Source: Actinomycetota bacterium
GTDB taxonomy: Bacteria > Actinomycetota > Actinomycetes > Actinomycetales > Microbacteriaceae
DNA length: 64,000 nucleotides
Assembly (NCBI GenBank): GCA_041180285.1
Contig: JBEGRV010000002.1
Location: 2,813 to 66,812, forward strand
Reading direction: 5' to 3'
Position numbers and translations under genes: made by a program
Notes under the pieces: model-generated
What the model was told of the DNA's origin: nothing
What the model saw: the letters and a program-made list of their open reading frames with translations, nothing else
The model's database searches: none
Shown here: positions 1-64,000 of the stretch, in pieces
How positions within the stretch are numbered: the stretch's first letter is position 1
Layout of the letters: every line of letters begins with the position of its first letter

Positions 1-1581
1 CACCAAAACGTTTTTAGCCCGTCCGTGCTTAATCGCGTTGGTTACCGCCTCACGAACAACCTCGATTAGGCAATAGCTGGCGACCGAGTTGTCAGCAAGC
101 AGCGCTCGAGCCTGATCATCAAAACGTCGAAGTTCGATATTGGCTACCCCCTGCCACACCTGCGATATTTGCTCAATCAGGGCAGACACATCGGCCGTTT
201 CAGTTTCGCTATTCAATCTAAAGATGGCCGAGTCGACATCCCTTCGAATTTGAGTGATCAGCTCGCTATCGAGATTGTCGCTCTGCGAAAGCTTTAGGGC
301 GCCTGCATAAATTGCAGACTGCACTGATCCGTGCAAAATCGATGCGATCCGGCGTTGATTGTGCCAAACCTGCTGACGAAGCTCTGAGTTGACCAGCTCG
401 AGGTCAGCAACCACATCGCGAAGTTGCTGCTCAGACTCGTTTCTAAGTGTTCGTGAAATTTGCATCATCAGCGAAATAGCCGAGGCAACCAGTACCAGCA
501 GATAAAACTGCAGGTAGATGGTGAGAGAGAGCTGAACCCCTAGCCCCAAAAGCAACAGGCTGACGCCTAAGGTTGGCAAGGCAGCCAGCGGAATTACTGC
601 AAACGCAACCGCCCAAACCGGCAGCCAAATGTTGCGGGTGAGCCGCTGGATGATTCGGAAAAATACTAAAATGCCCAGTGCTAATACCGGCACGGCGATC
701 GTTGAAACTGGGCCGCCGATAATTCCAATTAGCGCACCCGAACCCGCGGTGGTGGTGGTGAAAGCGATGATTAGGGGAACAAATTGGTTTCCCAAACTAA
801 CCCGTTTTGGCAGGCGTTGGCGTTCTTTGACCACCTGCTCGATCATGCGATCGAGAGAGTCAGTGGCAGCCGTCGGTACACCAACCTTGCCGATAGTTTT
901 GCTCATCGGTCGCACTACCTCGTCGACCGCCGAGGTAAGCAGGGCAACTTTTTCGCGGGCATTTCCTCCCGATGCTTCAAGCTGATTAATCACCGGTTGA
1001 AACGCTGCATTAATCTGTCGGATGATTTCATCCCGCTGATATTTGATGCGCTCGCGAATACTCCCTCGCAATTCGTCAAGCACTGCTTTCTCGCGACGCA
1101 ATTTGGTGACGGCATCTTCGCTTCGCATCACCGATGCAAGGTAGATAGAAATTGTCGAAATAATTCCGAGGGTTAGCACCGGCCCGGCAGCCAGACGAAA
1201 CGGAACATCTTCGAGGCTGATTACACCGAGTGACGTGCCCACAAGATTTACCGCGACCGCTCGCGCAAGACCAGCAATCAGCAGAGCAACTACGGTAAGT
1301 AGCACCTTTGGCTTACGAAACGTCGCCGGCAAAAGTGTGGCCCGAAATACCAGCATCACCGCGACCACTGCTAAGTAACCAACGGTTGCAACCGCAAACC
1401 ATTCAATGAAAACCGGGCGCTTATCTAAATCACCGATGATCGGCAGCAGGTCGAATACAAAAAAGGTTGCGTAAGACGGGTAAGCATAAGCCAGCAATGT
1501 GCGATTACTAAAAGTAACTGGGCCGGCAGCGTTTCTGATGGCCTCGCGCAAATTGCTCTTGGGGGTCTCAGCTCTTTGCAT
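1..1581 (-). CDS. Multi-TM sensor histidine kinase (NarX/HisKA_3 type), 3' end runs off the window
   Basis: Hand translation of both ends from ATG at 1581 (MQRAETPKSNLREAIRNAAGPV...). H-box RRIASILHGSVQS and N-box EVVREAVTNAIKHG are in the same frame. Lies directly downstream of a NarL-type regulator. Absent from the ORF track because there is no stop in the window. Confidence 0.85.
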   Translation of the reverse strand, partial: MQRAETPKSNLREAIRNAAGPVTFSNRTLLAYAYPSYATFFVFDLLPIIGDLDKRPVFIEWFAVATVGYLAVVAVMLVFRATLLPATFRKPKVLLTVVALLIAGLARAVAVNLVGTSLGVISLEDVPFRLAAGPVLTLGIISTISIYLASVMRSEDAVTKLRREKAVLDELRGSIRERIKYQRDEIIRQINAAFQPVINQLEASGGNAREKVALLTSAVDEVVRPMSKTIGKVGVPTAATDSLDRMIEQVVKERQRLPKRVSLGNQFVPLIIAFTTTTAGSGALIGIIGGPVSTIAVPVLALGILVFFRIIQRLTRNIWLPVWAVAFAVIPLAALPTLGVSLLLLGLGVQLSLTIYLQFYLLVLVASAISLMMQISRTLRNESEQQLRDVVADLELVNSELRQQVWHNQRRIASILHGSVQSAIYAGALKLSQSDNLDSELITQIRRDVDSAIFRLNSETETADVSALIEQISQVWQGVANIELRRFDDQARALLADNSVASYCLIEVVREAVTNAIKHGRAKNVLV

Positions 1582-1597
1582 TCGAGTTAGTCAGCTA

Positions 1598-2251
1598 TCA
1601 AGAGGCTTCAACGATTTGGTGGCCACTGGCCTGCAGATAGGCACGAGCTGCTTCGACTCGAGCGTTGCCGGGTGCCGAAGGATCAATTTGCAGTGCGGCG
1701 AAGATGCGGCTGATGATGCCTTCAACTGCGCGAACCGTAGTTCCGCGGCGAGCGGCAATCTGCGCGTTTGAATAGCCAAGCGCCAGAAGCTGAAGCACCG
1801 AAACCTGGCGCTGTGAAAGCTGAGCCAAGGGCCGCGAAACCGCAAGGTCGTGCCTGAACTCTTTGGCCGATACACCCTGCAGCACAGTTTCTAGAGCTCG
1901 AGTTAAGTCGTCTGAGTTGACCAACTGAGTTTTACGGAGGTAAGCCACCGATTTAGGTAGCGACTTTGGATCGCGGCCAGCAAATCGAGAATCAGGCAGG
2001 TTGGTTAAGAACACCACGGCAACATCTGGTGAGTCTTTGTGCAATGCCTCGACAAAGTCGAAGCCGTTTGGCCCGAGCCCTAGCTCAATGTCAACAACAA
2101 CAGCGTCTGGGTCAAATGCCGCACACGCGCGTCTAGCGTCAGCTGCGTTTGCTGCTGTCGCAACGCTGAAGCCACTTGCCTCGAGGCTCTGCGCAATCAG
2201 ATCGCGAAGCAATGCCTCGTCTTCAACGACAACCACTGAACGGTTATGCAA
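1598..2251 (-). CDS. NarL/LuxR-family response regulator
   Basis: Receiver motifs VVEDE, VVVDIEL, FLT, YLRK; C-terminal LuxR HTH (LSQRQVSVLQLLALGYSNAQIA). Confidence 0.93.
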   Translation of the reverse strand: MHNRSVVVVEDEALLRDLIAQSLEASGFSVATAANAADARRACAAFDPDAVVVDIELGLGPNGFDFVEALHKDSPDVAVVFLTNLPDSRFAGRDPKSLPKSVAYLRKTQLVNSDDLTRALETVLQGVSAKEFRHDLAVSRPLAQLSQRQVSVLQLLALGYSNAQIAARRGTTVRAVEGIISRIFAALQIDPSAPGNARVEAARAYLQASGHQIVEAS

Positions 2252-2495
2252 TTAGGCCTCGTTTACGAAGTTCATCCTCGAGCAAATTGTTACTAGGTTC
2301 GACCAGAACAGTGCCGTCCTTAAACAAGATAACCGGGATGTTTTTCCGGCCTGAAATTTGCTCGGCTTCAACAGCCGCCTCAGGTTGTGCTTCAACATCT
2401 TTCAGTTCGTACTCGACACCGAGTTCGTTGAGTTGAGACTTTGAACGTCGGCAGTCGCTGCACCAGTCAGCACCGAAAAACACTACGTCAGTCAT
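2244..2495 (-). CDS. Glutaredoxin-like (NrdH/mycoredoxin-type) protein
   Basis: 83 aa, WCSDC redoxin motif, cis-Pro loop NIPVI, DG motif. Confidence 0.88.
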   Translation of the reverse strand: MTDVVFFGADWCSDCRRSKSQLNELGVEYELKDVEAQPEAAVEAEQISGRKNIPVILFKDGTVLVEPSNNLLEDELRKRGLIA

Positions 2496-2530
2496 GGTTT
2501 GCCTCCATTGGCTTTGGGTTAGTCAAGAAT

Positions 2531-3175
2531 CTACCGCAATCGGTTCTTATCGGGAATCGTCAAAACTTCGCCGTCAAAAGTTATACCGCTCAAATCACGC
2601 AGCACAATGTCGGCTTCGGTCTCGAGCGCCTTCTCTGAAATTCCGATCACTAGCCCGACGCCCGCTTCGATGGCTGCGGTAACGCCGGCTACGGCATCCT
2701 CAAAAACAACACAGTTCTCTGGCTCAAAACCGAGTCGCTGTGCACCCAATAAATACGGATCAGGATGCGGCTTACCTTTTGCCACATCGTCGCCGGTAAC
2801 CAATTCAGCGGGAATTGGAAGACCAGCCGCAGCCAATCGAGCTCGGCCTAAATTGGCATTGGCCGATGTGCAGACCGTCCAACTGCCAGCAACCAGCGAG
2901 TGCAGCAATTCTTGAGCTCCGCCTAGAGCCTCGGTTTTATGCGCAGTATCTTGCTCGAGTTGGTTGATGTAGTTGTTGGCAGCCTCAAACTCTGCAGCAG
3001 AAACATGCTCGCGCACTTTGTCTTCGGCCCTAACTCCGGCGTTTTCTGGGGCATCCCAATTCCAGCCGGGAGCATATTTTTCGGCCCAAATTTGCCAAGC
3101 CTCAGCGGCGGCAGCGTGCGAATCAACAAGAACTCCGTCGTTATCGAACAGCAGCCCCGAACAGAAAAATTTCAT
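2531..3175 (-). CDS. HAD-IA family hydrolase (sugar-phosphatase-like)
   Basis: LFDNDGVLVDS motif I, GKPHPDPY, VFEDAVAG. Confidence 0.9.
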   Translation of the reverse strand: MKFFCSGLLFDNDGVLVDSHAAAAEAWQIWAEKYAPGWNWDAPENAGVRAEDKVREHVSAAEFEAANNYINQLEQDTAHKTEALGGAQELLHSLVAGSWTVCTSANANLGRARLAAAGLPIPAELVTGDDVAKGKPHPDPYLLGAQRLGFEPENCVVFEDAVAGVTAAIEAGVGLVIGISEKALETEADIVLRDLSGITFDGEVLTIPDKNRLR

Positions 3176-4179
3176 TACTTGGTGATGCGCTTTCGGTTTC
3201 GTTCAGTGATAGTTAGGTAGATGCCGATCACGGCCAAGACAATCAATACTTTTGCGGGGAAGAAGTCTTCCAGAAACCATTTCAGAGTAATTGGCTCGAT
3301 GATTTGGCTGTTCACTCTCCAGGTGCGCAGGTTTTCAATCGCAGAGAAACCGAAGGTGAAACCCATGATTGAGACCACCGCGCCGAAAATAATCGAAAGC
3401 ACGAAATTTAGGTTCGCTGCACCTGCGGCGAGCGCCGTTCTCGGCTTTGGTGCTGCTGGTTTGGCTGCGCGTGCTCGACTGGCAAAACGTGTACCGGCGA
3501 TAATGCCAAAGGCGATGATCAGCTGAATGATGACCCACACCCAAACCTGAAGCGTGGTTCGGGTTACGTCGTAAACCACCAGGCCAAAAATGATTGCGAT
3601 TGCCGTGGTGAAAATCGGCAAGACATATCCGAGGGCGAGTGCCTTTTGTGCATCACTCAGTTTTGCGCGACCCTGCTCATTGGTTTCGAGTTGGTCTTTG
3701 CGCAGGACAAAAGCCTTTAGCAAAACAAAAATGACTAGAGCGGTGGCCAAAATAATCGGGATGTAGACATCGATCAAACGCGAGGTAACTCCCTCGCGAT
3801 TTCCAAAATTATTGAACGCCCCCATGAAATTACCGATTGCAAAAATGGCGCCGGCGACCAATCCGATAATTACGGTGAGCGTTGAGAAACGGTGGGCTGC
3901 ACGCGAGAGCGAATCGTCTTCGCCATTTAGGTGGCGAGCCTCGACCGCCATGTTGAGGCCGAATAGTGCGGCGATAGATCCGCTGGCAATGCCGAGCAGC
4001 GAAAGGTACGGAGAGAAATCGATGTAGTCGCGAGCCTCGATCAGTTGCCCCATAGTGTCGTAAGCCGGTTGCGGGGTGAACAGTGAAACATACTGCGAGA
4101 CCATAAAGAAAGCCCAGGCAACTAAGAGGCCCAGTAGCGGAAGGGCGATGGCCCTGTTTTCGAGTGGAATTCTCTTCAT
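3175..4179 (-). CDS. Hypothetical polytopic membrane protein (about 8 TM, internal duplication)
   Basis: 334-aa ORF with many hydrophobic segments; leaderless TAGGCT promoter; stop overlaps the HAD start. Confidence 0.75.
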   Translation of the reverse strand: MKRIPLENRAIALPLLGLLVAWAFFMVSQYVSLFTPQPAYDTMGQLIEARDYIDFSPYLSLLGIASGSIAALFGLNMAVEARHLNGEDDSLSRAAHRFSTLTVIIGLVAGAIFAIGNFMGAFNNFGNREGVTSRLIDVYIPIILATALVIFVLLKAFVLRKDQLETNEQGRAKLSDAQKALALGYVLPIFTTAIAIIFGLVVYDVTRTTLQVWVWVIIQLIIAFGIIAGTRFASRARAAKPAAPKPRTALAAGAANLNFVLSIIFGAVVSIMGFTFGFSAIENLRTWRVNSQIIEPITLKWFLEDFFPAKVLIVLAVIGIYLTITERNRKRITK

Positions 4180-4207
4180 GACTCGAGCCTAGCCCTAAAC
4201 TTTCAGC
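4180..4207. promoter_or_regulatory. Back-to-back leaderless -10 promoters
   Basis: TAAACT (4196-4201, +) 6 nt before ATG 4208; TAGGCT (4191-4186, -) 6 nt before ATG 4179. Confidence 0.65.
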
Positions 4208-5200
4208 ATGATTCTTGTGATCGGCGAAGCCCTTATCGATTTGATTGAAAATCGCTACCAGCCCGGATCGTTCAATGCGATCGTCGGAGGCGCCAATGCG
4301 AATGTTGCGTTGGCGTTGGCTCGCCGAGGGACCGCACATCAGTTTCTGGGTCGAATCAGCGGTGACCGTTTTGGCAAAATCATTCGAGACCGTCTCGAGT
4401 CAAACCAAGTGCAACTCGACTACTCAATTGCTGCCGACGAACTCACCACACTTGCGGTGGTGTCAATTGACTCTCACGGAGTGCCCAGCTACTCGTTTTA
4501 CGTAAACGGCACGGCCGACTGGGGCTGGACCAACGAAGAGCTACCTACCGATTCGCAAATTGCAGAACTTGGCGCAACCACCATCCAATTTGGCTGCCTA
4601 ACCATGGCTATGGCCCCTGGAAATGCAGTTATTGAAGCGTGGGCAAAACGCCATTTCGATGCCGAAACGCTAACCATCTCACATGACATCAACATGCGGC
4701 CGGCGCTTGGCTTCAAGGCTGAAGTCGAACGGCAGCGAGTTGAACGGGTGAATCAGATTAGCCACCTAATTAAGGCTTCTGACGAAGACATCGAGTGGCT
4801 CTATGGGCTCGACCACAGCAACCCGGCGACCGAAAGTCGAATCGATCAGATTGTCGCTGAATGGATCGGGCAGACCGACCGCTTGGTGCTGGTGACGCGA
4901 GGTGGCGACGGTGTCTCAATTTATCGTGGCCAGCAGGCCCGAATTGACGTGCCATCTCGAAAAATCAATGTGGTCGATACGGTGGGTGCCGGCGATACAT
5001 TCTGCGCCAATCTGCTTGGTCAACTTTCAGATGCCGATGCTCTCGGCACCAAACCGTTCGAGCGACTAGCCGCCCTCAGCGATGACATGCTTAGCGAGTT
5101 TGTTCGCGTTGCTGGTGTTGCAGCCTCGATCACCTGCGAAAGAGCCGGATGCGAACCGCCCACAACAGACGACCTAGATTCGGTACTTGTGAGTCTTTAA
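4208..5200 (+). CDS. PfkB-family carbohydrate kinase (fructokinase-like)
   Basis: GEALID, GGANANVA, DINMRP, KASDED, VVDTVGAGDTF signature. Confidence 0.93.
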   Translation: MILVIGEALIDLIENRYQPGSFNAIVGGANANVALALARRGTAHQFLGRISGDRFGKIIRDRLESNQVQLDYSIAADELTTLAVVSIDSHGVPSYSFYVNGTADWGWTNEELPTDSQIAELGATTIQFGCLTMAMAPGNAVIEAWAKRHFDAETLTISHDINMRPALGFKAEVERQRVERVNQISHLIKASDEDIEWLYGLDHSNPATESRIDQIVAEWIGQTDRLVLVTRGGDGVSIYRGQQARIDVPSRKINVVDTVGAGDTFCANLLGQLSDADALGTKPFERLAALSDDMLSEFVRVAGVAASITCERAGCEPPTTDDLDSVLVSL

Positions 5201-5255
5201 TTTCTTGCTTGCGTTGCTAGCCCTCTTGTCAGAGGCACATGCAAAGATTTGACCA

Positions 5256-8200
5256 ATGAAGAAATTGGATAACCTCTGGTCTTTCAACACCCGCGATCTG
5301 ATGCGTGCGTCGAGTTGCGCCCACTGCATGAAACTGGCGGTTGCACGTGAGCTAGACCAACCCGGTGTGCGCGATTTGGTCGCAGAGTTCACAAAACCGG
5401 TCGAGGGCCTGCCGGTGGTTTACGGTGAAAAATTTGAGGCAGCCATTGAGGCTGAGTTACTGCAGTCTCTGGGCCCAAATGCGTTTCAGCGCCCACTGGG
5501 TGCAGATGCAGTTCAATCAACCATCGATTTGATGCGGGCGAAAGTTCCGGTTATTTACCAGGGGTCGATGAAGCACCGAATTGGCGAAGTTGAGTTTTCA
5601 GGTCGCCCCGACTTTTTGGTTCGCGGCGACTATCAACTCGAGTTTGTTGATGGAAAAATCTCGGCTCGACCTAAACGCGCTGATGAGTTTATCGCGGAGA
5701 AATCTGAAAACCTCTACACCGCCTTCGACGCCAAATTGGCTGGGGTAGCCAAGCCACACTATTTGCTGCAGGTAGGGCTCTATGTCGATGCACTTGCAGA
5801 ATTAGGTCTCAAATCAGCTGAGCTGCACGGCCTAATTTTGGGTTCCAGACAGTTGGCTCTATTTGAAGAATCTGAAATTTTGCCCGCCATGCAGTTGGCT
5901 AGGGCGGCCTTGTTTTCAGCCATTGCTGAGGCTGAAACCATTGAGTTAGATGCGAAAAACCTCTTTTGCGAGAGTGCCGATGCCTGTTCAGTGTGCGAAT
6001 ACCCCGACCTTTGCACCAAGGCTCGAATTGAGGTCGACCACCTCAGCCAGGTCGCCGGAATTAACCGCAGTCAGATTGCAAAACTTGGCAAAAGCGGCAT
6101 CACGACCATGCGAGAGCTGGCTGAAACTAAAGCCCGACCAGCCGAACTGCCAGCCGAAACCTTCAACAAATTACAAACTCAAGCAGCTCTGCAGCACGGG
6201 TACAAAGTTTCTGGCAAACACAGTTTTGTGCTTCTGCCCGATCCTGAAATTAAAGTTCTGCCGCCGAGTTCGGCGAATGACATCTTTTTCGATATTGAAG
6301 GTTTCCCGTTTTTCGAGCAAAAAGGTGGCCTCGAATACCTATGGGGAGCAACTACTCGCGATGGCAAATTTCATCACTGGTGGGCGCACACGCGAGAACA
6401 AGAAAAACTTGCATTTGAAGGCTTTGTGAACTGGGCTGTTGCCACAGTGAAGGCTCATCCAGAAGCGCACATTTACCACTATGCACAATATGAGGTAACT
6501 GCGCTAAACCGAATGGTCGACCGGCACGACACCATGGGCGAAGAGGTGGCCTGGTTGTTTGCCGAAAACAAATTGGTCGACCTGTACAAAACCGTTCGGG
6601 GTTCGATTCAAATTAGCCAGCCAAGCTATTCCATCAAGAAACTTGAGGCTTTCTACGAGCTCAATCGCGACAGTGAAGTTGTTGACGCCATGGGAAGCGT
6701 TGAGTCTTACGACCTTTATCGTCAGCTGGCTGCAGCCAACGACCCGGCTGCAGCCACTGAGCTGGCAAGCATTGCGAGCTACAACGAGGCAGATTGCATT
6801 TCTACTCAAAAACTTTACGACTGGCTGGCCGCACTACCTGATGCCACCGTCGGTTATGACAACCACCAGCTGGTTCTCGATAGAAAAAAACAGTTACGCG
6901 CTAGCCAATCAGAAGAGGATGGGGCTGGCAATAAAGCTGAAATTGAACTCGCTGCTCTAAAACAGGCCACCGACTCAATTGCATCTGCGCTTGACGATTG
7001 GCCCTGGGGTCAAAACGAACTTGCCGACTATCGTGCCAAAATTTGGGAAACCCTGGTGCACTGCATTTTGTTTTACAAACGCGAAGAGGTCATGTTTTGG
7101 CGCGATCTGCGAATCAAGCGCCAGGCGCCAAATGAAACTCTGCACAAAGACCGATCGGCACTTGTGGTAGTTGGTTGTGAGAGTTTCGATCAGAGTTCCG
7201 ACGGCAAAAAAATTCACTACCGGTACTTTCTCGATCAGGGCCAAGCAAATTTCTTCGAGGAAAAAGATCCGATTTATATTCGGTTCGATTACGGCGCGAA
7301 TCAGCAAGATCTTGATCGGGGCTCCGTTACATTTGTGGGCGACGATTACATCGAATTTTCCAGAACCGTTCAAGATTCAAGCGAAAACTTTGCCCCGAAC
7401 GCAATTTTTGATGCCACCCGAATTCCGGCGGGCGCAAAACAAGATGTCATCAGAGAATTCGCGCAAACTCTCGCAGCTGAATGGGGCTCACCAACCCAAG
7501 AACCGCCGAAAAACAGGGCGGTTTTCGACCTGCTAATGCGCAGAGAACCTCGGCTTTCGCAGGGGTCACTGACAGCAGTAGACGGTGAAGATTATTTGAC
7601 AGCGGTAATTGACTCTGCGCTGCGCCTCGACAAATCGGTGCTGGCGATTCAAGGCCCGCCTGGCACCGGAAAAACATATTTAGGTTCGCGCACGATTGCT
7701 GAGCTAGTTGCTCAGGGCAAAAAAATTGGTGTTGTAGCAAACTCACACTCGGCAGTTGAAAACTTGCTTTACGGCTGCCTAGACGCCGGGGTCTCTGCCG
7801 AGCGAATAGCGAAGATGAAGCCAAAAGTCGCTGATCCGAAGCAAATATGGTTCAAACCGGCAAAATACGGTGAGCTAGTTAACTGGCTCGACCAGCAAAT
7901 AGACGGCTTCGTGCTTGGCGGCACAGCCTGGGCATTTTGTAATCCGGTAGTCAACGTAAGGCATTTTGACTATCTATTTATCGATGAGGCGGCACAGTTT
8001 TCTCTGGTCGATGCAATTGCAGTTTCATCGGTGGCTGACAATTTGGTCTTGCTCGGCGACCCTATGCAGTTAACACAGGTGGTTCAGGCAGTGCACCCGG
8101 GTGGTGTCGACAACTCAGCATTGGGCCACTACATGGGTGATCATGAAATTTTGCCCTCGTCGATGGGCTACTTCGTAGAGGTGACTCGAAGAATGCACCC

Positions 8201-8738
8201 GGCAGTAAATGCTCCAGTGTCAAAGCTTGCCTATCAAAATCGATTGCACTCACACGAAAGCGCGATTAGAGAGCTGCCGGGTTTGCCGGCCGGTTTCAAG
8301 TCAATAGCGGTTGAACACCATGGAAATTCAACCTACTCACGAGAAGAAATTTCTGTTGTTTTGAAATTGGTGCAAGACCATGTCAAACTGACCGATCAGT
8401 CTGAAATATTGGTGGTGGCCCCCTACAACGCGCAGGTCGACCTGATTCGAAAAGCCCTCGATCAAGAGGGCTTCATCGATGTGCAAGTTGGCACCGTTGA
8501 CAAATTTCAAGGGCGCGAGGGCAACGTGGTTATCGTCAGCTTGGCAGCTTCAAGCGCATCCGATGCACCTCGCGGGCTAGAGTTTCTGCTCGACAGAAAT
8601 CGGTTGAACGTTGCACTGTCTCGGGCAAAAACCAACAGCTACCTGATCTACAGCCCAAATTTGTTACGCATTAAATTCAGCAAAGTTGAAGATGTTTTGT
8701 GCGTGAGTCGACTAGCTGGCCTAATCGCTGCGGGCTAG
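5256..8738 (+). CDS. TM0106-family RecB-like nuclease fused to RNase H-like exonuclease and Upf1/Dna2-like SF1 helicase
   Basis: RPDFL..DAK..QVGLY (PD-D/ExK); Cys + CSVCEYPDLC; FFDIEG..YNEADC (DEDD-like); QGPPGTGKT, IDEAAQ, GDPMQL, PYNAQV, GTVDKFQGRE, NVALSRAK. Confidence 0.9.
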   Translation: MKKLDNLWSFNTRDLMRASSCAHCMKLAVARELDQPGVRDLVAEFTKPVEGLPVVYGEKFEAAIEAELLQSLGPNAFQRPLGADAVQSTIDLMRAKVPVIYQGSMKHRIGEVEFSGRPDFLVRGDYQLEFVDGKISARPKRADEFIAEKSENLYTAFDAKLAGVAKPHYLLQVGLYVDALAELGLKSAELHGLILGSRQLALFEESEILPAMQLARAALFSAIAEAETIELDAKNLFCESADACSVCEYPDLCTKARIEVDHLSQVAGINRSQIAKLGKSGITTMRELAETKARPAELPAETFNKLQTQAALQHGYKVSGKHSFVLLPDPEIKVLPPSSANDIFFDIEGFPFFEQKGGLEYLWGATTRDGKFHHWWAHTREQEKLAFEGFVNWAVATVKAHPEAHIYHYAQYEVTALNRMVDRHDTMGEEVAWLFAENKLVDLYKTVRGSIQISQPSYSIKKLEAFYELNRDSEVVDAMGSVESYDLYRQLAAANDPAAATELASIASYNEADCISTQKLYDWLAALPDATVGYDNHQLVLDRKKQLRASQSEEDGAGNKAEIELAALKQATDSIASALDDWPWGQNELADYRAKIWETLVHCILFYKREEVMFWRDLRIKRQAPNETLHKDRSALVVVGCESFDQSSDGKKIHYRYFLDQGQANFFEEKDPIYIRFDYGANQQDLDRGSVTFVGDDYIEFSRTVQDSSENFAPNAIFDATRIPAGAKQDVIREFAQTLAAEWGSPTQEPPKNRAVFDLLMRREPRLSQGSLTAVDGEDYLTAVIDSALRLDKSVLAIQGPPGTGKTYLGSRTIAELVAQGKKIGVVANSHSAVENLLYGCLDAGVSAERIAKMKPKVADPKQIWFKPAKYGELVNWLDQQIDGFVLGGTAWAFCNPVVNVRHFDYLFIDEAAQFSLVDAIAVSSVADNLVLLGDPMQLTQVVQAVHPGGVDNSALGHYMGDHEILPSSMGYFVEVTRRMHPAVNAPVSKLAYQNRLHSHESAIRELPGLPAGFKSIAVEHHGNSTYSREEISVVLKLVQDHVKLTDQSEILVVAPYNAQVDLIRKALDQEGFIDVQVGTVDKFQGREGNVVIVSLAASSASDAPRGLEFLLDRNRLNVALSRAKTNSYLIYSPNLLRIKFSKVEDVLCVSRLAGLIAAG

Positions 8739-8747
8739 TAAATTGCT

Positions 8748-10244
8748 TTACCTAGGTAAAACCTTAAGGGTTTTCAAGGTCGGGTCGGCCACAAATGCAA
8801 TTCTCACGCCCATGTCACGGGCCTCAAATAACGCACCCAAAGCGGCCTCGGTGATGCGCTCACCCGGGCTGAGCACCGGAACACCGGGAGGATAGGGGCA
8901 AATCATTTCTGCAGAAACACGTCCCACTGCCTCGGCGGCTGGAACTACCTCGTAGCCCGAGAAAAATGCTTCACGCGGGGTAACCACAACTTCAGGCTCG
9001 ATTGAAAACGCCGGCAGAATTTCAATCGGACGAGCCTCGCCCCGATTGGCATTCACCGATTCGATGATGCGCTTGACCAGGTCGTTGATGCGATCTGGTG
9101 TGTCAGCAAATGTGATCATCGGAATGATGATGTCTCGGTTTGCCATCTCGACGTCGATATTGGCCGCCAATAAATCAGCCTCAACCGCATTTCCATCGGC
9201 ACCACATGAGCTCAGCAAAATAACCAGCTTTAACGGATCTATGTATTCACCGTCAATTACGTCGATGCCAGCTGCTCGCAAAGTTGCTCGGCCGCGCTCA
9301 GTTGCTTCAATCACCGGGCCAATAAGTTCGTGCCCATGCCGCTGGAGCAAAGCACGAGCTGCGTCAATTGATGCCAAAATTCGCCCAGACATAGAGGTGG
9401 TTTGAGTTGAATCAAACATTTTGTTTAGTCGAGGTAGGTCAACAAACTCTCCGCGAGCCAACACAAAGCTGGCCTGAGAATATGAAGGTAAAGTCTTGTG
9501 GGCCGAGGTCACCACAATGTCGGCACCCTCGGCCAAAGGGTGCTCAGGCAACTCTGGGTGGAAGCCGTAGTGAGCAGCCCAAGCTGCATCAACCACCAAC
9601 GGAATTCCGAACTCATGTGCCACCGCAGATAGCCGCGGAATGTTTGACATGGTTCCGACGTAAGAGGGCTCGCCAATCAAAACTGCTTTGGCATCTGGGT
9701 GTGCCTCGAGAGTTTCACGAAGACGGCTCGAAGGTAGATACTCAGGCAGCCCAGTGGCGGGGTTAATTTCTGGTCGAATCCAGACCGGAACTACTCCGGC
9801 GTAGACCATGCCGACCAGCACTGATTTGTGAAGGGTTCGCGACACAATAACTTTTTCGCCTGGGCTGGCAACTGCCATTACAGCTGCGTGATTTGATCCA
9901 GAAGAACCGTTCACTCCGAAACGACAGAGGTCTGCACCCCAAAGGTTTGCGGCCAATCGCTCGGCCTCGAGAATTAGCGATGGAGAAATTCGATGGGGAT
10001 GATTGCCCGGAAGCACTGGAATGTCGCCGTCTACGATTGCACCGGTTAGATCGGTGCGACCCTTGTGCCCAGGAATTTGGAACGGCGACCGGTCGGTCTC
10101 CATATCTCGAATCCAGGCATCGAGTAGTGGGGCATCAGTTCTGAGCCCCATCGGGTCTTTCGTGTCAAGTAGTGTGGCTGCGCCAAATGCGTGCTGAGGC
10201 AATATCCCGCCCTTCTTTAGGTCTCGGTCGTTCGCCGAGCTCAA
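8748..10244 (-). CDS. Orn/Lys/Arg decarboxylase (PLP fold-type I)
   Basis: PGHKG, NGSSG, DAAWAAH, SAHKTL (PLP lysine), TTS, C-terminal PYPPGVPVLSPGE. Start uncertain. Confidence 0.88.
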   Translation of the reverse strand: MSSANDRDLKKGGILPQHAFGAATLLDTKDPMGLRTDAPLLDAWIRDMETDRSPFQIPGHKGRTDLTGAIVDGDIPVLPGNHPHRISPSLILEAERLAANLWGADLCRFGVNGSSGSNHAAVMAVASPGEKVIVSRTLHKSVLVGMVYAGVVPVWIRPEINPATGLPEYLPSSRLRETLEAHPDAKAVLIGEPSYVGTMSNIPRLSAVAHEFGIPLVVDAAWAAHYGFHPELPEHPLAEGADIVVTSAHKTLPSYSQASFVLARGEFVDLPRLNKMFDSTQTTSMSGRILASIDAARALLQRHGHELIGPVIEATERGRATLRAAGIDVIDGEYIDPLKLVILLSSCGADGNAVEADLLAANIDVEMANRDIIIPMITFADTPDRINDLVKRIIESVNANRGEARPIEILPAFSIEPEVVVTPREAFFSGYEVVPAAEAVGRVSAEMICPYPPGVPVLSPGERITEAALGALFEARDMGVRIAFVADPTLKTLKVLPR

Positions 10245-10292
10245 ACCGCCTAACCACCATCGGGATGGCCAGGATGAAAAAGTCTAAAGATG

Positions 10293-10329
10293 ACGAAAGG
10301 ACCGGGTCAATAAGACCCGATCCCCTCGC
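10293..10329 (-). terminator. Probable terminator hairpin after rplA
   Basis: GCGAGGGGATCGGGTC-TTATT-GACCCGGTCCTTTCGT on the minus strand; weak U-tract. Confidence 0.5.
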
Positions 10330-10351
10330 CATTAAGGTTTGGTGAACTTTT

Positions 10352-11053
10352 TTAGAACTCAACCTTGGTTACGTTGGTGTCTAGCGGAATGCCAGGACCA
10401 AAGGTGGTCGAAACTGCTGCCTTGATTAGGTAGCGCCCTTTTGAGCTCGAAGGCTTCAAACGTAGAACCTCGTCTAGAGCTGCTGCTAGGTTTTCACCCA
10501 ACTGCTCTTTGGTGAACGAAGCTTTACCGATGATGAAGTGAAGGTTTGACTGCTTGTCAACGCGGAAGTCGATCTTTCCGCCCTTGATGTCAGTAACAGC
10601 CTTAGCAACATCTGGGGTTACGGTTCCGGTCTTAGGGTTTGGCATTAGGTTACGAGGACCTAGTACCTTACCAAGACGGCCAACCTTACCCATTAGCTCA
10701 GGGGTTGACACTGCTGAGTCGAAGTCGGTCCAGCCGGCGGCTACCTTCTCGATTAGCTCGTCGCCGCCAACCTCGTCTGCGCCTGCAGCTTTTGCAGCGT
10801 CAGCTGCGGCACCGGTTGCAAACACAATAACGCGGGCGGTCTTACCAGTTCCGTTTGGAAGCGAAACGGTTCCACGGATCATCTGGTCGGCCTTACGAGG
10901 GTCAACGCCTAGCTTTAGGGCGACCTCGATGGTTGAGTCGAACTTCTTTGAGCCGGTCTCGCGAACTAGAGTCACGGCCTCGGCTGGGGTGTATAGCTTG
11001 CCCTCGGTGATGAGAGCTGCTGCGGCCTGGTAGGCCTTTGAGCGCTTTGCCAT
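10352..11053 (-). CDS. rplA: 50S ribosomal protein L1
   Basis: [32 protein letters not shown]; AAAGGA RBS before ATG 11053. Confidence 0.98.
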
Positions 11054-11081
11054 CTGTTTTTCCTTTACTTGGTCACAGTTC

Positions 11082-11112
11082 GTGGTCAACGTACCGCGCG
11101 CGGTACTCCCAC
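11082..11112 (-). promoter_or_regulatory. Ribosomal protein L1 autoregulatory RNA site (23S rRNA mimic)
   Basis: GTGGGAG-TACCGCGCGCGGTAC-GTT-GACCAC: outer GTGG/CCAC helix, GAG/GA internal loop and capping hairpin, just upstream of rplA. Confidence 0.7.
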
Positions 11113-11132
11113 TTACTAATTGTTTTTGTTAT

Positions 11133-11564
11133 TTATGCGTCTACGGTGATGCCCATTGAGCGAGCAGTACCCGCGATGATCTTTGCAGCTGCATCGACAT
11201 CGTTTGCGTTCAGGTCTGACATCTTCTCTTCGGCGATCTTGTAGAGAGCATCCTTTGATAGGTGCGCAACCTTCACGGTGTGAGGGGTTGCTGAACCCTT
11301 CTGAACATTCGCAGCCTTCTTGATTAGCTCAGCGGCTGGCGGGGTCTTCAGAACAAAGGTGAATGAGCGGTCTTCATAGACGGTAATTTCTACCGGAATG
11401 ATACTGCCGCGCTTGTCTGCAGTTGCGTTGTTGTACGCGGTGCAGAACTCCATGATGTTTACACCGTGCTGACCAAGAGCTGGACCAATAGGTGGTGCTG
11501 GGTTAGCAGCGCCAGCTTGGATCTGTAGCTTGATCATGCCGGTGACTTTTTTCTTCGGTGCCAT
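11133..11564 (-). CDS. rplK: 50S ribosomal protein L11
   Basis: [29 protein letters not shown]. Confidence 0.99.
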
Positions 11565-11599
11565 TTTGTTTTATTCCTTTGATTGTTGGGGAATTCTAT

Positions 11600-12427
11600 T
11601 TAGGCCAGTGGGCCAACCTGCTCGAAGCCAAGCTCGACCGGAGTCTCGCGCTCGAACAGTGAAACTAGAACGGTTAGCTTGCCGCTCTCAGGCTTGATCT
11701 CTGAGATGGTGCCTGGAAGGCCGGCAAATGATCCGTCTTTGATCATGATGCTTTCGCCAAGCTTGAAGTCGACGTTGACCGGAACCGGCTTCGACTTGCC
11801 CTTGACGGCAACGCCCTTGAATGCAGCCTTTGCCTCTTCTTGCTCTGGCAAGACGTATAGCGGCTTCAGCATTTCGAATGCCTCGTCTGGGCGAAGCGGG
11901 GTTGGTGCCTGCGAGTTGCCGACGAAGCCGGTAACCGCTGGTGTGTGACGAACCAACGACCATGATTCTTCATTCATGTCCATGCGAACAAGAACGTAAC
12001 CAGGGATGCGAACCTTGGTAACCAATTTGCGCTGGCCATTCTTGATTTCGATGGTGTCTTCCATCGGAACCTCGACCTGGTAAACATCGTCGCCACCCTC
12101 AAGAGAGAGCTTTCGGTTCTCGATGTTTTGCTTCACACGCTTTTCGTAACCGGCGTATGAGTGAACTACGTACCACTTGCCAGGCTGACGACGCAGCTCT
12201 GACTTGAATTCACGGTAAGGGTCGACAGGTGATCCCTCTTCGATTTCATCGGCGATTGCAGCTGCTTCTTCAGCTGCCTCAACGATGGCTTCTTCAAGCT
12301 CTAGGTCTTGCTCTAGCTCTGCAGCGGCATCTTTGGCAAGGTCAGCGAAGTCGGCATCGGCTTCAGCAATAACCTGCTCAACTGCATCGTCTTGCAATGC
12401 AGCTAGCTCGTCGCGCTCTTCAGTCAC
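11600..12427 (-). CDS. nusG: Transcription termination/antitermination factor NusG
   Basis: WYVVHSYAGYE, PGYVLV, KOW domain, FERETPVEL; acidic actinobacterial N-terminal extension. Confidence 0.97.
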   Translation of the reverse strand: MTEERDELAALQDDAVEQVIAEADADFADLAKDAAAELEQDLELEEAIVEAAEEAAAIADEIEEGSPVDPYREFKSELRRQPGKWYVVHSYAGYEKRVKQNIENRKLSLEGGDDVYQVEVPMEDTIEIKNGQRKLVTKVRIPGYVLVRMDMNEESWSLVRHTPAVTGFVGNSQAPTPLRPDEAFEMLKPLYVLPEQEEAKAAFKGVAVKGKSKPVPVNVDFKLGESIMIKDGSFAGLPGTISEIKPESGKLTVLVSLFERETPVELGFEQVGPLA

Positions 12428-12473
12428 TTCAGTGTTTCCTATCGTTCAAACTCGGATGAGTTCTAAAAATTGC

Positions 12474-12743
12474 TTAGGCGGTTGGGGTGAAAACCCAGAC
12501 CACGCCGGTGTAGAACAGCCAGTCAAGAAGGCTGATGATCGCCATTACAACCACAACGAATGCGAGCACTACTGCGGTGTAGTTGCGAAGCTCAGCCCAG
12601 GTTGGCTTAGTTACTTTGTTTAGTTCAAGCACTACCTGCTTAAAGAACAAAGCGGTGCGACCGAAGATGTTGCGCTTGGTGGCTTTGTCAGCCTTAGCCT
12701 TCTCAACTAGATCTTCAGAGGCTACTTCTAGCTCTTCTGCCAT
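12474..12743 (-). CDS. secE: Preprotein translocase subunit SecE
   Basis: ELNKVTKPT motif, one TM, between tRNA-Trp and nusG; AAGGA RBS before ATG 12743. Confidence 0.95.
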   Translation of the reverse strand: MAEELEVASEDLVEKAKADKATKRNIFGRTALFFKQVVLELNKVTKPTWAELRNYTAVVLAFVVVVMAIISLLDWLFYTGVVWVFTPTA

Positions 12744-12772
12744 TGGTTGTTCCTTTGTTTGGATTGCTTTTG

Positions 12773-12845
12773 CAGGGCGGACAGGACTCGAACCTGCAAC
12801 CTGCGGTTTTGGAGACCGCTGCTCTACCAATTGAGCCACCGCCCT
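12773..12845 (-). tRNA. tRNA-Trp (CCA)
   Basis: AGGGCGG..GCTCAATTGGTAGAGC..GCGGT-CTCCAAA-ACCGC..GGTTCGAGTCC..CCGCCCTG cloverleaf, 73 nt. Confidence 0.97.
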
Positions 12846-13048
12846 AAACGGTGAGTAATTTGTTCTGAAAACTAACCTTCGACAGACACACTTCTAGATT
12901 GAAATCTAAGGGTGATTGTTTTGCCAGATTAGGCTTCGGAAGTTGTCAAACTACCTCTACGAAGTTTAGTTGCGAACGCTCGATATTGCAAAGGCGGATT
13001 TACCCAGATTCTGGCTCGAGGCCTATCGCAACAGGTAACCTTGAAGTC

Positions 13049-14248
13049 GTGACTGACTTCCCTCGAATTTCAAAACGTATTGGCTCAATTGCTGAATCAG
13101 CAACTTTGAAAGTTGACGCCAAGGCAAAAGCGCTTCAGGCCGCAGGCCGTCCGGTTATTTCTTATGCCGCAGGCGAGCCAGATTTTGCAACTCCGGCTCA
13201 CATTGTTGAGGCCGCCGTAGCTGCAGTGCGTGACCCAAAAAACCACCGTTACACGCCGGCTGTTGGTTTGCCTGATTTACGCGAAGCGATCGCCCAGAAA
13301 ACGAAAGCCGATTCAGGCACCGAGATTACAGCTGCCCAGGTAGTTGTGACCAACGGTGGCAAGCAGGCGGTTTACCAGGCATTTGCCACACTGCTTGATC
13401 CGGGCGACGAAGTTTTGATGCCAACCCCTTTCTGGACCACCTACCCTGAGGCCATTCAGCTGGCCGGAGGTGTTCCTGTTGAGGTGTTTGCAGGTGCCGA
13501 GCAGAACTATTTGGTCACGGTAGAGCAGCTTGAAGCAGCACGCACTTCACGTTCGAAAGTTTTGCTGTTCGTCTCGCCTTCAAACCCAACCGGATCGGTC
13601 TATTCTCGCGAGCAGACCGAGGCCATTGGTCGCTGGGCCTACGAAAACGGCATGTGGGTAATCACCGACGAGATTTACCAGAACTTGGTTTACGACGGTG
13701 GCCGCGCGGTTTCAATTACCGAAGCCGTACCTGAGCTGATTGATCGCACAATCATGGTCAACGGTGTTGCCAAGAGTTACGCCATGACCGGATGGCGACT
13801 CGGCTGGATGGCCGGCCCACTAGATGCAATGAAGGCTGCAGGAAACCTGCAATCACACCTGTCATCGAACGTTTCGAACATTTCGCAGCGTGCAGCTCTG
13901 GCCGCACTAACCGGGCCTCAAGACGAAGTGCTCGCAATGCGCGATGCCTTCGAGCGTCGACGCGGATTGGCCGTAGCCGAGCTAAACAAGATTCCAAACT
14001 GGGTGGCCCCTATGCCGCAGGGTGCTTTCTACGTTTACTCAGATGTTCGTGGCCTGTTAGGGCGCGAATGGGGCGGAAAGCAAATCAACACCTCACTCGA
14101 GCTTTGCGACTACATTCTTGATGCTGCCGAGGTTGCGCTGGTTCCCGGTGAGGCGTTTGGCCCATCTGGTTATGTGCGTCTGAGCTATGCCCTGGGTGAT
14201 GCACCTTTGGTTGAGGGCATTCAGCGACTGCAAAAACTATTTAGCTAA
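13049..14248 (+). CDS. PLP-dependent aminotransferase class I/II (aspartate aminotransferase-like)
   Basis: [26 protein letters not shown]; GTG 13049 preceded by TAACCT. Confidence 0.92.
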
Positions 14249-15279
14249 AAACCGATCAGGTTTGGCTCAGGCACCAGGTTGATGCCGAATTTTGCAGCAA
14301 CCCGCTCTTGAATAAACCTTGCCAACTCGGTAATTTCTGCTGCGGTTGCCCCGCCTCGATTAACAATCGCGAGGGTGTGTTTCGAAGACACTGAAGCGTT
14401 TGATTTGCCTAAGGTAAAACCACGGCCAATTCCCGCTTGCTCAATCAACCAGGCAGCTGAAAGTTTCACTGTCAGTCCGTCGTCATCCTCAGATTCCCAG
14501 CGCGGGGCCTCGGTTGGCAGAGTTCTAGCAAAAGAATCGCTAACTATCGGATTGGTGAAAAACGAGCCGCAACTTACCGAGTCAGGGTCGTTAGCATCCA
14601 GCACCATGCCCTTTTGAGCACGCAGCTTGAGCACTGAATTTCTTACATCGGCGAGCGGAACTTGGTCCCCCATCGAAACGCCCAGATCGGCTGCCACCTG
14701 AGATGTGTATAGAGGTCGCGATAACCCGCCAAGCTTTTGCAGCTCAAGCTCTACCCAGGTGATCACGCCTGCTCGCCCACGTTTGATAATCGAGCTTCGA
14801 TAGTCGAACCCGAGCTCAGTGGCCTCTAGCACGGCTAGCTCGTGTGTCTCATAGTCGAGAAATTCAATTCGCACCAAAACGTCGCTTAGCTCTTGGCCAT
14901 AGGCGCCAATGTTCTGCACCGGTGCAGCGCCAACGGTTCCCGGAATTCCGGCCATAGCTTCGATACCTGCCAGGCCCTGCTCGACACTCGAACGCACCAA
15001 CTCATCCCAATTTTCGCCAGCCTGAATTCGAAGCCGAACCTTGCCGTCAAGGGTTGGGGTCGCCTCGATTCCGCGGTTTGCGACCTGGATCACACGCAGG
15101 TTACTGATGTCATCTGCGACCACCATGTTTGAGCCGCCGCCGAGCAAAAGCCAATCATCGCCGCTGCGCCAAACCTCGAGCGTGTGCTCAATCAGGTCAT
15201 CTCGGGTGTGGGCAACAAAAATTTCTGAGGGTGTGCCGCCGACCCGAATTGTGGTCAGCTCGCTTAGTGCTTTTGTCAT
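14245..15279 (-). CDS. murB: UDP-N-acetylmuramate dehydrogenase
   Basis: [40 protein letters not shown]. Confidence 0.96.
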
Positions 15280-15702
15280 TTAGAGCTGAACTCGAACCTG
15301 GGCTTTGCCAAGCACCGCTTGCTCGTTGAATACGGCCGAAAGATCAACCCGAACCACATTCGATTCGGCATCGATTTCTCCGATTTTTGCAGTGATCACG
15401 ACCACGGCACCAGCCTGCGCGTCTACCAAAACCGGCTTGGTAAATCGCACCTGGTAGTCGAGCACCTTGCCGGCGTCACCAACCCAGTCGACGGCCACCT
15501 GCACAGCAACACCCATAGTTAGCATGCCGTGGGCTAAAACCCCAGGTAGGCCAACCGACTGAGCAAAATCATCGCGGTAGTGGATCGGGTTAAAGTCGCC
15601 AGAGGCACCTGCGTATCGAACCAATGAGTCGCGGGTGAGTAGATACTCAGAGGTTCCGACAACTTGACCTACCTCGAGTGCAGCAATGTTAATGTGCGAC
15701 AT
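15280..15702 (-). CDS. MaoC-family dehydratase (HadB-like)
   Basis: YAGASGDFNPIH hydratase-2 motif, AHGMLTMG. Confidence 0.9.
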   Translation of the reverse strand: MSHINIAALEVGQVVGTSEYLLTRDSLVRYAGASGDFNPIHYRDDFAQSVGLPGVLAHGMLTMGVAVQVAVDWVGDAGKVLDYQVRFTKPVLVDAQAGAVVVITAKIGEIDAESNVVRVDLSAVFNEQAVLGKAQVRVQL

Positions 15703-16145
15703 TACTCATCACCTCGAACTACCAAAGTTGAAATTGCCGTGCAAACCAGTTCTTTATCAACGTCATAAATTTTTGTCTCGAAGGTGATCATCGAGTGAGC
15801 ACCCAGCGACTTCACGCTGGCAACCTCTAGTTCGCTGGTCAGTTCGTCTCCGGCAACGATGGGGCGACGGTGTATAAACCTTTGGTCTCCGTGCACCACG
15901 CGAGAGAAATCGATATCTGCCTCAGGATCCGCTAACACAGTTGCCAGAGAACGCTCTTGAATAACCACCGCAAATGTCGGGGCAGCAATCACATCTGTAT
16001 AACCGGCAGCCTGAGCTGCAAAAACATCAAGATTGCTTGGGCTTGAAGACTTCACCGCATGAGCAAATTCGCGAAGTTTCTCTCTGCCAACTAGATAGGG
16101 GGAGCTTGCAGGATATTTTTTTCCCTGAACATTTGGATTTACCAC
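15702..16145 (-). CDS. Hot-dog fold dehydratase partner (HadA-like)
   Basis: VGREKLREFA, APTF, VVHGDQRF; coupled to the HadB-like gene. Start GTG 16145 or ATG 16163. Confidence 0.87.
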   Translation of the reverse strand: MVNPNVQGKKYPASSPYLVGREKLREFAHAVKSSSPSNLDVFAAQAAGYTDVIAAPTFAVVIQERSLATVLADPEADIDFSRVVHGDQRFIHRRPIVAGDELTSELEVASVKSLGAHSMITFETKIYDVDKELVCTAISTLVVRGDE

Positions 16146-16164
16146 ACAGCTAGTTTGCTGCATT

Positions 16165-16199
16165 AAACAAAAAAAGACCCGATTGGGTCTTTGTTGTTT
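16165..16199 (-). terminator. Intrinsic terminator after tRNA-Met
   Basis: AAAGACCC-AATC-GGGTCTTTTTTT on the minus strand. Confidence 0.75.
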
Positions 16200-16205
16200 G
16201 CTATT

Positions 16206-16282
16206 TGGTAGCTAGGGCGGGACTCGAACCCGCGACCCCACGATTATGAGTCGTGTGCTCTAACCACCTGAGCTACCCAGCC
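16206..16282 (-). tRNA. tRNA-Met (CAT), elongator type
   Basis: GGCTGGG..CACGA-CTCATAA-TCGTG..GGTTCGAGTCC..CTAGCTACCA, 77 nt with encoded CCA. Confidence 0.95.
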
Positions 16283-16314
16283 GAGTCATCACACGTAAAA
16301 AACCGGTGACTCAG

Positions 16315-16386
<72 letters not shown>

Positions 16387-16484
16387 GTGACCCAAACCAA
16401 GCGGCTCGGGCACCAGAAGACTTTAGCATCTAGCTTTGGTCAAAGCAACCTGAAGGTTATCTGAGCCCCTTAAGATTGGGTTCC

Positions 16485-18185
16485 ATGTCGAACGTTGAAT
16501 TCTTAACTAAAAACAACCCAGTCGCCGAGTGGTGGAGAAAATCGGTAATTTACCAGGTTTATCCGCGCAGTTTTGCGGATGGTGACGGAGATGGAATCGG
16601 TGACCTAAAGGGGATCACAGAGCGTTTGGATTCGCTTTCAGAACTGGGCATCGACGCTATCTGGTTCAGCCCTTTTTTCAAGTCACCTCAAAAGGATGCT
16701 GGCTACGACATCAGTGATTACCGCCTCATTGATCCAATCTTTGGAACCAACGAAGACTTTGACGTTCTAATAGCTAAGGCAAAAAAACTTGGCATTCGAA
16801 TTATCGTAGACATCGTTCCCAACCACACTTCAGATCAGCACGCCTGGTTTCAGGCGGCACTGAAATCACCTCCAGGGTCGCGCGAGCGTGACTACTACCA
16901 CTTCAGAGATGGCAAAGGCGAGAACGGCGAGCTGCCGCCAAACAACTGGCAGTCAATTTTTGGGGGCCCAGCTTGGAGCAGAATCACCGAAGCCGATGGC
17001 TCTCTGGGGCAATGGTACCTGCACCTATTTGATTCCAGTCAGCCAGATCTGAACTGGGAAAATCCAAAAATCGCCGACGAGTTCGACGACATTTTGCGCT
17101 TTTGGCTTGACAAAGGTGTTGACGGTTTCCGCGTTGATGTTGCCCACGGAATGGTCAAACGTCGCGGGCTTCCGGATGCGACGATCTATGACGAAAACCT
17201 GCGTGAGCGACCAATTTCTAACCTTTCAATGGCAGAAGCAGAAGAGGCAGTGCCATATTGGGGTCAGCCGGGAGTGCACGATGCTATCCGGCGTTTCCGC
17301 AGAGTTGTCGATGAATACGAAGATCGCGCAATGTGTGCCGAGGCATCAATGAGCCCACTGCCCCGACTTGCCATGTGGGTGCGCCCAGATGAGTACCACC
17401 AGTCATTCAACTTTGACTACATGCACTGCAAATATGAGGCGGGCGCAATTAAGAAAATTGTCACTGATTCGATTGTGGAATACGGCAAAGTTGGCGCGTC
17501 GAGCACTTGGGTACTTTCAAACCACGACGGTATCCGTCATGCAACTCGATTGGGAATCTCACCTGAGAACACACCTCGTCCGGGGGATGGAATTCATCCG
17601 TCCGACCCTGCGCCTGATGAGCCTCTCGGATTGAGGCGTGCTCGAGCTGCGACTGCATTTATGCTTGGGCTTCCAGGCTCTTCATACCTCTACCAGGGGG
17701 AAGAACTTGGCCTGCCAGAGGCCTGGCAATTAGAGGGCAAGTATCGTCAAGACCCAACCTATGCGCGCACCAACGGCGAGCGCATCGGTCGAGACGGTTG
17801 CCGAGTACCTTTGCCATGGGAAGCCGACGCCACTGAGTCAAATGGGTTTAACAACACTGGAAAATCATGGTTGCCACAGCCGGCTAACTATCGAGTCTTC
17901 TCACGAAACCTACAAGAGGGTGTAGCGGGCTCAACACTTGAGCTCTACAAACGACTTCTCAAAGTTCGCAATCAATTCGATTTAGGTGCCGGAGAGTTTG
18001 GTTGGCTTGAAGAATACGTTGGCCCAGATTCTCTTGCCTATGTGAACAACGGTGTCATGGTGCTCACTAATTTCAGCGGCGACGCAATCGCGCTTCCGGC
18101 TGGAGAAATACTTGTGACAACACAACACGACCTGACGATTGAGGGAATTCTTGAGCACGATCAGACCGTTTGGATCAAGCTCTAA
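16485..18185 (+). CDS. GH13 alpha-glucosidase / oligo-glucosidase, paralog 1
   Basis: YQVYPRSF, GYDISDY, VPNHTS, QPDLNW, GFRVDVAH, E (MCAEA), SNHD, YQGEELG, GRDGCRVP. Confidence 0.93.
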   Translation: MSNVEFLTKNNPVAEWWRKSVIYQVYPRSFADGDGDGIGDLKGITERLDSLSELGIDAIWFSPFFKSPQKDAGYDISDYRLIDPIFGTNEDFDVLIAKAKKLGIRIIVDIVPNHTSDQHAWFQAALKSPPGSRERDYYHFRDGKGENGELPPNNWQSIFGGPAWSRITEADGSLGQWYLHLFDSSQPDLNWENPKIADEFDDILRFWLDKGVDGFRVDVAHGMVKRRGLPDATIYDENLRERPISNLSMAEAEEAVPYWGQPGVHDAIRRFRRVVDEYEDRAMCAEASMSPLPRLAMWVRPDEYHQSFNFDYMHCKYEAGAIKKIVTDSIVEYGKVGASSTWVLSNHDGIRHATRLGISPENTPRPGDGIHPSDPAPDEPLGLRRARAATAFMLGLPGSSYLYQGEELGLPEAWQLEGKYRQDPTYARTNGERIGRDGCRVPLPWEADATESNGFNNTGKSWLPQPANYRVFSRNLQEGVAGSTLELYKRLLKVRNQFDLGAGEFGWLEEYVGPDSLAYVNNGVMVLTNFSGDAIALPAGEILVTTQHDLTIEGILEHDQTVWIKL

Positions 18186-18186
18186 G

Positions 18187-19920
18187 TTGAGGGCTACCGC
18201 GCTGTTAATAACAACTCTAGAAAGACAGAAAATTAGATTCCCAGACCTAAACCATCCAGAGTCATCATCTACTGAGTGGTGGCGTTCAGCAGTGATCTAC
18301 CAGATCTATCCACGCAGTTTTGCCGATGCGAACGGTGATGGCATGGGTGATCTTCCGGGTATAACCAGCCGACTTGAATCGCTTGCTGCGCTAGGTATTG
18401 ATGCAATCTGGTTGTCGCCTTTCATGCGTTCTCCCCAAAAAGATGCCGGCTACGATGTCAGCGACTATCGCGACGTTGATCCCCTTTTCGGCTCTCTCCA
18501 AGATTTCGACAACATGGTTGCTCGAGCTCACGAGCTGGGGTTGAAAGTCCTGGTAGACCTTGTGCCTAACCACACCTCAGATCAGCACGCTTGGTTTAAA
18601 GCGGCATTGAAAGCAGAACCAGGTTCGGCTGAACGCGAGTTTTACCACTTCAAAGATGGCCTTGGGGCACACGGGGAGCTACCGCCAAACAACTGGCTCT
18701 CCATGTTTGGTGGGCCGGCATGGACCCGAATTATCGAGAAAAATGGAAAGCCAGGCCAGTGGTATTGCCATCTTTTTGACTCAAGCCAGCCCGATCTAAA
18801 TTGGAGCAACAGCGATGTGCAAAGGGAATTCGAGGGGATTCTCCAGTTCTGGCTCGAGCGAGGAGTTGATGGTTTTCGAGTAGATCAGCCACATGCGATG
18901 GCTAAAGCCGCTGGTCTGCCAGATCATCCGGATGTTGAAAGAGCCGGCGCCGGGTTCATCGAGGGCGAAGCAAGCCCACCTATGTGGTTCCAAGATGAAG
19001 TTCATCCCATATTTCGGCGTTGGCGAGAAATCCTGGATAGCTATCCCGGGGAACGCGCAATGTGTGGAGAAGCTTATGTTTATCCGCTCTCATTTATGGC
19101 TCAGTGGGTTAGGCCTGACGAGTTTCACCAGACTTTTAACTTTCGCTACTTAGACAGCGAGTGGAACCCTTCAAGCATCAGAGAAACCGTCAACGAATCT
19201 TTTGCAGCATTCGATTCTGTTGGAGCACCGAGCACCTGGGTACTTTCAAACCATGACATCATCAGACACCATTCCCGAATGGGTGGACTGACCGGTCGCC
19301 CGACCGCCTCAGATGGCATCGGCCCCGACGATGCCCAGCCTGACAGAGATTTAGGTTTGCGCCGCGGGCGCGGGGCAACCTTGTTCACAATGGGTCTCCC
19401 TGGCTCGATGTATTTGTACCAAGGCGAAGAGCTTGGCCTACCTGAGCACACAACTCTTGATGCCAAATACAGACAAGACCCTACCTTTTTTAGGACAGCT
19501 GGGAAAAGACTTGGCAGAGACGGTTGCCGAGTTCCACTACCTTGGGAGGCTGGAAAAGGGGCTGCAAACGGCTTCAACCAAAGTGGAAACTCCTGGTTGC
19601 CGCAGCCCGATCACTATCGCAACTATTCACGCAATCTGCAGGTCAACGATCCAGCATCTACTCTTTCTATGTATCGCCACGCGATTGAGCTGCGAAAGAA
19701 GTTACGACTCGGCTTTGGTTCGTTCGAGTGGCAAAGCGAGCCTGGAGACAAAGTCTTGGCCTACCGAAATTTAAATATTCTCATCATGCACAATTTTGGA
19801 ACAGACAATGTTCAACTGCCAGCAGGCTGCAAAATTGTGGCCGCCAGCCAGGTTAGTTACTATTCTGCGGAGCCACCGCAACTGGAACCAAACGACACAG
19901 TTTGGATCAAAGTCGACTAG
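18187..19920 (+). CDS. GH13 alpha-glucosidase, paralog 2
   Basis: Same GH13 motifs with GFRVDQPH. No ATG before WWRS; the likely start is TTG 18187, 1 nt after the upstream stop. Confidence 0.9.
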   Translation: MRATALLITTLERQKIRFPDLNHPESSSTEWWRSAVIYQIYPRSFADANGDGMGDLPGITSRLESLAALGIDAIWLSPFMRSPQKDAGYDVSDYRDVDPLFGSLQDFDNMVARAHELGLKVLVDLVPNHTSDQHAWFKAALKAEPGSAEREFYHFKDGLGAHGELPPNNWLSMFGGPAWTRIIEKNGKPGQWYCHLFDSSQPDLNWSNSDVQREFEGILQFWLERGVDGFRVDQPHAMAKAAGLPDHPDVERAGAGFIEGEASPPMWFQDEVHPIFRRWREILDSYPGERAMCGEAYVYPLSFMAQWVRPDEFHQTFNFRYLDSEWNPSSIRETVNESFAAFDSVGAPSTWVLSNHDIIRHHSRMGGLTGRPTASDGIGPDDAQPDRDLGLRRGRGATLFTMGLPGSMYLYQGEELGLPEHTTLDAKYRQDPTFFRTAGKRLGRDGCRVPLPWEAGKGAANGFNQSGNSWLPQPDHYRNYSRNLQVNDPASTLSMYRHAIELRKKLRLGFGSFEWQSEPGDKVLAYRNLNILIMHNFGTDNVQLPAGCKIVAASQVSYYSAEPPQLEPNDTVWIKVD

Positions 19921-22007
19921 GCTTTGATGTTTTTGACCGGCCACCAGAATTTCTTGCCGGTCATGAATGCCAAGGCCGGTACGATAACGGTTCGAACCAA
20001 TAGCGTGTCGAGCAGAACACCGATGCAGACAATCACGCCGATTTGAGCGAGGGCCACCAGCGGCAAAACACCAAGAACCGCAAACACGGCCGCGAGCAAA
20101 ATACCCGCTGAGGTAATCACTCCACCGGTAGCACCCAAGGCACGAACCATTCCATCGCGAGTACCCAGTTTTTCTGCTTCTTCTTTGGCTCGTGTGACAA
20201 GGAAGATGTTGTAATCAACGCCGAGTGCTACTAAGAACAGGAAGCTGTACAGGAACACACTCAGGTCTAGACCCGGGAACCCAAAGACATTCACGAACAG
20301 GAACCAGCCGGCTCCCATCGATGCAAAGAACGATGCAACCACGGTAATCAGCAGCAGCACCGGCGCAACGAAAGAGCGAAGCAAGACAATTAGCACTAAG
20401 AACACGAGTATCAAAATCAGCGGGATGACCAAGGCTTGGTCATGTGCGTAGGCTTCTTTTACCTCGAGAGCCTGAGCATCTAAACCACCGATGACCGCTT
20501 CGGCATTCGGCACTGTTGCGACGGCTTCACGCAGTTCTCGGATCATCGCGTAAACCTCTTCAGACTGACTCTCAGCATCGAACACTACGTCGATTCGAGA
20601 AATTTGCTCATTGCTTACGGCAACTGCAGCACTGTCAACTCCGCTAACAGTTTTGGCAGCCGCAACAACTTCTTCAGCAGCGTCTTTGTTTACCAAAACG
20701 TTGGTTGGTGAGGTAGAGCCGGCCGCAAACGCATCGGCCAAGACATTCTGACCAACCACGGCCTCAGGCGTTTTAAGGAAAGACTCGGTAGACGACAAAC
20801 CAATTTTGATGCCGGCCGCGCCAGAGGCGAGCACACCAAGAATCAAGATGCCTACCACTGAGATAGCAATTGGCTGCTTGCGAACACCGCGGCCCAATTT
20901 TGCCCAAAGCCCATTCTCACCCTTGTTGACAGCACCGAATTTCGGAACGAACGGCCAAAACAGCCCGCGGCCAAAGACCACCATGGCGGCAGGCAACACA
21001 ACTAGAGCGGCAACCATTGCAATTACTATTCCTGTGGCACAAACCAAACCGAGCGAACGGTTACCGGCAAGATCGGCAAAGCTGAGGGTCAGCAAGGCAA
21101 GGGTTACCGTGCTTCCCGAAGCGATAATTGCGGGGCCGGCCCCTCGCAACGCCTTGGCCATAGCCTCGTGGCGATCTTCATTGATGAAAAGCTCTTCTCG
21201 ATAGCGAGCAATCAGTAACAACGCATAGTTTGTTCCCGCACCAAAAACCAGAACCGAAAGAATTCCGGTGACTGATGCGTCAGGGGTAATTCCGAATAGA
21301 GAAGCAACTTGCCTAGCCAACTGGCCAGCCATTCCGTCGGCGGTACCGACGACCAGAAGTGGAACTAGCCATAGCCAAGGGCTGCGGTAGGTGATCAGCA
21401 GCAAGACTGCAACCACAACTACGGTTGACAACAACAGGGTGAAGTCAGCTCCCGCAAAAACTCCAGATAGGTCAGCAGAGAAGCCCTCGGGGCCGGTTAC
21501 ATAAACTTCGAGGCCTGCCGGCATACCTTCTTTTGCGAGTTGACGAATTTCGGCTACTCGCTCGGTAATTACCTCAGTTTCATCAGACTTTTCCATCGGG
21601 ATGGTGATTACAGCGGTTGACTCATCGTTGGAAAGAGTGGCTGGAGGTACAAACTTTTCACCCTCAACCTCGAGGTTTGTAAATTCGATAAATTTCTCGT
21701 TGGCACCGCCAACCACCATCTGCTTCATGGGATCAAATGCGCCCTGAACCCATACTTTTTGTTCATCTGACATTGCCGACTCAGCCGCGTAGACAATTAC
21801 TGCAGCGGTTGAATCAGCGCCGGGCAAATCTTCGGCCAGCTTGGCGGCGATTACAGATTCGGCATCATCGGGAAGCCCTACACCTGGGTTCAACTCAGTT
21901 GTTGCGGCACGCAGCGGGCCGAAGGCCAAAACGGCAAAAACTAGGCCAATTAGTAGTGTGGCCCATGCGGTTTTTTTGCCCGTGATGAAGTTGATGATCG
22001 AGTTCAC
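19917..22007 (-). CDS. MMPL/RND-family transporter
   Basis: Two-repeat architecture; FGAGTNYALLLIARYREE and LGVDYNIFL motifs. Confidence 0.92.
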   Translation of the reverse strand: MNSIINFITGKKTAWATLLIGLVFAVLAFGPLRAATTELNPGVGLPDDAESVIAAKLAEDLPGADSTAAVIVYAAESAMSDEQKVWVQGAFDPMKQMVVGGANEKFIEFTNLEVEGEKFVPPATLSNDESTAVITIPMEKSDETEVITERVAEIRQLAKEGMPAGLEVYVTGPEGFSADLSGVFAGADFTLLLSTVVVVAVLLLITYRSPWLWLVPLLVVGTADGMAGQLARQVASLFGITPDASVTGILSVLVFGAGTNYALLLIARYREELFINEDRHEAMAKALRGAGPAIIASGSTVTLALLTLSFADLAGNRSLGLVCATGIVIAMVAALVVLPAAMVVFGRGLFWPFVPKFGAVNKGENGLWAKLGRGVRKQPIAISVVGILILGVLASGAAGIKIGLSSTESFLKTPEAVVGQNVLADAFAAGSTSPTNVLVNKDAAEEVVAAAKTVSGVDSAAVAVSNEQISRIDVVFDAESQSEEVYAMIRELREAVATVPNAEAVIGGLDAQALEVKEAYAHDQALVIPLILILVFLVLIVLLRSFVAPVLLLITVVASFFASMGAGWFLFVNVFGFPGLDLSVFLYSFLFLVALGVDYNIFLVTRAKEEAEKLGTRDGMVRALGATGGVITSAGILLAAVFAVLGVLPLVALAQIGVIVCIGVLLDTLLVRTVIVPALAFMTGKKFWWPVKNIKA

Positions 22008-22083
22008 GTCGTTGTTCCCCAGTCTTGAAATCTGTGTACTTGAAGGCTAACTGGAAAGAACGCGAACTTATTTCTAGTTTTTG

Positions 22084-22989
22084 CTAAATCTTTGGATAGC
22101 TGACGTATGCGAATTTTGTCTCATGTGGAGACCAGCTGTTTACGTTTATGGTTCCCTGGCCACCGAAGAGCTTTACTAGGGTTTGAGGGTTACCCCAGTC
22201 TTCGCCAACCACTAAGCGCAATTCGACATCGATATTTTCTGGATGCCCTACGGTTTCGCTTGGATAGCTAAGGTAAACCCAATGTTCTCCGTCTGGCGAT
22301 TGGTGAGGAAACCAATTCACCCGGTTATCGAAGGTCAACTGTTCAAAGTCTGCGCCGCTTCGTCGAGCTCGAGCAATCTGGGCATGACCACGGCGAGTAG
22401 AAAAATGCTCGGTGTTGAAATACACCCACTCGCCATCAACCGAATACTCACAACCATCTTCTGGGCCGTCGCCATTTACCAGCGGCACTACCTCGCCACT
22501 TATGAAATCGAACAGCTGGATTCGACCGGAGCTGAAAACATCATCTGCGCCAGCGTCTAACTGAACAAAAGCAATCTCCGCTTCATTGGGGTGCACACCG
22601 TGCAGAAAGTGCAGGTGGCTCTTTGGCCCGACTGAAACAGGTTGAGTCAGCCCTCCTGAAACTGGGACTCGGTGAATGCGCCAATCGTTGTTTGTGGAAA
22701 TGTAAATCTCGGAGTGATCGGGAGACAAGACATGATCGTTGTTTAGAGGGTTCGCGCCATCCAGGTCAATCTGCCGCAATCTAGGGTTATCGGCAACATC
22801 CAATTTCCACAAAAGCCCGTTACCGTTTAGCAACAGATAGTTGTTTTTGTGCCAGTTTGGCGCCTCAAGAAGCAACTCGGTCGTAGAGAAAAGTAACCGG
22901 TCTTCACCTGTCGTAATGTCAAAAATGTGAATTTCGCACTTCTGATTCGATCCGAGTTTTCTTGTGAAGTCCCCGGTCAAGTCAGCCAT
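22084..22989 (-). CDS. TolB/PD40-like beta-propeller protein without signal peptide
   Basis: EAPNW, NNDHVLSPD, DGCEYS.DGEW, NWFPHQSPDG, QGTINVNSWSP repeats; start overlaps the upstream SDR stop. Confidence 0.8.
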   Translation of the reverse strand: MADLTGDFTRKLGSNQKCEIHIFDITTGEDRLLFSTTELLLEAPNWHKNNYLLLNGNGLLWKLDVADNPRLRQIDLDGANPLNNDHVLSPDHSEIYISTNNDWRIHRVPVSGGLTQPVSVGPKSHLHFLHGVHPNEAEIAFVQLDAGADDVFSSGRIQLFDFISGEVVPLVNGDGPEDGCEYSVDGEWVYFNTEHFSTRRGHAQIARARRSGADFEQLTFDNRVNWFPHQSPDGEHWVYLSYPSETVGHPENIDVELRLVVGEDWGNPQTLVKLFGGQGTINVNSWSPHETKFAYVSYPKI

Positions 22990-23747
22990 TAGATGTTTCG
23001 CCCACCGGAAATCTCCAGAACAATTCCGGTCAGATAGCGAGACTTATCACTGGCCAAAAAGACAACAGAATCTGCAACTTCTTCGGGTCGCCCAAAACGC
23101 CCCAATGGAATCTCAGCAAGGCGCGAGGCTTTCACATCTTCAGGCATACCGTAAAGCATGGGTGACTCGATAAGCCCTGGCTGAATCGCGTTAACTCGAA
23201 CACCCGCAAACCCGACTTCTTTGGCAGCAGCCTTGGTAAGGCCTACCATCCCAGCCTTCGCGGCACTGTAATTGGTCTGCCCAGGGTTGCCTACTTTTCC
23301 GGAAATCGAAGAAACATTGATGATTGAGCCGCCACCGTGATCTCGCATGTAATTTGCTGCGGCTCTAGTGCCCAACCAGGCACCCTTCAAATGAACATCA
23401 ATAACCAATTCGAAGTCTTCAACCGGCATCTTTCGCATGGTCGCGTCTTTGGTGAGTCCAGCGTTATTTACCCAGACATCTAGTGCGGCAAATTTTTCGT
23501 TAGCAAGCGAAACAATTTTGTCGGTGTCATCTGCGCTAGTTGCATTAGCAACTACTGACAAGGTTCGGTCCGGCTGACCGAGTGCTTTTTCCAAATCTGC
23601 CAATCTTTCGGCACTCAGATCGGTGAGCACAAGCTTTGCGCCTTCTGCTAAAAACGCCTCTGCCATGGCTTTGCCGAGCACACCTCCGGCACCTGTGATT
23701 ACTGCAACTTTGTTGCTCAAAAGACCATTCGAAAAAGACTCAGCCAA
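22989..23747 (-). CDS. SDR, 3-oxoacyl-CoA/ACP reductase (mycobacterial FabG2-like)
   Basis: TGAGGVLG, NNAG, DATMRKM, GQTNYSAAK; GGAGG RBS before TTG 23747. Confidence 0.88.
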   Translation of the reverse strand: MAESFSNGLLSNKVAVITGAGGVLGKAMAEAFLAEGAKLVLTDLSAERLADLEKALGQPDRTLSVVANATSADDTDKIVSLANEKFAALDVWVNNAGLTKDATMRKMPVEDFELVIDVHLKGAWLGTRAAANYMRDHGGGSIINVSSISGKVGNPGQTNYSAAKAGMVGLTKAAAKEVGFAGVRVNAIQPGLIESPMLYGMPEDVKASRLAEIPLGRFGRPEEVADSVVFLASDKSRYLTGIVLEISGGRNI

Positions 23748-24474
23748 AGTAGCTACCTCCGTTTGCATGCAGCGTCTGCCCGGTAAACGCTGAACTCTCA
23801 TCGCTTATCAAGAAATTGATTGCCGAGACTACTTCGCTCGAATCCAAGAAACGACCGACTAACATTTGGGTCAAAATGCGCTCACGGTTTTCTGGGGTCA
23901 GAGAATCAGTCATCGGAGTTGCAGTCGCTCCAGGAGCCACCGTATTCACACGAATTTTGTATTCGGCAAGCTCGCGTGCGTAAGAACGCACCATTCCCAG
24001 CAGAGCCGCCTTTGAAGTCGAGTAAGCACCTCTGCCCATCAACCCACCGCCGTTGAACGCCGCCACGCTACCCAAAACGACAATCGAACCCTGTACTTGG
24101 TTCTTGACCATGGTTCTTGCGACAGAAGCTACAACATTGTGCACTCCAACCACATTTACCCCGATGACTTTCGAAAACTCGTCTCCAGAGATGTCGATAA
24201 GTTTGGCCTGGGAAACAATTCCAGCAGACACCACTAGCCCAGTTATTGGCTGCACGGCCGCAAGTTTCTGAATCTCTAGATCGACCAAATCGTGCTTGGT
24301 AACGTCAAGCACCAAACCTTGATGCCCACTCCCAGGCAATGCCTCAGCTTCCACGAGAGTATTTGGGTTGAGGTCTATGATGGAAATCCGGGCGCCCTGT
24401 GCGGCCAAAGTTTTTGCGGTTGACAGCCCGATTCCGGATGCGCCACCTGAAATTACTACGTGTCGATTGTTCAA
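23740..24474 (-). CDS. SDR-family NAD-dependent oxidoreductase
   Basis: SGGASGIG, acidic D after beta-2, YSTSK catalytic motif, NTVAPG; GGGAG RBS before TTG 24474. Confidence 0.88.
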   Translation of the reverse strand: MNNRHVVISGGASGIGLSTAKTLAAQGARISIIDLNPNTLVEAEALPGSGHQGLVLDVTKHDLVDLEIQKLAAVQPITGLVVSAGIVSQAKLIDISGDEFSKVIGVNVVGVHNVVASVARTMVKNQVQGSIVVLGSVAAFNGGGLMGRGAYSTSKAALLGMVRSYARELAEYKIRVNTVAPGATATPMTDSLTPENRERILTQMLVGRFLDSSEVVSAINFLISDESSAFTGQTLHANGGSYFG

Positions 24475-24484
24475 TTTATCTCCC

Positions 24485-25474
24485 TTAGATAATCGCAAGT
24501 GCGTTGGCCGGACTTCCCACTCCGCCTCGAATGTTGAGCGGTTCTGCAGTAATAAAACAGTCAAATCGTCCGCTTTCGCGAAGTCGCGATGCTAGCTCGT
24601 CTAAAACCCACAGCTCACCGATGGTTATTCCAAGCAGAGGAATCAAGATTCGATGCAGCATGCCTGTGTGGCTTGAAAGCTCAAAATTGCCTGACTTTTC
24701 AGCATTGGTCGGAAGAGCATTGCGGTTGGCAGGCCATGCCTCGAGTGCAACGTTATCGGCTGCAGCCACTGCAATTTGATGGTCCCATAGCCATTCAGCG
24801 ATTGATTCGTCTTGTGCTAAACCAGGAGATTGCAATACAGAGCCGCGCGCCGCTTTACCGGAGAGAATTGCGCCTAGCCAACCAGTTCGAATCATCAGAA
24901 TGTCGCCAGGCAAAACTGAGGACTTTTGAAAATTACAGGTGGCTTCCAAATCGTCAACCGAAATCTGCTCTGCAGTTTCTTGATTGATTGGTTGGCCAAT
25001 TGATTCGCGGTATGCGGCCACGTCGAGAAGAAGTCCGCGTCCGGCAATGCCTTTGTGTGCAACGTTTTGAATACCCAACGCCTCGGTACCAGCGGTCAGA
25101 AGCTCGCCCGAGAAGCCGTTGTAGAACCCCTTGTCTGGGTGAGCAAAGTGACGAAGGCTGTCAATCTGTGTCGAAGCCTGCAGAAATAGGTTGTCTATTC
25201 GATCGTCGCGGTGATAGACGTTTGTGCCAAAAACTTCATGTTTTGGCACTCCGCGGTGCGCAATTAGGGGTGGGTCAAAAGCGTCAAGTGAAAGATTCAA
25301 GTTCACTGTTAGACCCGTTTTGATGCTGCCTCTAGCAGCTAACAAACGCTCTGGGGTGAGCTGGTTGAGAGTGCCCAATTGGTCATTCTCGCCAAAAACA
25401 CCCCAGGCGTTTGGGTAAAGCTCGCCCGAATCAACTGGAAGTTCCCGATATTTAGGAATCGATTTTTCAGGCAT
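24485..25474 (-). CDS. Cyclase-family (kynurenine formamidase fold) metal hydrolase
   Basis: WGVFGENDQLGTLN, QASTQIDSLRH metal motif variant, GDILMIRTGW, ADN, IGELW, GGVGSPAN. Confidence 0.88.
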   Translation of the reverse strand: MPEKSIPKYRELPVDSGELYPNAWGVFGENDQLGTLNQLTPERLLAARGSIKTGLTVNLNLSLDAFDPPLIAHRGVPKHEVFGTNVYHRDDRIDNLFLQASTQIDSLRHFAHPDKGFYNGFSGELLTAGTEALGIQNVAHKGIAGRGLLLDVAAYRESIGQPINQETAEQISVDDLEATCNFQKSSVLPGDILMIRTGWLGAILSGKAARGSVLQSPGLAQDESIAEWLWDHQIAVAAADNVALEAWPANRNALPTNAEKSGNFELSSHTGMLHRILIPLLGITIGELWVLDELASRLRESGRFDCFITAEPLNIRGGVGSPANALAII

Positions 25475-25490
25475 TGTTGATTTTTAGGCT

Positions 25491-25937
25491 CTAGGCCTGG
25501 TCCATGACCTGGTGAATCTCAATCATGTTGCCAGCAGGGTCGGTCAAGAAGATTTGGTACCAACCCTTAACCGACCAGATACCCCAGTCGTCAAAAGGAA
25601 TTCCGTTTTCGGTAAGAGTTGCCTTGACCTCTTCAATGTTGTCGGTACGGAAGGCGAAGTGTCCGCCAATAAGTGGGTTGACAGAGTGACCTTCTAGCAA
25701 GGCCAAGTAAGGCTGGCGCTGAGTGACGTGAATCTGAAGCTCGTTTGGGTCGCCAGCCTCGAAGAATTTGGCTGCGTCATCCCATTCAGCGTCACCATCG
25801 GTTGAGCCGCTAGATGCGGTGGCAATCATTTCCGGGCTTGGAATTTTCGAGAGCCCTAGAGCTTTTTCGTAGAAAGCTACGAGTGAAGCCATGTGATCTG
25901 AGGTCACGTTTACGTGGTGAAGTCTTAGTGAAGCCAT
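25491..25937 (-). CDS. VOC (glyoxalase/bleomycin-resistance/dioxygenase) family metalloprotein
   Basis: LHHVN, QIHV, GHFAF, FLTDPAGNMIEI; GAAAGGA RBS. Confidence 0.88.
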   Translation of the reverse strand: MASLRLHHVNVTSDHMASLVAFYEKALGLSKIPSPEMIATASSGSTDGDAEWDDAAKFFEAGDPNELQIHVTQRQPYLALLEGHSVNPLIGGHFAFRTDNIEEVKATLTENGIPFDDWGIWSVKGWYQIFLTDPAGNMIEIHQVMDQA

Positions 25938-25985
25938 TAGTGATTCCTTTCGAGTACTGCGAGTTTGCCATAACCATCTGCTATT

Positions 25986-26031
25986 AGTCCAATACCTAAT
26001 AGCTAATTTTTTATGTAGTTTTTAGTGATCA
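25986..26031 (-). promoter_or_regulatory. LysR-dependent promoter copy 1 (VOC operon)
   Basis: ATTAGGTATTGGACT on the minus strand at 26000-25986, AT-rich upstream box, candidate -10 CAAACT 18 nt downstream. Confidence 0.7.
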
Positions 26032-26954
26032 ATAGGGAGCTTGTCACTGGTCGAAATCGACGTTGGCGGTTTAGGAAAGATATCTTCGGCGACCTCAACC
26101 ACGGCTAACACAGCTGTGGACTTGCTTTCAGCGCTCCAGGCAATCGCCGATTGCAACCGCGGCAAATCTCCGCGAATTGGAAGGTAAGTTACGCCAGGTT
26201 GGTTGATGTTCGACGTCGAAGAGAACGCTATAGATACGCCTTGCCCTGCCGCGACCATCGCGTGAATTGTGTAAGAGTCTGGTGCCTCCTGAACCACTCG
26301 CGGGTTGAAGCCCGCATCCCAACAGACCTTATTGGTGATAGCTCTCAGAGTCGATCCGGCATCTCGAGGAAAAGTAACAAACGGCTGGTCGGCCAAATCC
26401 GCAATTGCCACGTAGGGTCGTGCGGCTAGCTCATTGGCAGTTGAAACGACGCACACCAGCGTTTCTTCTTCAATCGCCCGATAAGCCAACCCCGGAAGAT
26501 TAAAGGGCAGGCGTACGAAGCCAAGATCAATTTCCCCTCTCGCGACGGCTTCCTGAGCGGCATTTGCGTAGAGATTTCCCTGTAGTTGCAGTTCGATGTT
26601 TGGATACCTGGTCTTAACCTCCCGAGCTAGGAGTGGCAAAAGATGGCGAGTTGCAGCTCCAGCAAAACCAATTCGAACTCGTCCAAACATTCCTGAACCA
26701 CTCGCCTTGGCTGCCAGCTCGGCTTCTTCCATGGCAGAAATGACAGTCCGTGCATGCTTCAGCAACGCTTCGCCTGCAGACGTCAATTCGACAGATCGGG
26801 TTGTACGCAGAAAAAGCTTTACCCCGAGTTGCTCTTCAATTAATCGAATCTGTTGACTCAGCGGAGGTTGCGCCATGTGTAGGCGACTAGCTGCGCGCCC
26901 AAAATGCAGTTCCTCCGCTACCGCGACAAATAGTTTTAGCTGCCTAATCTCCAT
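26022..26954 (-). CDS. LysR-family regulator (CatR/BenM-like)
   Basis: VAEELHFGRAASRLHMAQPPLSQQIR..LFLRTTRSVELT; divergent from the CoA-transferase/cycloisomerase operon. Confidence 0.94.
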   Translation of the reverse strand: MEIRQLKLFVAVAEELHFGRAASRLHMAQPPLSQQIRLIEEQLGVKLFLRTTRSVELTSAGEALLKHARTVISAMEEAELAAKASGSGMFGRVRIGFAGAATRHLLPLLAREVKTRYPNIELQLQGNLYANAAQEAVARGEIDLGFVRLPFNLPGLAYRAIEEETLVCVVSTANELAARPYVAIADLADQPFVTFPRDAGSTLRAITNKVCWDAGFNPRVVQEAPDSYTIHAMVAAGQGVSIAFSSTSNINQPGVTYLPIRGDLPRLQSAIAWSAESKSTAVLAVVEVAEDIFPKPPTSISTSDKLPIDH

Positions 26955-26963
26955 ATCCCAAAC

Positions 26964-27032
26964 CTATTAGAAAAACCTAAATAATAAAAAGCAAATTAGG
27001 TATTGGACTTGGCTGAATTTTTTGCCGATACT
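26964..27032 (+). promoter_or_regulatory. LysR-dependent promoter copy 2 (CoA-transferase operon)
   Basis: ATTAGGTATTGGACT at 26995-27009, upstream T-N11-A box, candidate -10 GATACT 17 nt downstream. Confidence 0.7.
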
Positions 27033-27066
27033 GGCATAGTTCGCATCCGAAAACCAGGAGGTTAGC

Positions 27067-28023
27067 TTGAGTAATCAAAGTGAAAGCAACCGCACATCCA
27101 AAGTGATGTCGATGTCTGATGCCATTGCAAAGTACGTTTTCAGCGGGGCAACGGTCGCAATCGAAGGATTCACACACGCTATTCCTACAGCAGCAGGTCA
27201 CGAAATTATTCGCCAAGGCTTCAAAGACCTGACTTTGGTAAGACAAACCGCCGACATCGTGGTGGACCAGATGCTCGCAGGTGGGTGCATCAGTACGCTG
27301 GTCTCCTCGTTCGTTGGAAACTCTTCGGCTGGCTCTCTGGGGGAGATCCGCAGGCGAATTGAAGACTCCGATCCCGTGAAGCTTAATTTCGTTGAATACA
27401 GCCACTACGGAATGGTTTGCCGCTATCTTGCTGGCGCTCAGAAGCTACCTTTCTATCCGCTCAAATCTTTTTTTGGAAGCGACCTACCAAAAATTAATCC
27501 GGAGATTAGAAAAGTCACCTCCCCATACCCAAACTCGGACGGCGGGTTTGATGAAATTTATGTTGTTCCCGCGATTAATCCAGACGTGACAATCGTTCAT
27601 GCTCAGCGCGCAGACCAATGGGGAAATATCCAAATGTGGGGCCTCACCGGGTTGCAGGCAGAGGCTGTTTTCGCGGCCAAAAATGCCATCGTCACAGTTG
27701 AAGAAATTGTTTCCGATGAGGTAGTCCGATCAGATCCAAACCGCACAATCATTCCTGCACATGCCGTATCAGCGGTGGTAGAGGTGCCATTCGGAGCCCA
27801 TCCTTCTTTCACGCAGGGCTATTACGACCGCGATAATGCTTTTTACCGCGAATGGACCGGCATCAGCGGCGAGAAAGAATCGATTCAAAACTGGCTTAAG
27901 ACGTGGGTATACGGCACAAAAAACCACGCCGAATATGTGGCTTTGATGTCGGAAGAGACGAAACAACGGCTCGAGGTAGGGGAAGCGATGAGCCTTCCAA
28001 TTAACTACGGTTCAAGGCTATGA
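27067..28023 (+). CDS. CoA-transferase subunit A (glutaconate / 3-oxoadipate CatI type)
   Basis: EGFTHAIP.AAGHEIIRQ, IVHAQRADQWGN, TVEEIV, GAHPS..GYYDRDN; AGGAGG RBS. Confidence 0.9.
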   Translation: MSNQSESNRTSKVMSMSDAIAKYVFSGATVAIEGFTHAIPTAAGHEIIRQGFKDLTLVRQTADIVVDQMLAGGCISTLVSSFVGNSSAGSLGEIRRRIEDSDPVKLNFVEYSHYGMVCRYLAGAQKLPFYPLKSFFGSDLPKINPEIRKVTSPYPNSDGGFDEIYVVPAINPDVTIVHAQRADQWGNIQMWGLTGLQAEAVFAAKNAIVTVEEIVSDEVVRSDPNRTIIPAHAVSAVVEVPFGAHPSFTQGYYDRDNAFYREWTGISGEKESIQNWLKTWVYGTKNHAEYVALMSEETKQRLEVGEAMSLPINYGSRL

Positions 28024-28808
28024 GTGAGGTCAATATGGAAACTCAAACAAATTTTTCAATCGATGAGTTACTTACCGTCACCGCGGCACGCGCACTGGCC
28101 GGTAAGAATGTAGTCTTTGCGGGCATCGGTTTGCCAACACTTGCCGTATCTCTTGCGCAAGAGACCACCTCACCCAACATTGAGGTCATCTATGAATCAG
28201 GTGTATGCGGCGCGCACCCGTCAGCACTTCCAGCAACTATCGCAGACTCGGTGCTAATCACCGGATCAGAAGCGGTGCTGAATTTGGCAGCGCTATTTGG
28301 CTATGTCCTCCAGGGTGAGCGAATCGACGTTGGCTTCTTGGGTGCCGCCCAAATCGATAAATTTGGAAACCTGAACTCCTCGGTAATCGGTGACTGGCAC
28401 AATCCGAAGAAGCGACTACCTGGTTCGGGCGGAGCACACGAGGTGCTGGCCAACGCCCGCGAAACATTTGTAATTATGCGCCGGCACACAAAACGATCGT
28501 TTGTGACCGAATGCGACTTCATCACATCAGCATCACCAGATCGCGCTATCGCTGAGGGTGCCAGATCAAACGCCAAGGGAGTTACCCGGGTATTTACCCA
28601 ATTTGGAGTTTTGGCCCGCGAAAACGTCGGAGAAGAGTTGATCTTGACCGGAATTCACGCCGGCGTAGACGTTGCCGAGGTCATAGCCGAAACCGGCTGG
28701 GACCTCAAAGTGAGCCCAAATTTGGAAATACTGCCGGTGCCTACCCAGGCAGAACTCGAGCTGCTACGAAATGAAATAGACCCCAACGGAATGTACCTGA
28801 GGCCATAA
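28020..28808 (+). CDS. CoA-transferase subunit B (glutaconate / 3-oxoadipate CatJ type)
   Basis: FAGIGLP, IYESG (catalytic Glu), DVGFLGAAQIDKFGNLN, RLPGSGG; ATGA overlap with subunit A. Confidence 0.9.
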   Translation: MSEVNMETQTNFSIDELLTVTAARALAGKNVVFAGIGLPTLAVSLAQETTSPNIEVIYESGVCGAHPSALPATIADSVLITGSEAVLNLAALFGYVLQGERIDVGFLGAAQIDKFGNLNSSVIGDWHNPKKRLPGSGGAHEVLANARETFVIMRRHTKRSFVTECDFITSASPDRAIAEGARSNAKGVTRVFTQFGVLARENVGEELILTGIHAGVDVAEVIAETGWDLKVSPNLEILPVPTQAELELLRNEIDPNGMYLRP

Positions 28809-28810
28809 GT

Positions 28811-29911
28811 ATGATCATCAAATCAATTGAAGTTATTCCATACGCAATCGATTACAAAAAACCACTTAAATTTGCAAGCGGAATGGTTAACGTGGCCGAT
28901 CACGTGCTACTAAAACTTGTCACCGAAGATGGCGTAGTTGGTTATGCAGACACACCACCGCGACCCTACACCTACGGCGAGACCCAAGGCTCGATCGTCT
29001 CAGTAATCGAAACGCTATTTGCACCAAAGTTGGTGGGTCTCAAACTAACCGACGCCGAAAGAATTCGAGAAGTTTTGCACAAAACCATCGGAAACGACGC
29101 AGCCAAAGGCGCAATTGATATCGCTATCTGGGACGCACTCGGCAAAACACTAGAGTTACCGGTTCACCAACTACTTGGCGGGTATGCAAACAGCCTAAAG
29201 GTTTCACACATGCTCGGCTTTGACGAACCAGCTGTGGTTCTTGATGAGGCACTTTCAATGCGGGAGCAGTATGGCATCAACGCATTCAAAGTCAAGGTCG
29301 GCAGGTCCCCAGCAAAGCTGGATCTAGCAATCTGCAAGGCACTTCGTGATGGCCTGGGCGATAGTGCCGACATTTATGTCGACGCAAATCGTGGCTGGAC
29401 TGCAAATGAAGCTTTGGCTGCACTACCAGCCCTTATGGACGCTGGAATTAGCACCTTTGAAGAGCCATGCGATGCCAAAGACGCAATGGGGCGACGGGAA
29501 CTAGTCAAGAAATCGCTTATCCCGATTGTTGGCGATGAGAGTGTTCCTACCCCAGGTGATGTATCTCGTGAACTGCTTTCAGGCGGATGCACCGCGATCA
29601 GCATAAAAACGGCCCGCGGTGGCTTCTCAAATGCCACTCGAGTCTTAGACCTATGCGAGGGCCTCGGCGTTGAGGTAATGATTGGCAATCAGATCGACAC
29701 TCAAATCGGAACTGCAGCCTCGCTTGCGTTTGGCGCGGCAAAAAAAGCAACCACCAAAAAAGCTGCAGAGCTGTCTAACTTCCTTGACATGGCCGACGAC
29801 TTGGTCGCTGAACCACTGACGATTGCCAATGGTGAAATGCGAGTTTCGGCGCTACCTGGGGTAGGCGTTGAAATCGATTTAGAAAAACTCGAGCGATACC
29901 GACTTCGTTAG
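28811..29911 (+). CDS. Muconate cycloisomerase-like enolase-superfamily enzyme (Mycobacterium smegmatis anti-MLE type)
   Basis: KPLKFASG, PPRPYTYGETQ, VSHMLGF, FKVKVG, DAN, EEP, DES, ISIKTAR, GNQID, ELSNFLDM closely recall the M. smegmatis MLE. Confidence 0.85.
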   Translation: MIIKSIEVIPYAIDYKKPLKFASGMVNVADHVLLKLVTEDGVVGYADTPPRPYTYGETQGSIVSVIETLFAPKLVGLKLTDAERIREVLHKTIGNDAAKGAIDIAIWDALGKTLELPVHQLLGGYANSLKVSHMLGFDEPAVVLDEALSMREQYGINAFKVKVGRSPAKLDLAICKALRDGLGDSADIYVDANRGWTANEALAALPALMDAGISTFEEPCDAKDAMGRRELVKKSLIPIVGDESVPTPGDVSRELLSGGCTAISIKTARGGFSNATRVLDLCEGLGVEVMIGNQIDTQIGTAASLAFGAAKKATTKKAAELSNFLDMADDLVAEPLTIANGEMRVSALPGVGVEIDLEKLERYRLR

Positions 29912-29915
29912 AAGC

Positions 29916-30602
29916 TTAATTTAGGAATTCTGCAACCAGGTCAAAGATCACTTCTGGAGCTTCCTCGACTAAGTCATGCCCAAATGGAACTTTCTTGGTT
30001 ATCCAGTCAGGTCTCTGGCTGAGCTCTTCATAAATCGGTTTGAACGGGCTCAACATTGCAGGGTTGTGAAAGTACTCTTCGGCAAAGACATAAAGTTTTT
30101 TGGGACCACTAAAAATAGCCTCGTCGTAGTTCAATGGTTGCAAAATCGTCCCTAACGGGTGCGGCATCAACCTTGGTCTAATAGCTTTGAAGCCTGGGTC
30201 TGGGTATGAATTTAGGCCATCAAATGCAGAAGCCAGAAAACCGTTTCTGAAATCATCATCGATTAGATCCCAAAGTCGCTGGCCAGGTTTGGGCAAAATT
30301 GCATCTAGGTAAATCAACCCCGAAACCTTTGCAGCCGTTTTAGCTGCTACCCCGGTGCTAACCATGCCTCCATAGCTGTGTGCTAAAAGCACCACATCTT
30401 CGAGTGAATTTTTTTCGATTATCTCTAAAACATCATTTATGTGAGTGTCGAGATTTACCGGACCATCAGTTGGGTTTTCATGGTCAAGCCCACTCAGGCT
30501 CGGTGCATACACACGGTGACCCAGATCACGAAGTCGATCAGAAATCGGATCGAACCACCAACCGCCGTGACCGCTTCCCGCAATCATTACTAAATTTGCC
30601 AT
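29916..30602 (-). CDS. Alpha/beta hydrolase (methyl/aryl esterase-like)
   Basis: HGGWW, AHSYGG nucleophile elbow, YLDAILP.PG, GHD. Confidence 0.85.
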   Translation of the reverse strand: MANLVMIAGSGHGGWWFDPISDRLRDLGHRVYAPSLSGLDHENPTDGPVNLDTHINDVLEIIEKNSLEDVVLLAHSYGGMVSTGVAAKTAAKVSGLIYLDAILPKPGQRLWDLIDDDFRNGFLASAFDGLNSYPDPGFKAIRPRLMPHPLGTILQPLNYDEAIFSGPKKLYVFAEEYFHNPAMLSPFKPIYEELSQRPDWITKKVPFGHDLVEEAPEVIFDLVAEFLN

Positions 30603-31783
30603 TAGATCAGCTCCTTTGCCGGCTGCTTTCTCAATAACAATAACGAAGTGGCGGCAAGCAGGTAGACGACTGCTATAAAAATTGAGAGTGATTCCGAGCT
30701 AGTTCCTACCAAAACAGTAATCAGCGCAATAGAAAGAGCGCCTGAGGCCGAGGAAATCAAACCGAGAAGGCCCGCGGCTGTGCCTGAAGTTTTACCCTGG
30801 TTTTGCATGGCTACCGCGGTGCTGGTCGGCGAGATGAACCCAACAGCAGCGAAACAAATAAATAGCCCGATTTCAAACAAAACAAAATTCGATGGAAAGA
30901 CCGCAGAGACCAGAAAGGACATAGCTGCAAGTGCTGCGACCTGGATACCAATTTTGTAGGTTGCCAAAGTTTTATAGCGCTTTATCAGCGCCTTATTGAG
31001 AAAGCTTGCCCCTAATAAACCGAGCCCGTTGAAAACCAGGAGAAGGCTGAACTGTTCGGCGCTCAACCCAAAATCAATTTGAGCTGCAAACGAGCCGGTA
31101 GAAAGATAGCCGAACAACCCGGCTGTCGTAAAAGCGCTCCCGATTAGCCCTGCGATGAAATTTCGATCTTTGAACGCATTTGTCCATCCAGAAGTAATCC
31201 CGGAAAGATTAAATTTTACGCGCCTTTCCTGGGGCAAGGTTTCTGGAATGCCTAGGTATGCAGCGACAAAAATTACTGCGGAAACGGCAGCCAGAAAGAT
31301 AAAGATCCCCCTCCAGTCAGCCACCAATAAAAGTAATCCACCAATCGCCGGGGCAATGATTGGAGCAATGCTCTTAACAATCATCAGCGACGAGTAGATG
31401 CGAGCTGAAGTATCACCAAAAGTAGAATCACGAACCATCGCCATTGTCACCGTCATTCCGGTGGCCGCCGAGAAACCTTGGATAAATCTCAAGACCAGTA
31501 TGAAGCCGAGATTTCCAGCTACTGCTATCAAAATCGAGGACAAAAAGTAGCCAAAAATTGAGACCAAAATCAGCGACCGCCGCCCTTTTGAATCACTGTA
31601 TGGGCCGGAGACAAACATTCCCGCAATCATTCCGACGAGGTTTATGAAGATGGTCATTTGTATGCCAGCTTCTGAACTTCCAAGATCTTTTGCCATCTCT
31701 GGCATAGCTGCGATGTAGGTGTCAAAAGTGAATGGGCCAAGCATTTGCAAAGCACCAAGCAGCAGGACAGTTTGTTTTCTCAT
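30602..31783 (-). CDS. Bcr/CflA-family MFS transporter
   Basis: D.YI.AMP.MA.DLG, GPYSDSKGRR, RFIQG, APIIAPAIGG, PETLP. Confidence 0.9.
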   Translation of the reverse strand: MRKQTVLLLGALQMLGPFTFDTYIAAMPEMAKDLGSSEAGIQMTIFINLVGMIAGMFVSGPYSDSKGRRSLILVSIFGYFLSSILIAVAGNLGFILVLRFIQGFSAATGMTVTMAMVRDSTFGDTSARIYSSLMIVKSIAPIIAPAIGGLLLLVADWRGIFIFLAAVSAVIFVAAYLGIPETLPQERRVKFNLSGITSGWTNAFKDRNFIAGLIGSAFTTAGLFGYLSTGSFAAQIDFGLSAEQFSLLLVFNGLGLLGASFLNKALIKRYKTLATYKIGIQVAALAAMSFLVSAVFPSNFVLFEIGLFICFAAVGFISPTSTAVAMQNQGKTSGTAAGLLGLISSASGALSIALITVLVGTSSESLSIFIAVVYLLAATSLLLLRKQPAKELI

Positions 31784-31874
31784 TTAAATGAAACTCCAGA
31801 AATCGGTCTGCAACACGGTAGCAGACAACTGCATCCAACTTTCTACTAAACTGCAACTCCTGTACTAAGCAAAG

Positions 31875-33002
31875 GTGCCGACTATGGAGCTCACCCACTC
31901 ATTTACAGAGGCTGATTATTCTCAGGTTCTCGAAATCTTCAAACAGATCAACCCTGATGAAAAAAAATCACAGTTGGTTATAAAGGTCAAAGGTAAAACG
32001 GTAATTGATCTTGCGGCGGGCGTTAGCCCTGACAATTTGACAACTGTCTTTTCAGTTAGTAAGGCACTGTCTGGGTTGGCCATTGCAAAACTAGTTGGTG
32101 ACGGCTTACTAAATCTTGACGAAAAAATGGCGCACTATTGGCCTGAATTTGCGGCTGAAGGAAAGGCTGATCTAACTGTTCGTCAAGTACTCAGCCATCA
32201 AGCTGGATTGACTGCAACCCATCCTCAACTTTCTGAGGACCAAGTACATCACGACCACGCCGCTGCCGCAGCGCTTGCAAAACAGAAGCCTCTGTGGAGA
32301 CCCGGTAGCGGTTTTGGATATCACGGTCTAACCATTGGCCCACTCATGAGTGAGCTTTGCTTCAGAATCACCGGAAAGACGATTCAACAATATTACGATG
32401 CTGAGATTCGCAAGCCTGCCAACGCAGATGCTTACCTAGGGCTCCCAGAAGAACTGGAGCACCGCGTAACGGAGCTCGATCTCTCTGCAATTCCGATGAG
32501 CACTGAGAGACAAAAACAGTTTGCCCGGCCCGCCGATTACCATTCAAGTGGTTTGGCTGAATGGAGCAAAGGCACAATTAGCTTCGATTTTCTTACCGGT
32601 CGTGAGGGTCGAGCTTTTGGCCTACCTTCTGCAGCCGGCGTGGCCTCAGCCCGAGGCCTGACTGATGTAATGCAGTGGGCGGTTGGCTTCGGCTCGAATT
32701 CAAGTGGTGTGCCTACTCGGGTGCTCGAAGACATGTCGCAGCAGCAGGTGTACGGTTACGATCTTGCTCTGGAAGTTGACCACAGAGCGTTCGGCACCGT
32801 ATTTCAGAAACCTACTTCAAGTCTTCCATTTGGCTCTTACGCAGCATTCGGCCACGACGGTGCCGCAGGCGCCCTACTGTACGCAGACCCCCAGGGTGAA
32901 ATCGTGCTCGGCTATACGGTTGCCAAGTTCGTTGCTCCAGGTGGTTTCGATAGGGATTTGCAACCGATTATTGACACCGTGAGAAGAATTGCAAATAGCT
33001 AG
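31875..33002 (+). CDS. Serine hydrolase, beta-lactamase/class VIII esterase family
   Basis: FSVSK (SxxK), LSHQAG, GYH, FGHDGAAG. Confidence 0.88.
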   Translation: MPTMELTHSFTEADYSQVLEIFKQINPDEKKSQLVIKVKGKTVIDLAAGVSPDNLTTVFSVSKALSGLAIAKLVGDGLLNLDEKMAHYWPEFAAEGKADLTVRQVLSHQAGLTATHPQLSEDQVHHDHAAAAALAKQKPLWRPGSGFGYHGLTIGPLMSELCFRITGKTIQQYYDAEIRKPANADAYLGLPEELEHRVTELDLSAIPMSTERQKQFARPADYHSSGLAEWSKGTISFDFLTGREGRAFGLPSAAGVASARGLTDVMQWAVGFGSNSSGVPTRVLEDMSQQQVYGYDLALEVDHRAFGTVFQKPTSSLPFGSYAAFGHDGAAGALLYADPQGEIVLGYTVAKFVAPGGFDRDLQPIIDTVRRIANS

Positions 33003-33649
33003 TTTGTAATTCGTAAGTTCGAGAAATAAGCTTCACTGCCAATGTCGACTCGCAGACCTACGCGTCCTGATGTTGTTTTGCAAAGTGAACCAATTACCTC
33101 AAGCGACTTATCGCCATTTACGTAAGCAATTACACCCGCCTCACTCACGTCAAGACGTAACGTAACCCACTCGTTGAGCCCGAGATTAGCGGCTGCTTCG
33201 TAAACTCCTGGAAAATTTTCGCGAAGGTAATCGAATTTGGCGTCGGGAAACGCAAAATACTGGATTCCGCGTTCATTTCTCGGGGCTGGTGGATTTTCTT
33301 TAAGTCCGTTTGTGCCACGGATGTATACAGATTCGAAATTCTTAATATCTTCATCGATGTGGTACGCCAGACCTGAAAATCCGCGGTCTTCGGGCGTTGC
33401 ATCCGGAGCAAGCACTGTGTAGATGTCAACCTCGAGAGTGCCGGTAGAAAATTCAATTGGAAGCAAAACAAAATTTTCGGTGTCAATGTAATCAACATTT
33501 GCGACACCATTTGTTCTGATGTCACTTGGCAGCGCCACCCACAGGCAGTCGCGGCCATCAAAACTACGTGGCTCAGCCACAACCTTGCTAAGTACAGATC
33601 CGGCTGGCAGCACATCTAGTTTTAATTCGGTCAATTTACTCTTCTCCAA
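32999..33649 (-). CDS. Hypothetical protein, probable concanavalin/DUF1080-like beta-sandwich
   Basis: FSTGTLEVDI, FESVYIR, EWVTLRLDV, GRVGL.V, YFSNLRI pattern; family call is inference. Confidence 0.6.
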   Translation of the reverse strand: MEKSKLTELKLDVLPAGSVLSKVVAEPRSFDGRDCLWVALPSDIRTNGVANVDYIDTENFVLLPIEFSTGTLEVDIYTVLAPDATPEDRGFSGLAYHIDEDIKNFESVYIRGTNGLKENPPAPRNERGIQYFAFPDAKFDYLRENFPGVYEAAANLGLNEWVTLRLDVSEAGVIAYVNGDKSLEVIGSLCKTTSGRVGLRVDIGSEAYFSNLRITN

Positions 33650-33762
33650 AACTGTTCAAAAGAACTACAAATCGACTCATACGCTATCGGATGTGAGTTA
33701 GCAAAACTGATAAAACCGGCTAAGTTCTGAGTTTTGAGGCCGTGTTAAAGAACTAAATGTGA

Positions 33763-35487
33763 CTACAGCCTCAGTCCGAATCCAAATTTAAACAACGGAT
33801 TTTCAGTATCAAAAGGAACATCTTCACGACTGGCTTCGACGGCCGCCATCGAGCTCGGTAAATCGAATGGCAACTTCCCCTCCGGTTGTTCTTCACCAAA
33901 CACAACTTTGAGTAGTGCGCTATCAGCCGCCCCGTAATCGACGATGATTGCGCTCATTTGATCAGCAATAGGGGTGAGAATTGCTGGACGATCCAGGTAA
34001 ACATTGAAAATTGTCGGAACTGTATTGGCAATCAGATTAAAGTGCTCAACTTTGTTTGTTGGAAAATCAAGTGAACCTGCATGAAAAAATGACTCAAAAC
34101 CGGCGCCACGCGGTTCAAATGGTGCTTCGGTCCGGATAATCGCGAAATCTGCAGCTTCTGGGCTATCGACTATTTCGCCGTAACCCTCGAGCGAATCTTG
34201 ATGCACGCCCTCGACATAAAGCTTCAACCCACGAGCAATCGGGAGAATCTCATTTTTCAAAAGGGTCAGTGACCTGCGCTGCGCGTCTAAACCGGCTGCC
34301 CGGTATTCAGCTGTGCCAGCGAGTTCGTTAGCCCGGGAGGCATCGACCATGGCATTTTCAAACATACCTAGAGCCAATTTCTGTGCGACGATACGTTTAA
34401 CAGACTCGTCAATCCGTTGCTCGGTGACCAAACCATCGGCTAACGCCTCCAGCAAAATTTCCGTGCAGTATTCGCCACCGAATTGATCGACGCCCGCGTC
34501 AATTGCTTTCACGATGCGTTCTTTCGGCGATAGGTGTTCGGCACCCCAGGCCCTTGCCGGCCACATCTGGCCCAAAATTGCAGCATCGGTCAGAATTCCC
34601 CAGTCAGCACAGACAACGCCATCAAAGCCGAGCTCGTCGCGCAGTAATTCCGAAATAATCTGCCTGTTGAAACCGAAAGCTACTTCTTCATATTTCAATC
34701 CGATTGGCATCCCGTAGTAAGGCATGATCTGCGCCGTGCCAGCTGCAATTGCGGCTTTGAACGGCTCTAGGTGATGGTCAAACATCCCTCCCGGATAAAC
34801 CTGCTCACGACCGTACGCAAAGTGTGGATCCTCACCATCTTTCTGCGGGCCGCCACCTGGAAAATGCTTAGTCATGCAAGAAACCGAAGCTTCACCAACT
34901 ACTTCGCCTTGAAAACCTTTTAGATAGGGCACCAGCATTTCAATTGTGAGCTCTGCACTTTCGCCAAAGGTTCCAGATCCGCGCGCCCATCGTGGTTCGG
35001 TCGCCAAGTCGATCTGAGGGTGCAGTGCTGTGCGCAGGCCAACTGCCAAGTACTCTTTTCTGGCTGTGTCTGCAAACTGGAACATCAAATCAGGATCGCC
35101 AATGGCTGCCAAACCAAGTGTTTCCGGCCACTGCGAAAAAGCTTCCGCTCGCGAGGCTGCTCCTGGGTTATGAGTGAAATGGTTTCTTGGATCAGAACTG
35201 ATCGTGATTGGAACCTTGAAATTCGCTTCCTTAGCGATTTCTTGCAGTTGGTTGTGCCACTCGGCCATCTGTTTCGGTGTGGGTGCCCCACCAACCGCGT
35301 TGAAATGGCTGATTCGTTTCTCTCTAATTTGATGTTCAACCGAAGGGCTATCCAGAAAGCCATTTTTACCCGTTGGGTCACCGACAGCCGCCATCGAGTG
35401 AAACATTTGGCCAACTTTGTCTTCGATTGGCATTGTTGCGACTATTTCAGCAGCGCGCTGATACATGTGAGAGAAAGGTGAAGTCAT
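33763..35487 (-). CDS. GH3 beta-glucosidase
   Basis: KVGQM, SSDPRN, EPRWAR..GTFGE, MTKHFPG, IMPYY, GFDGVVCADW, PEGKLPF. Confidence 0.93.
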   Translation of the reverse strand: MTSPFSHMYQRAAEIVATMPIEDKVGQMFHSMAAVGDPTGKNGFLDSPSVEHQIREKRISHFNAVGGAPTPKQMAEWHNQLQEIAKEANFKVPITISSDPRNHFTHNPGAASRAEAFSQWPETLGLAAIGDPDLMFQFADTARKEYLAVGLRTALHPQIDLATEPRWARGSGTFGESAELTIEMLVPYLKGFQGEVVGEASVSCMTKHFPGGGPQKDGEDPHFAYGREQVYPGGMFDHHLEPFKAAIAAGTAQIMPYYGMPIGLKYEEVAFGFNRQIISELLRDELGFDGVVCADWGILTDAAILGQMWPARAWGAEHLSPKERIVKAIDAGVDQFGGEYCTEILLEALADGLVTEQRIDESVKRIVAQKLALGMFENAMVDASRANELAGTAEYRAAGLDAQRRSLTLLKNEILPIARGLKLYVEGVHQDSLEGYGEIVDSPEAADFAIIRTEAPFEPRGAGFESFFHAGSLDFPTNKVEHFNLIANTVPTIFNVYLDRPAILTPIADQMSAIIVDYGAADSALLKVVFGEEQPEGKLPFDLPSSMAAVEASREDVPFDTENPLFKFGFGLRL

Positions 35488-35512
35488 AAGACCTCATCCT
35501 AGTTTTAAGTTC

Positions 35513-35541
35513 AAAACCCCACTCGTGGAGGAGTGGGGTTT
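35513..35541 (-). terminator. Intrinsic terminator after tRNA-Tyr
   Basis: AAACCCCACTC-CTCCAC-GAGTGGGGTTTT on the minus strand. Confidence 0.75.
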
Positions 35542-35543
35542 CG

Positions 35544-35625
35544 TGGCTAGTGAGGGATTCGAACCCCCGAAGGCTGTGCCGGCTGATTTACAGTCAGATC
35601 CCTTTGGCCGCTTGGGTAACTAGCC
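35544..35625 (-). tRNA. tRNA-Tyr (GTA)
   Basis: GGCTAGT..TCTGA-CTGTAAA-TCAGC, long variable arm, GGTTCGAATCC..ACTAGCCA, 82 nt. Confidence 0.96.
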
Positions 35626-35721
35626 AGTGCGGTTGAAAAACAAACGCTTGAAGAGTCTAACTGAAAAAACTCAGCCGGCGTAATCGAAGGCTGAACCGCT
35701 GATAACAATAGACTTCTAGTT

Positions 35722-36210
35722 ATGGCTGATTCATCATTCGACATCGTAAGCAAAGTTGACAAAATGGAGGCGTCTAACGCCCTAACCATGGCGCAGAAAG
35801 AAATTGACCAGCGCTATGACTTCAAAGGCACCGGTGCGAGTATCGAGTGGAGCGGCGACAAGATTTTGATGATTGCCAACTCTGATGATCGCGTTCGAGC
35901 CATTCTCGATGCTTTTCAGTCGAAGCTGGTTAAGCGCGGCATCTCGCTAAAGAGCCTCGACGCGGGTAAACCTTTTCCTTCGGGTAAAGAGTTCAGAATT
36001 GAAGCGACCCTAAAGCAAGGCATCGAGCAAGATCAAGCAAAGAAGATTTCCAAAATTATTCGGGAAGAAGCCCCGAAGTCAGTCAAGGCTCAGATTCAAG
36101 GTGATGAACTTCGTGTTCAAAGCAAGAGCCGCGATGACCTGCAAGAAACTATTGCTCTACTGAAAGGCAAAGACCTAGAGGTCGACCTTCAGTTTGTTAA
36201 TTTCCGCTAA
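35722..36210 (+). CDS. yajQ: YajQ-family nucleotide/c-di-GMP-binding protein
   Basis: SSFDIVSK, RYDFKGT, QIQGDELRV..KSRDDLQ, QFVNFR. Confidence 0.95.
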   Translation: MADSSFDIVSKVDKMEASNALTMAQKEIDQRYDFKGTGASIEWSGDKILMIANSDDRVRAILDAFQSKLVKRGISLKSLDAGKPFPSGKEFRIEATLKQGIEQDQAKKISKIIREEAPKSVKAQIQGDELRVQSKSRDDLQETIALLKGKDLEVDLQFVNFR

Positions 36211-37478
36211 TCCTGCGGCACAATCGCCACAGAACCGGTAGGCGGGAACGAATTCGCAACGGCTTCGCTACGCTTGGCGCGCTTTGCCACAATTCCGGCG
36301 ATCCATCCGGCAATAAACATCAAAATTGTCGGGAACATGAATGCCGCCACTAGGTCAACGCCCTCGGCAATTGCGCCCATGATGTACTTGGCCAACATGA
36401 AGCTGAATGAATTGATAACCATCATGCGTGCGACCGCCTGAGACGTGGTTAGCCCTTTGATGTAGCCTGCTGCCGTCATAAAAGATGGCACCATCGACGC
36501 CAGCCCAAGACCTGCGACAAACCAAAGCACTGAAACCACTACGAGTGCAAGAATTTTGTCGAGACCGGCTATCCAGGGGCCACTGAGAGCTCCTAGGCCA
36601 AACAAAGCACTGCCGAAGAGGCCCCCATATTTCGAAAGTTCAGAAATATGAAACGCCTTGGTAAGCCTAGAAATTGATAATCGCCCGATAATCATCGCGG
36701 TCACAAAAGCGATATACGGTACAGCCCCAAGCGAAGCGTTTAGACCCAAAACCTCGCGAGCATAAAGTGCGCTCCAGTCCATCATTACGCCCTCAGGAAA
36801 TACACCGGCAAATAACCCGACGGTGACCAACCAAAGCTGACCGGGTGATTTCCAGAACAGCATTTTCTTGCCGGATTTTTTACTCGAAGGAACCGGCTCG
36901 TCTTCGCTTGGCAAGAGTAGGTGTCGCCCGTAGTAGATGAAAATTCCAATGGCCAGCCCCTGGACGATAAGCATGTGTAACCAAAAAGGCATAAAGCTAA
37001 CCAGCAGTCCGCTAACCAAAGCCGATACTGCAGCGCCAATGCTCCAGAGGGCGTGAAACTTTCCGATGATGGTCTTTCCGACCACGGCTTTTTGCAAGGC
37101 CACCGACTGCGACTGCATTGAAATGTTGTAAACGCTCATCGAAAAGCCCGAGGCAACGTTTAACAGAAAAAACAGCAGAGGTGACGAGGTGAGCGGATAG
37201 CAGGCAAAGAACAGCGCGGCTGCGGTACCACCCCAGAGCGCCATTTTTCGGGTTCCAAATCGTGCCACAATTTTGCTGGCCATGGTCATACCAACCAGCG
37301 ACCCCAATCCGGCAAAACCAATAATTAGCCCCCAGGTGACAAAACTGACATTGATCTGGTCGATCATTTCAGGGACGCGAGGAATGATTGTGGTTGAGAT
37401 AAATCCCTGGGTAAAAAACAGAACCAAAAGAGCTACGTGAACTTTTCTGATTCGTTCTGCGCCAACGGTAGGTGTCAA
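36207..37478 (-). CDS. MFS transporter (sugar-associated)
   Basis: About 12 TM, FHALWSIG, PEG..MDWS; coupled to the GH36 gene. Confidence 0.85.
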   Translation of the reverse strand: MTPTVGAERIRKVHVALLVLFFTQGFISTTIIPRVPEMIDQINVSFVTWGLIIGFAGLGSLVGMTMASKIVARFGTRKMALWGGTAAALFFACYPLTSSPLLFFLLNVASGFSMSVYNISMQSQSVALQKAVVGKTIIGKFHALWSIGAAVSALVSGLLVSFMPFWLHMLIVQGLAIGIFIYYGRHLLLPSEDEPVPSSKKSGKKMLFWKSPGQLWLVTVGLFAGVFPEGVMMDWSALYAREVLGLNASLGAVPYIAFVTAMIIGRLSISRLTKAFHISELSKYGGLFGSALFGLGALSGPWIAGLDKILALVVVSVLWFVAGLGLASMVPSFMTAAGYIKGLTTSQAVARMMVINSFSFMLAKYIMGAIAEGVDLVAAFMFPTILMFIAGWIAGIVAKRAKRSEAVANSFPPTGSVAIVPQD

Positions 37479-39580
37479 ACCCTTACCGCCTCAATGAGCA
37501 TAGATTGCTCAGGTCTCAGCACTGGCGAGCGTAGACCAAGACTGCCAAGTGCGCGTCCCGAAACTCTAACACCAGATAACCAATGTGGTGGCTTCAACTG
37601 CATCACCGCGGCTGCTCCGGCTGGTTCAATCATGCGCACTAGGTAGGTGGAATATGGGTCTAGGTCGGTAAGCCTGATGTTGAATGGTCTGCTGTAATCA
37701 CTGGTTTTTAGTTGAACCGCAGAGAACAACCCCCGACTACGGTCGTGGCTAACAACTCCGTGAACCAAGGCAGTTTCGTCTGACTGGTCGACGCGAACTG
37801 TCTTGCCCGAGTGCAAGAAATTGCGTTCCTGTTTATAGAAATCGACCCAGCTCTTCAAGAAAACAAGCTCTTCTTCACTTGCTTCGGTCAAATCCCATTC
37901 GAGACCGGCGTGCCCCCAGAGTGCTGTGATTGAGCGGAATGTGTCAGTGTGCGTGCGACCTGACGAATGTGCTTTGCGCGGACCAATGTGGGTACCCAGC
38001 AATTCTGGCGGAATCACAATTGAGGTGTTGCGAAAAATCATCTGACGCTCAAGAGCGTCGTTGTTATCGGATGTCCAGAAGCGATCGACGTGGTCAATCA
38101 TGCCGAGGTCAATTCGGCCGCCACCTGAGGCACAGCTTTCGATTTCTAAGCCAGGATGCGCGGCCTTGAGCGCATCAAACAGTCGGTAAATTGCCTGTAC
38201 CTGTCGACGCACAGCGGCCTGGCCGAAGTGTGATGCCTCGGTCAGAACGCGGTTGTGATCCCACTTGATATATGCAATTTCATACTCGTTCAAGATGGCA
38301 TCGACCTGCCCAAAGACGTGATCGAATGCGCCAGGGTGGGCAAGATCAAGCACCTGTTGGTTTCTAAAGGTAGGTGGGGTGCGCTCAGCGGAGTGCAAGA
38401 TCCAGTCGGGATGGGCTCTGTAAAGGCCACTGTTGGCGTTGACCATTTCGCCCTCAAACCATAGACCAAACTCGAGGCCCAAGGAACGAACCTTGTCAAT
38501 AATCGGGTGCAGGCCTTCAGGCCAAACATCTTTGGCGACAACCCAGTCGCCCAAACCGGCGTGGTCATCGCGGCGGGCCCCAAACCAGCCATCATCTAAT
38601 ACAAAACGCTCGACACCAATTTTGGCGGCTGTTTCAGCTAAGGCAGAGAGTTTCTCAAAATGGTGGTCGAAATAAACGGCTTCCCAAACATTCAGGGTGA
38701 CTGGTCGAGGACGCACATTTGTAGGATGCGTGCTGCGTGCGCGCAACATGTTGTGCAGCCGCTCGCTGACACCGTTCAGGCCATTGGCCGAATAAACGGC
38801 AACCACCTCTGGCGAATGGTGAGATTCACCCTGCTGCAGCACAACTTCACCGGGCAGCAATAGCTCTCCCGCTCCGATGCTGGTTCTGCCGATTGGGGTG
38901 CGCTCAACAATGTGTCGATTGTTGCCAGACCAAGCCAGGCTCATACCCCAGAGTTCGCCCTTTTCGTAGCTCGCACCCGCGGTTCCGGCTAATTGAATCA
39001 GGGTGTAATCGTGCCCAGTTCTGCCTTCTCTACCCTCGCGCACCCAGTTGCCGACGCGAATTGGCAGACGCTGTAGCTGGCGCTCTTTCATCCACCGGCC
39101 ATGAAAATCGATAATGTCAGCAACGTGATCAGGCAACGGCATGAAGCTAGTTAGAGCCTCAAGGTTAAATTCGGTCAGACCCAAATTGGTTACCGACTGC
39201 TTGATATGTAATACACCGTGCTCGTCTAACGTGAGACTTAGGTCTACTTCTAACTCAGCCGCTGCGTCGACCGAAACGAAAACCACCTGGTTTACGGCGG
39301 GCTCGACCGTTCGAGTTAGCTCAAACTTGTGGCTCCACTCTCTACCGAATCGGGAACCCCTCAGTGAAGGCTCACCTAAAAAGCCACGAGAATTTTCGCG
39401 CCAGCTGCCGATCAATTGTGGCTCGTCGAAATCGCAGTGCGGAGTTGTTTCAAGCTGGGTTTGCAGCAGGTCTGCAACTTCGCCGAGTTCTTCTCCCCAA
39501 TAGATGACGTTTGGAGTATTCGCCGTGGTGTCTATTACAACCGAAATGCCTGCCGACTTTAGGTGATAAATCTTTTCCAC
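37475..39580 (-). CDS. GH36 alpha-galactosidase
   Basis: NVWEAVYF, FVLDDGWF, GLWFEGEM, YIKWDHNR, CASGGGR, WTSDNND. Confidence 0.94.
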   Translation of the reverse strand: MEKIYHLKSAGISVVIDTTANTPNVIYWGEELGEVADLLQTQLETTPHCDFDEPQLIGSWRENSRGFLGEPSLRGSRFGREWSHKFELTRTVEPAVNQVVFVSVDAAAELEVDLSLTLDEHGVLHIKQSVTNLGLTEFNLEALTSFMPLPDHVADIIDFHGRWMKERQLQRLPIRVGNWVREGREGRTGHDYTLIQLAGTAGASYEKGELWGMSLAWSGNNRHIVERTPIGRTSIGAGELLLPGEVVLQQGESHHSPEVVAVYSANGLNGVSERLHNMLRARSTHPTNVRPRPVTLNVWEAVYFDHHFEKLSALAETAAKIGVERFVLDDGWFGARRDDHAGLGDWVVAKDVWPEGLHPIIDKVRSLGLEFGLWFEGEMVNANSGLYRAHPDWILHSAERTPPTFRNQQVLDLAHPGAFDHVFGQVDAILNEYEIAYIKWDHNRVLTEASHFGQAAVRRQVQAIYRLFDALKAAHPGLEIESCASGGGRIDLGMIDHVDRFWTSDNNDALERQMIFRNTSIVIPPELLGTHIGPRKAHSSGRTHTDTFRSITALWGHAGLEWDLTEASEEELVFLKSWVDFYKQERNFLHSGKTVRVDQSDETALVHGVVSHDRSRGLFSAVQLKTSDYSRPFNIRLTDLDPYSTYLVRMIEPAGAAAVMQLKPPHWLSGVRVSGRALGSLGLRSPVLRPEQSMLIEAVRV

Positions 39581-39606
39581 GAGAGCTCCTTCTCAGGGAG
39601 GAGAAT

Positions 39607-40956
39607 CTACTTTGCCGCAGCCATAAATTCTGAACGTTCGTACAACTTTATTCGCTCTCGACCCTGTGCTTCACCGAGGGAGCGTTCTTTCTCATCAATG
39701 CGAAGCCATGCTTTCCAGTCAATTACCTCTATGCCGCGCTGGCTCAACAGGTCTTCAACTGCAGACTCTTCAGGGTTGGCAGGGCTCCACCAAAGTGAGC
39801 GATCGCCGATGACGTGGCCGATCGTTTCTAGAGCATCACTTTTGGTGTGGCCAATTAGACCAACCGGACCGCGTTTAATCCAGCCGGTTGCGTAAACTCC
39901 GGGAATTTGATTTCCAGACTGGTCAAGAACGCGGCCACCGTCATTCGGAATAACTCCGGCTTTTGAGTCAAACGGAATCTGGTCGAGCTCGCTTCCGAAA
40001 TAACCAACTGCTCGGTACACGGCTTGAACCGGATACTCTCGGAATTCACCGGTCGGAACCGCGCCGCCATGGCCGTCTAGTTTGGTGCGTTCAATCTTCA
40101 AGCCGACAACTTTGCCGTTTTCGCCTAGCACTTCGACAGGTGCTGACATGAAGTGCAGGTGAAGTCGACGCTTTCCGCCGCTCTGTTTTTCTTCTCGCAA
40201 CTGCTCAAGAGTGTTAACCATTACGCGGGTCTGGTTATTTGAATCAATGGCTTCCTGGCTGCCTTCGTCATACTGGAAGTCTTCGTCGTAGACGATGGTG
40301 TCAACACCTTCAATGTGGCAAGCCTCACGTAATTCGAGCGGAGTGAACTTGACCTGAGCTGGGCCACGCCTTCCAAATACGTGAACGTCGGTCACCGGCG
40401 AAGCCTTTAGGCCCTCGTAAACGTGAGCCGGAATGTCGGTTGACAGCATGTCTTCTGGCAGTTTGGCGAGCACGCGGGCAACATCTAGAGCCACGTTTCC
40501 GTTACCAATTACCGCAATCTCCTTGGCGTTCAAAGGCCAGGTTGCGGGAAAGTCAGGGTGAGCGTCATACCAGTTCACGAAGTCTGCGGCACCGTATGAA
40601 CCGTCTAAGCCAATACCTGGAATGTTCAGGTTGGCATCGCGAATGGCACCGGTCGCAAAGATGACAGCGTTGTAGTGCTGCTTGAGGTCTTCTAGTGTGA
40701 TGTCTTTTCCGTATTCAACGTTTCCGAAGAATCGGATGTCGCCACGGTCGAGAACTTCATAGAGCGCGCGAATGATCCCTTTGATGCGCGGGTGATCGGG
40801 AGCCACGCCGTATCGAACCAAACCGTAAGGTGCTGGCAGCAGATCGAATAGGTCGATCGAGACGTCGAAATCACGCAACTCAGATTTGATCAGCAAATCA
40901 GCAGCGTAGATACCGGCCGGGCCAGCACCAATAATTGCAAGACGCAATTTAGACAT
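39607..40956 (-). CDS. Ferredoxin--NADP+ reductase (FprA/adrenodoxin reductase type)
   Basis: GAGPAG, PYGLVRYGVAPDH, GNGNVALD, GRRGP, GWIKRGPVG. Confidence 0.92.
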   Translation of the reverse strand: MSKLRLAIIGAGPAGIYAADLLIKSELRDFDVSIDLFDLLPAPYGLVRYGVAPDHPRIKGIIRALYEVLDRGDIRFFGNVEYGKDITLEDLKQHYNAVIFATGAIRDANLNIPGIGLDGSYGAADFVNWYDAHPDFPATWPLNAKEIAVIGNGNVALDVARVLAKLPEDMLSTDIPAHVYEGLKASPVTDVHVFGRRGPAQVKFTPLELREACHIEGVDTIVYDEDFQYDEGSQEAIDSNNQTRVMVNTLEQLREEKQSGGKRRLHLHFMSAPVEVLGENGKVVGLKIERTKLDGHGGAVPTGEFREYPVQAVYRAVGYFGSELDQIPFDSKAGVIPNDGGRVLDQSGNQIPGVYATGWIKRGPVGLIGHTKSDALETIGHVIGDRSLWWSPANPEESAVEDLLSQRGIEVIDWKAWLRIDEKERSLGEAQGRERIKLYERSEFMAAAK

Positions 40957-40967
40957 TAATTTGATCC

Positions 40968-41978
40968 TTAGTTGTTACGGTCAACTACCGCTTGTGCAAA
41001 TGTGGTTAGCGCAGCTTTAACTTTGCCATCGGGCAGGGGTGCGAGATCTTCGATGGCATCAGCGGCCCAACGCTGCGCCTCGGCAAGCGACTCTGAAAAG
41101 ACGGCGTGCGACCTTAGATCGCGCAAAACAGCCTCTAGAGCTGAATCTTCTTCGAGCCCGGCTTCAATCGCTGCCAGAATCTCTGCGGCCTTGGCATCTC
41201 CGGCATCAGCGGAACGCTGAAGCAAGAGGGTTGGCAAGGTTGGCACACCCGCGCGCAAATCTGTGCCAGGGGTCTTACCCGATGGCCCTTCTTCTGAAAT
41301 GTCAATTACATCGTCAATGAGCTGAAAGGCGACTCCGATTTTTTCACCGAAACTGCTCAGCGCCGGAATGAAGTTTTTATCGGCGTCAGAAAGCATTGCT
41401 CCAAGCTGCGCAGATGCTGCAATTAGCGAACCGGTCTTATCTGCAAGCACCGAGACATAGTGATCATAGGCATTCTCTGCAGAATTTGGACCAATGGTCT
41501 CGTGCAGCTGACCGAGGCAAAGGCGTTCAAATGTTTCTGATTGCAGTTTGAGCGAATCGTCGCCCAGCCCCAATCCGACTTTTGAAGCTCGCGCGAATAG
41601 CAGATCGCCGGTCAGGATTGCAACCGAATTTCCCCAAACTGTCTGAGCGGTAGGAACACCGCGTCTGGTTGGTGCTTCATCCATTACGTCATCGTGGTAG
41701 AGGGTTGCGAGGTGAGTTAGCTCGACCACCACTGCGGCCTTGATCACATTTTCGCTAATTCCGTTGCCGAGCAGCGAGGTCAGTAAAACCAGGGTCGGCC
41801 TAACCCGTTTGCCACCGGCATCGACCAGGTGGCGACTAGGCCCGTTGATGACGCTTTCTGCGTGTGAGGATGCAATTCGTAGCTGAGTTTCGACCTGCTC
41901 CAGCCCTGCCTCAAGGGTTTTCATCAGGTCGCGATCTGCAACCTTTCGAAGTTGCTTGGGCAAACTCACTGGGCTCAA
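40968..41978 (-). CDS. Polyprenyl diphosphate synthase
   Basis: GGKRVRP, YHDDVMD..RRG, GDLL, KT, FQLIDD, GK..GTD. Confidence 0.94.
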   Translation of the reverse strand: MSPVSLPKQLRKVADRDLMKTLEAGLEQVETQLRIASSHAESVINGPSRHLVDAGGKRVRPTLVLLTSLLGNGISENVIKAAVVVELTHLATLYHDDVMDEAPTRRGVPTAQTVWGNSVAILTGDLLFARASKVGLGLGDDSLKLQSETFERLCLGQLHETIGPNSAENAYDHYVSVLADKTGSLIAASAQLGAMLSDADKNFIPALSSFGEKIGVAFQLIDDVIDISEEGPSGKTPGTDLRAGVPTLPTLLLQRSADAGDAKAAEILAAIEAGLEEDSALEAVLRDLRSHAVFSESLAEAQRWAADAIEDLAPLPDGKVKAALTTFAQAVVDRNN

Positions 41979-42685
41979 TGCTTAGCCTTTCTTGCCGGCT
42001 TGTAACCGACATGAAGTGCAACGATGCCGAGGCTCAAATTCTTCCAAGAAACTTGCTCAAAACCTGCGACCTCAATTTTTTTGGCCAGGCTCGGCTGATC
42101 TGGCCAAGCCAAAATTGATTCGGCGAGGTAGTCGTAGGCCTCGGGGGTCTTGCTCGCCAGAGATGAGAATTTAGGCAAAAACTTACTTAGATAAAAGTTA
42201 TAGAGACCACGAATTAGTGGGTTTGTGACCTTCGAAAATTCGCAAATCACAACTCTTCCGCCGGGCTTTAGCACCCTAAACATCTGAGCCAAGGCTGCCT
42301 CAACATCGACCACGTTTCGCAACCCAAACGAAATGGTTACCGCGTCAAACTCTTCGGCGGCAAAAGGAAGTTTGGTGGCATCAGCGAAAACAAATTCGAG
42401 TTGTGGGTGTCGTTTTTTGCCAACCTCAAGCATGCCTTTTGAAAAATCGCTGGCCACGACCCTGATGTTGGGGCCGGTAAAAACTATGGATGAGCTGCCG
42501 GTACCGGCTGCTAAATCGAGGATGCTGTGGCCTGACTTTGGTGCAACCGCTCGTTTTACCGAGTGGCGCCAGATACGTGACTGGCCAAAGGAGAGTAAAT
42601 CGTTGGTCAGGTCGTAGGTTGGAGCAACGTCATCAAACATCGCTGCCACTTCGGCTGGCTTTTTTGCCAGATCTGCTTTACTCAC
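41975..42685 (-). CDS. menG: Demethylmenaquinone methyltransferase
   Basis: MFDDVA.TYD..ND.LS, LDLAAGTG, ISFGLRNV, AYDYLAESI. Confidence 0.93.
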   Translation of the reverse strand: MSKADLAKKPAEVAAMFDDVAPTYDLTNDLLSFGQSRIWRHSVKRAVAPKSGHSILDLAAGTGSSSIVFTGPNIRVVASDFSKGMLEVGKKRHPQLEFVFADATKLPFAAEEFDAVTISFGLRNVVDVEAALAQMFRVLKPGGRVVICEFSKVTNPLIRGLYNFYLSKFLPKFSSLASKTPEAYDYLAESILAWPDQPSLAKKIEVAGFEQVSWKNLSLGIVALHVGYKPARKAKH

Positions 42686-42694
42686 CCAATAAGT

Positions 42695-43372
42695 TTACCT
42701 GCGCCGCAGAGCCTTGGAAGATGCCATTGCACCAAGACCAATCGCTCCGGCACCCATGGCGGCCAGACCAACCAAGGCGGCATCCATAAATCTTTCGGCG
42801 GGGGTTTTGCTTTGAATTTTCACCTGAGTTAGGTCCATTTTTTGACCAGTTTGAATGTCTTGCGTGGTTTGCAAACTTGAACCAGCAACCGTGGCAACGG
42901 TGCCAGAGTTAGATACTGCAGAACTCAACTGTGGAGTAGTAACGCTCAAAGTTTCAGACTGTGAAACTGACTTTCCAGCAGAGGAAATTTGTGACGTTGA
43001 CTCAACAGCACTTTCGGTTTCCGCCTTGTATGCGTCGACTTCTTCATCGTCATCGTCATCGTCATCGTCATCATGACCAGGTTTAACCACCAGGGGTGGA
43101 ACAGACAAGTGGTCGCGTGATCCGTATTTTTTCTTTACCCGCTGGTCGAATTCCTCGTCATCATCTTTGTCGTCGTCTTCGAACTCGTAAGACTCAACTG
43201 ATTTGGAAGTTGGCTTCGGACGACTCGATTTGAATGGAGACGGCGACTCAACGCTTTGACTCGAATCTTTTTCGTCGTCGAAGTCGCTGGCGCTGGCAGG
43301 CGCTGAGGCAAAAAGGGCTGAAAATGCGAACAAGCCGGAAATAAGCAGCGCGCCTATCGACTTGGCTTTCAT
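42695..43372 (-). CDS. Hypothetical exported acidic low-complexity protein with C-terminal TM anchor
   Basis: Signal peptide ending APASA, Asp/Ser-rich body, C-terminal hydrophobic helix followed by RRR. Confidence 0.65.
   Translation of the reverse strand: MKAKSIGALLISGLFAFSALFASAPASASDFDDEKDSSQSVESPSPFKSSRPKPTSKSVESYEFEDDDKDDDEEFDQRVKKKYGSRDHLSVPPLVVKPGHDDDDDDDDDEEVDAYKAETESAVESTSQISSAGKSVSQSETLSVTTPQLSSAVSNSGTVATVAGSSLQTTQDIQTGQKMDLTQVKIQSKTPAERFMDAALVGLAAMGAGAIGLGAMASSKALRRR
43044..43073. repeat. Hexamer microsatellite (TCATCG)4 + TCATCA encoding poly-Asp
   Basis: Read directly from the sequence; gives 10 consecutive Asp on the minus strand. Confidence 0.8.
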
Positions 43373-43479
43373 GGGAACCACCTTTTTGGATTTCTAAATT
43401 CAGGTTAGCGACCGAACTAGGCTGTTCTCGACCCTAATTCTGCATTCACAGAGAACACTCAGTCACGAAACGGAGCAAC

Positions 43480-44715
43480 ATGGCCATTACCGCGGTCACA
43501 AAATTGCTCAACACAGCAGACTTTGAGTTACTCGAGCACCTTCCGCAAAATCCGATGGCTTATTTGCGAAACGGCGAAGGGCTGGTCGGCTTTGGTGAAT
43601 TGCAAACTTTGACGGCTAGAGGCGCCAACCGTATTCAGGAGTTAGCCGAAAGTTGGCGTGCGGCTGTTGCCCAAAGCAGCATCGATGATGAAGTGGTGTT
43701 GCCCGGAACCGGGCTAATTGCTTTCGGTGCGATCGCATTTTCAGATCAAAGTGCAGTTGCGAGCAAACTAATAATTCCGAAAGTGGTTCTCGGATCACGA
43801 GATGGCCGAGTTTGGATCACCACACTAACCGACTCCGCTGGCGAAGTCGACGGGGAAGACTACGCAGATTTCTGGACTCAACCAACCGCCGTTGGGCAGG
43901 CGCGTTCGATTAACCTCGCCGAGGGCGAAGTGAACGCTGAGCGATTTGAAGCGATCGTCAATCAGGCTTTGAAATCGATTGAGACAGGCGCGGTTGAAAA
44001 AGTTGTTTTGGCCAGAGATCTGCGCGGACAGGTGCCTGAAAATTTTGACGTTCGAGGTGCCCTGCGTCGACTAGCAAAACGTTTTCCAACCTGTTGGGTC
44101 TATTCGGTGGCCGGTAATTTTGGGGCGTCTCCAGAGTTGCTGGTGCGGGTGTCTCACGGGCAAGTCTCAGCCAGAGTGCTCGCCGGCACCGCCGGCCGAG
44201 GCACCGACCCGGGTGTAGATCAGGCGATTGCTGCCGCACTCGCTAATTCAGAAAAAAATCTTCGCGAGCATGCATTTGCCGTCGAATCACTGGTCAATGC
44301 CTTGGCTGAGGTTTGCGAACGAGTCGATGCGGATGAAAAACCGTTCAGTTTGCCACTGCCAAACCTGTGGCACCTCGCTACCGATGTTCACGCTGTGTTG
44401 AAACAAGACTCGTCAGTTCTTGACGTTGCTGCCCTGCTTCACCCAACCGCAGCGGTTGCGGGCACACCCCGTGCGGCTGCACAGGAAATAATTGAGCAGC
44501 TTGAGCATGTCGACCGTGGATACTATGCCGGGCCAGTCGGTTGGTTAGGTGCCGATGGAGACGGTGAATGGGCGATCGCGCTTCGGGGAGCTCAGCTCAA
44601 CAATGATGAACTAGTGGCTTTTGCCGGTTGTGGAATTGTCGCTGAATCTGACGCCGAGGCTGAATTTGCTGAAACTGAACTGAAGTTCTCGCCGATTCGA
44701 GGGGCTCTCGCCTAG
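43480..44715 (+). CDS. menF: Isochorismate synthase
   Basis: EKVVLARD, GASPELL, LAGT, KNLREH, HL, LHPTAAVAG.P, RGYYAG, FAGCGIV..S, ETELK. Confidence 0.92.
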   Translation: MAITAVTKLLNTADFELLEHLPQNPMAYLRNGEGLVGFGELQTLTARGANRIQELAESWRAAVAQSSIDDEVVLPGTGLIAFGAIAFSDQSAVASKLIIPKVVLGSRDGRVWITTLTDSAGEVDGEDYADFWTQPTAVGQARSINLAEGEVNAERFEAIVNQALKSIETGAVEKVVLARDLRGQVPENFDVRGALRRLAKRFPTCWVYSVAGNFGASPELLVRVSHGQVSARVLAGTAGRGTDPGVDQAIAAALANSEKNLREHAFAVESLVNALAEVCERVDADEKPFSLPLPNLWHLATDVHAVLKQDSSVLDVAALLHPTAAVAGTPRAAAQEIIEQLEHVDRGYYAGPVGWLGADGDGEWAIALRGAQLNNDELVAFAGCGIVAESDAEAEFAETELKFSPIRGALA

Positions 44716-46278
44716 CTACAGACGAACGTCAATAATTACAGGGCCAACCGCTTCCATTGCAGTTTGCAACTCCGCGACCTTTTCAACCCGTTGGTAGTTA
44801 ATTCTGTAGGCCTGTGCGAGATGCCAAAGGTCTACCTGCTGCGGGGTCTTGAATAGCAACTCGAAGTCTTTTTCATCTAGTTCTTTTGCCATTTCTAGGC
44901 TCTCAAAAATGGTGCCGCCGCCATCATTGCCCACGATTAACTGGAGATTGAGGTGAGGCTCTATTCCGGCCAGAGAAGACGCATCATGCAGAAAAGTTAG
45001 ATCTCCCAGCAAGACCCTGGTCACTCCCTGGTTAACCAAAGATAGGCCGATTCCAGTTGCAACCGTCCCGTCAATTCCGGCCAATCCACGGTTTGCAAAA
45101 ACCGCCACCGGTTTTGCCGGGGCATGAATTTCAGCTTCTCGAATCAATCTTGATGCGCCAAGCAAAATTCTGTCTTCCGCACCGGTAGCGTGCCATATCG
45201 CCTCAACCACCTGCCGACGACTAATGGCATCGCTTCGATTCAACAGGGATGAAAATTCGGCGTTAGCAATTCGCCAGTTTTCAAGCCATTCAAAATCGAC
45301 CTCATCGTCGACGAAAATCTCGTCGACTACGGCTACCGCCCTTCGGGACACATCGAAAAAACCCATTGTTCGTGACTCGACCACTACAACCTCGACGGCC
45401 TCTGAAAACAAAAGTTTGATAACCGAGCGCGAGAGAGTTGGTTTGCCAAAAACAATCACGCGGCCAATCTGACCTACAAGCTCGTGACCGCGGTCAAGCA
45501 AAACTCGGTAGCGTTCGATCACATTTGCACCCATACGTGCGCCAGATGATGGCTCGGCAAATAGTGGCCAGCCAAAACTCTCGGCCAACTCAACCGCCGC
45601 GTCGCCCGCCTGCGCCCCAGCCAAGACAACGGTCGGAACCGTTGCGTCAAGCTGAATAAATCGAGGTGCGTGATTAGACCTCGGCAGTAAAGAAACCGAC
45701 GGTGCCAAGTCTGCGGCGTTAGGTTCACTTGCCGATAGCGGCTCTTTGAATGCCAGGTTCAACTGAACCGGACCGGGTTGCCCACCGAAACCTAGAGCGA
45801 GAGCGGTTGCCTCCGCAGCCAATTCAGCAGCTACCTGTGCCTCGCCCGGTTCGCCCTTCGGAGCTGCTACATCGAAACATTTGCGAACGGCATCGGCAAA
45901 AATACCAACCTGATTTGTAGTTTGGTTGGCCCCTACTCCGCGAAGCTCATGCGGACGATCTGCGGTAAGCAAAATCAACGGCACCCCAGAGTGATGTGCT
46001 TCGAGAACTGCAGGATGCAAATTAGCAACTGCGGTTCCCGATGTGGTGATGATTACCGCTGGCTCACCCGAACCAAGAGCGGCGCCGAGTGCTTGAAATG
46101 CCATCGATCGCTCATCGAGTCGCACGTGCAGCTTTGCTTTACCGGCTTTAGCCAGCTGACCCGCAGCTATCGCCAGAGCCTGAGAGCGGGCTCCCGGGCT
46201 CAGAAAAAATTCAGTGACACCCAGTTTGACCAGTGACGCAACCAGGTTTGCTGCAAAATTTTGAGCTGGAGAATTCAA
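44716..46278 (-). CDS. menD: SEPHCHC synthase
   Basis: SPGARS, DERS, TTSGTAVAN, TADRP, GANQTT, NRG.AGIDG, GDL.FLHD, NDGGG.IF. Confidence 0.95.
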   Translation of the reverse strand: MNSPAQNFAANLVASLVKLGVTEFFLSPGARSQALAIAAGQLAKAGKAKLHVRLDERSMAFQALGAALGSGEPAVIITTSGTAVANLHPAVLEAHHSGVPLILLTADRPHELRGVGANQTTNQVGIFADAVRKCFDVAAPKGEPGEAQVAAELAAEATALALGFGGQPGPVQLNLAFKEPLSASEPNAADLAPSVSLLPRSNHAPRFIQLDATVPTVVLAGAQAGDAAVELAESFGWPLFAEPSSGARMGANVIERYRVLLDRGHELVGQIGRVIVFGKPTLSRSVIKLLFSEAVEVVVVESRTMGFFDVSRRAVAVVDEIFVDDEVDFEWLENWRIANAEFSSLLNRSDAISRRQVVEAIWHATGAEDRILLGASRLIREAEIHAPAKPVAVFANRGLAGIDGTVATGIGLSLVNQGVTRVLLGDLTFLHDASSLAGIEPHLNLQLIVGNDGGGTIFESLEMAKELDEKDFELLFKTPQQVDLWHLAQAYRINYQRVEKVAELQTAMEAVGPVIIDVRL

Positions 46279-46610
46279 GACTTGGGTGCCTCTTCGCCGC
46301 TGTCATCCTGCTCATCCTGCTTTTTCTTTTTGTTCTCGTCTTCGTTCAGGCGTTGAGATAAATCTCTCAAAAATTGAGGATCATCGTCGGGTGCGACGGT
46401 GCGAGTTTTAGTTACTGAACTGCCGCCGCGATTCGGTCTACCAAGAATCAGATAGAGAACTCCGCCAGCCACAGGCACGAAAAGGCAAAAAACTATCCAG
46501 AGCCATTTGGGAAGGTTTCGCACCTCAGTTTTATTGGCGCTAGCAGCGAAGACGGTGACAAAAACCGTAAAAATCACAACCGCAGCGATCGAAAAGACAA
46601 CCCATCTCAT
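46275..46610 (-). CDS. PLD-nuclease N-terminal domain (PLDc_N) membrane protein
   Basis: LPKWLW..PVAGGVLYL..GR, APDDDPQFL; usual neighbour of menD. Confidence 0.8.
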   Translation of the reverse strand: MRWVVFSIAAVVIFTVFVTVFAASANKTEVRNLPKWLWIVFCLFVPVAGGVLYLILGRPNRGGSSVTKTRTVAPDDDPQFLRDLSQRLNEDENKKKKQDEQDDSGEEAPKS

Positions 46611-46649
46611 GGTGATAACTCTAACCAGAAGAAAACTTAGACTTATTCC

Positions 46650-46886
46650 ATGAAGAATCCTTGGTTGCTTTACATCTCAATTCGCGTCGGCTTATTTGTC
46701 GGAATTTTGGTTTTGCTGCTAGCCCTTGGGTTTGACGAGATCTTCTCAGCTCTAATTGCTGCCGTAGTTTCGCTGGCAATTTCGCTGCTGTTTTTCAATA
46801 AGCAGAGAGACGCACTTTCTGAAGCGATTTACAACTGGAGCAAAAAGAAATCGAGCGACGACACCAAGGCAGAAGACGGCGAATAG
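46650..46886 (+). CDS. DUF4229-like small membrane protein
   Basis: Y...R.GLF, two TM helices, acidic tail; usual neighbour of menA. Confidence 0.7.
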   Translation: MKNPWLLYISIRVGLFVGILVLLLALGFDEIFSALIAAVVSLAISLLFFNKQRDALSEAIYNWSKKKSSDDTKAEDGE

Positions 46887-46902
46887 CCGAATTGCCACTC
46901 GG

Positions 46903-47796
46903 TTACAGTGCCGGAGCGGCCAGACCTAGTGCAAAAAACGCCGAATAGGTAAGTGCAGCAAAGCTGGTCAGCTTCAAAGCCAAAATGAGTTCTTTTGCCG
47001 TTTTGGCCTTAGCCACAATCAGTGTTGTGGGCGCCACCAGAAGCAGTGTAGAAATCGAAAAAATCACCGCCGGGTAAATAAGTGCCACCGGCACGGCCAG
47101 CGCAAGCGGCATCCAAATCATGAAATAAAACAGCCACTTACCCGCCCTCGAGCCAAGCTTTACGGCGAGGGTTCTCTTTTTCGCAATAATGTCGGTCTCG
47201 CGATCTCGAATGTTGTTGACCATCAGGACAGCAGCGGCGAATAGACCAACCCCGGTGCCACCGATAATCGCGTTCAAATCGAAGTATCCAATTTGGATGA
47301 ATGCGGTTCCGTAGGTGGCGACCAATCCAAAAAAGATAAATACAGCTACCTCGCCTAAACCGGCGTACCCGTAGGGGTTCTTACCCCCGGTGTAAAACCA
47401 AGCGGCCAAAATTGCGGCCGCTCCGACGGCTATGAACCACCAGTGCTGGGTAATCAAAACGATCGCTAATCCGCAAACTGCAGCGATTGCAAAGAAAGCA
47501 AAGGCGGCAATTTTGACGGCCTCTGGTCTAACAGATTTTGAACCGGTGAGACGAAGCGGGCCAACCCTAAATTCATCGGTGCCGCGAATTCCATCCGAAT
47601 AATCATTTGCATAATTGACCCCGATTTGCAGGGCCAACGCCACCGCAAGGGCGAGTGCACTTAAGAGCAAATCAAATTTTTGCAGGCTAGCCGCTGCCCC
47701 TGCCCCAATCAACACCGGAGCAACTGCAAGGGGCAAAGTTCTTAGGCGTGCACCTGCCAGCCAGAGCTGCAGAGACGAAGGTTTTCTAGCGGCCAA
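46903..47796 (-). CDS. menA: DHNA polyprenyltransferase
   Basis: RLRTLP, NYANDYSDG..GTD, YTGG..PYGY, VNNIRD..TD...KRTL. Confidence 0.95.
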   Translation of the reverse strand: MAARKPSSLQLWLAGARLRTLPLAVAPVLIGAGAAASLQKFDLLLSALALAVALALQIGVNYANDYSDGIRGTDEFRVGPLRLTGSKSVRPEAVKIAAFAFFAIAAVCGLAIVLITQHWWFIAVGAAAILAAWFYTGGKNPYGYAGLGEVAVFIFFGLVATYGTAFIQIGYFDLNAIIGGTGVGLFAAAVLMVNNIRDRETDIIAKKRTLAVKLGSRAGKWLFYFMIWMPLALAVPVALIYPAVIFSISTLLLVAPTTLIVAKAKTAKELILALKLTSFAALTYSAFFALGLAAPAL

Positions 47797-48871
47797 AATC
47801 TAACTCCTCAAATATTTTCGCAACGGCTAGTAAATCAGTCTTACCGTTTGCCAACCTAGGTAGCTGATCAACCCGCACCACTCGTACTGGCTTGCCGGCC
47901 GGGCCTAAAGCCTCAGCCAGCTGCAGCGCGATATCATCGGCCACCTCTGGGCTACCGACATAGACCAAGCCAACTCGCTGGCCCCACTCTGCATCGGCCA
48001 GCGCCGAAGCGGCGATTGCCTCGACTCCACTTACCTTGAGGGCCGTTGCCTCAAGGTGATCCAAAGAGATTTTTAGTCCACCTGAATTGATGACCCGGTC
48101 TCGGCGCCCCAGCACTCGAAGGCGGCCGAACTCGTCCAACTCCCCTAGATCACCAGTTAGGTGATCGTTTAGCTTAATTTGGCCTTCAACAATTTCTACT
48201 CGCACGCCACTCAACGGCACACCGTCATAGACGCATCCGCCTGCCGTTTCGGTAGCGCCATAGGTGACTGAATAGCGAATACCGTGAGCATCGAAAACTT
48301 CGAGGTCTTCAGCATTTGGCGCCTGACCACCGATAAGAATTCGATCAAATCGTTTTAGCTGTTCGAGCAACATTTCATCGCCGCTCAGGGCAGCCACCAG
48401 CCGACTCACCTGGGTGGGCACCAGTGATGTGTAACGGCGTTCACCGCTCATCAAACTTGCAGCTCGAGAAAAACCCTCGGGAGTAAATGGCAATTGTGCA
48501 TTCATCATCACCGGATGAGTTTCGGCAACCAGAGACCGGATTAACACGTTCGCCCCGGCTATGTAATTAATCGGTAGGGCAAGCAGCCATTGGCCGTGGC
48601 CACCCAAATATTCAGCGGATGCGTTAGCGCTCTGAATCAGCTGAGCGGTGGAGAGTTCAATTCTCTTCGGCACTCCGGTCGAACCAGACGACTCAATAAT
48701 CAGCGCAACCGAGTCGTCGACCTCATCGGGTAAGCCATGGACTTCGGGTAATTTTCCGTTGACTTCGGGAGGGGTAACAAAAACCGCTTGCCTCTCGGCT
48801 AAGACCTCAGCGAATGCTAGTAGTGCCGAAAAAGTATCGTTAGCGGCAATAAGTTTTAGCGGTTTTGGCAT
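47786..48871 (-). CDS. menE: O-succinylbenzoate--CoA ligase
   Basis: SSGSTGVPK, SLVPTQ, YGATET, TGDLG, GR.D..I.SGG, NGK; located in the men cluster. Confidence 0.88.
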   Translation of the reverse strand: MPKPLKLIAANDTFSALLAFAEVLAERQAVFVTPPEVNGKLPEVHGLPDEVDDSVALIIESSGSTGVPKRIELSTAQLIQSANASAEYLGGHGQWLLALPINYIAGANVLIRSLVAETHPVMMNAQLPFTPEGFSRAASLMSGERRYTSLVPTQVSRLVAALSGDEMLLEQLKRFDRILIGGQAPNAEDLEVFDAHGIRYSVTYGATETAGGCVYDGVPLSGVRVEIVEGQIKLNDHLTGDLGELDEFGRLRVLGRRDRVINSGGLKISLDHLEATALKVSGVEAIAASALADAEWGQRVGLVYVGSPEVADDIALQLAEALGPAGKPVRVVRVDQLPRLANGKTDLLAVAKIFEELDFGR

Positions 48872-48879
48872 TGGTCAGA

Positions 48880-49791
48880 TTAGTAATGCCACGGGTAGGG
48901 CGACCAGTCTGGATCGCGCTTTTGCAAAAATGAGTCGCGCCCCTCAACAGCCTCATCGCTACCGTAGGCGAGACGTGTTGCCTCGCCGGCAAATAACTGC
49001 TGACCGACAAGGCCATCGTCAACGGCGTTGAATGCATATTTCAACATGCGTATCGATTGCGGTGACTTGCGAAGAATTTCGGCAGCCCACTCGATTCCAG
49101 TTTTCTCCAGGAGCAGGTGCGGCACCACCGCATTAACCACTCCCATTTCATAGGCCCGCTGAGCTGAGTATTCCTGCCCAAGGAAGAAGATTTCACGAGC
49201 AAATTTTTGCCCGGTTTGACGAGCCAAGTAGGCACTTCCGTAACCTGCATCAAACGAGCCAACATCGGCATCGGTCTGCTTGAATTTGGCATGCTCTTCG
49301 CTGGCGATCGAAAGATCAGCGACGACGTTTAGTGAGTGGCCACCGCCTGCCGCCCAGCCCGGAACCAAAGCGATAACAACTTTCGGCATGAAACGAATCA
49401 GACGCTGCACCTCAAGAATGTGTAGCCGACCAGCTCGGGTTGAATCGACGGTTTCAGCCGTTTCACCATCAGCATATTTATAACCGTCACGGCCACGAAC
49501 GCGCTGGTCACCGCCGCTGCAGAAGGCCCAACCGCCGTCTTTCGGCGATGGCCCGTTTCCGGTGAGTAACACCACCCCAATCTTCGAGTCGGTGCGTGCG
49601 TGCTCAAGTGCCTGATACAGCTCATCGACGGTTTTTGGCCTGAATGCGTTTCTAACCTCTGGGCGATTGAAAGCGATGCGAACAATACCCAGCTCGACAT
49701 GCCGGTGGTAGGTCACATCGGTGAATGCCTCAAACCCTGAGACCGAAGCCCAAACCTGCTCGTCGAAAAGCTCTGAAACCATAGCTGCCAT
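48880..49791 (-). CDS. menB: 1,4-dihydroxy-2-naphthoyl-CoA synthase
   Basis: RPEVRNAF, AFCSGGDQ, GWAAGGGH, VGSFDAGYG. Confidence 0.97.
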   Translation of the reverse strand: MAAMVSELFDEQVWASVSGFEAFTDVTYHRHVELGIVRIAFNRPEVRNAFRPKTVDELYQALEHARTDSKIGVVLLTGNGPSPKDGGWAFCSGGDQRVRGRDGYKYADGETAETVDSTRAGRLHILEVQRLIRFMPKVVIALVPGWAAGGGHSLNVVADLSIASEEHAKFKQTDADVGSFDAGYGSAYLARQTGQKFAREIFFLGQEYSAQRAYEMGVVNAVVPHLLLEKTGIEWAAEILRKSPQSIRMLKYAFNAVDDGLVGQQLFAGEATRLAYGSDEAVEGRDSFLQKRDPDWSPYPWHY

Positions 49792-49808
49792 GAATCTAGA
49801 CTAACAAC
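49792..49808. promoter_or_regulatory. Bidirectional leaderless promoter with overlapping -10 elements
   Basis: 17-bp gap; TAGACT (+, 49797-49802) and TAGTCT (-, 49803-49798), each 6 nt from its start codon. Confidence 0.65.
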
Positions 49809-50813
49809 GTGAGTCACCGCGAACTTCCCGACCTAGCCGAACTGCGCTCAAGCGCCCGGGTAATTTCGCTGCCCTTGCGAACTAGATTTCGTGGCCTCAT
49901 CGAGCGCGAAGTTTTAGTTTTCGAGGGACCCCAGGGTTGGGCTGAATTTTCACCGTTTGTCGAATATCACGATGCAGAAGCCTCTGCTTGGCTGGCCGCA
50001 GCAATCGAATTTGCCTACCAGCCGACCCCTGCCCTGATCCGTGACAGCATCGAGATCAATGCCACCCTGCCTGCGGTTGAAGCAAAAGATGCAGCTCGCG
50101 TTCTCGAGCGGTACGGCAAATTCAGCACGGTGAAAATCAAAGTTGCCGAAACCGGCCAAACTATCAACCACGACTTAGCCCGAGTTTTCGAGGTTCAACG
50201 ACAGTTTCCAACTGCCAAAATTCGACTAGATGCCAACGGCCGGTACTCGGTTTCTGAGGCGATAGCGGTTACTGGTGCACTAATTGACAACGGCACTCAG
50301 ATCGAATACCTCGAGCAACCGGTGGCAACGCTTGAAGACATGACTCTGCTGAAACAAGAATTTCTCAAGCGCGGATGGCAGCTAAAACTAGCGGCGGATG
50401 AACTCATCCGAAAATCTGGTGATCCTGAAAAAGCCATCGAAAGTGGTTCAGTCGACGTGGTCATGTTGAAAGCCTCACCACTTGGCGGAGTAAGCCGGTG
50501 CCTTGAAATTGCGGCAGCCACAAATCTGCCGAAAGTAGTTTCAAGCGCACTAGAGAGTTCTATCGGATTAGCCATGGGGGCTCATCTCGCTGGAGCGTTG
50601 CCTGAACTGGACTATGCCTCAGGTCTGGGTACCGCAACCCTATTAGCCGGAGACGTCACAGACGACCCGCTTTTGGCAAAAGACGGCTCGATCGAAGTGC
50701 GACGAGTTACCGCCTCAGCAAGAAAACTTGAACTTTTCCAGGCCGAGGATCACCGCTATGACTGGTGGCTTGAGCGACTAGAGCGCTGCTACCGAGAGCT
50801 TCAGAATCGCTAA
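49809..50813 (+). CDS. menC: o-succinylbenzoate synthase
   Basis: RFRG..RE, EFSPF.EY, NATLPA, KIKV, DAN, EQP, DE, VSSALESSIG. Confidence 0.93.
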   Translation: MSHRELPDLAELRSSARVISLPLRTRFRGLIEREVLVFEGPQGWAEFSPFVEYHDAEASAWLAAAIEFAYQPTPALIRDSIEINATLPAVEAKDAARVLERYGKFSTVKIKVAETGQTINHDLARVFEVQRQFPTAKIRLDANGRYSVSEAIAVTGALIDNGTQIEYLEQPVATLEDMTLLKQEFLKRGWQLKLAADELIRKSGDPEKAIESGSVDVVMLKASPLGGVSRCLEIAAATNLPKVVSSALESSIGLAMGAHLAGALPELDYASGLGTATLLAGDVTDDPLLAKDGSIEVRRVTASARKLELFQAEDHRYDWWLERLERCYRELQNR

Positions 50814-50831
50814 CCGCACCTAGTCACTCGC

Positions 50832-51740
50832 TTACAGACCGCTGTAAACGTGCAGCCCTTTGAAGTACATGTTGACGATTGTGAAGTTGAAAATAATCGC
50901 AGAAAAACCAATCAGCGCAAGCCACGCAGAGCGCTTACCGGCCCAGCCACGAGTGGCATTAGCGTGCAGATAACCCGCGTAGAGCACCCAAATGATGAAG
51001 GTCCAAACCTCTTTGGTATCCCAACCCCAGTAGCGATGCCAGGCGCGCTCGGCCCAAATTGCACCGGCAATCAGCGTGAAGCTCCAGAGAATGAAGCCGA
51101 TGATGTTGAAACGATATGCCAGTTTTTCAAGTTTCTCACTGGCCGGGAACAGGTCAAGCACTCGACGCATTCTCGCAATTCCAGCTTTGGTGCCGCGCTT
51201 GAGCCAGTTGGCCTCTTTGAATAGGTAGGCGATTGAAAGGCCCGCGCCAATGTTGAAAAACGCAGTTGCGAGCACAGCCACAATCACGTGAATCACCAGC
51301 CAGTAACTCTGCAGTGCCGGCATCAGAGATTTGACCTCTACGTAAAAAGCGGAGGTGGCGATACCCAAGACCAAGAGGACGAAACCCGAGATAAAGGTTG
51401 CAATTAGTCGGATGTCGCGCAGCTTCAGCGCGAAGAGATAGATGGCCACCACAATGAATGCGCCGGTAATCGAGAATTCGTACATGTTGGCCCAGGGAAC
51501 TCGGGAGGCGGCAATACCGCGAAGCAAAACTCCGACAAAGTGCACTGCTGTGGCTGCACTCAAAAAGATGATTCCGATCTTTTCAAGCTTTCCGGCAGTA
51601 GCCTGCACCTTCTTTTTTTCGGATGCCAACTTGGATAGCTGGTTTGCAAAAACTAAGAAGGCCACCGTGTAAAGAGCCATTGACCCGTAAATAAATAGCA
51701 GTGAAATCTGTGAAAGATTTTCGTTGAGTACAACCTGCAT
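50832..51740 (-). CDS. ccsB: Cytochrome c biogenesis protein CcsB/ResC
   Basis: PWANMYE, LQSYWLVIH, GAIWAE.AW.RYWGWD.KE (WWD domain), GLHVYS. Confidence 0.93.
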   Translation of the reverse strand: MQVVLNENLSQISLLFIYGSMALYTVAFLVFANQLSKLASEKKKVQATAGKLEKIGIIFLSAATAVHFVGVLLRGIAASRVPWANMYEFSITGAFIVVAIYLFALKLRDIRLIATFISGFVLLVLGIATSAFYVEVKSLMPALQSYWLVIHVIVAVLATAFFNIGAGLSIAYLFKEANWLKRGTKAGIARMRRVLDLFPASEKLEKLAYRFNIIGFILWSFTLIAGAIWAERAWHRYWGWDTKEVWTFIIWVLYAGYLHANATRGWAGKRSAWLALIGFSAIIFNFTIVNMYFKGLHVYSGL

Positions 51741-51745
51741 TCCGG

Positions 51746-53305
51746 TTAGTCATCCTTCTTTTTTGTTTGATTTTGCTTCAATTCAGCCACAATTTCTGCC
51801 ACCACTTTTTCAAGCGCCGGGTCATCGCCTCGAGCCAGAGCAGCGGCTTCAAACCCGGTGGCGGTTTGCTTTACCCAAACCCTGCGCCTTGGCACCAAAA
51901 GGCTTAGGGCAACACCTGCAAGGGCTAACAACGCGAAAAGCAGCACCCAAATTCCGCCAGGGTTGTAACTAATGTCGAGCGAGGCGTAGCGCTTGTAGCC
52001 ATCGAAGGTGACGGTGCCCAATTTATTTGGGAGCTCGGCCGTTTCGCCCGGCTTTAAACGCAGCCCCGGAGTGCCCGATTTTCCACCGGCGACCTGAGTC
52101 ATGTTGCTGGTGTCAAGTGCGTACACGTTTTTTGGGATCCCGGCGTCAAGGCCGAGATCACCAACGTAAATGTTCATGGTGACCATTGGATCAACTGGCG
52201 CAGGGTAAAGCGAAGTTAGAGCACCCGACTCAAGTTCATCAACCGTGGGGTAGAAAAATGCGATGGCACCAAACTGTTTGGCGGCATCTGGAACCTTGAT
52301 TACACCCAGTGAGGTATAGCGAGCGTCTTGAGGGAGAAATGGTGTCGCCCCCGAGAACGTAACGTTTCCGTTTGTGTCTTTGAAGGTCAGCACCGGGGCG
52401 TAGCCGTTTCCGGTTAAGTAGAGGTTTGCGCCAGGCAGTTCCAGAGGTTCATTTACTCGAATCAGGCCTGATTTGACTTCACCCGTTCCCGCGATGTTGG
52501 CGGTTACAAAAGCACGAAAATCTAGCGGCATGCCAATGTTGGTTTGATTCACCAGGTCGAAATCAACTTCAAATTTGTCGAGTGAAACCGAGAACGGCAC
52601 CAGTTTTTCTTCGCTGAAAAATGTTCCGGGCGAAAGCGAATCGTAGCCTGCGAGATTGTTTACGAAGGTTTCGCCCTCAACAATTACTCGTTGCCCGCTG
52701 AAGCTGTTTCCGCCGCCGAATCCGACCGCAATCAAAACGCCAATCAGAGCTAGGTGAAAGACGAGGTTTCCAGTTTCACGCAGAAAGCCGCGTTCAGCTG
52801 AAACAGATGAGCCCTGCAGCTCAACCCGATAACCCTGGTTTTTGAGCAGCTGCTTAGCTCGCTGCAGTAGATCTTGATTTGCTTCAGCCGCAACTTTGGC
52901 TGCTGCGAAAGCCGGCATCCTTTTTAGGTTTGTGGGGGTCTTCACCAGTGGTTCGCGAAGAGCTCGGGCGTGCACAAATGTGCGTGGAACAACGCAGCCA
53001 ATCAGTGAGATGAACAACAAAATGTAGATGGCCGAAAACCAAACCGAGGTGTAAACATCAAAGAGTTGGAAAAAATCTAAAACTTCAGCAAGCTGCCCGT
53101 TGTTGTCAAAAAACTGTTTCACACCGTTTGGGTCTGCGCTGCGCTGCGGATAGACCGACCCCGGCACGGCAGCCACTGCAAGCATGAGCAGCAAAATCAA
53201 GGCGGTTCTCATTGAGGTCAATTGCCGCCAAGTCCAGCGTGCCCAGCCCAGTAAGCCGAGTTGCGGCTGCACTACATCGTCAGATTGCAAGTTGGAAATT
53301 TCCAA
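51746..53305 (-). CDS. resB: Cytochrome c biogenesis protein ResB
   Basis: LTSMRTALILL, VPGS..PQ, VY.S.WF, GNLVFH, VNEPL, PRRRVW. Confidence 0.92.
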   Translation of the reverse strand: MEISNLQSDDVVQPQLGLLGWARWTWRQLTSMRTALILLLMLAVAAVPGSVYPQRSADPNGVKQFFDNNGQLAEVLDFFQLFDVYTSVWFSAIYILLFISLIGCVVPRTFVHARALREPLVKTPTNLKRMPAFAAAKVAAEANQDLLQRAKQLLKNQGYRVELQGSSVSAERGFLRETGNLVFHLALIGVLIAVGFGGGNSFSGQRVIVEGETFVNNLAGYDSLSPGTFFSEEKLVPFSVSLDKFEVDFDLVNQTNIGMPLDFRAFVTANIAGTGEVKSGLIRVNEPLELPGANLYLTGNGYAPVLTFKDTNGNVTFSGATPFLPQDARYTSLGVIKVPDAAKQFGAIAFFYPTVDELESGALTSLYPAPVDPMVTMNIYVGDLGLDAGIPKNVYALDTSNMTQVAGGKSGTPGLRLKPGETAELPNKLGTVTFDGYKRYASLDISYNPGGIWVLLFALLALAGVALSLLVPRRRVWVKQTATGFEAAALARGDDPALEKVVAEIVAELKQNQTKKKDD

Positions 53306-54008
53306 GCACCTCCCACTGCAGCCAAGCCGTAAAGCTCTTCCAGATGCCAGTGGCCATCATGGTACCGAGCAGGATTAGCATCGTGCCGCCGGCGATATTG
53401 ACCGCCCTGATGTGGCGCTTCACAAAACCTACCGACTTGGTTGCCCAGCTGAAGCCAGCTGCCAAAGCCAGAAATGGCAGGCCGATACCGAGGGCGTAAA
53501 CCAACGCCAACAGCGCGCCACGAGTTGGGTCAGAGGCATCTGCCGCCAGGGTAAGCACAGCGGCGAGGGTTGGGCCAATGCATGGGGTCCAGCCGAGGCC
53601 GAAAGCAACTCCGAGCAGTGGCGCACCTACCAGCCCGAGATTTGCTGACACCTGAAACTTTAGAGTTCGCTGAAATATTGAAAACTGGCCCAGCATCACC
53701 AAACCAAAAGCGATAACCAGAACACCCAGTAACGGGTCAAGCCAGGCTGCGTTGGCCGTCAAAAACAGCGAACCTAGGCCGCCAAACAAGGCACCGAACG
53801 AAACAAATACTGCGGCAAACCCCAGGATAAATAATGCGGTTCCGATCAGCACCCGAGCTCGGCTGGCAGACATTCCAGCAACAAAGCCAAGGTAACCGGG
53901 GATGAGCGGCAGCACACAGGGGCTCAAAAACGAAACCAAGCCGGCCAGCAAAGCAAGCGGGATTGAGGCCAAAAGCGGGCCGTTGAGAACAATTTCGCCG
54001 GGGCTCAA
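53280..54008 (-). CDS. ccdA: Cytochrome c biogenesis protein CcdA
   Basis: SFLSPCVLPL.PGY, GWTPCIGP. Confidence 0.94.
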   Translation of the reverse strand: MSPGEIVLNGPLLASIPLALLAGLVSFLSPCVLPLIPGYLGFVAGMSASRARVLIGTALFILGFAAVFVSFGALFGGLGSLFLTANAAWLDPLLGVLVIAFGLVMLGQFSIFQRTLKFQVSANLGLVGAPLLGVAFGLGWTPCIGPTLAAVLTLAADASDPTRGALLALVYALGIGLPFLALAAGFSWATKSVGFVKRHIRAVNIAGGTMLILLGTMMATGIWKSFTAWLQWEVLGNFQLAI

Positions 54009-54611
54009 CTAGTCACCCTTTGCTGTCTTGATCAAGGTGTTCAAAATTGACTTATCGATTCGACCAAGCACGCGAGCGGTTACTTTTCCGTCGGCATCAA
54101 CCACCAGCGTGGTGGGCACGGCTGCCGGGGTAACAATTCCGGTGAACGCCAGAACCACTGACCCCGAAGTTGCATCGATGATTGATGGCCAGGTGATGCC
54201 AAATTTTTTGTCAAAGGCCAAGGCGGTCGCCGCACTATCGCGAACATTCACACCGACAAATTGAACATCTTTGTGGGTCTCAGCTAGCGACACCAAGTCG
54301 GGTGCTTCAGCGCGGCAAGGTGCACAGCCGGCGTACCAGAAATTGATAACGTGTGGCACACCCTTTAGCGCTGAGCTGGACAAAATTGCGCCGCTTTCAG
54401 TGCTTCCCGACCAGGCAACTGGCCCAGGTCTCGCACCCGCAGCAAACTCGGTTACTGACCCGTCACCGGCGATGTAGTTTTTGTTGTCTCCAGCCCTGAA
54501 TTGTTCTGCCAGGGGGTCATTCGAAGTGCAACCCGCAAGTGCAACCGTAAGGAACGAGGCGACCATGCCGACCACCAAAACGGTAGCCATGAATCGGTAG
54601 ATTTTTTTCAA
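54009..54611 (-). CDS. TlpA/ResA-family thiol-disulfide lipoprotein
   Basis: Lipobox LAGC, NFWYAGCAPCRAE, VPTT. Confidence 0.92.
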   Translation of the reverse strand: MKKIYRFMATVLVVGMVASFLTVALAGCTSNDPLAEQFRAGDNKNYIAGDGSVTEFAAGARPGPVAWSGSTESGAILSSSALKGVPHVINFWYAGCAPCRAEAPDLVSLAETHKDVQFVGVNVRDSAATALAFDKKFGITWPSIIDATSGSVVLAFTGIVTPAAVPTTLVVDADGKVTARVLGRIDKSILNTLIKTAKGD

Positions 54612-55243
54612 ACAGCACCTCGATCGGTCGCCGCTAGATTCGCGGCTGGTTCCCGATAGTCAACCAACACAAAACCGTCACCATTTCTTTCCAGCGAGGT
54701 GATGCTTGAGAGACTTACCTCTCGTTGCTTCGGATTGTGTTGCCAGGGCCGATTTGAAAGGGTTCGCTTGACGATTTCAATTGGCAGCTGATGCGAAACC
54801 AAAACTACATCTCCACCGTTTGCAGCCTGCCAGGCGTCGTGAATCGCTGCCAGCATCCGCTTTGAAATCTGTTCGTACGGTTCACCCCAGCTAGGTTGCT
54901 TTGGGTCGCGCAGGTGGTACCAAAGATGCGGGCGAATCGCGAGGTGTTTGGCGCTTAGCGCGCGGCCCTCGAAAACATTGGTTGGCTCGAGCAAGCGGTC
55001 GTCAAGCGAGGCCTCAAGGCCAAATTCATGAGCGATCGGAGCCGCAGATTCTTGAGTTCGCTGCAGGGGGCTCGAGATAAGCCCTATGACTTCGCGCCCT
55101 TGATTTTTCAGATCTCTGGCGGCGGCCGTTGCCATTTGCTGACCCAGTTCACTCAATCGAAAATTGGGGAGGCGGCCATACAGTACTGAATTGGGGTTAT
55201 GCACTTCACCATGGCGAATTAGATGGATGCGATTGGCGGGCAT
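54608..55243 (-). CDS. Histidine phosphatase family protein
   Basis: RHGEV.NP, SSPLQR, VSHQLPI. Confidence 0.92.
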   Translation of the reverse strand: MPANRIHLIRHGEVHNPNSVLYGRLPNFRLSELGQQMATAAARDLKNQGREVIGLISSPLQRTQESAAPIAHEFGLEASLDDRLLEPTNVFEGRALSAKHLAIRPHLWYHLRDPKQPSWGEPYEQISKRMLAAIHDAWQAANGGDVVLVSHQLPIEIVKRTLSNRPWQHNPKQREVSLSSITSLERNGDGFVLVDYREPAANLAATDRGAV

Positions 55244-55334
55244 GCCATAAGTCTACCCTCGGCTAAACTGGTCAAAACGAGGTGTTCAGCATCCTCTCAG
55301 GCGACGAGCCACACTACGAAAGCAAAGGTTTTTC

Positions 55335-56660
55335 ATGCGCGAGCGCACACTTGTCAAAGACTTAGCCGCAAGAACCGACGGCCCGGTAACCCTAGGCGGT
55401 TGGGTTGAGAAACTGCGCGACCAGAAGCGCATTCAATTCGTAATTTTGCGCGACGAATCGGGCGATGTTCAGGTCACCTACCCACGCCCAGTCATCAACG
55501 AACAGCCCGATGAAAATGACGCATTGGCTGCAAAAATTTCAACCCTGACCAGTGGCTCATTCGTATGGATCACCGGCCGTTTGGTGCATGACGAGCGCGT
55601 TAAGCTCGGCGGCCTTGAAATTCAGCTGGATGACCTTGAAATCGTCACCCTCGCTGACCCGGTGAGCCCAATTGCTGAAGACACCTCAATCGACAAGAGA
55701 CTTGACTGGCGTTTCCTTGATCTTCGCCGCACCGAGATGAACCTGGTGTTCCAGATTCAAACCACCATCGAGGCTGCTTGGCGCGAATACTGGGTTGAAA
55801 ACGGTTTCGTCGAAATTCACTCGCCTAAGTTGATGGCTTCGCCATCTGAGTCAAATGCCGAACTATTCAAACTTGAATATTTTGAGGGCAATGCCTACCT
55901 AGCTCAGTCGCCACAGTTCTACAAGCAGATGGCGATGATGTCTGGCCTAGGCCGAGTATTCGAAATTGGTCCGGTGTTCCGAGCAGACCCCTCATTCACC
56001 TCACGCCACGCCACCGAGTTTGTTTCGGTTGACATTGAGGTTTCTTGGATCGATTCTCACGAAGACATCATGGCGATTCAAGAGCAACTGTTGCACCGCG
56101 CACTAGCTGCAGTGAAAGAGAAACACGGCGATGCAATCTTGAAGAACTTCGGAGTCGAAGTGCAGGTTCCATCACTACCGTTCCCACGCATCTCACTTGC
56201 CGATGCGGTTGAGGTTATCAAGAGCCGAGGCCACGAAATTGTTCGTGGTGGTGACCTAGATCCTGAGGGTGAGCGCCAGATTGCCGCTCACATTGCCGAG
56301 AAGTTTGGCCACGAATTTGTTTTCGTAACTGACTACCCATCGACAGTTCGCCCGTTCTATCACATGCGCCATGATGACAATCCAGCGCTGACCAAGAGCT
56401 ACGACCTGATTTGGCGCGGAACCGAAATTACTACCGGCGCGCAACGCGAGCACCGCCTAGACGTTCTTACTGAGCAGGTCAAGCAGAAGGGGCTAGAGCC
56501 AGAGGGGCTTCAGACCTACCTTGATTTCTTCAAGTACGGCGCCCCCGCGCACGGCGGTTTCGGAATGGGCTTGCTTCGAGTGCTAATGCTGCTTCTGCAC
56601 CAGCCAAACATTCGCGAGGTTGGCTTCTTGTTCCGAGGGCCTAATCGCCTAGAGCCTTAG
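55335..56660 (+). CDS. aspS: Aspartate--tRNA ligase, short archaeal-type (probably non-discriminating)
   Basis: 441 aa, OB fold (F..LRD), LAQSPQFYKQ, FRA..S.T.RH..EF, EI..GAQREH, HGGFGMG..R; no bacterial GAD insertion. Confidence 0.92.
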   Translation: MRERTLVKDLAARTDGPVTLGGWVEKLRDQKRIQFVILRDESGDVQVTYPRPVINEQPDENDALAAKISTLTSGSFVWITGRLVHDERVKLGGLEIQLDDLEIVTLADPVSPIAEDTSIDKRLDWRFLDLRRTEMNLVFQIQTTIEAAWREYWVENGFVEIHSPKLMASPSESNAELFKLEYFEGNAYLAQSPQFYKQMAMMSGLGRVFEIGPVFRADPSFTSRHATEFVSVDIEVSWIDSHEDIMAIQEQLLHRALAAVKEKHGDAILKNFGVEVQVPSLPFPRISLADAVEVIKSRGHEIVRGGDLDPEGERQIAAHIAEKFGHEFVFVTDYPSTVRPFYHMRHDDNPALTKSYDLIWRGTEITTGAQREHRLDVLTEQVKQKGLEPEGLQTYLDFFKYGAPAHGGFGMGLLRVLMLLLHQPNIREVGFLFRGPNRLEP

Positions 56661-56662
56661 TT

Positions 56663-56815
56663 TTATTTTTTGGTCGGCTTGGTGAAGGCTTCAAGTGGGT
56701 CGGCGAATTTTGTAATGGTGCGATATGCCTTGCCTGCCGTCGGGTATTTCTTTGACAGCAACTTAAGTACGATCAGCAAAATCGGGAACCAGAATTTTTT
56801 GAGAATCCAACGCAT
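56663..56815 (-). CDS. Small 50-aa cationic hydrophobic protein (below the ORF-track cutoff)
   Basis: MRWILKKFWFPILLIVLKLLSKKYPTAGKAYRTITKFADPLEAFTKPTKK; ATG 1 nt after the glutaredoxin stop; fills the gap exactly. Confidence 0.6.
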   Translation of the reverse strand: MRWILKKFWFPILLIVLKLLSKKYPTAGKAYRTITKFADPLEAFTKPTKK

Positions 56816-56816
56816 T

Positions 56817-57086
56817 TCAATCCACCAATTCCTCTAGGGCTCTTCTGAATCTATCCGGGTCAATTCGCCAAAAATTGTGAACCCGTCCGTTTATTTTTAG
56901 CACCGGAATTTCATCCATGTGCGCTGCGGCAAGCTCAACATCATCAAGAATGCTTAGCTCAGTCAGCACAACGAAACTGTTCGGGTAATCAGCCCGGAAA
57001 CCATTCAAAACGCTGGTGATCACATCGCGGGCATCATCGCAAAGATGACAACCTGGTTTACCAATCAGAGTTAGTTCGATGTTCAC
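56817..57086 (-). CDS. Glutaredoxin-like protein (DUF836)
   Basis: GKPGCHLCDDA, EIPV, WRID. Confidence 0.88.
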   Translation of the reverse strand: MNIELTLIGKPGCHLCDDARDVITSVLNGFRADYPNSFVVLTELSILDDVELAAAHMDEIPVLKINGRVHNFWRIDPDRFRRALEELVD

Positions 57087-57142
57087 ATTTTTAGCCTAGA
57101 GCCTGCGCCAGTGCAGCGGCTAGCGACAACTAAACTTGTTCC

Positions 57143-57922
57143 GTGCCGAAGACCCCCCAACTTCCAGTCGCCACCTCTGCCAAAGAGGTAAATAAGGCTG
57201 CTGTGGCCGCCGCGAAACTTGGGGTCAGCGAAAAGCCGAAAAAAATTGAAGCGGCTTTTTTTGATGTGGATAACACGCTCATTCGAGGAAGCAGCAGTTT
57301 TCTATTTGGTAAGGCTGCCTACGACAAAGGGTTTTTCTCGCGAAAAGAACTGTGGCGTTTTGCCTGGCACCAATTCAGATTCATCTGGCGCGGAGAATCA
57401 GCCAAGACACTTACCCAAATCAAGGATCGTGCACTCGACCTAATTGCTGGCCACCGTGTTGAAGAATTCACGGCGCTTACTGAGTTGGCCTACGACGACT
57501 ACATCACCCCGAAGCTTTGGCCTGAAACAGTGAGATTGGCAAAGGCTCATATCGCCGCTGGTCGTGAAGTTTGGTTGGTAACTGCAACACCCACTGAAAT
57601 TGCCGAGATTATGGCTCACAAACTTGGCCTTACCGGTGGCCTCGGCACCACGGTTGGGCGAAAAAACGGGATTATCACCGGCAAGCTGACCGGCAAAGCG
57701 CTGCACGGTAAAGCCAAAGCTAAAGCTGTGAGGCAGCTAGCCAAAGATCGAAACATCAGCCTCAGACGTTCATATGCTTACAGCGACAGCCACAATGACC
57801 TGCCGATGCTCAGCAAGGTTGGCCACCCGATTGCGGTAAACCCGGACAAAATCTTGACGGCACACGCCAAAGCGGCCGGCTGGAAGATTCTTGATTTCAA
57901 AAAGCGCGATCTCAAGCGCTAA
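57143..57922 (+). CDS. HAD-IB family hydrolase (SerB-like)
   Basis: AFFDVDNTL, VTA, HG..KA, AYSDSHNDLPML..VG.P.AVNPD. Confidence 0.9.
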   Translation: MPKTPQLPVATSAKEVNKAAVAAAKLGVSEKPKKIEAAFFDVDNTLIRGSSSFLFGKAAYDKGFFSRKELWRFAWHQFRFIWRGESAKTLTQIKDRALDLIAGHRVEEFTALTELAYDDYITPKLWPETVRLAKAHIAAGREVWLVTATPTEIAEIMAHKLGLTGGLGTTVGRKNGIITGKLTGKALHGKAKAKAVRQLAKDRNISLRRSYAYSDSHNDLPMLSKVGHPIAVNPDKILTAHAKAAGWKILDFKKRDLKR

Positions 57923-57953
57923 TTTTTCGTTACGACGACAGTCATTCAGCCAT

Positions 57954-57986
57954 AAAAAAACTCCCGCCGAATTGACGGGAGTTTTT
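57954..57986. terminator. Bidirectional intrinsic terminator
   Basis: AAAAAAACTCCCG-CCGAATTGA-CGGGAGTTTTT between convergent genes. Confidence 0.8.
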
Positions 57987-57992
57987 GAAGTC

Positions 57993-58091
57993 TTACTTCT
58001 TATTGCGACGCTGGTGGCGAGTCTTGCGAAGCAACTTACGGTGCTTCTTCTTCGACATACGCTTGCGGCGCTTCTTAATTACTGAACCCAC
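57993..58091 (-). CDS. 30S ribosomal protein bS22 (AURKAIP1/COX24 domain), 32 aa
   Basis: Hand translation [32 protein letters not shown]; GAGG RBS, GTG start. Confidence 0.95.
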
Positions 58092-58179
58092 AAAAACCTC
58101 ACAGAAATTGGTGCTGCCGGTCAGATAGACCAGCAAAACGATTTCCCTATTCTAGCGGGTTTGCGAATACGCTTCTACC

Positions 58180-58698
58180 GTGACCGAACTACAGCCATAC
58201 GAGCTAGTTACCAAGGCAGCCGAATTTGAAATTCGCCGATACCCCAGCTGCCAACTGATTGAAATCGAAGCCGAAGGCGATTTCACCACATCGACTTGGA
58301 ATGGCTTTAGGCCGTTGGCATCCTTCATTTTTGGTGGGAATGCTCGCTCCCAAGAGATCGCAATGACCGCGCCAGTTTTGCAGTTTGAGCAAACCAATAG
58401 CTATCGCATCAGTTTTGTTCTGCCCACAGGAATGAGCCAAGCTGACGTTCCTGCGCCAAACGACGCCAGAATCACCACCCGAACTTGGCCTGAACACCTC
58501 GCCGCCGCTAGAAGATTTGGCGGGGCCTGGAGTGAAGAAAAATTTCGGGGAGAGGGAGAAATTCTGATTAACGCTTTGAAAAATGCCGGTCACGAAACCC
58601 GGGGGCAAATATACTGGGCGAGATTTGATGGCCCCTGGAAACCCTGGTTCCTCAAACACAATGAAGTGCAAATCGAGATTGGAACACTAAAACAATGA
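58180..58698 (+). CDS. SOUL-family heme-binding protein
   Basis: PYE, FEIRRY, GFR.LA.FIFG.N, IAMTAPV, F.LP, P.P.D, F.GPW..W..HNEV. Confidence 0.88.
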   Translation: MTELQPYELVTKAAEFEIRRYPSCQLIEIEAEGDFTTSTWNGFRPLASFIFGGNARSQEIAMTAPVLQFEQTNSYRISFVLPTGMSQADVPAPNDARITTRTWPEHLAAARRFGGAWSEEKFRGEGEILINALKNAGHETRGQIYWARFDGPWKPWFLKHNEVQIEIGTLKQ

Positions 58699-59336
58699 AT
58701 GCAACCTTCAAAAAATCGTTTGCCGAATTTCTCGGCACCGCAGTTTTTCTGACTGCAATTGCCGGTTCAGTTTCTTCGGGATCACCGCTAAAGCAGCTGT
58801 CGCTTGCACTTACCCTGGGCCTCATGATTCTGCTTCTGGGCGGCGTTAGCGGCGCTCACTTCAACCCGGTGGTTTCCCTCTACTTCTACTCACGCAAAGA
58901 AATTTCACTAAGAGAACTCCTCAGCTACATCGGCTCACAGCTGCTGGGTGCTCTCGCCGGTGCAGCACTAGGTCTAGCACTATGGGGTAACACAATCACC
59001 GCTATTTCGAACACCAACGTCGCAAGCGCTCCCCTGGTTATCGGCGAAGTTGTTGCAACCGCTGGCTTGGTGCTGCTAATCGGCCACCTAGCCTCAAACA
59101 AGCAGGCTCACCTGATTTGGGTTGCAGTTGCTGCCTGGGTTTTTGCCGCCGGCACATTCACCGGCACTGGCGCACAGGCAAACCCAGCGGTTAGCTTCGG
59201 TTTGCTCTTCACCGGCGCAGGCATCGGCACCATCAGCACTTTCGTGCTGGCTCAGGTTGTCGGCCTAGCCCTAGCCATCGGTCTTCAGATGGTGCTTGGA
59301 GCAAAAGTTAAGAAAGCTGCAAAAGCTAAAAAATAA
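58695..59336 (+). CDS. MIP/aquaporin-family channel
   Basis: AEFLGT, SGAHFNPVV, GEVVAT, ANPAVS. Confidence 0.9.
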   Translation: MNATFKKSFAEFLGTAVFLTAIAGSVSSGSPLKQLSLALTLGLMILLLGGVSGAHFNPVVSLYFYSRKEISLRELLSYIGSQLLGALAGAALGLALWGNTITAISNTNVASAPLVIGEVVATAGLVLLIGHLASNKQAHLIWVAVAAWVFAAGTFTGTGAQANPAVSFGLLFTGAGIGTISTFVLAQVVGLALAIGLQMVLGAKVKKAAKAKK

Positions 59337-59350
59337 CTTAGAAATCAACG

Positions 59351-59387
59351 AGGGGGTCGGAATAAGTTTCCGGCCCCCTTTGTTTTT
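59351..59387 (+). terminator. Intrinsic terminator
   Basis: AGGGGGTCGGAA-TAAGT-TTCCGGCCCCCT-TTGTTTTT. Confidence 0.8.
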
Positions 59388-59427
59388 ATTCGAAAATAGA
59401 CCGCCAATTTTCTAAAAATGAGGCCCC

Positions 59428-60081
59428 ATGCCAAGCGCTACTAAAAACGTTCCTGCCCCAAAGCAAGAGCGCGCCAAAGACACCGTAGCCTCGGTAATTC
59501 ACGAGGCTAATCAGGCCATAAAAACCGGCGGCGAGGCCGCGGTGCGCATCCAAGAAATTTCAGCGGCGGCGAAAGTTTCTATCGGATCGATCTATCACCA
59601 CTTCGGAGATCGAGATGGTCTGATTCGCGCAACCTACGTGCACAATTTTGCTAGCGCAGTTCGAGACGACATCAATCGCGTCAAGAAATTCATGAGCAAG
59701 ATGCACAGCACCCAAGAAATAGCGGCTCACTATGACGAGATGTTTGTTTTTCTCACCAATCACTTCACTCGTTTGCCCGCGGCAGAGCGAGCCTGCATAA
59801 TCGGAAACACTACCGGCCGCCCGTTACTGCGCCAGGCACTTGCAGAAGTGCAAAATGAACTCACCAATGGTCTGACCGAGGTTATGGAAATTCTGCGCGA
59901 CCGCAAAATGCTGAAGCCTCACCTAAGCCCCCGAGCCGCCGCCGTAATGGTTCTGGGCATGCTGCACGGAAAAGTTGTGGCAGAGCTCGACACGGATCCA
60001 ATTGGCGAGCGAGAGTGGAACCAAGCGATGCTGAGTGCGTTCAGCGGCCTATTTGTTCTCGATAATCAGCTGAAAGTTTAG
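59428..60081 (+). CDS. TetR/AcrR-family regulator
   Basis: PKQERA..T, IQEISAAAKVSIGSIYHHFGDRDGL HTH. Confidence 0.9.
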   Translation: MPSATKNVPAPKQERAKDTVASVIHEANQAIKTGGEAAVRIQEISAAAKVSIGSIYHHFGDRDGLIRATYVHNFASAVRDDINRVKKFMSKMHSTQEIAAHYDEMFVFLTNHFTRLPAAERACIIGNTTGRPLLRQALAEVQNELTNGLTEVMEILRDRKMLKPHLSPRAAAVMVLGMLHGKVVAELDTDPIGEREWNQAMLSAFSGLFVLDNQLKV

Positions 60082-60908
60082 GCGCCAGCAGCAAGCTCGC
60101 GGGCGCGGGCTAAAGCGGCCTCGGTGGCCTCAATAAACATCTCACCCAAATCAGCCTGCTCCATGCGAGCTATGGCTCGTTCAGTAGTGCCGTTTGGGCT
60201 GGTTACCTGACGACGCAGTTCTTCAGGTGACTTTCCTGAGGCAATCAGCAACTCTGCCGCTCCGAGAACAGTTTCGTTGACCAACATCGCAGCCGACTCG
60301 TCATCAAAACCGTGATGTTTTGCCGCCGCCGTTAGCTGCTCGATTAGATAGAAAACATAGGCTGGGCCAGAACCAGAAATGGTGCTAAGCGCATCAATTT
60401 GGTCTTCATCGACAACTACTACTTTACCCACGGTCAGGAACAGGTCGATTGCGGTTTGCAGTTGTGCTTCGGTTGCCCGCTCACCTGGCGCAATGCCAGT
60501 GACCGCTCTAGAAACGATTGCGGGTGTGTTCGGCATTGATCGAATAACTGCAACCGAATCAGCCACAGCAGCTTCCATTGTGCTGTTTTTTACACCGGCT
60601 GCCACGCTGATAACTAAAGCGTCGTCTCTAAGCGCCGCCCTGACTTGGTTGAGAACTTCAATCACGTAGGCGGGTTTGACCGCAACCAAAACCACATCGG
60701 CATCGGCAACCGCGCGCAGATTTGCATCCGAGAATTCTTCGAGAGAGAAAGCCTGAATACCCAGTTGCGAAATCTGCGCCTCAGCGCTTGATTTGCTTTT
60801 CGTGCTAACGGCAACTCTGGCTGGATCAAAATCTGAAGCCAATAAACCGGCGAGGATGGCGCCACCCATTGATCCTGAGCCAAGAATGGCGATGCGGTTG
60901 ATATTCAC
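60078..60908 (-). CDS. proC: Pyrroline-5-carboxylate reductase
   Basis: GSGSMG, AVKP, SVAAG, MPNTP, SGSGPAY, VTSP.GTT. Confidence 0.96.
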   Translation of the reverse strand: MNINRIAILGSGSMGGAILAGLLASDFDPARVAVSTKSKSSAEAQISQLGIQAFSLEEFSDANLRAVADADVVLVAVKPAYVIEVLNQVRAALRDDALVISVAAGVKNSTMEAAVADSVAVIRSMPNTPAIVSRAVTGIAPGERATEAQLQTAIDLFLTVGKVVVVDEDQIDALSTISGSGPAYVFYLIEQLTAAAKHHGFDDESAAMLVNETVLGAAELLIASGKSPEELRRQVTSPNGTTERAIARMEQADLGEMFIEATEAALARARELAAGA

Positions 60909-60948
60909 AGGTTCAGTTTAGGTCGGACCAAGGCGGTAGTTTTGTTTT

Positions 60949-62280
60949 ATGGCATCTCCTAAAACAAATTTCGTCTGCTCTGAATGCGGATGGCAAACGG
61001 CGAAGTGGGTCGGTCGCTGTGGCGAGTGCCAAGCCTGGAGCACCATGGTTGAAACCGTTGCCGGAGCTCGCGGTCTGGGTGCTGCGAAACAAATCAAAGC
61101 GGTGGTGGTTGCCGGAAATAATTCAGCGAAACCGATCACCGATGTTTCGACTGAGAGCGTTACCGCCTGGCCCACCGGCGTAGCCGAATTTGACCGAGTA
61201 CTCGGCGGCGGCATTGTTCCGGGCGCAGTAATTCTGCTCTCGGGTGAACCCGGAGTCGGAAAGTCAACTTTGCTACTCGAGGTCGCTGCACACACAGCAA
61301 ACGCAGGAAAACGCGTGCTCTACGTCAGCGGCGAAGAGTCAGTCGGTCAAATAAAGCTTCGGGCTGAACGCACCGGTGCACTCAATCCGAATATTTACCT
61401 CGCATCAGAAAATGATCTTGCAACGGTGCTCGGGCAAATTGAAGCAATCGCACCCGAGCTATTGATCGTTGATTCAGTGCAAACCATCTCTGCGGCCGAA
61501 ATTGATGGCGCTGCGGGTATGCCATCACAAATTCGCGAGGTTGCAGCCAACCTAATTCGAGTTGCGAAAGAGCGTGACCTGCCGTTGGTTTTGGTTGGCC
61601 ACGTAACTAAAGATGGAAACATCGCGGGCCCGCGAGCTCTAGAGCATTTGGTCGACGTGGTTTGCCATTTCGAGGGCGATCGGCAAACTTCGCTTCGTTT
61701 CGTGCGCAGCATGAAAAACCGGTTTGGCCCGACCGACGAGGTCGGCTGTTTTGAAATGACCGGTGAGGGCATCGCTGAAGTTCCAGATCCATCCGGATTA
61801 TTCTTATCGCGAAGCGAAACGCCGGTATCCGGAACCTGTGTAACCGTAACCGTCGAGGGGCGAAGAGCGCTTATTGCCGAGGTACAGGCACTCGTGGTGA
61901 AGTCTTCTGCCCCGCAACCTCGTCGCGTCACAAACGGAGTCGATGCCTCTAGAGTCGCGATGCTGCTTGCTGTTCTAGAGCGACGAGCAGGTCTCAGGGT
62001 TGGCGAATTAGACGTTTACGTTTCGACAGTGGGCGGGGTAAAACTGACCGAACCTGCTGCCGATTTAGCAATCGCCATCGCCATAGCATCAGCGGTAAAC
62101 GACAAACCAATCGCGCACAACTTAGCCGCCTACGGTGAAATTTCACTGGCCGGAGAAATTCGCAAAGTAAGCAACGACAAGCTTCGAGCTAATGAGGCTA
62201 ATCGCCTCGGTTTTACGAGGTCGGTCGATAACAAAGTCGGCGACCTCAGAGCAGCACTGGCGCTTGCCCTCAACTGGTAA
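60949..62280 (+). CDS. radA: DNA repair protein RadA/Sms
   Basis: CSECG..W.G.C.EC zinc finger, GEPGVGKST, DSVQT, KNRFG, Lon-like C-terminus. Confidence 0.97.
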   Translation: MASPKTNFVCSECGWQTAKWVGRCGECQAWSTMVETVAGARGLGAAKQIKAVVVAGNNSAKPITDVSTESVTAWPTGVAEFDRVLGGGIVPGAVILLSGEPGVGKSTLLLEVAAHTANAGKRVLYVSGEESVGQIKLRAERTGALNPNIYLASENDLATVLGQIEAIAPELLIVDSVQTISAAEIDGAAGMPSQIREVAANLIRVAKERDLPLVLVGHVTKDGNIAGPRALEHLVDVVCHFEGDRQTSLRFVRSMKNRFGPTDEVGCFEMTGEGIAEVPDPSGLFLSRSETPVSGTCVTVTVEGRRALIAEVQALVVKSSAPQPRRVTNGVDASRVAMLLAVLERRAGLRVGELDVYVSTVGGVKLTEPAADLAIAIAIASAVNDKPIAHNLAAYGEISLAGEIRKVSNDKLRANEANRLGFTRSVDNKVGDLRAALALALNW

Positions 62281-62296
62281 AGGGTTGCCCGAGCTA

Positions 62297-62917
62297 CTAG
62301 TTCAATACGAACTGCAGGTCTTGCTGCGAAATTACGCCGTTGACTGTGGCTTTCAAGTGGTACGAAGCACCTTCACCGACGACAAGTTTCTGATCAGCAC
62401 CGCACCCGATAGTGTCTGGGCTAGTTGAAACGCGATACCAAATGCTCACCGGGCTGGTCAAACGGTCGCCAGCCTTGAGGCTAATTATGTTGTTACCGGC
62501 GCCGGTGCGATCACACTGGGCTGAATCCCAGATAACCTCTGATCCACTTGAAATTGTGAAATAAGTGACCGCAGCACCAACATCGAAGGTGCAGTCGACT
62601 GATCCGGTGTTGGTAATCGCGTAGCCTATGTATGGAAAGACGCCCGGCTCGAATGCGGTTTGCGGGCTGCCAGCTGAATTTGCAACCACCGGCTCGACTA
62701 CCACCGAACCTGGCGCGCAGGTCGAACCGGCAACCGGTGTAACACCATCGGCAGGGTCTGTTTGAGGGTTGAAAATGCTGCCAATCCAGGCGAAAACCGA
62801 TGAGAGCAACAGCCACAACAACCAGCCGGTAAGCGCCACAACTGCCAGCGCAATGATGCGACGACGACGATAAACAGCTTTTGAGGGGCGGCCACGGCCA
62901 TAACGGGAGTTGGTCAT
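62297..62917 (-). CDS. Conserved actinobacterial membrane-anchored protein (Rv3587c-like)
   Basis: VYRRRR + TM + Ig-like domain with 4 Cys; position convergent to radA. Confidence 0.65.
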   Translation of the reverse strand: MTNSRYGRGRPSKAVYRRRRIIALAVVALTGWLLWLLLSSVFAWIGSIFNPQTDPADGVTPVAGSTCAPGSVVVEPVVANSAGSPQTAFEPGVFPYIGYAITNTGSVDCTFDVGAAVTYFTISSGSEVIWDSAQCDRTGAGNNIISLKAGDRLTSPVSIWYRVSTSPDTIGCGADQKLVVGEGASYHLKATVNGVISQQDLQFVLN

Positions 62918-62941
62918 GCGTCAAGGCTAACCAACGATGAG

Positions 62942-63451
62942 CTACAGAACGCGGAGCATCCTCGTGTTGCCCAGCGTGTTTTGCTTCACTCTAGCCAAAT
63001 CAAGAAACTCTGCAACACCATCGTCGTTTGAGCGGACCATTTGAGCATAGGTCTCGGCATCAACCGGGACATCGGAAATTGGCTCGAAGCCAACCTTCGA
63101 GAAAAAATCGACCTCAAAGGTGAGACAGAAAACCCGTTTGATGTTGAGCGACTTTGCTCGTTCGATTAGTGCGTCAAGGATGGCGCGGCCAATTCCGGTG
63201 CCGCGAACGTGTTCGGCAACTACCATCGAACGCACCTCTGCTAGGTCTTCCCACATCACGTGCAGTGCACCCGCGCCAATAACGTTTCCGTTTGAGTCTT
63301 CAGCCACTAGAAATTCGGGCACCGATTCGTAAAGATCGACCAGCTCACGCCCAAGAAGAATTCGAGAGTCTTCAAGTGACGCGCGCATGGCATTTATGTC
63401 GCGAACGTCGGCAGTGGTTGCCGGGCGTACCCGAATGGTTGTTGAAGTCAT
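62942..63451 (-). CDS. argA: Amino-acid N-acetyltransferase (short ArgA, GNAT)
   Basis: GALHVMWEDLAEVRS, RG.G.G, FCLTFEVDFF, PNTLGNTRM-like tail. Confidence 0.85.
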   Translation of the reverse strand: MTSTTIRVRPATTADVRDINAMRASLEDSRILLGRELVDLYESVPEFLVAEDSNGNVIGAGALHVMWEDLAEVRSMVVAEHVRGTGIGRAILDALIERAKSLNIKRVFCLTFEVDFFSKVGFEPISDVPVDAETYAQMVRSNDDGVAEFLDLARVKQNTLGNTRMLRVL

Positions 63452-63454
63452 GAA

Positions 63455-64000
63455 CTAAACGGTAGCGGATTCACGCACGCGACTGGTGAAAATGAACTCG
63501 CCGTTCACAAAATCAACCTCAACGTGAGCGGTGTTCTTTAGCTCACCGTGCATGATCTTCTCAGAAAGTTTGTCTTCGATTTCACGCTGAACGGCACGAC
63601 GCAGTGGTCGAGCTCCCAGCGCGGGATCGAATCCGATTTCGATTAGGCGATCCTTTGCTGCCTGGCTTACCGCGATGGTCATATCGCGGTCTTCTAGGCG
63701 AACTGCAAGTCGCTTTACAAAAAGGTCGACAATCTGAACCAGCTCAGGCTTGGTTAGCTGTGGGAACACGATGGTCTCGTCAACGCGGTTCAAGAACTCT
63801 GGTTTGAAGCTCTTCTTGAGTTCTTCGTTGACCTTACCCTTCATGCGCTCGTAGTCGTTTTCACTTGATCCCTCGAGGGTGAAGCCCATTGCACCGCGAG
63901 CAATGTCGCGAGTACCGAGGTTGGTGGTCATGATGATGATGGTGTTCTTGAAATCGACAATTCGACCCTGGCCGTCGGTTAGACGACCCTCTTCAAGAAT
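63455..64000 (-). CDS. clpC: ATP-dependent Clp protease ATPase ClpC, 3' part
   Basis: LEEGRLTDGQGR.VDFKNTIIIMTTNLG, FKPEFLNRVD, LGARPLRR; starts beyond the window. Confidence 0.93.
   Translation of the reverse strand: MLEEGRLTDGQGRIVDFKNTIIIMTTNLGTRDIARGAMGFTLEGSSENDYERMKGKVNEELKKSFKPEFLNRVDETIVFPQLTKPELVQIVDLFVKRLAVRLEDRDMTIAVSQAAKDRLIEIGFDPALGARPLRRAVQREIEDKLSEKIMHGELKNTAHVEVDFVNGEFIFTSRVRESATV

Follow-up and report, generated by a model that had tools for sequence, protein, structure and literature searches.

Results

Organization of the locus

The window, that is, the whole 64,000-nucleotide stretch of DNA that was analysed, comes from a genome that is 69.7% complete and contains a LysR-controlled regulon made of two outward-reading operons (Table 1). 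All nine genes described in an earlier sequence-only reading were recovered as open reading frames at the positions and with the families it had given, and the tight coupling it reported is seen when starts supported by ribosome-binding sites are used. In the leftward operon, gaps of 16 nt and about 10 nt separate VOC from the cyclase gene and the cyclase gene from SDR1, SDR1 overlaps SDR2 by 8 nt, and the SDR2 stop overlaps the propeller start by 1 nt; the SDR1 and SDR2 frames stay open up to 24564 and 23801, respectively. In the rightward operon, the two CoA-transferase genes overlap by 4 nt, subunit B and the muconate-lactonizing enzyme (MLE) homologue are 2 nt apart, and subunit A has a TTG start behind CCAGGAGG. 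The position of lysR between the operons also stands, with the correction that lysR shares the strand of the leftward genes and precedes VOC, which means that the leftward unit has a promoter of its own, placed in the 84-nt spacer between lysR and VOC. Glycoside hydrolases are neighbours of the cluster in the window, and the adjacent MFS transporter is of the Bcr/CflA efflux type.

Table 1. Genes and promoter elements of the two operons (window coordinates).
Feature	Coordinates	Strand	Remarks
TolB/PD40-like beta-propeller, 301 aa	22084..22989	-	Last gene of leftward operon
SDR2, FabG-like short-chain dehydrogenase	22989..23747	-	Likely start TTG 23747 behind ACGGAGG
SDR1, second short-chain dehydrogenase	23740..24474	-	Likely start TTG 24474 behind AAGGGAG
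PF04199 "cyclase"-family protein, Q-x3-Q-x-D-x3-H subfamily	24485..25474	-	
VOC metalloenzyme, 148 aa	25491..25937	-	Pfam Glyoxalase 7.2e-9
Promoter/operator core ATTAGGTATTGGACT of VOC operon	25986..26000	-	TTGGAC, -35-like hexamer
LysR-type regulator	26022..26954	-	Pfam HTH_1 and LysR_substrate; divergent from CoA-transferase operon
Second ATTAGGTATTGGACT copy, upstream of CoA-transferase operon	26995..27009	+	GATACT 18 nt downstream
CoA-transferase subunit A, glutaconate-CoA-transferase type (family I)	27067..28023	+	PF01144 3.2e-25
CoA-transferase subunit B	28020..28808	+	PF01144 3e-29
MLE homologue (anti-MLE family)	28811..29911	+	Pfam MR_MLE_N/C

Conservation of the cluster and of its promoters

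A set made of LysR, both CoA-transferase subunits, VOC, cyclase and SDR2 is found at 50-86% identity in nine loci, namely the window, the freshwater relatives L009, L010 and L103, two Rhodococcus, Agrococcus carbonis, Paenarthrobacter and a JGI metagenome contig. Eight of these nine full clusters also contain MLE; at locus L095 there is no MLE within 10 kb. In a more distant variant, LysR, an SDR, MLE and cyclase are kept together with a VOC-VOC fusion. The conserved co-occurrence of VOC, cyclase, MLE and CoA-transferase, suggested earlier as a check, therefore recurs across genera with MLE usually present, and the synteny of both operons holds despite rearranged gene order.

The claim that both operons carry the same promoter core also proved exact: the window contains exactly two copies of the 15-nt core ATTAGGTATTGGACT, each oriented into its operon, when about 0.10 matches would be expected by chance even with two mismatches allowed. 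The match between the two promoters extends to 38 nt at 76%, the core of the VOC operon sits inside the palindrome CTATTAG-N8-CTAATAG, and the extended motif has only these two sites across the assembled genome. The motif is also found upstream of VOC in L009, L010, L095, L089, L011, L013 and L103, and as ATTnnGTATTGGAC upstream of subunit A in L009, L010, L095, L089, L091, L093, L094, L011, L013, L096 and L103. The core thus precedes both operons in eight genomes and the CoA-transferase operon in four more, which include 70%-GC Streptomyces. Synteny and the common motif in many genomes bear out the proposal that both operons form one co-regulated unit: the cluster answers to a single regulator and is conserved across several actinobacterial genera.

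The regulator itself is not the CatR-type LysR that had been suggested, by any test that we ran. Its identity to the LysR that accompanies the CoA-transferase orthologue in other genera is 51-80% (54% in Streptomyces/Saccharopolyspora), against only 35-41% to CatR of cat operons, and it scores 117-122 bits with the CatM/BenM models against cut-offs of 580-600. It tracks the CoA-transferase, even at Streptomyces loci without MLE, and would act at the ATTnnGTATTGGAC core common to both promoters.

The cycloisomerase homologue and the CoA-transferase

The resemblance of MLE to the anti-MLE of M. smegmatis is borne out by a gap-free match over residues 3-364 (E=2.8e-128) to the structurally characterised PDB 3dg3, which makes the enolase-family enzyme an anti-MLE-family homologue by sequence, in keeping with the earlier assignment as a muconate cycloisomerase. 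It retains the invariant catalytic residues (KxK, D191, E217, D242, K266), and the invariant capping-loop motifs FASG and PPRPYTYGETQ are common to it and the CatBs of cat operons; with TIGR02534, the curated muconate cycloisomerase model, it scores 201 bits, under the cut-off of 335. The family is not the divergent one that it had been taken for: 70 of 80 homologous loci adjoin catC and/or catA, and the anti-MLE family is the ordinary CatB of Micrococcales, in Arthrobacter-type cat operons. The window MLE, 57-65% identical to the CatBs of catRBCA operons, falls outside a 75-member cat-operon clade (100% support) and is, judged by this tree, a separate paralogue. Rhodococcus genomes hold both copies, the cluster MLE and a catB-catA-catC one. 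Only six positions discriminate the clades; the true MLE 3dg3 agrees with the cluster clade at three of these.

The CoA-transferase had been read as CatIJ, an identity that we abandon. Subunit A scores 45.9 bits with the pcaI_scoA model (cut-off 128.5), the pair being far under the pcaI/pcaJ cut-offs, and by homology the enzyme is glutaconate-type, GctAB-like: the best solved relatives are PDB 1poi_A (GctA, 8.6e-47) and 1poi_B (1.4e-33). The catalytic Glu of subunit B is retained (YESG aligned to IVESG of GctB); the decarboxylase AibB lacks Glu at this position. In Streptomyces/Saccharopolyspora, the same transferase stands beside a PaaH-like dehydrogenase, thiolase, MaoC or ACAD.

The search for canonical genes gave a divided answer. 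True pcaIJ-pcaF and pobA-pcaHGBDC, and with them pcaD, lie on another contig (C5) of the same genome; catA and catC, already missed by the sequence-only reading, were found neither in this incomplete genome nor in two close relatives. That reading was to fall if canonical genes lay elsewhere and the leftward operon showed no linkage; half of this was found, through pcaIJ, pcaF and pcaD on C5. In the relatives G004 and G005 we found no PF00775 dioxygenase, catC, pcaD above cut-off or other PF01144 transferase, so the cluster there cannot depend on the canonical pathway. One could argue from the canonical pcaIJ, pcaF and pcaD, and from a MLE family that is the usual CatB, that the locus is a remnant of the catechol branch (catR-catB and a transferase) lying by chance beside unrelated oxidoreductase genes. 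We consider this very improbable, as the MLE tree (a separate paralogue coexisting with catBAC), the cross-genus synteny through rearranged gene orders and the motif common to both operons in eight genomes already contradict it, and the transferase is not of the PcaIJ type.

The putative hydrolase, the VOC protein and the dehydrogenases

The cyclase-family protein (Pfam Cyclase, 1e-14) matches PDB 5IBZ (MGS0169) with E=4.1e-37, LQASTQIDSLRH being aligned to LQGSTQWDALSH, and falls in the Q-x3-Q-x-D-x3-H subfamily of metal esterases. MGS0169 has carboxylesterase activity that Mn2+ stimulates, and a Gln-x3-Gln-x-Asp-x3-His motif has likewise been reported in trans-dienelactone hydrolase from P. 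reinekei MT1, a butenolide-hydrolysing member of the subfamily that acts directly after muconate cycloisomerase (PMC5341072). We therefore propose that the "cyclase" may be a metal-dependent lactone or ester hydrolase.

VOC is the most conserved protein of the cluster (69-86% identity across genera) and belongs to a small family (340 representatives among 1.84 billion). Among 50 relatives, the candidate ligands H8 and H70 are invariant and H93 and E140 nearly so. The best fold matches of its AF2 model (pLDDT 93) are methylmalonyl-CoA epimerases (MCE; TM about 0.6), and on this model we propose a step of isomerase or epimerase type, with the reservation that at about 20% identity to MCE the fold leaves the role of VOC unfixed. 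At locus L101, a VOC homologue (51% identity; 46% by tblastn) sits amid an OYE, a metallo-beta-lactamase hydrolase, an SDR and CoA-activating enzymes, a gene set analogous to the window cluster.

SDR2 (Pfam adh_short_C2, 1.3e-58) passes the NCBIfam FabG model NF004198 (305.8 bits, cut-off 296), has orthologues of 54-78% identity in 8/8 full clusters and is a putative 3-hydroxyacyl-CoA/3-oxoacyl dehydrogenase. SDR1 (adh_short_C2, 2.4e-47) is present in the window, L009, L010, L095 and L103 and is replaced by a Tdh-like Zn-ADH in L011, L089 and L094, the two being complementary across loci; L013 has neither. The propeller, without a Pfam match, resembles the uncharacterised Atu1656 (PDB 2ojh, E=1.6e-51). 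Its standing as a conserved member of the cluster does not survive comparison: L103, a close relative, has it in the same place, but L010 and the clusters of Rhodococcus, Agrococcus and Paenarthrobacter lack it, in Microbacterium it stands alone, and it is a lineage-specific add-on.

These enzymes could also be arranged in a free-acid route by non-orthologous replacement, in which VOC stands in for CatC as a butenolide double-bond isomerase, the hydrolase replaces PcaD/CatD on the enol-lactone and the Gct-type transferase takes the place of CatIJ; the SDRs would be peripheral, e.g., for hydroxylated analogues. VOC and hydrolase are always found with each other and with MLE, PcaF-like thiolases are linked to the cluster, the L101 homologue of VOC adjoins a metallo-beta-lactamase-fold hydrolase, and known modified ortho pathways offer a precedent for metal-dependent hydrolases (trans-dienelactone hydrolase) in place of alpha/beta-fold lactonases. 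Nevertheless, SDR2 is in every full cluster and translationally coupled, which makes a peripheral role unlikely, a second dehydrogenase is kept in most clusters (L013 excepted), the closest structural relatives of VOC act on CoA thioesters, and the genome already holds PcaD and PcaIJ. This arrangement is, to us, distinctly unlikely.

Discussion

A proposed lower pathway

The probable function of the cluster is to channel a six-carbon diacid or lactone to 3-oxoadipyl-CoA, along a route not described before. The genes establish enzyme classes; from these we infer the substrate and the order of steps. As the sequence-only reading favoured, a variant route that combines lactones and CoA esters with redox steps is, in our judgement, the most economical account. 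In its specific form, an undescribed and self-contained lower pathway from muconate/muconolactone-type C6 acids to 3-oxoadipyl-CoA, bypassing CatC and PcaD, it remains tentative, with a probability of about 45%. The CatB paralogue would take an imported diacid resembling cis,cis-muconate and lactonize it to give a butenolide, and the Gct-type transferase would load CoA onto the single free carboxylate (in the free-acid variant, it would act on the ring-opened keto-acid instead). The Q-Q-D-H "cyclase" would open the lactone as a metal-dependent esterase, the MCE-like VOC may perform a proton-shift (isomerase) step, and FabG-like SDR2 with SDR1 (the Tdh-like Zn-ADH in other genera) may carry out alcohol-to-ketone and C=C redox. 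The end product would be 3-oxoadipyl-CoA or a close analogue, cleaved to acetyl-CoA and succinyl-CoA by a PcaF-like thiolase, which lies on C5 here and sometimes inside the cluster in other genomes; the cluster thiolases of L089, L094 and L010 have 3-oxoadipyl-CoA thiolase models as best match. Against this account stand the sub-threshold TIGR02534 score of MLE and a window with no muconate source (catA) and no dedicated importer.

With no MLE at L095, entry through this enzyme may be optional, and the substrate of the core may be another lactone or acid. Soil clusters carry sugar-acid-like genes (Tdh-like ADH, L-threonate-dehydrogenase-like, IlvD/Edd, LacI), which a non-aromatic polyhydroxy-acid would fit. 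The cluster might then degrade another C5-C6 compound, one of non-aromatic origin and either a hydroxy- or unsaturated dicarboxylate or a lactone, with adipate, glutaconate, 2-hexenedioate and a sugar-acid or plant/algal lactone as candidates; MLE would be a paralogue with shifted specificity or an accessory entry role. The neighbouring glycoside hydrolases, a LysR that is not CatM/BenM-like, and the occurrence of the CoA-transferase and LysR module without MLE, VOC and cyclase, beside ACAD, MaoC, PaaH-like enzymes, thiolase and carboxylate importers, would agree with this. We find it somewhat unlikely, however, given that nearly all full clusters keep MLE with the capping-loop motifs of cat-operon CatBs, that so few positions separate the clades and 3dg3 sides with the cluster at half of them, and that the hydrolase subfamily includes a butenolide-hydrolysing member.

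Comparison with known systems

Both transferase subunits have their best solved relative in GctAB from Acidaminococcus fermentans (PDB 1poi), with the catalytic ESG conserved; the cluster enzyme differs in serving aerobic actinobacterial catabolism under LysR control, with MLE and beta-oxidation-type partners. VOC shares with MCE its size, the closed single-chain two-module fold and the approximate positions of the His/(Gln-x-)His/His/Glu ligands, but it is a separate small family with no sequence-level match to MCE models and PDB entries. Like the catechol branch (CatR-CatB-CatC-CatA; PcaD, PcaIJ, PcaF), the cluster combines a LysR with an anti-MLE-family cycloisomerase and has 3-oxoadipyl-CoA-type thiolysis as its probable end point. 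It differs by having neither CatA nor CatC, a MLE paralogue outside the cat clade, a GctAB-type rather than PcaIJ transferase and a regulator unlike CatM/BenM, and by adding VOC, the Q-Q-D-H hydrolase and two dehydrogenases.

The mml clusters of Cupriavidus/Pseudomonas similarly deal with a lactone unfit for the classical isomerase/hydrolase pair, using a LysR, a two-subunit CoA-transferase, a metal hydrolase and a thiolase. In Rhodococcus rhodochrous N75, 3-methylmuconolactone is reportedly CoA-activated before ring opening, by what is said to be a 65-kDa synthetase and not a transferase. Compared with both, the cluster enzymes are of other families (Gct-type, PF04199, VOC). Finally, the 4-chlorocatechol/chlorosalicylate route of P. 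reinekei MT1 proceeds through muconate cycloisomerase, trans-dienelactone hydrolase and maleylacetate reductase. In the cluster too, a muconate cycloisomerase homologue would be followed by a PF04199 metal-dependent lactone hydrolase, a likeness by reported motif (PMC5341072), and redox enzymes would then lead to 3-oxoadipate. Unlike that route, the cluster includes no dioxygenase and no recognised Fe-ADH-type maleylacetate reductase; its CoA-transferase and VOC are integral, and its hosts are Actinobacteria.

Gene layout and conservation of the cluster

The nine open reading frames at 22084-29911 lie where the sequence-only reading had placed them, and ORF, Pfam, NCBIfam and PDB searches return the families that it had claimed (see the table). 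Within each operon the genes are spaced by -8 to +16 nt, as measured from RBS-supported starts, and the 84 nt between lysR and the VOC gene house the VOC operon's own promoter.

Features of the window cluster and of the protocatechuate branch on C5, another contig of the same genome
Feature	Position	Strand	Remarks
Propeller		-	No Pfam match; PDB 2ojh, E=1.6e-51
SDR1 and SDR2		-	Two SDRs
Cyclase-family protein		-	PF04199
VOC protein		-	148 aa
LysR regulator		-	Same strand as the VOC operon
CoAa and CoAb		+	Two CoA-transferase subunits, PF01144
MLE (muconate-lactonizing-enzyme homologue, CatB family)		+	MR_MLE, enolase superfamily
pcaI, pcaJ, PcaF-like thiolase	C5 27588-30085		pcaI/pcaJ-type genes at 27588-28813
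pcaC, pcaD, pcaB, pcaG, pcaH, IclR-type regulator, pobA	L003:6843-12792 = C5:38842-44791		~10 kb from pcaIJ

The co-occurrence expected from that reading holds across genera, where LysR, CoAa/CoAb, VOC, cyclase and SDR2 recur together. The full set is present in the window, in the loci of three close freshwater relatives (L009, L010 and L103), in Agrococcus carbonis (L089), in one Paenarthrobacter (L094) and on a large JGI metagenome contig (L095), and also, in a different gene order, in Rhodococcus sp. Leaf278 and IEGM 1330. Every full cluster but that of the JGI contig includes the MLE; because of this one cluster lacking it, and of sugar-acid-type genes in the soil clusters, a non-aromatic C5-C6 lactone or diacid is a serious rival to a muconate-type substrate. 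A PcaF-like thiolase lies within or beside the cluster in L010, Agrococcus and Paenarthrobacter, and the only such thiolase of the window's own genome, on C5, shares 69% identity with the L010 one. SDR1 is found in the freshwater clusters and on the JGI contig, and a threonine-dehydrogenase-like Zn-ADH in Rhodococcus (L011), Agrococcus and Paenarthrobacter, the two being complementary among the loci that have either.

We also considered the propeller as a conserved pathway lactonase and rejected it as a core member, since among the clusters only those of the window and L103 carry it, where it is 62% identical as compared to 90% for the MLE. In L010 its place is taken by genes for an IclR regulator and a thiolase, and the Microbacterium copy is solitary; the propeller is an addition peculiar to the lineage.

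The flanks (16476-22007 and 29916-35487) encode two GH13 alpha-amylase-family proteins, an MMPL transporter, an alpha/beta hydrolase, a Bcr/CflA-type efflux MFS, a beta-lactamase-family esterase, a 3-keto-disaccharide-hydrolase-domain protein and a GH3 glycosidase. L103 shares these flanks, and L095 does so in part. The MFS adjoins the MLE, and its efflux type led us to reject it as a muconate importer.

Several variants were encountered. A distant one on Logan metagenome contigs (L099:8001-14657 and L100) combines a LysR, a 292-aa tandem VOC-VOC fusion, an SDR, a hydroxyacid dehydrogenase, a 505-aa protein without Pfam match, a YCII-domain protein, an MLE (52% identity) and a cyclase. By fold class, the YCII protein is a dimeric alpha+beta barrel, like muconolactone isomerase and like an ABM-domain protein near the Agrococcus cluster (L089:2154-2465). 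At L101:5778-11338 (GCA_050246775.1), a VOC homologue (51% identity, 46% by tblastn) is flanked by an OYE ene-reductase and an AEC-family transporter, with genes for a metallo-beta-lactamase-fold hydrolase, SDRs, LysR, CoA-ligase, transferase, ACAD and ECH nearby; this set looks like a functional analogue from different enzyme families. A reduced variant in Rhodococcus sp. NPDC127593 (L064, 6300-11100) retains an SDR-like gene, VOC (70%), LysR (47%), MLE (60%) and a divergent cyclase-like gene (28% identity) whose excised stretch, 7078-8175, has an internal stop codon. No Gct-type transferase was found within 10 kb of this locus, and the same genome encodes catABC with a different, classical CatB type (29% identity).

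A promoter core common to both operons

The window has exactly two copies of the core ATTAGGTATTGGACT, one ahead of each operon and directed into it, as compared to a chance expectation of ~0.10 matches even with two mismatches permitted; the likeness between the two sites reaches 38 nt at 76%. In the window, L103, L009, L010, L095, Agrococcus and the two loci from Rhodococcus, the motif ATTnnGTATTGGAC stands ahead of the VOC operon as well as the CoA-transferase operon; two Streptomyces species, Saccharopolyspora and Paenarthrobacter have it ahead of the latter. Its presence before both operons across genera, together with the restriction of its extended form to these two sites in the assembled own genome, is strong comparative evidence for a single regulon made up of both operons. 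The core is probably a -35 element and an activator site combined, because TTGGAC lies 18 nt upstream of a -10-like hexamer. The left core lies within a perfect interrupted palindrome, CTATTAG-N8-CTAATAG (window 25980-26003), which directly follows the lysR stop codon; the right-hand copy lacks the second arm. This palindrome could serve as an additional LysR site or fold as an RNA hairpin at the 3' end of lysR.

The cycloisomerase is a CatB paralogue

The likeness to the M. smegmatis anti-MLE noted in the sequence-only reading is borne out: PDB entry 3dg3, which we take to be the biochemically proven and experimentally characterised enzyme of that species, aligns with residues 3-364 without gaps (E=2.8e-128, 431 bits). 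The protein has the two-domain MR_MLE architecture (Pfam), and K160/K162 (KxK), the metal ligands D191, E217 and D242 and the strand-6 K266 are invariant in the MLE alignment and all aligned to 3dg3. With TIGR02534 (muconate/chloromuconate cycloisomerase) it scores 201.1 bits, under the cut-off of 334.95; this model may be biased to proteobacterial syn-MLEs.

In 70 of the 80 homologue loci (59-82% identity), catC and/or catA adjoins the gene, typically in the order catR-catB-catC-catA of Arthrobacter and relatives, so the anti-MLE family is the ordinary CatB of Micrococcales. A maximum-likelihood tree gathers 75 cat-type sequences into one clade (SH-aLRT 100), outside of which fall the proteins of the window, L009, L010, L064, two Rhodococcus loci (L011, L013) and Agrococcus, the window protein grouping with the six other cluster-linked sequences. 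Two Rhodococcus genomes (G001 and G002) hold both kinds, a catB-catA-catC copy with 57-58% and a cluster copy with 63-65% identity to the window, and the cluster MLE is therefore a paralogue with its own genomic context. The two groups differ at only six positions (V190, A204, P206, L208, G270 and A302). We rejected these residues as a sign of a larger pocket, since 3dg3 itself has V190, A204 and A302; with the cluster-group residue at three of six positions in 3dg3, nothing in the sequence argues for another substrate. The default expectation from the alignments is thus that the cluster MLE acts on muconate or a close analogue.

The LysR regulator accompanies a glutaconate-type CoA-transferase

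Two assignments of the sequence-only reading did not stand. The transferase had been read as CatIJ, and both subunits fall far under the NCBIfam cut-offs (pcaI_scoA, 45.9 vs 128.5 bits; pcaJ_scoB, 56.4 vs 243.55 bits). Their nearest solved relatives are GctA (1poi_A, 8.6e-47) and GctB (1poi_B, 1.4e-33) of Acidaminococcus, and CoAb retains the catalytic Glu, its YESG aligning with IVESG of GctB; this Glu is absent from the decarboxylase AibB. By alignment, CoAa/CoAb is a predicted true transferase of the glutaconate type (family I, GctAB-like), not a CatIJ. Likewise, the regulator had been called CatR-type, and it scores 116.9 vs 580 bits with CatM and 121.5 vs 600 bits with BenM (NCBIfam), with 35-41% identity to Arthrobacter CatR vs 51-59% to the transferase-paired LysRs of other genera. 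Every transferase orthologue (60-72% identity) has a divergently oriented LysR partner, 42-59% identical to that of the window: the regulator goes with the transferase rather than with the MLE.

The neighbours of the transferase orthologue are, in Streptomyces, a PaaH-like 3-hydroxyacyl-CoA dehydrogenase, a thiolase, a MaoC protein and a carboxylate MFS importer and, in Saccharopolyspora, an ACAD and a hydratase. The orthologue is rare: sampling 400 genomes from the class turned up only 3 that have it. In a 400-genome sample of the phylum, whose tally takes in two unpublished genomes (G125 and G093) on which none of our conclusions depends, matches to the CoA-transferase were mostly paralogues of 40-58% identity.

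The cyclase-family protein and the VOC protein

The trans-dienelactone hydrolase of Pseudomonas reinekei MT1 opens butenolides directly after a muconate cycloisomerase. The cyclase-family protein matches one solved protein, 5IBZ (E=4.1e-37), which is MGS0169, a Mn2+-stimulated carboxylesterase whose motif residues are essential, and the same Q-x3-Q-x-D-x3-H motif is present in the MT1 trans-dienelactone hydrolase (PMC5341072). In the window protein, QASTQIDSLRH aligns to this motif, in which Q-x3-Q-x-D-x3-H replaces H-x3-H-x-D-x3-H, and the conserved substrate-site residues downstream, a His and the Glu of IGE(L/I)W, are likewise aligned with MGS0169. These residues place it in the metal-dependent esterase/lactonase subfamily of PF04199, with MGS0169 and trans-dienelactone hydrolase.

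The VOC is the best conserved protein of the cluster (69-86% identity across genera) and belongs to a small family, with 340 representatives out of 1.84 billion proteins; H8 and H70 never vary in it, and H93 and E140 rarely do. Its confident structural model, built from 50 sequences (pLDDT 93), is nearest to methylmalonyl-CoA epimerases (TM 0.60-0.64, ~20% identity), with which it has the closed single-chain arrangement in common. Sequence searches of NCBIfam and PDB gave no match that would make it a member of that family, and the ESM Atlas returned generic VOC names only. The modelled fold fits a metal-assisted proton transfer on a thioester or lactone. Among protein representatives, giant proteins of 1,300-2,600 aa (P0243, P0244, P0261, P0332 and P0361) hold 9-14 matched VOC-family stretches.

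A protein of 493-504 aa recurs beside the cluster in soil actinobacteria (L094:7220-8701 and L011:4357-5871). The Paenarthrobacter copy scores 403 bits with the Nramp divalent-metal transporter model, and the Rhodococcus copy, 55% identical, has no Pfam match; this Nramp-like neighbour may supply Mn2+ to the Mn-stimulated esterase-type enzyme.

Canonical pathway genes elsewhere

The own genome is a 1.10-Mb MAG of 63 contigs, 69.7% complete. Of the canonical genes that the sequence-only reading did not recognise in the cluster, pcaD and pcaF do occur elsewhere, on C5, which bears a complete canonical protocatechuate branch, whereas neither catA nor catC was found. In this 69.7% complete genome, PF02426 (catC) has no match, and the only matches to the intradiol dioxygenase family (PF00775) are pcaHG. 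A complete protocatechuate branch is unexpected at a genome size of about 1.1-1.6 Mb, and G004 and G005, the genomes of two close relatives, lack pcaHG. These two genomes (1.1-1.2 Mb) carry the same cluster, and an intradiol dioxygenase, catC, an above-cut-off pcaD and any other PF01144 transferase are all absent from them; there, the cluster therefore cannot be an adjunct to the classical route.

Discussion

Our analysis confirms what had been observed in the window and partly supports how it had been interpreted. The cluster is conserved and rare, and both cluster and regulon are well supported. The enzyme classes are established, as is the retention of catalytic residues in the MLE, the transferase and the esterase.

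Our most far-reaching interpretation, to which we give about one chance in four, is a previously undescribed CoA-dependent butenolide pathway, in which muconolactone, from the dedicated CatB paralogue or from import, would be thioesterified by the Gct-type transferase, and the lactone-CoA would be converted by the epimerase-like VOC, the Q-Q-D-H lactonase and a pair of dehydrogenases to 3-oxoadipyl-CoA. The MLE would lactonize an imported muconate-type diacid, and, since muconolactone has a single free carboxylate, CoA transfer would then give a 3-acyloxy-acyl-CoA. The Q-Q-D-H enzyme would hydrolyse this lactone-CoA to a 3-hydroxy-4-enoyl-CoA, with the VOC supplying an isomerization; the FabG-like SDR2 and the second dehydrogenase would make a redox-neutral conversion to 3-oxoadipyl-CoA, and the thiolase would complete the pathway. 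The same genes may also act on free acids, with the VOC as an analogue of CatC, the hydrolase of PcaD and the transferase of CatIJ, but such a scheme gives no role to SDR2, which is universally present.

If true, the CoA-dependent butenolide route would serve streamlined freshwater Actinobacteria on muconate-type diacids without a ring-cleavage dioxygenase, CatC or PcaD. If confirmed, organisms such as G004 and G005, freshwater actinobacteria of 1.1-1.2 Mb with no ring-cleavage dioxygenase, could eat ring-fission products from other organisms or from photochemistry. Confirmation would also assign roles to the VOC family, which is small and highly conserved, and to the esterase branch within the "cyclase" family. 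It would further make the CatB paralogue a case of context-driven functional divergence within the enolase superfamily, which serves as a model system of enzyme evolution. The co-regulation signature, the conservation of the cluster and its association with PcaF-like thiolases and with partners of the beta-oxidation type are likewise established, and the cross-genus promoter motif is a ready handle on regulon membership and on the inducer.

We found neither this gene set nor a muconolactone route by way of a hydrolase or CoA described in the searchable literature. There are three known systems that the cluster resembles, and it belongs to none of them. With the catechol branch it shares a LysR, a CatB-family enzyme and a probable 3-oxoadipyl-CoA end point; with the chlorocatechol route of strain MT1, a cycloisomerase that a PF04199 lactone hydrolase would follow; and with the methylmuconolactone pathways, proposed CoA chemistry on lactone-derived acids. 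No cluster gene has a Pfam domain matching the 4-methylmuconolactone methylisomerase (MmlI) or the methylmuconolactone isomerase (MmlJ) of the mml cluster. If confirmed, it would represent a third way of running lower ortho-cleavage, beside the classical CatC/PcaD and the maleylacetate routes.
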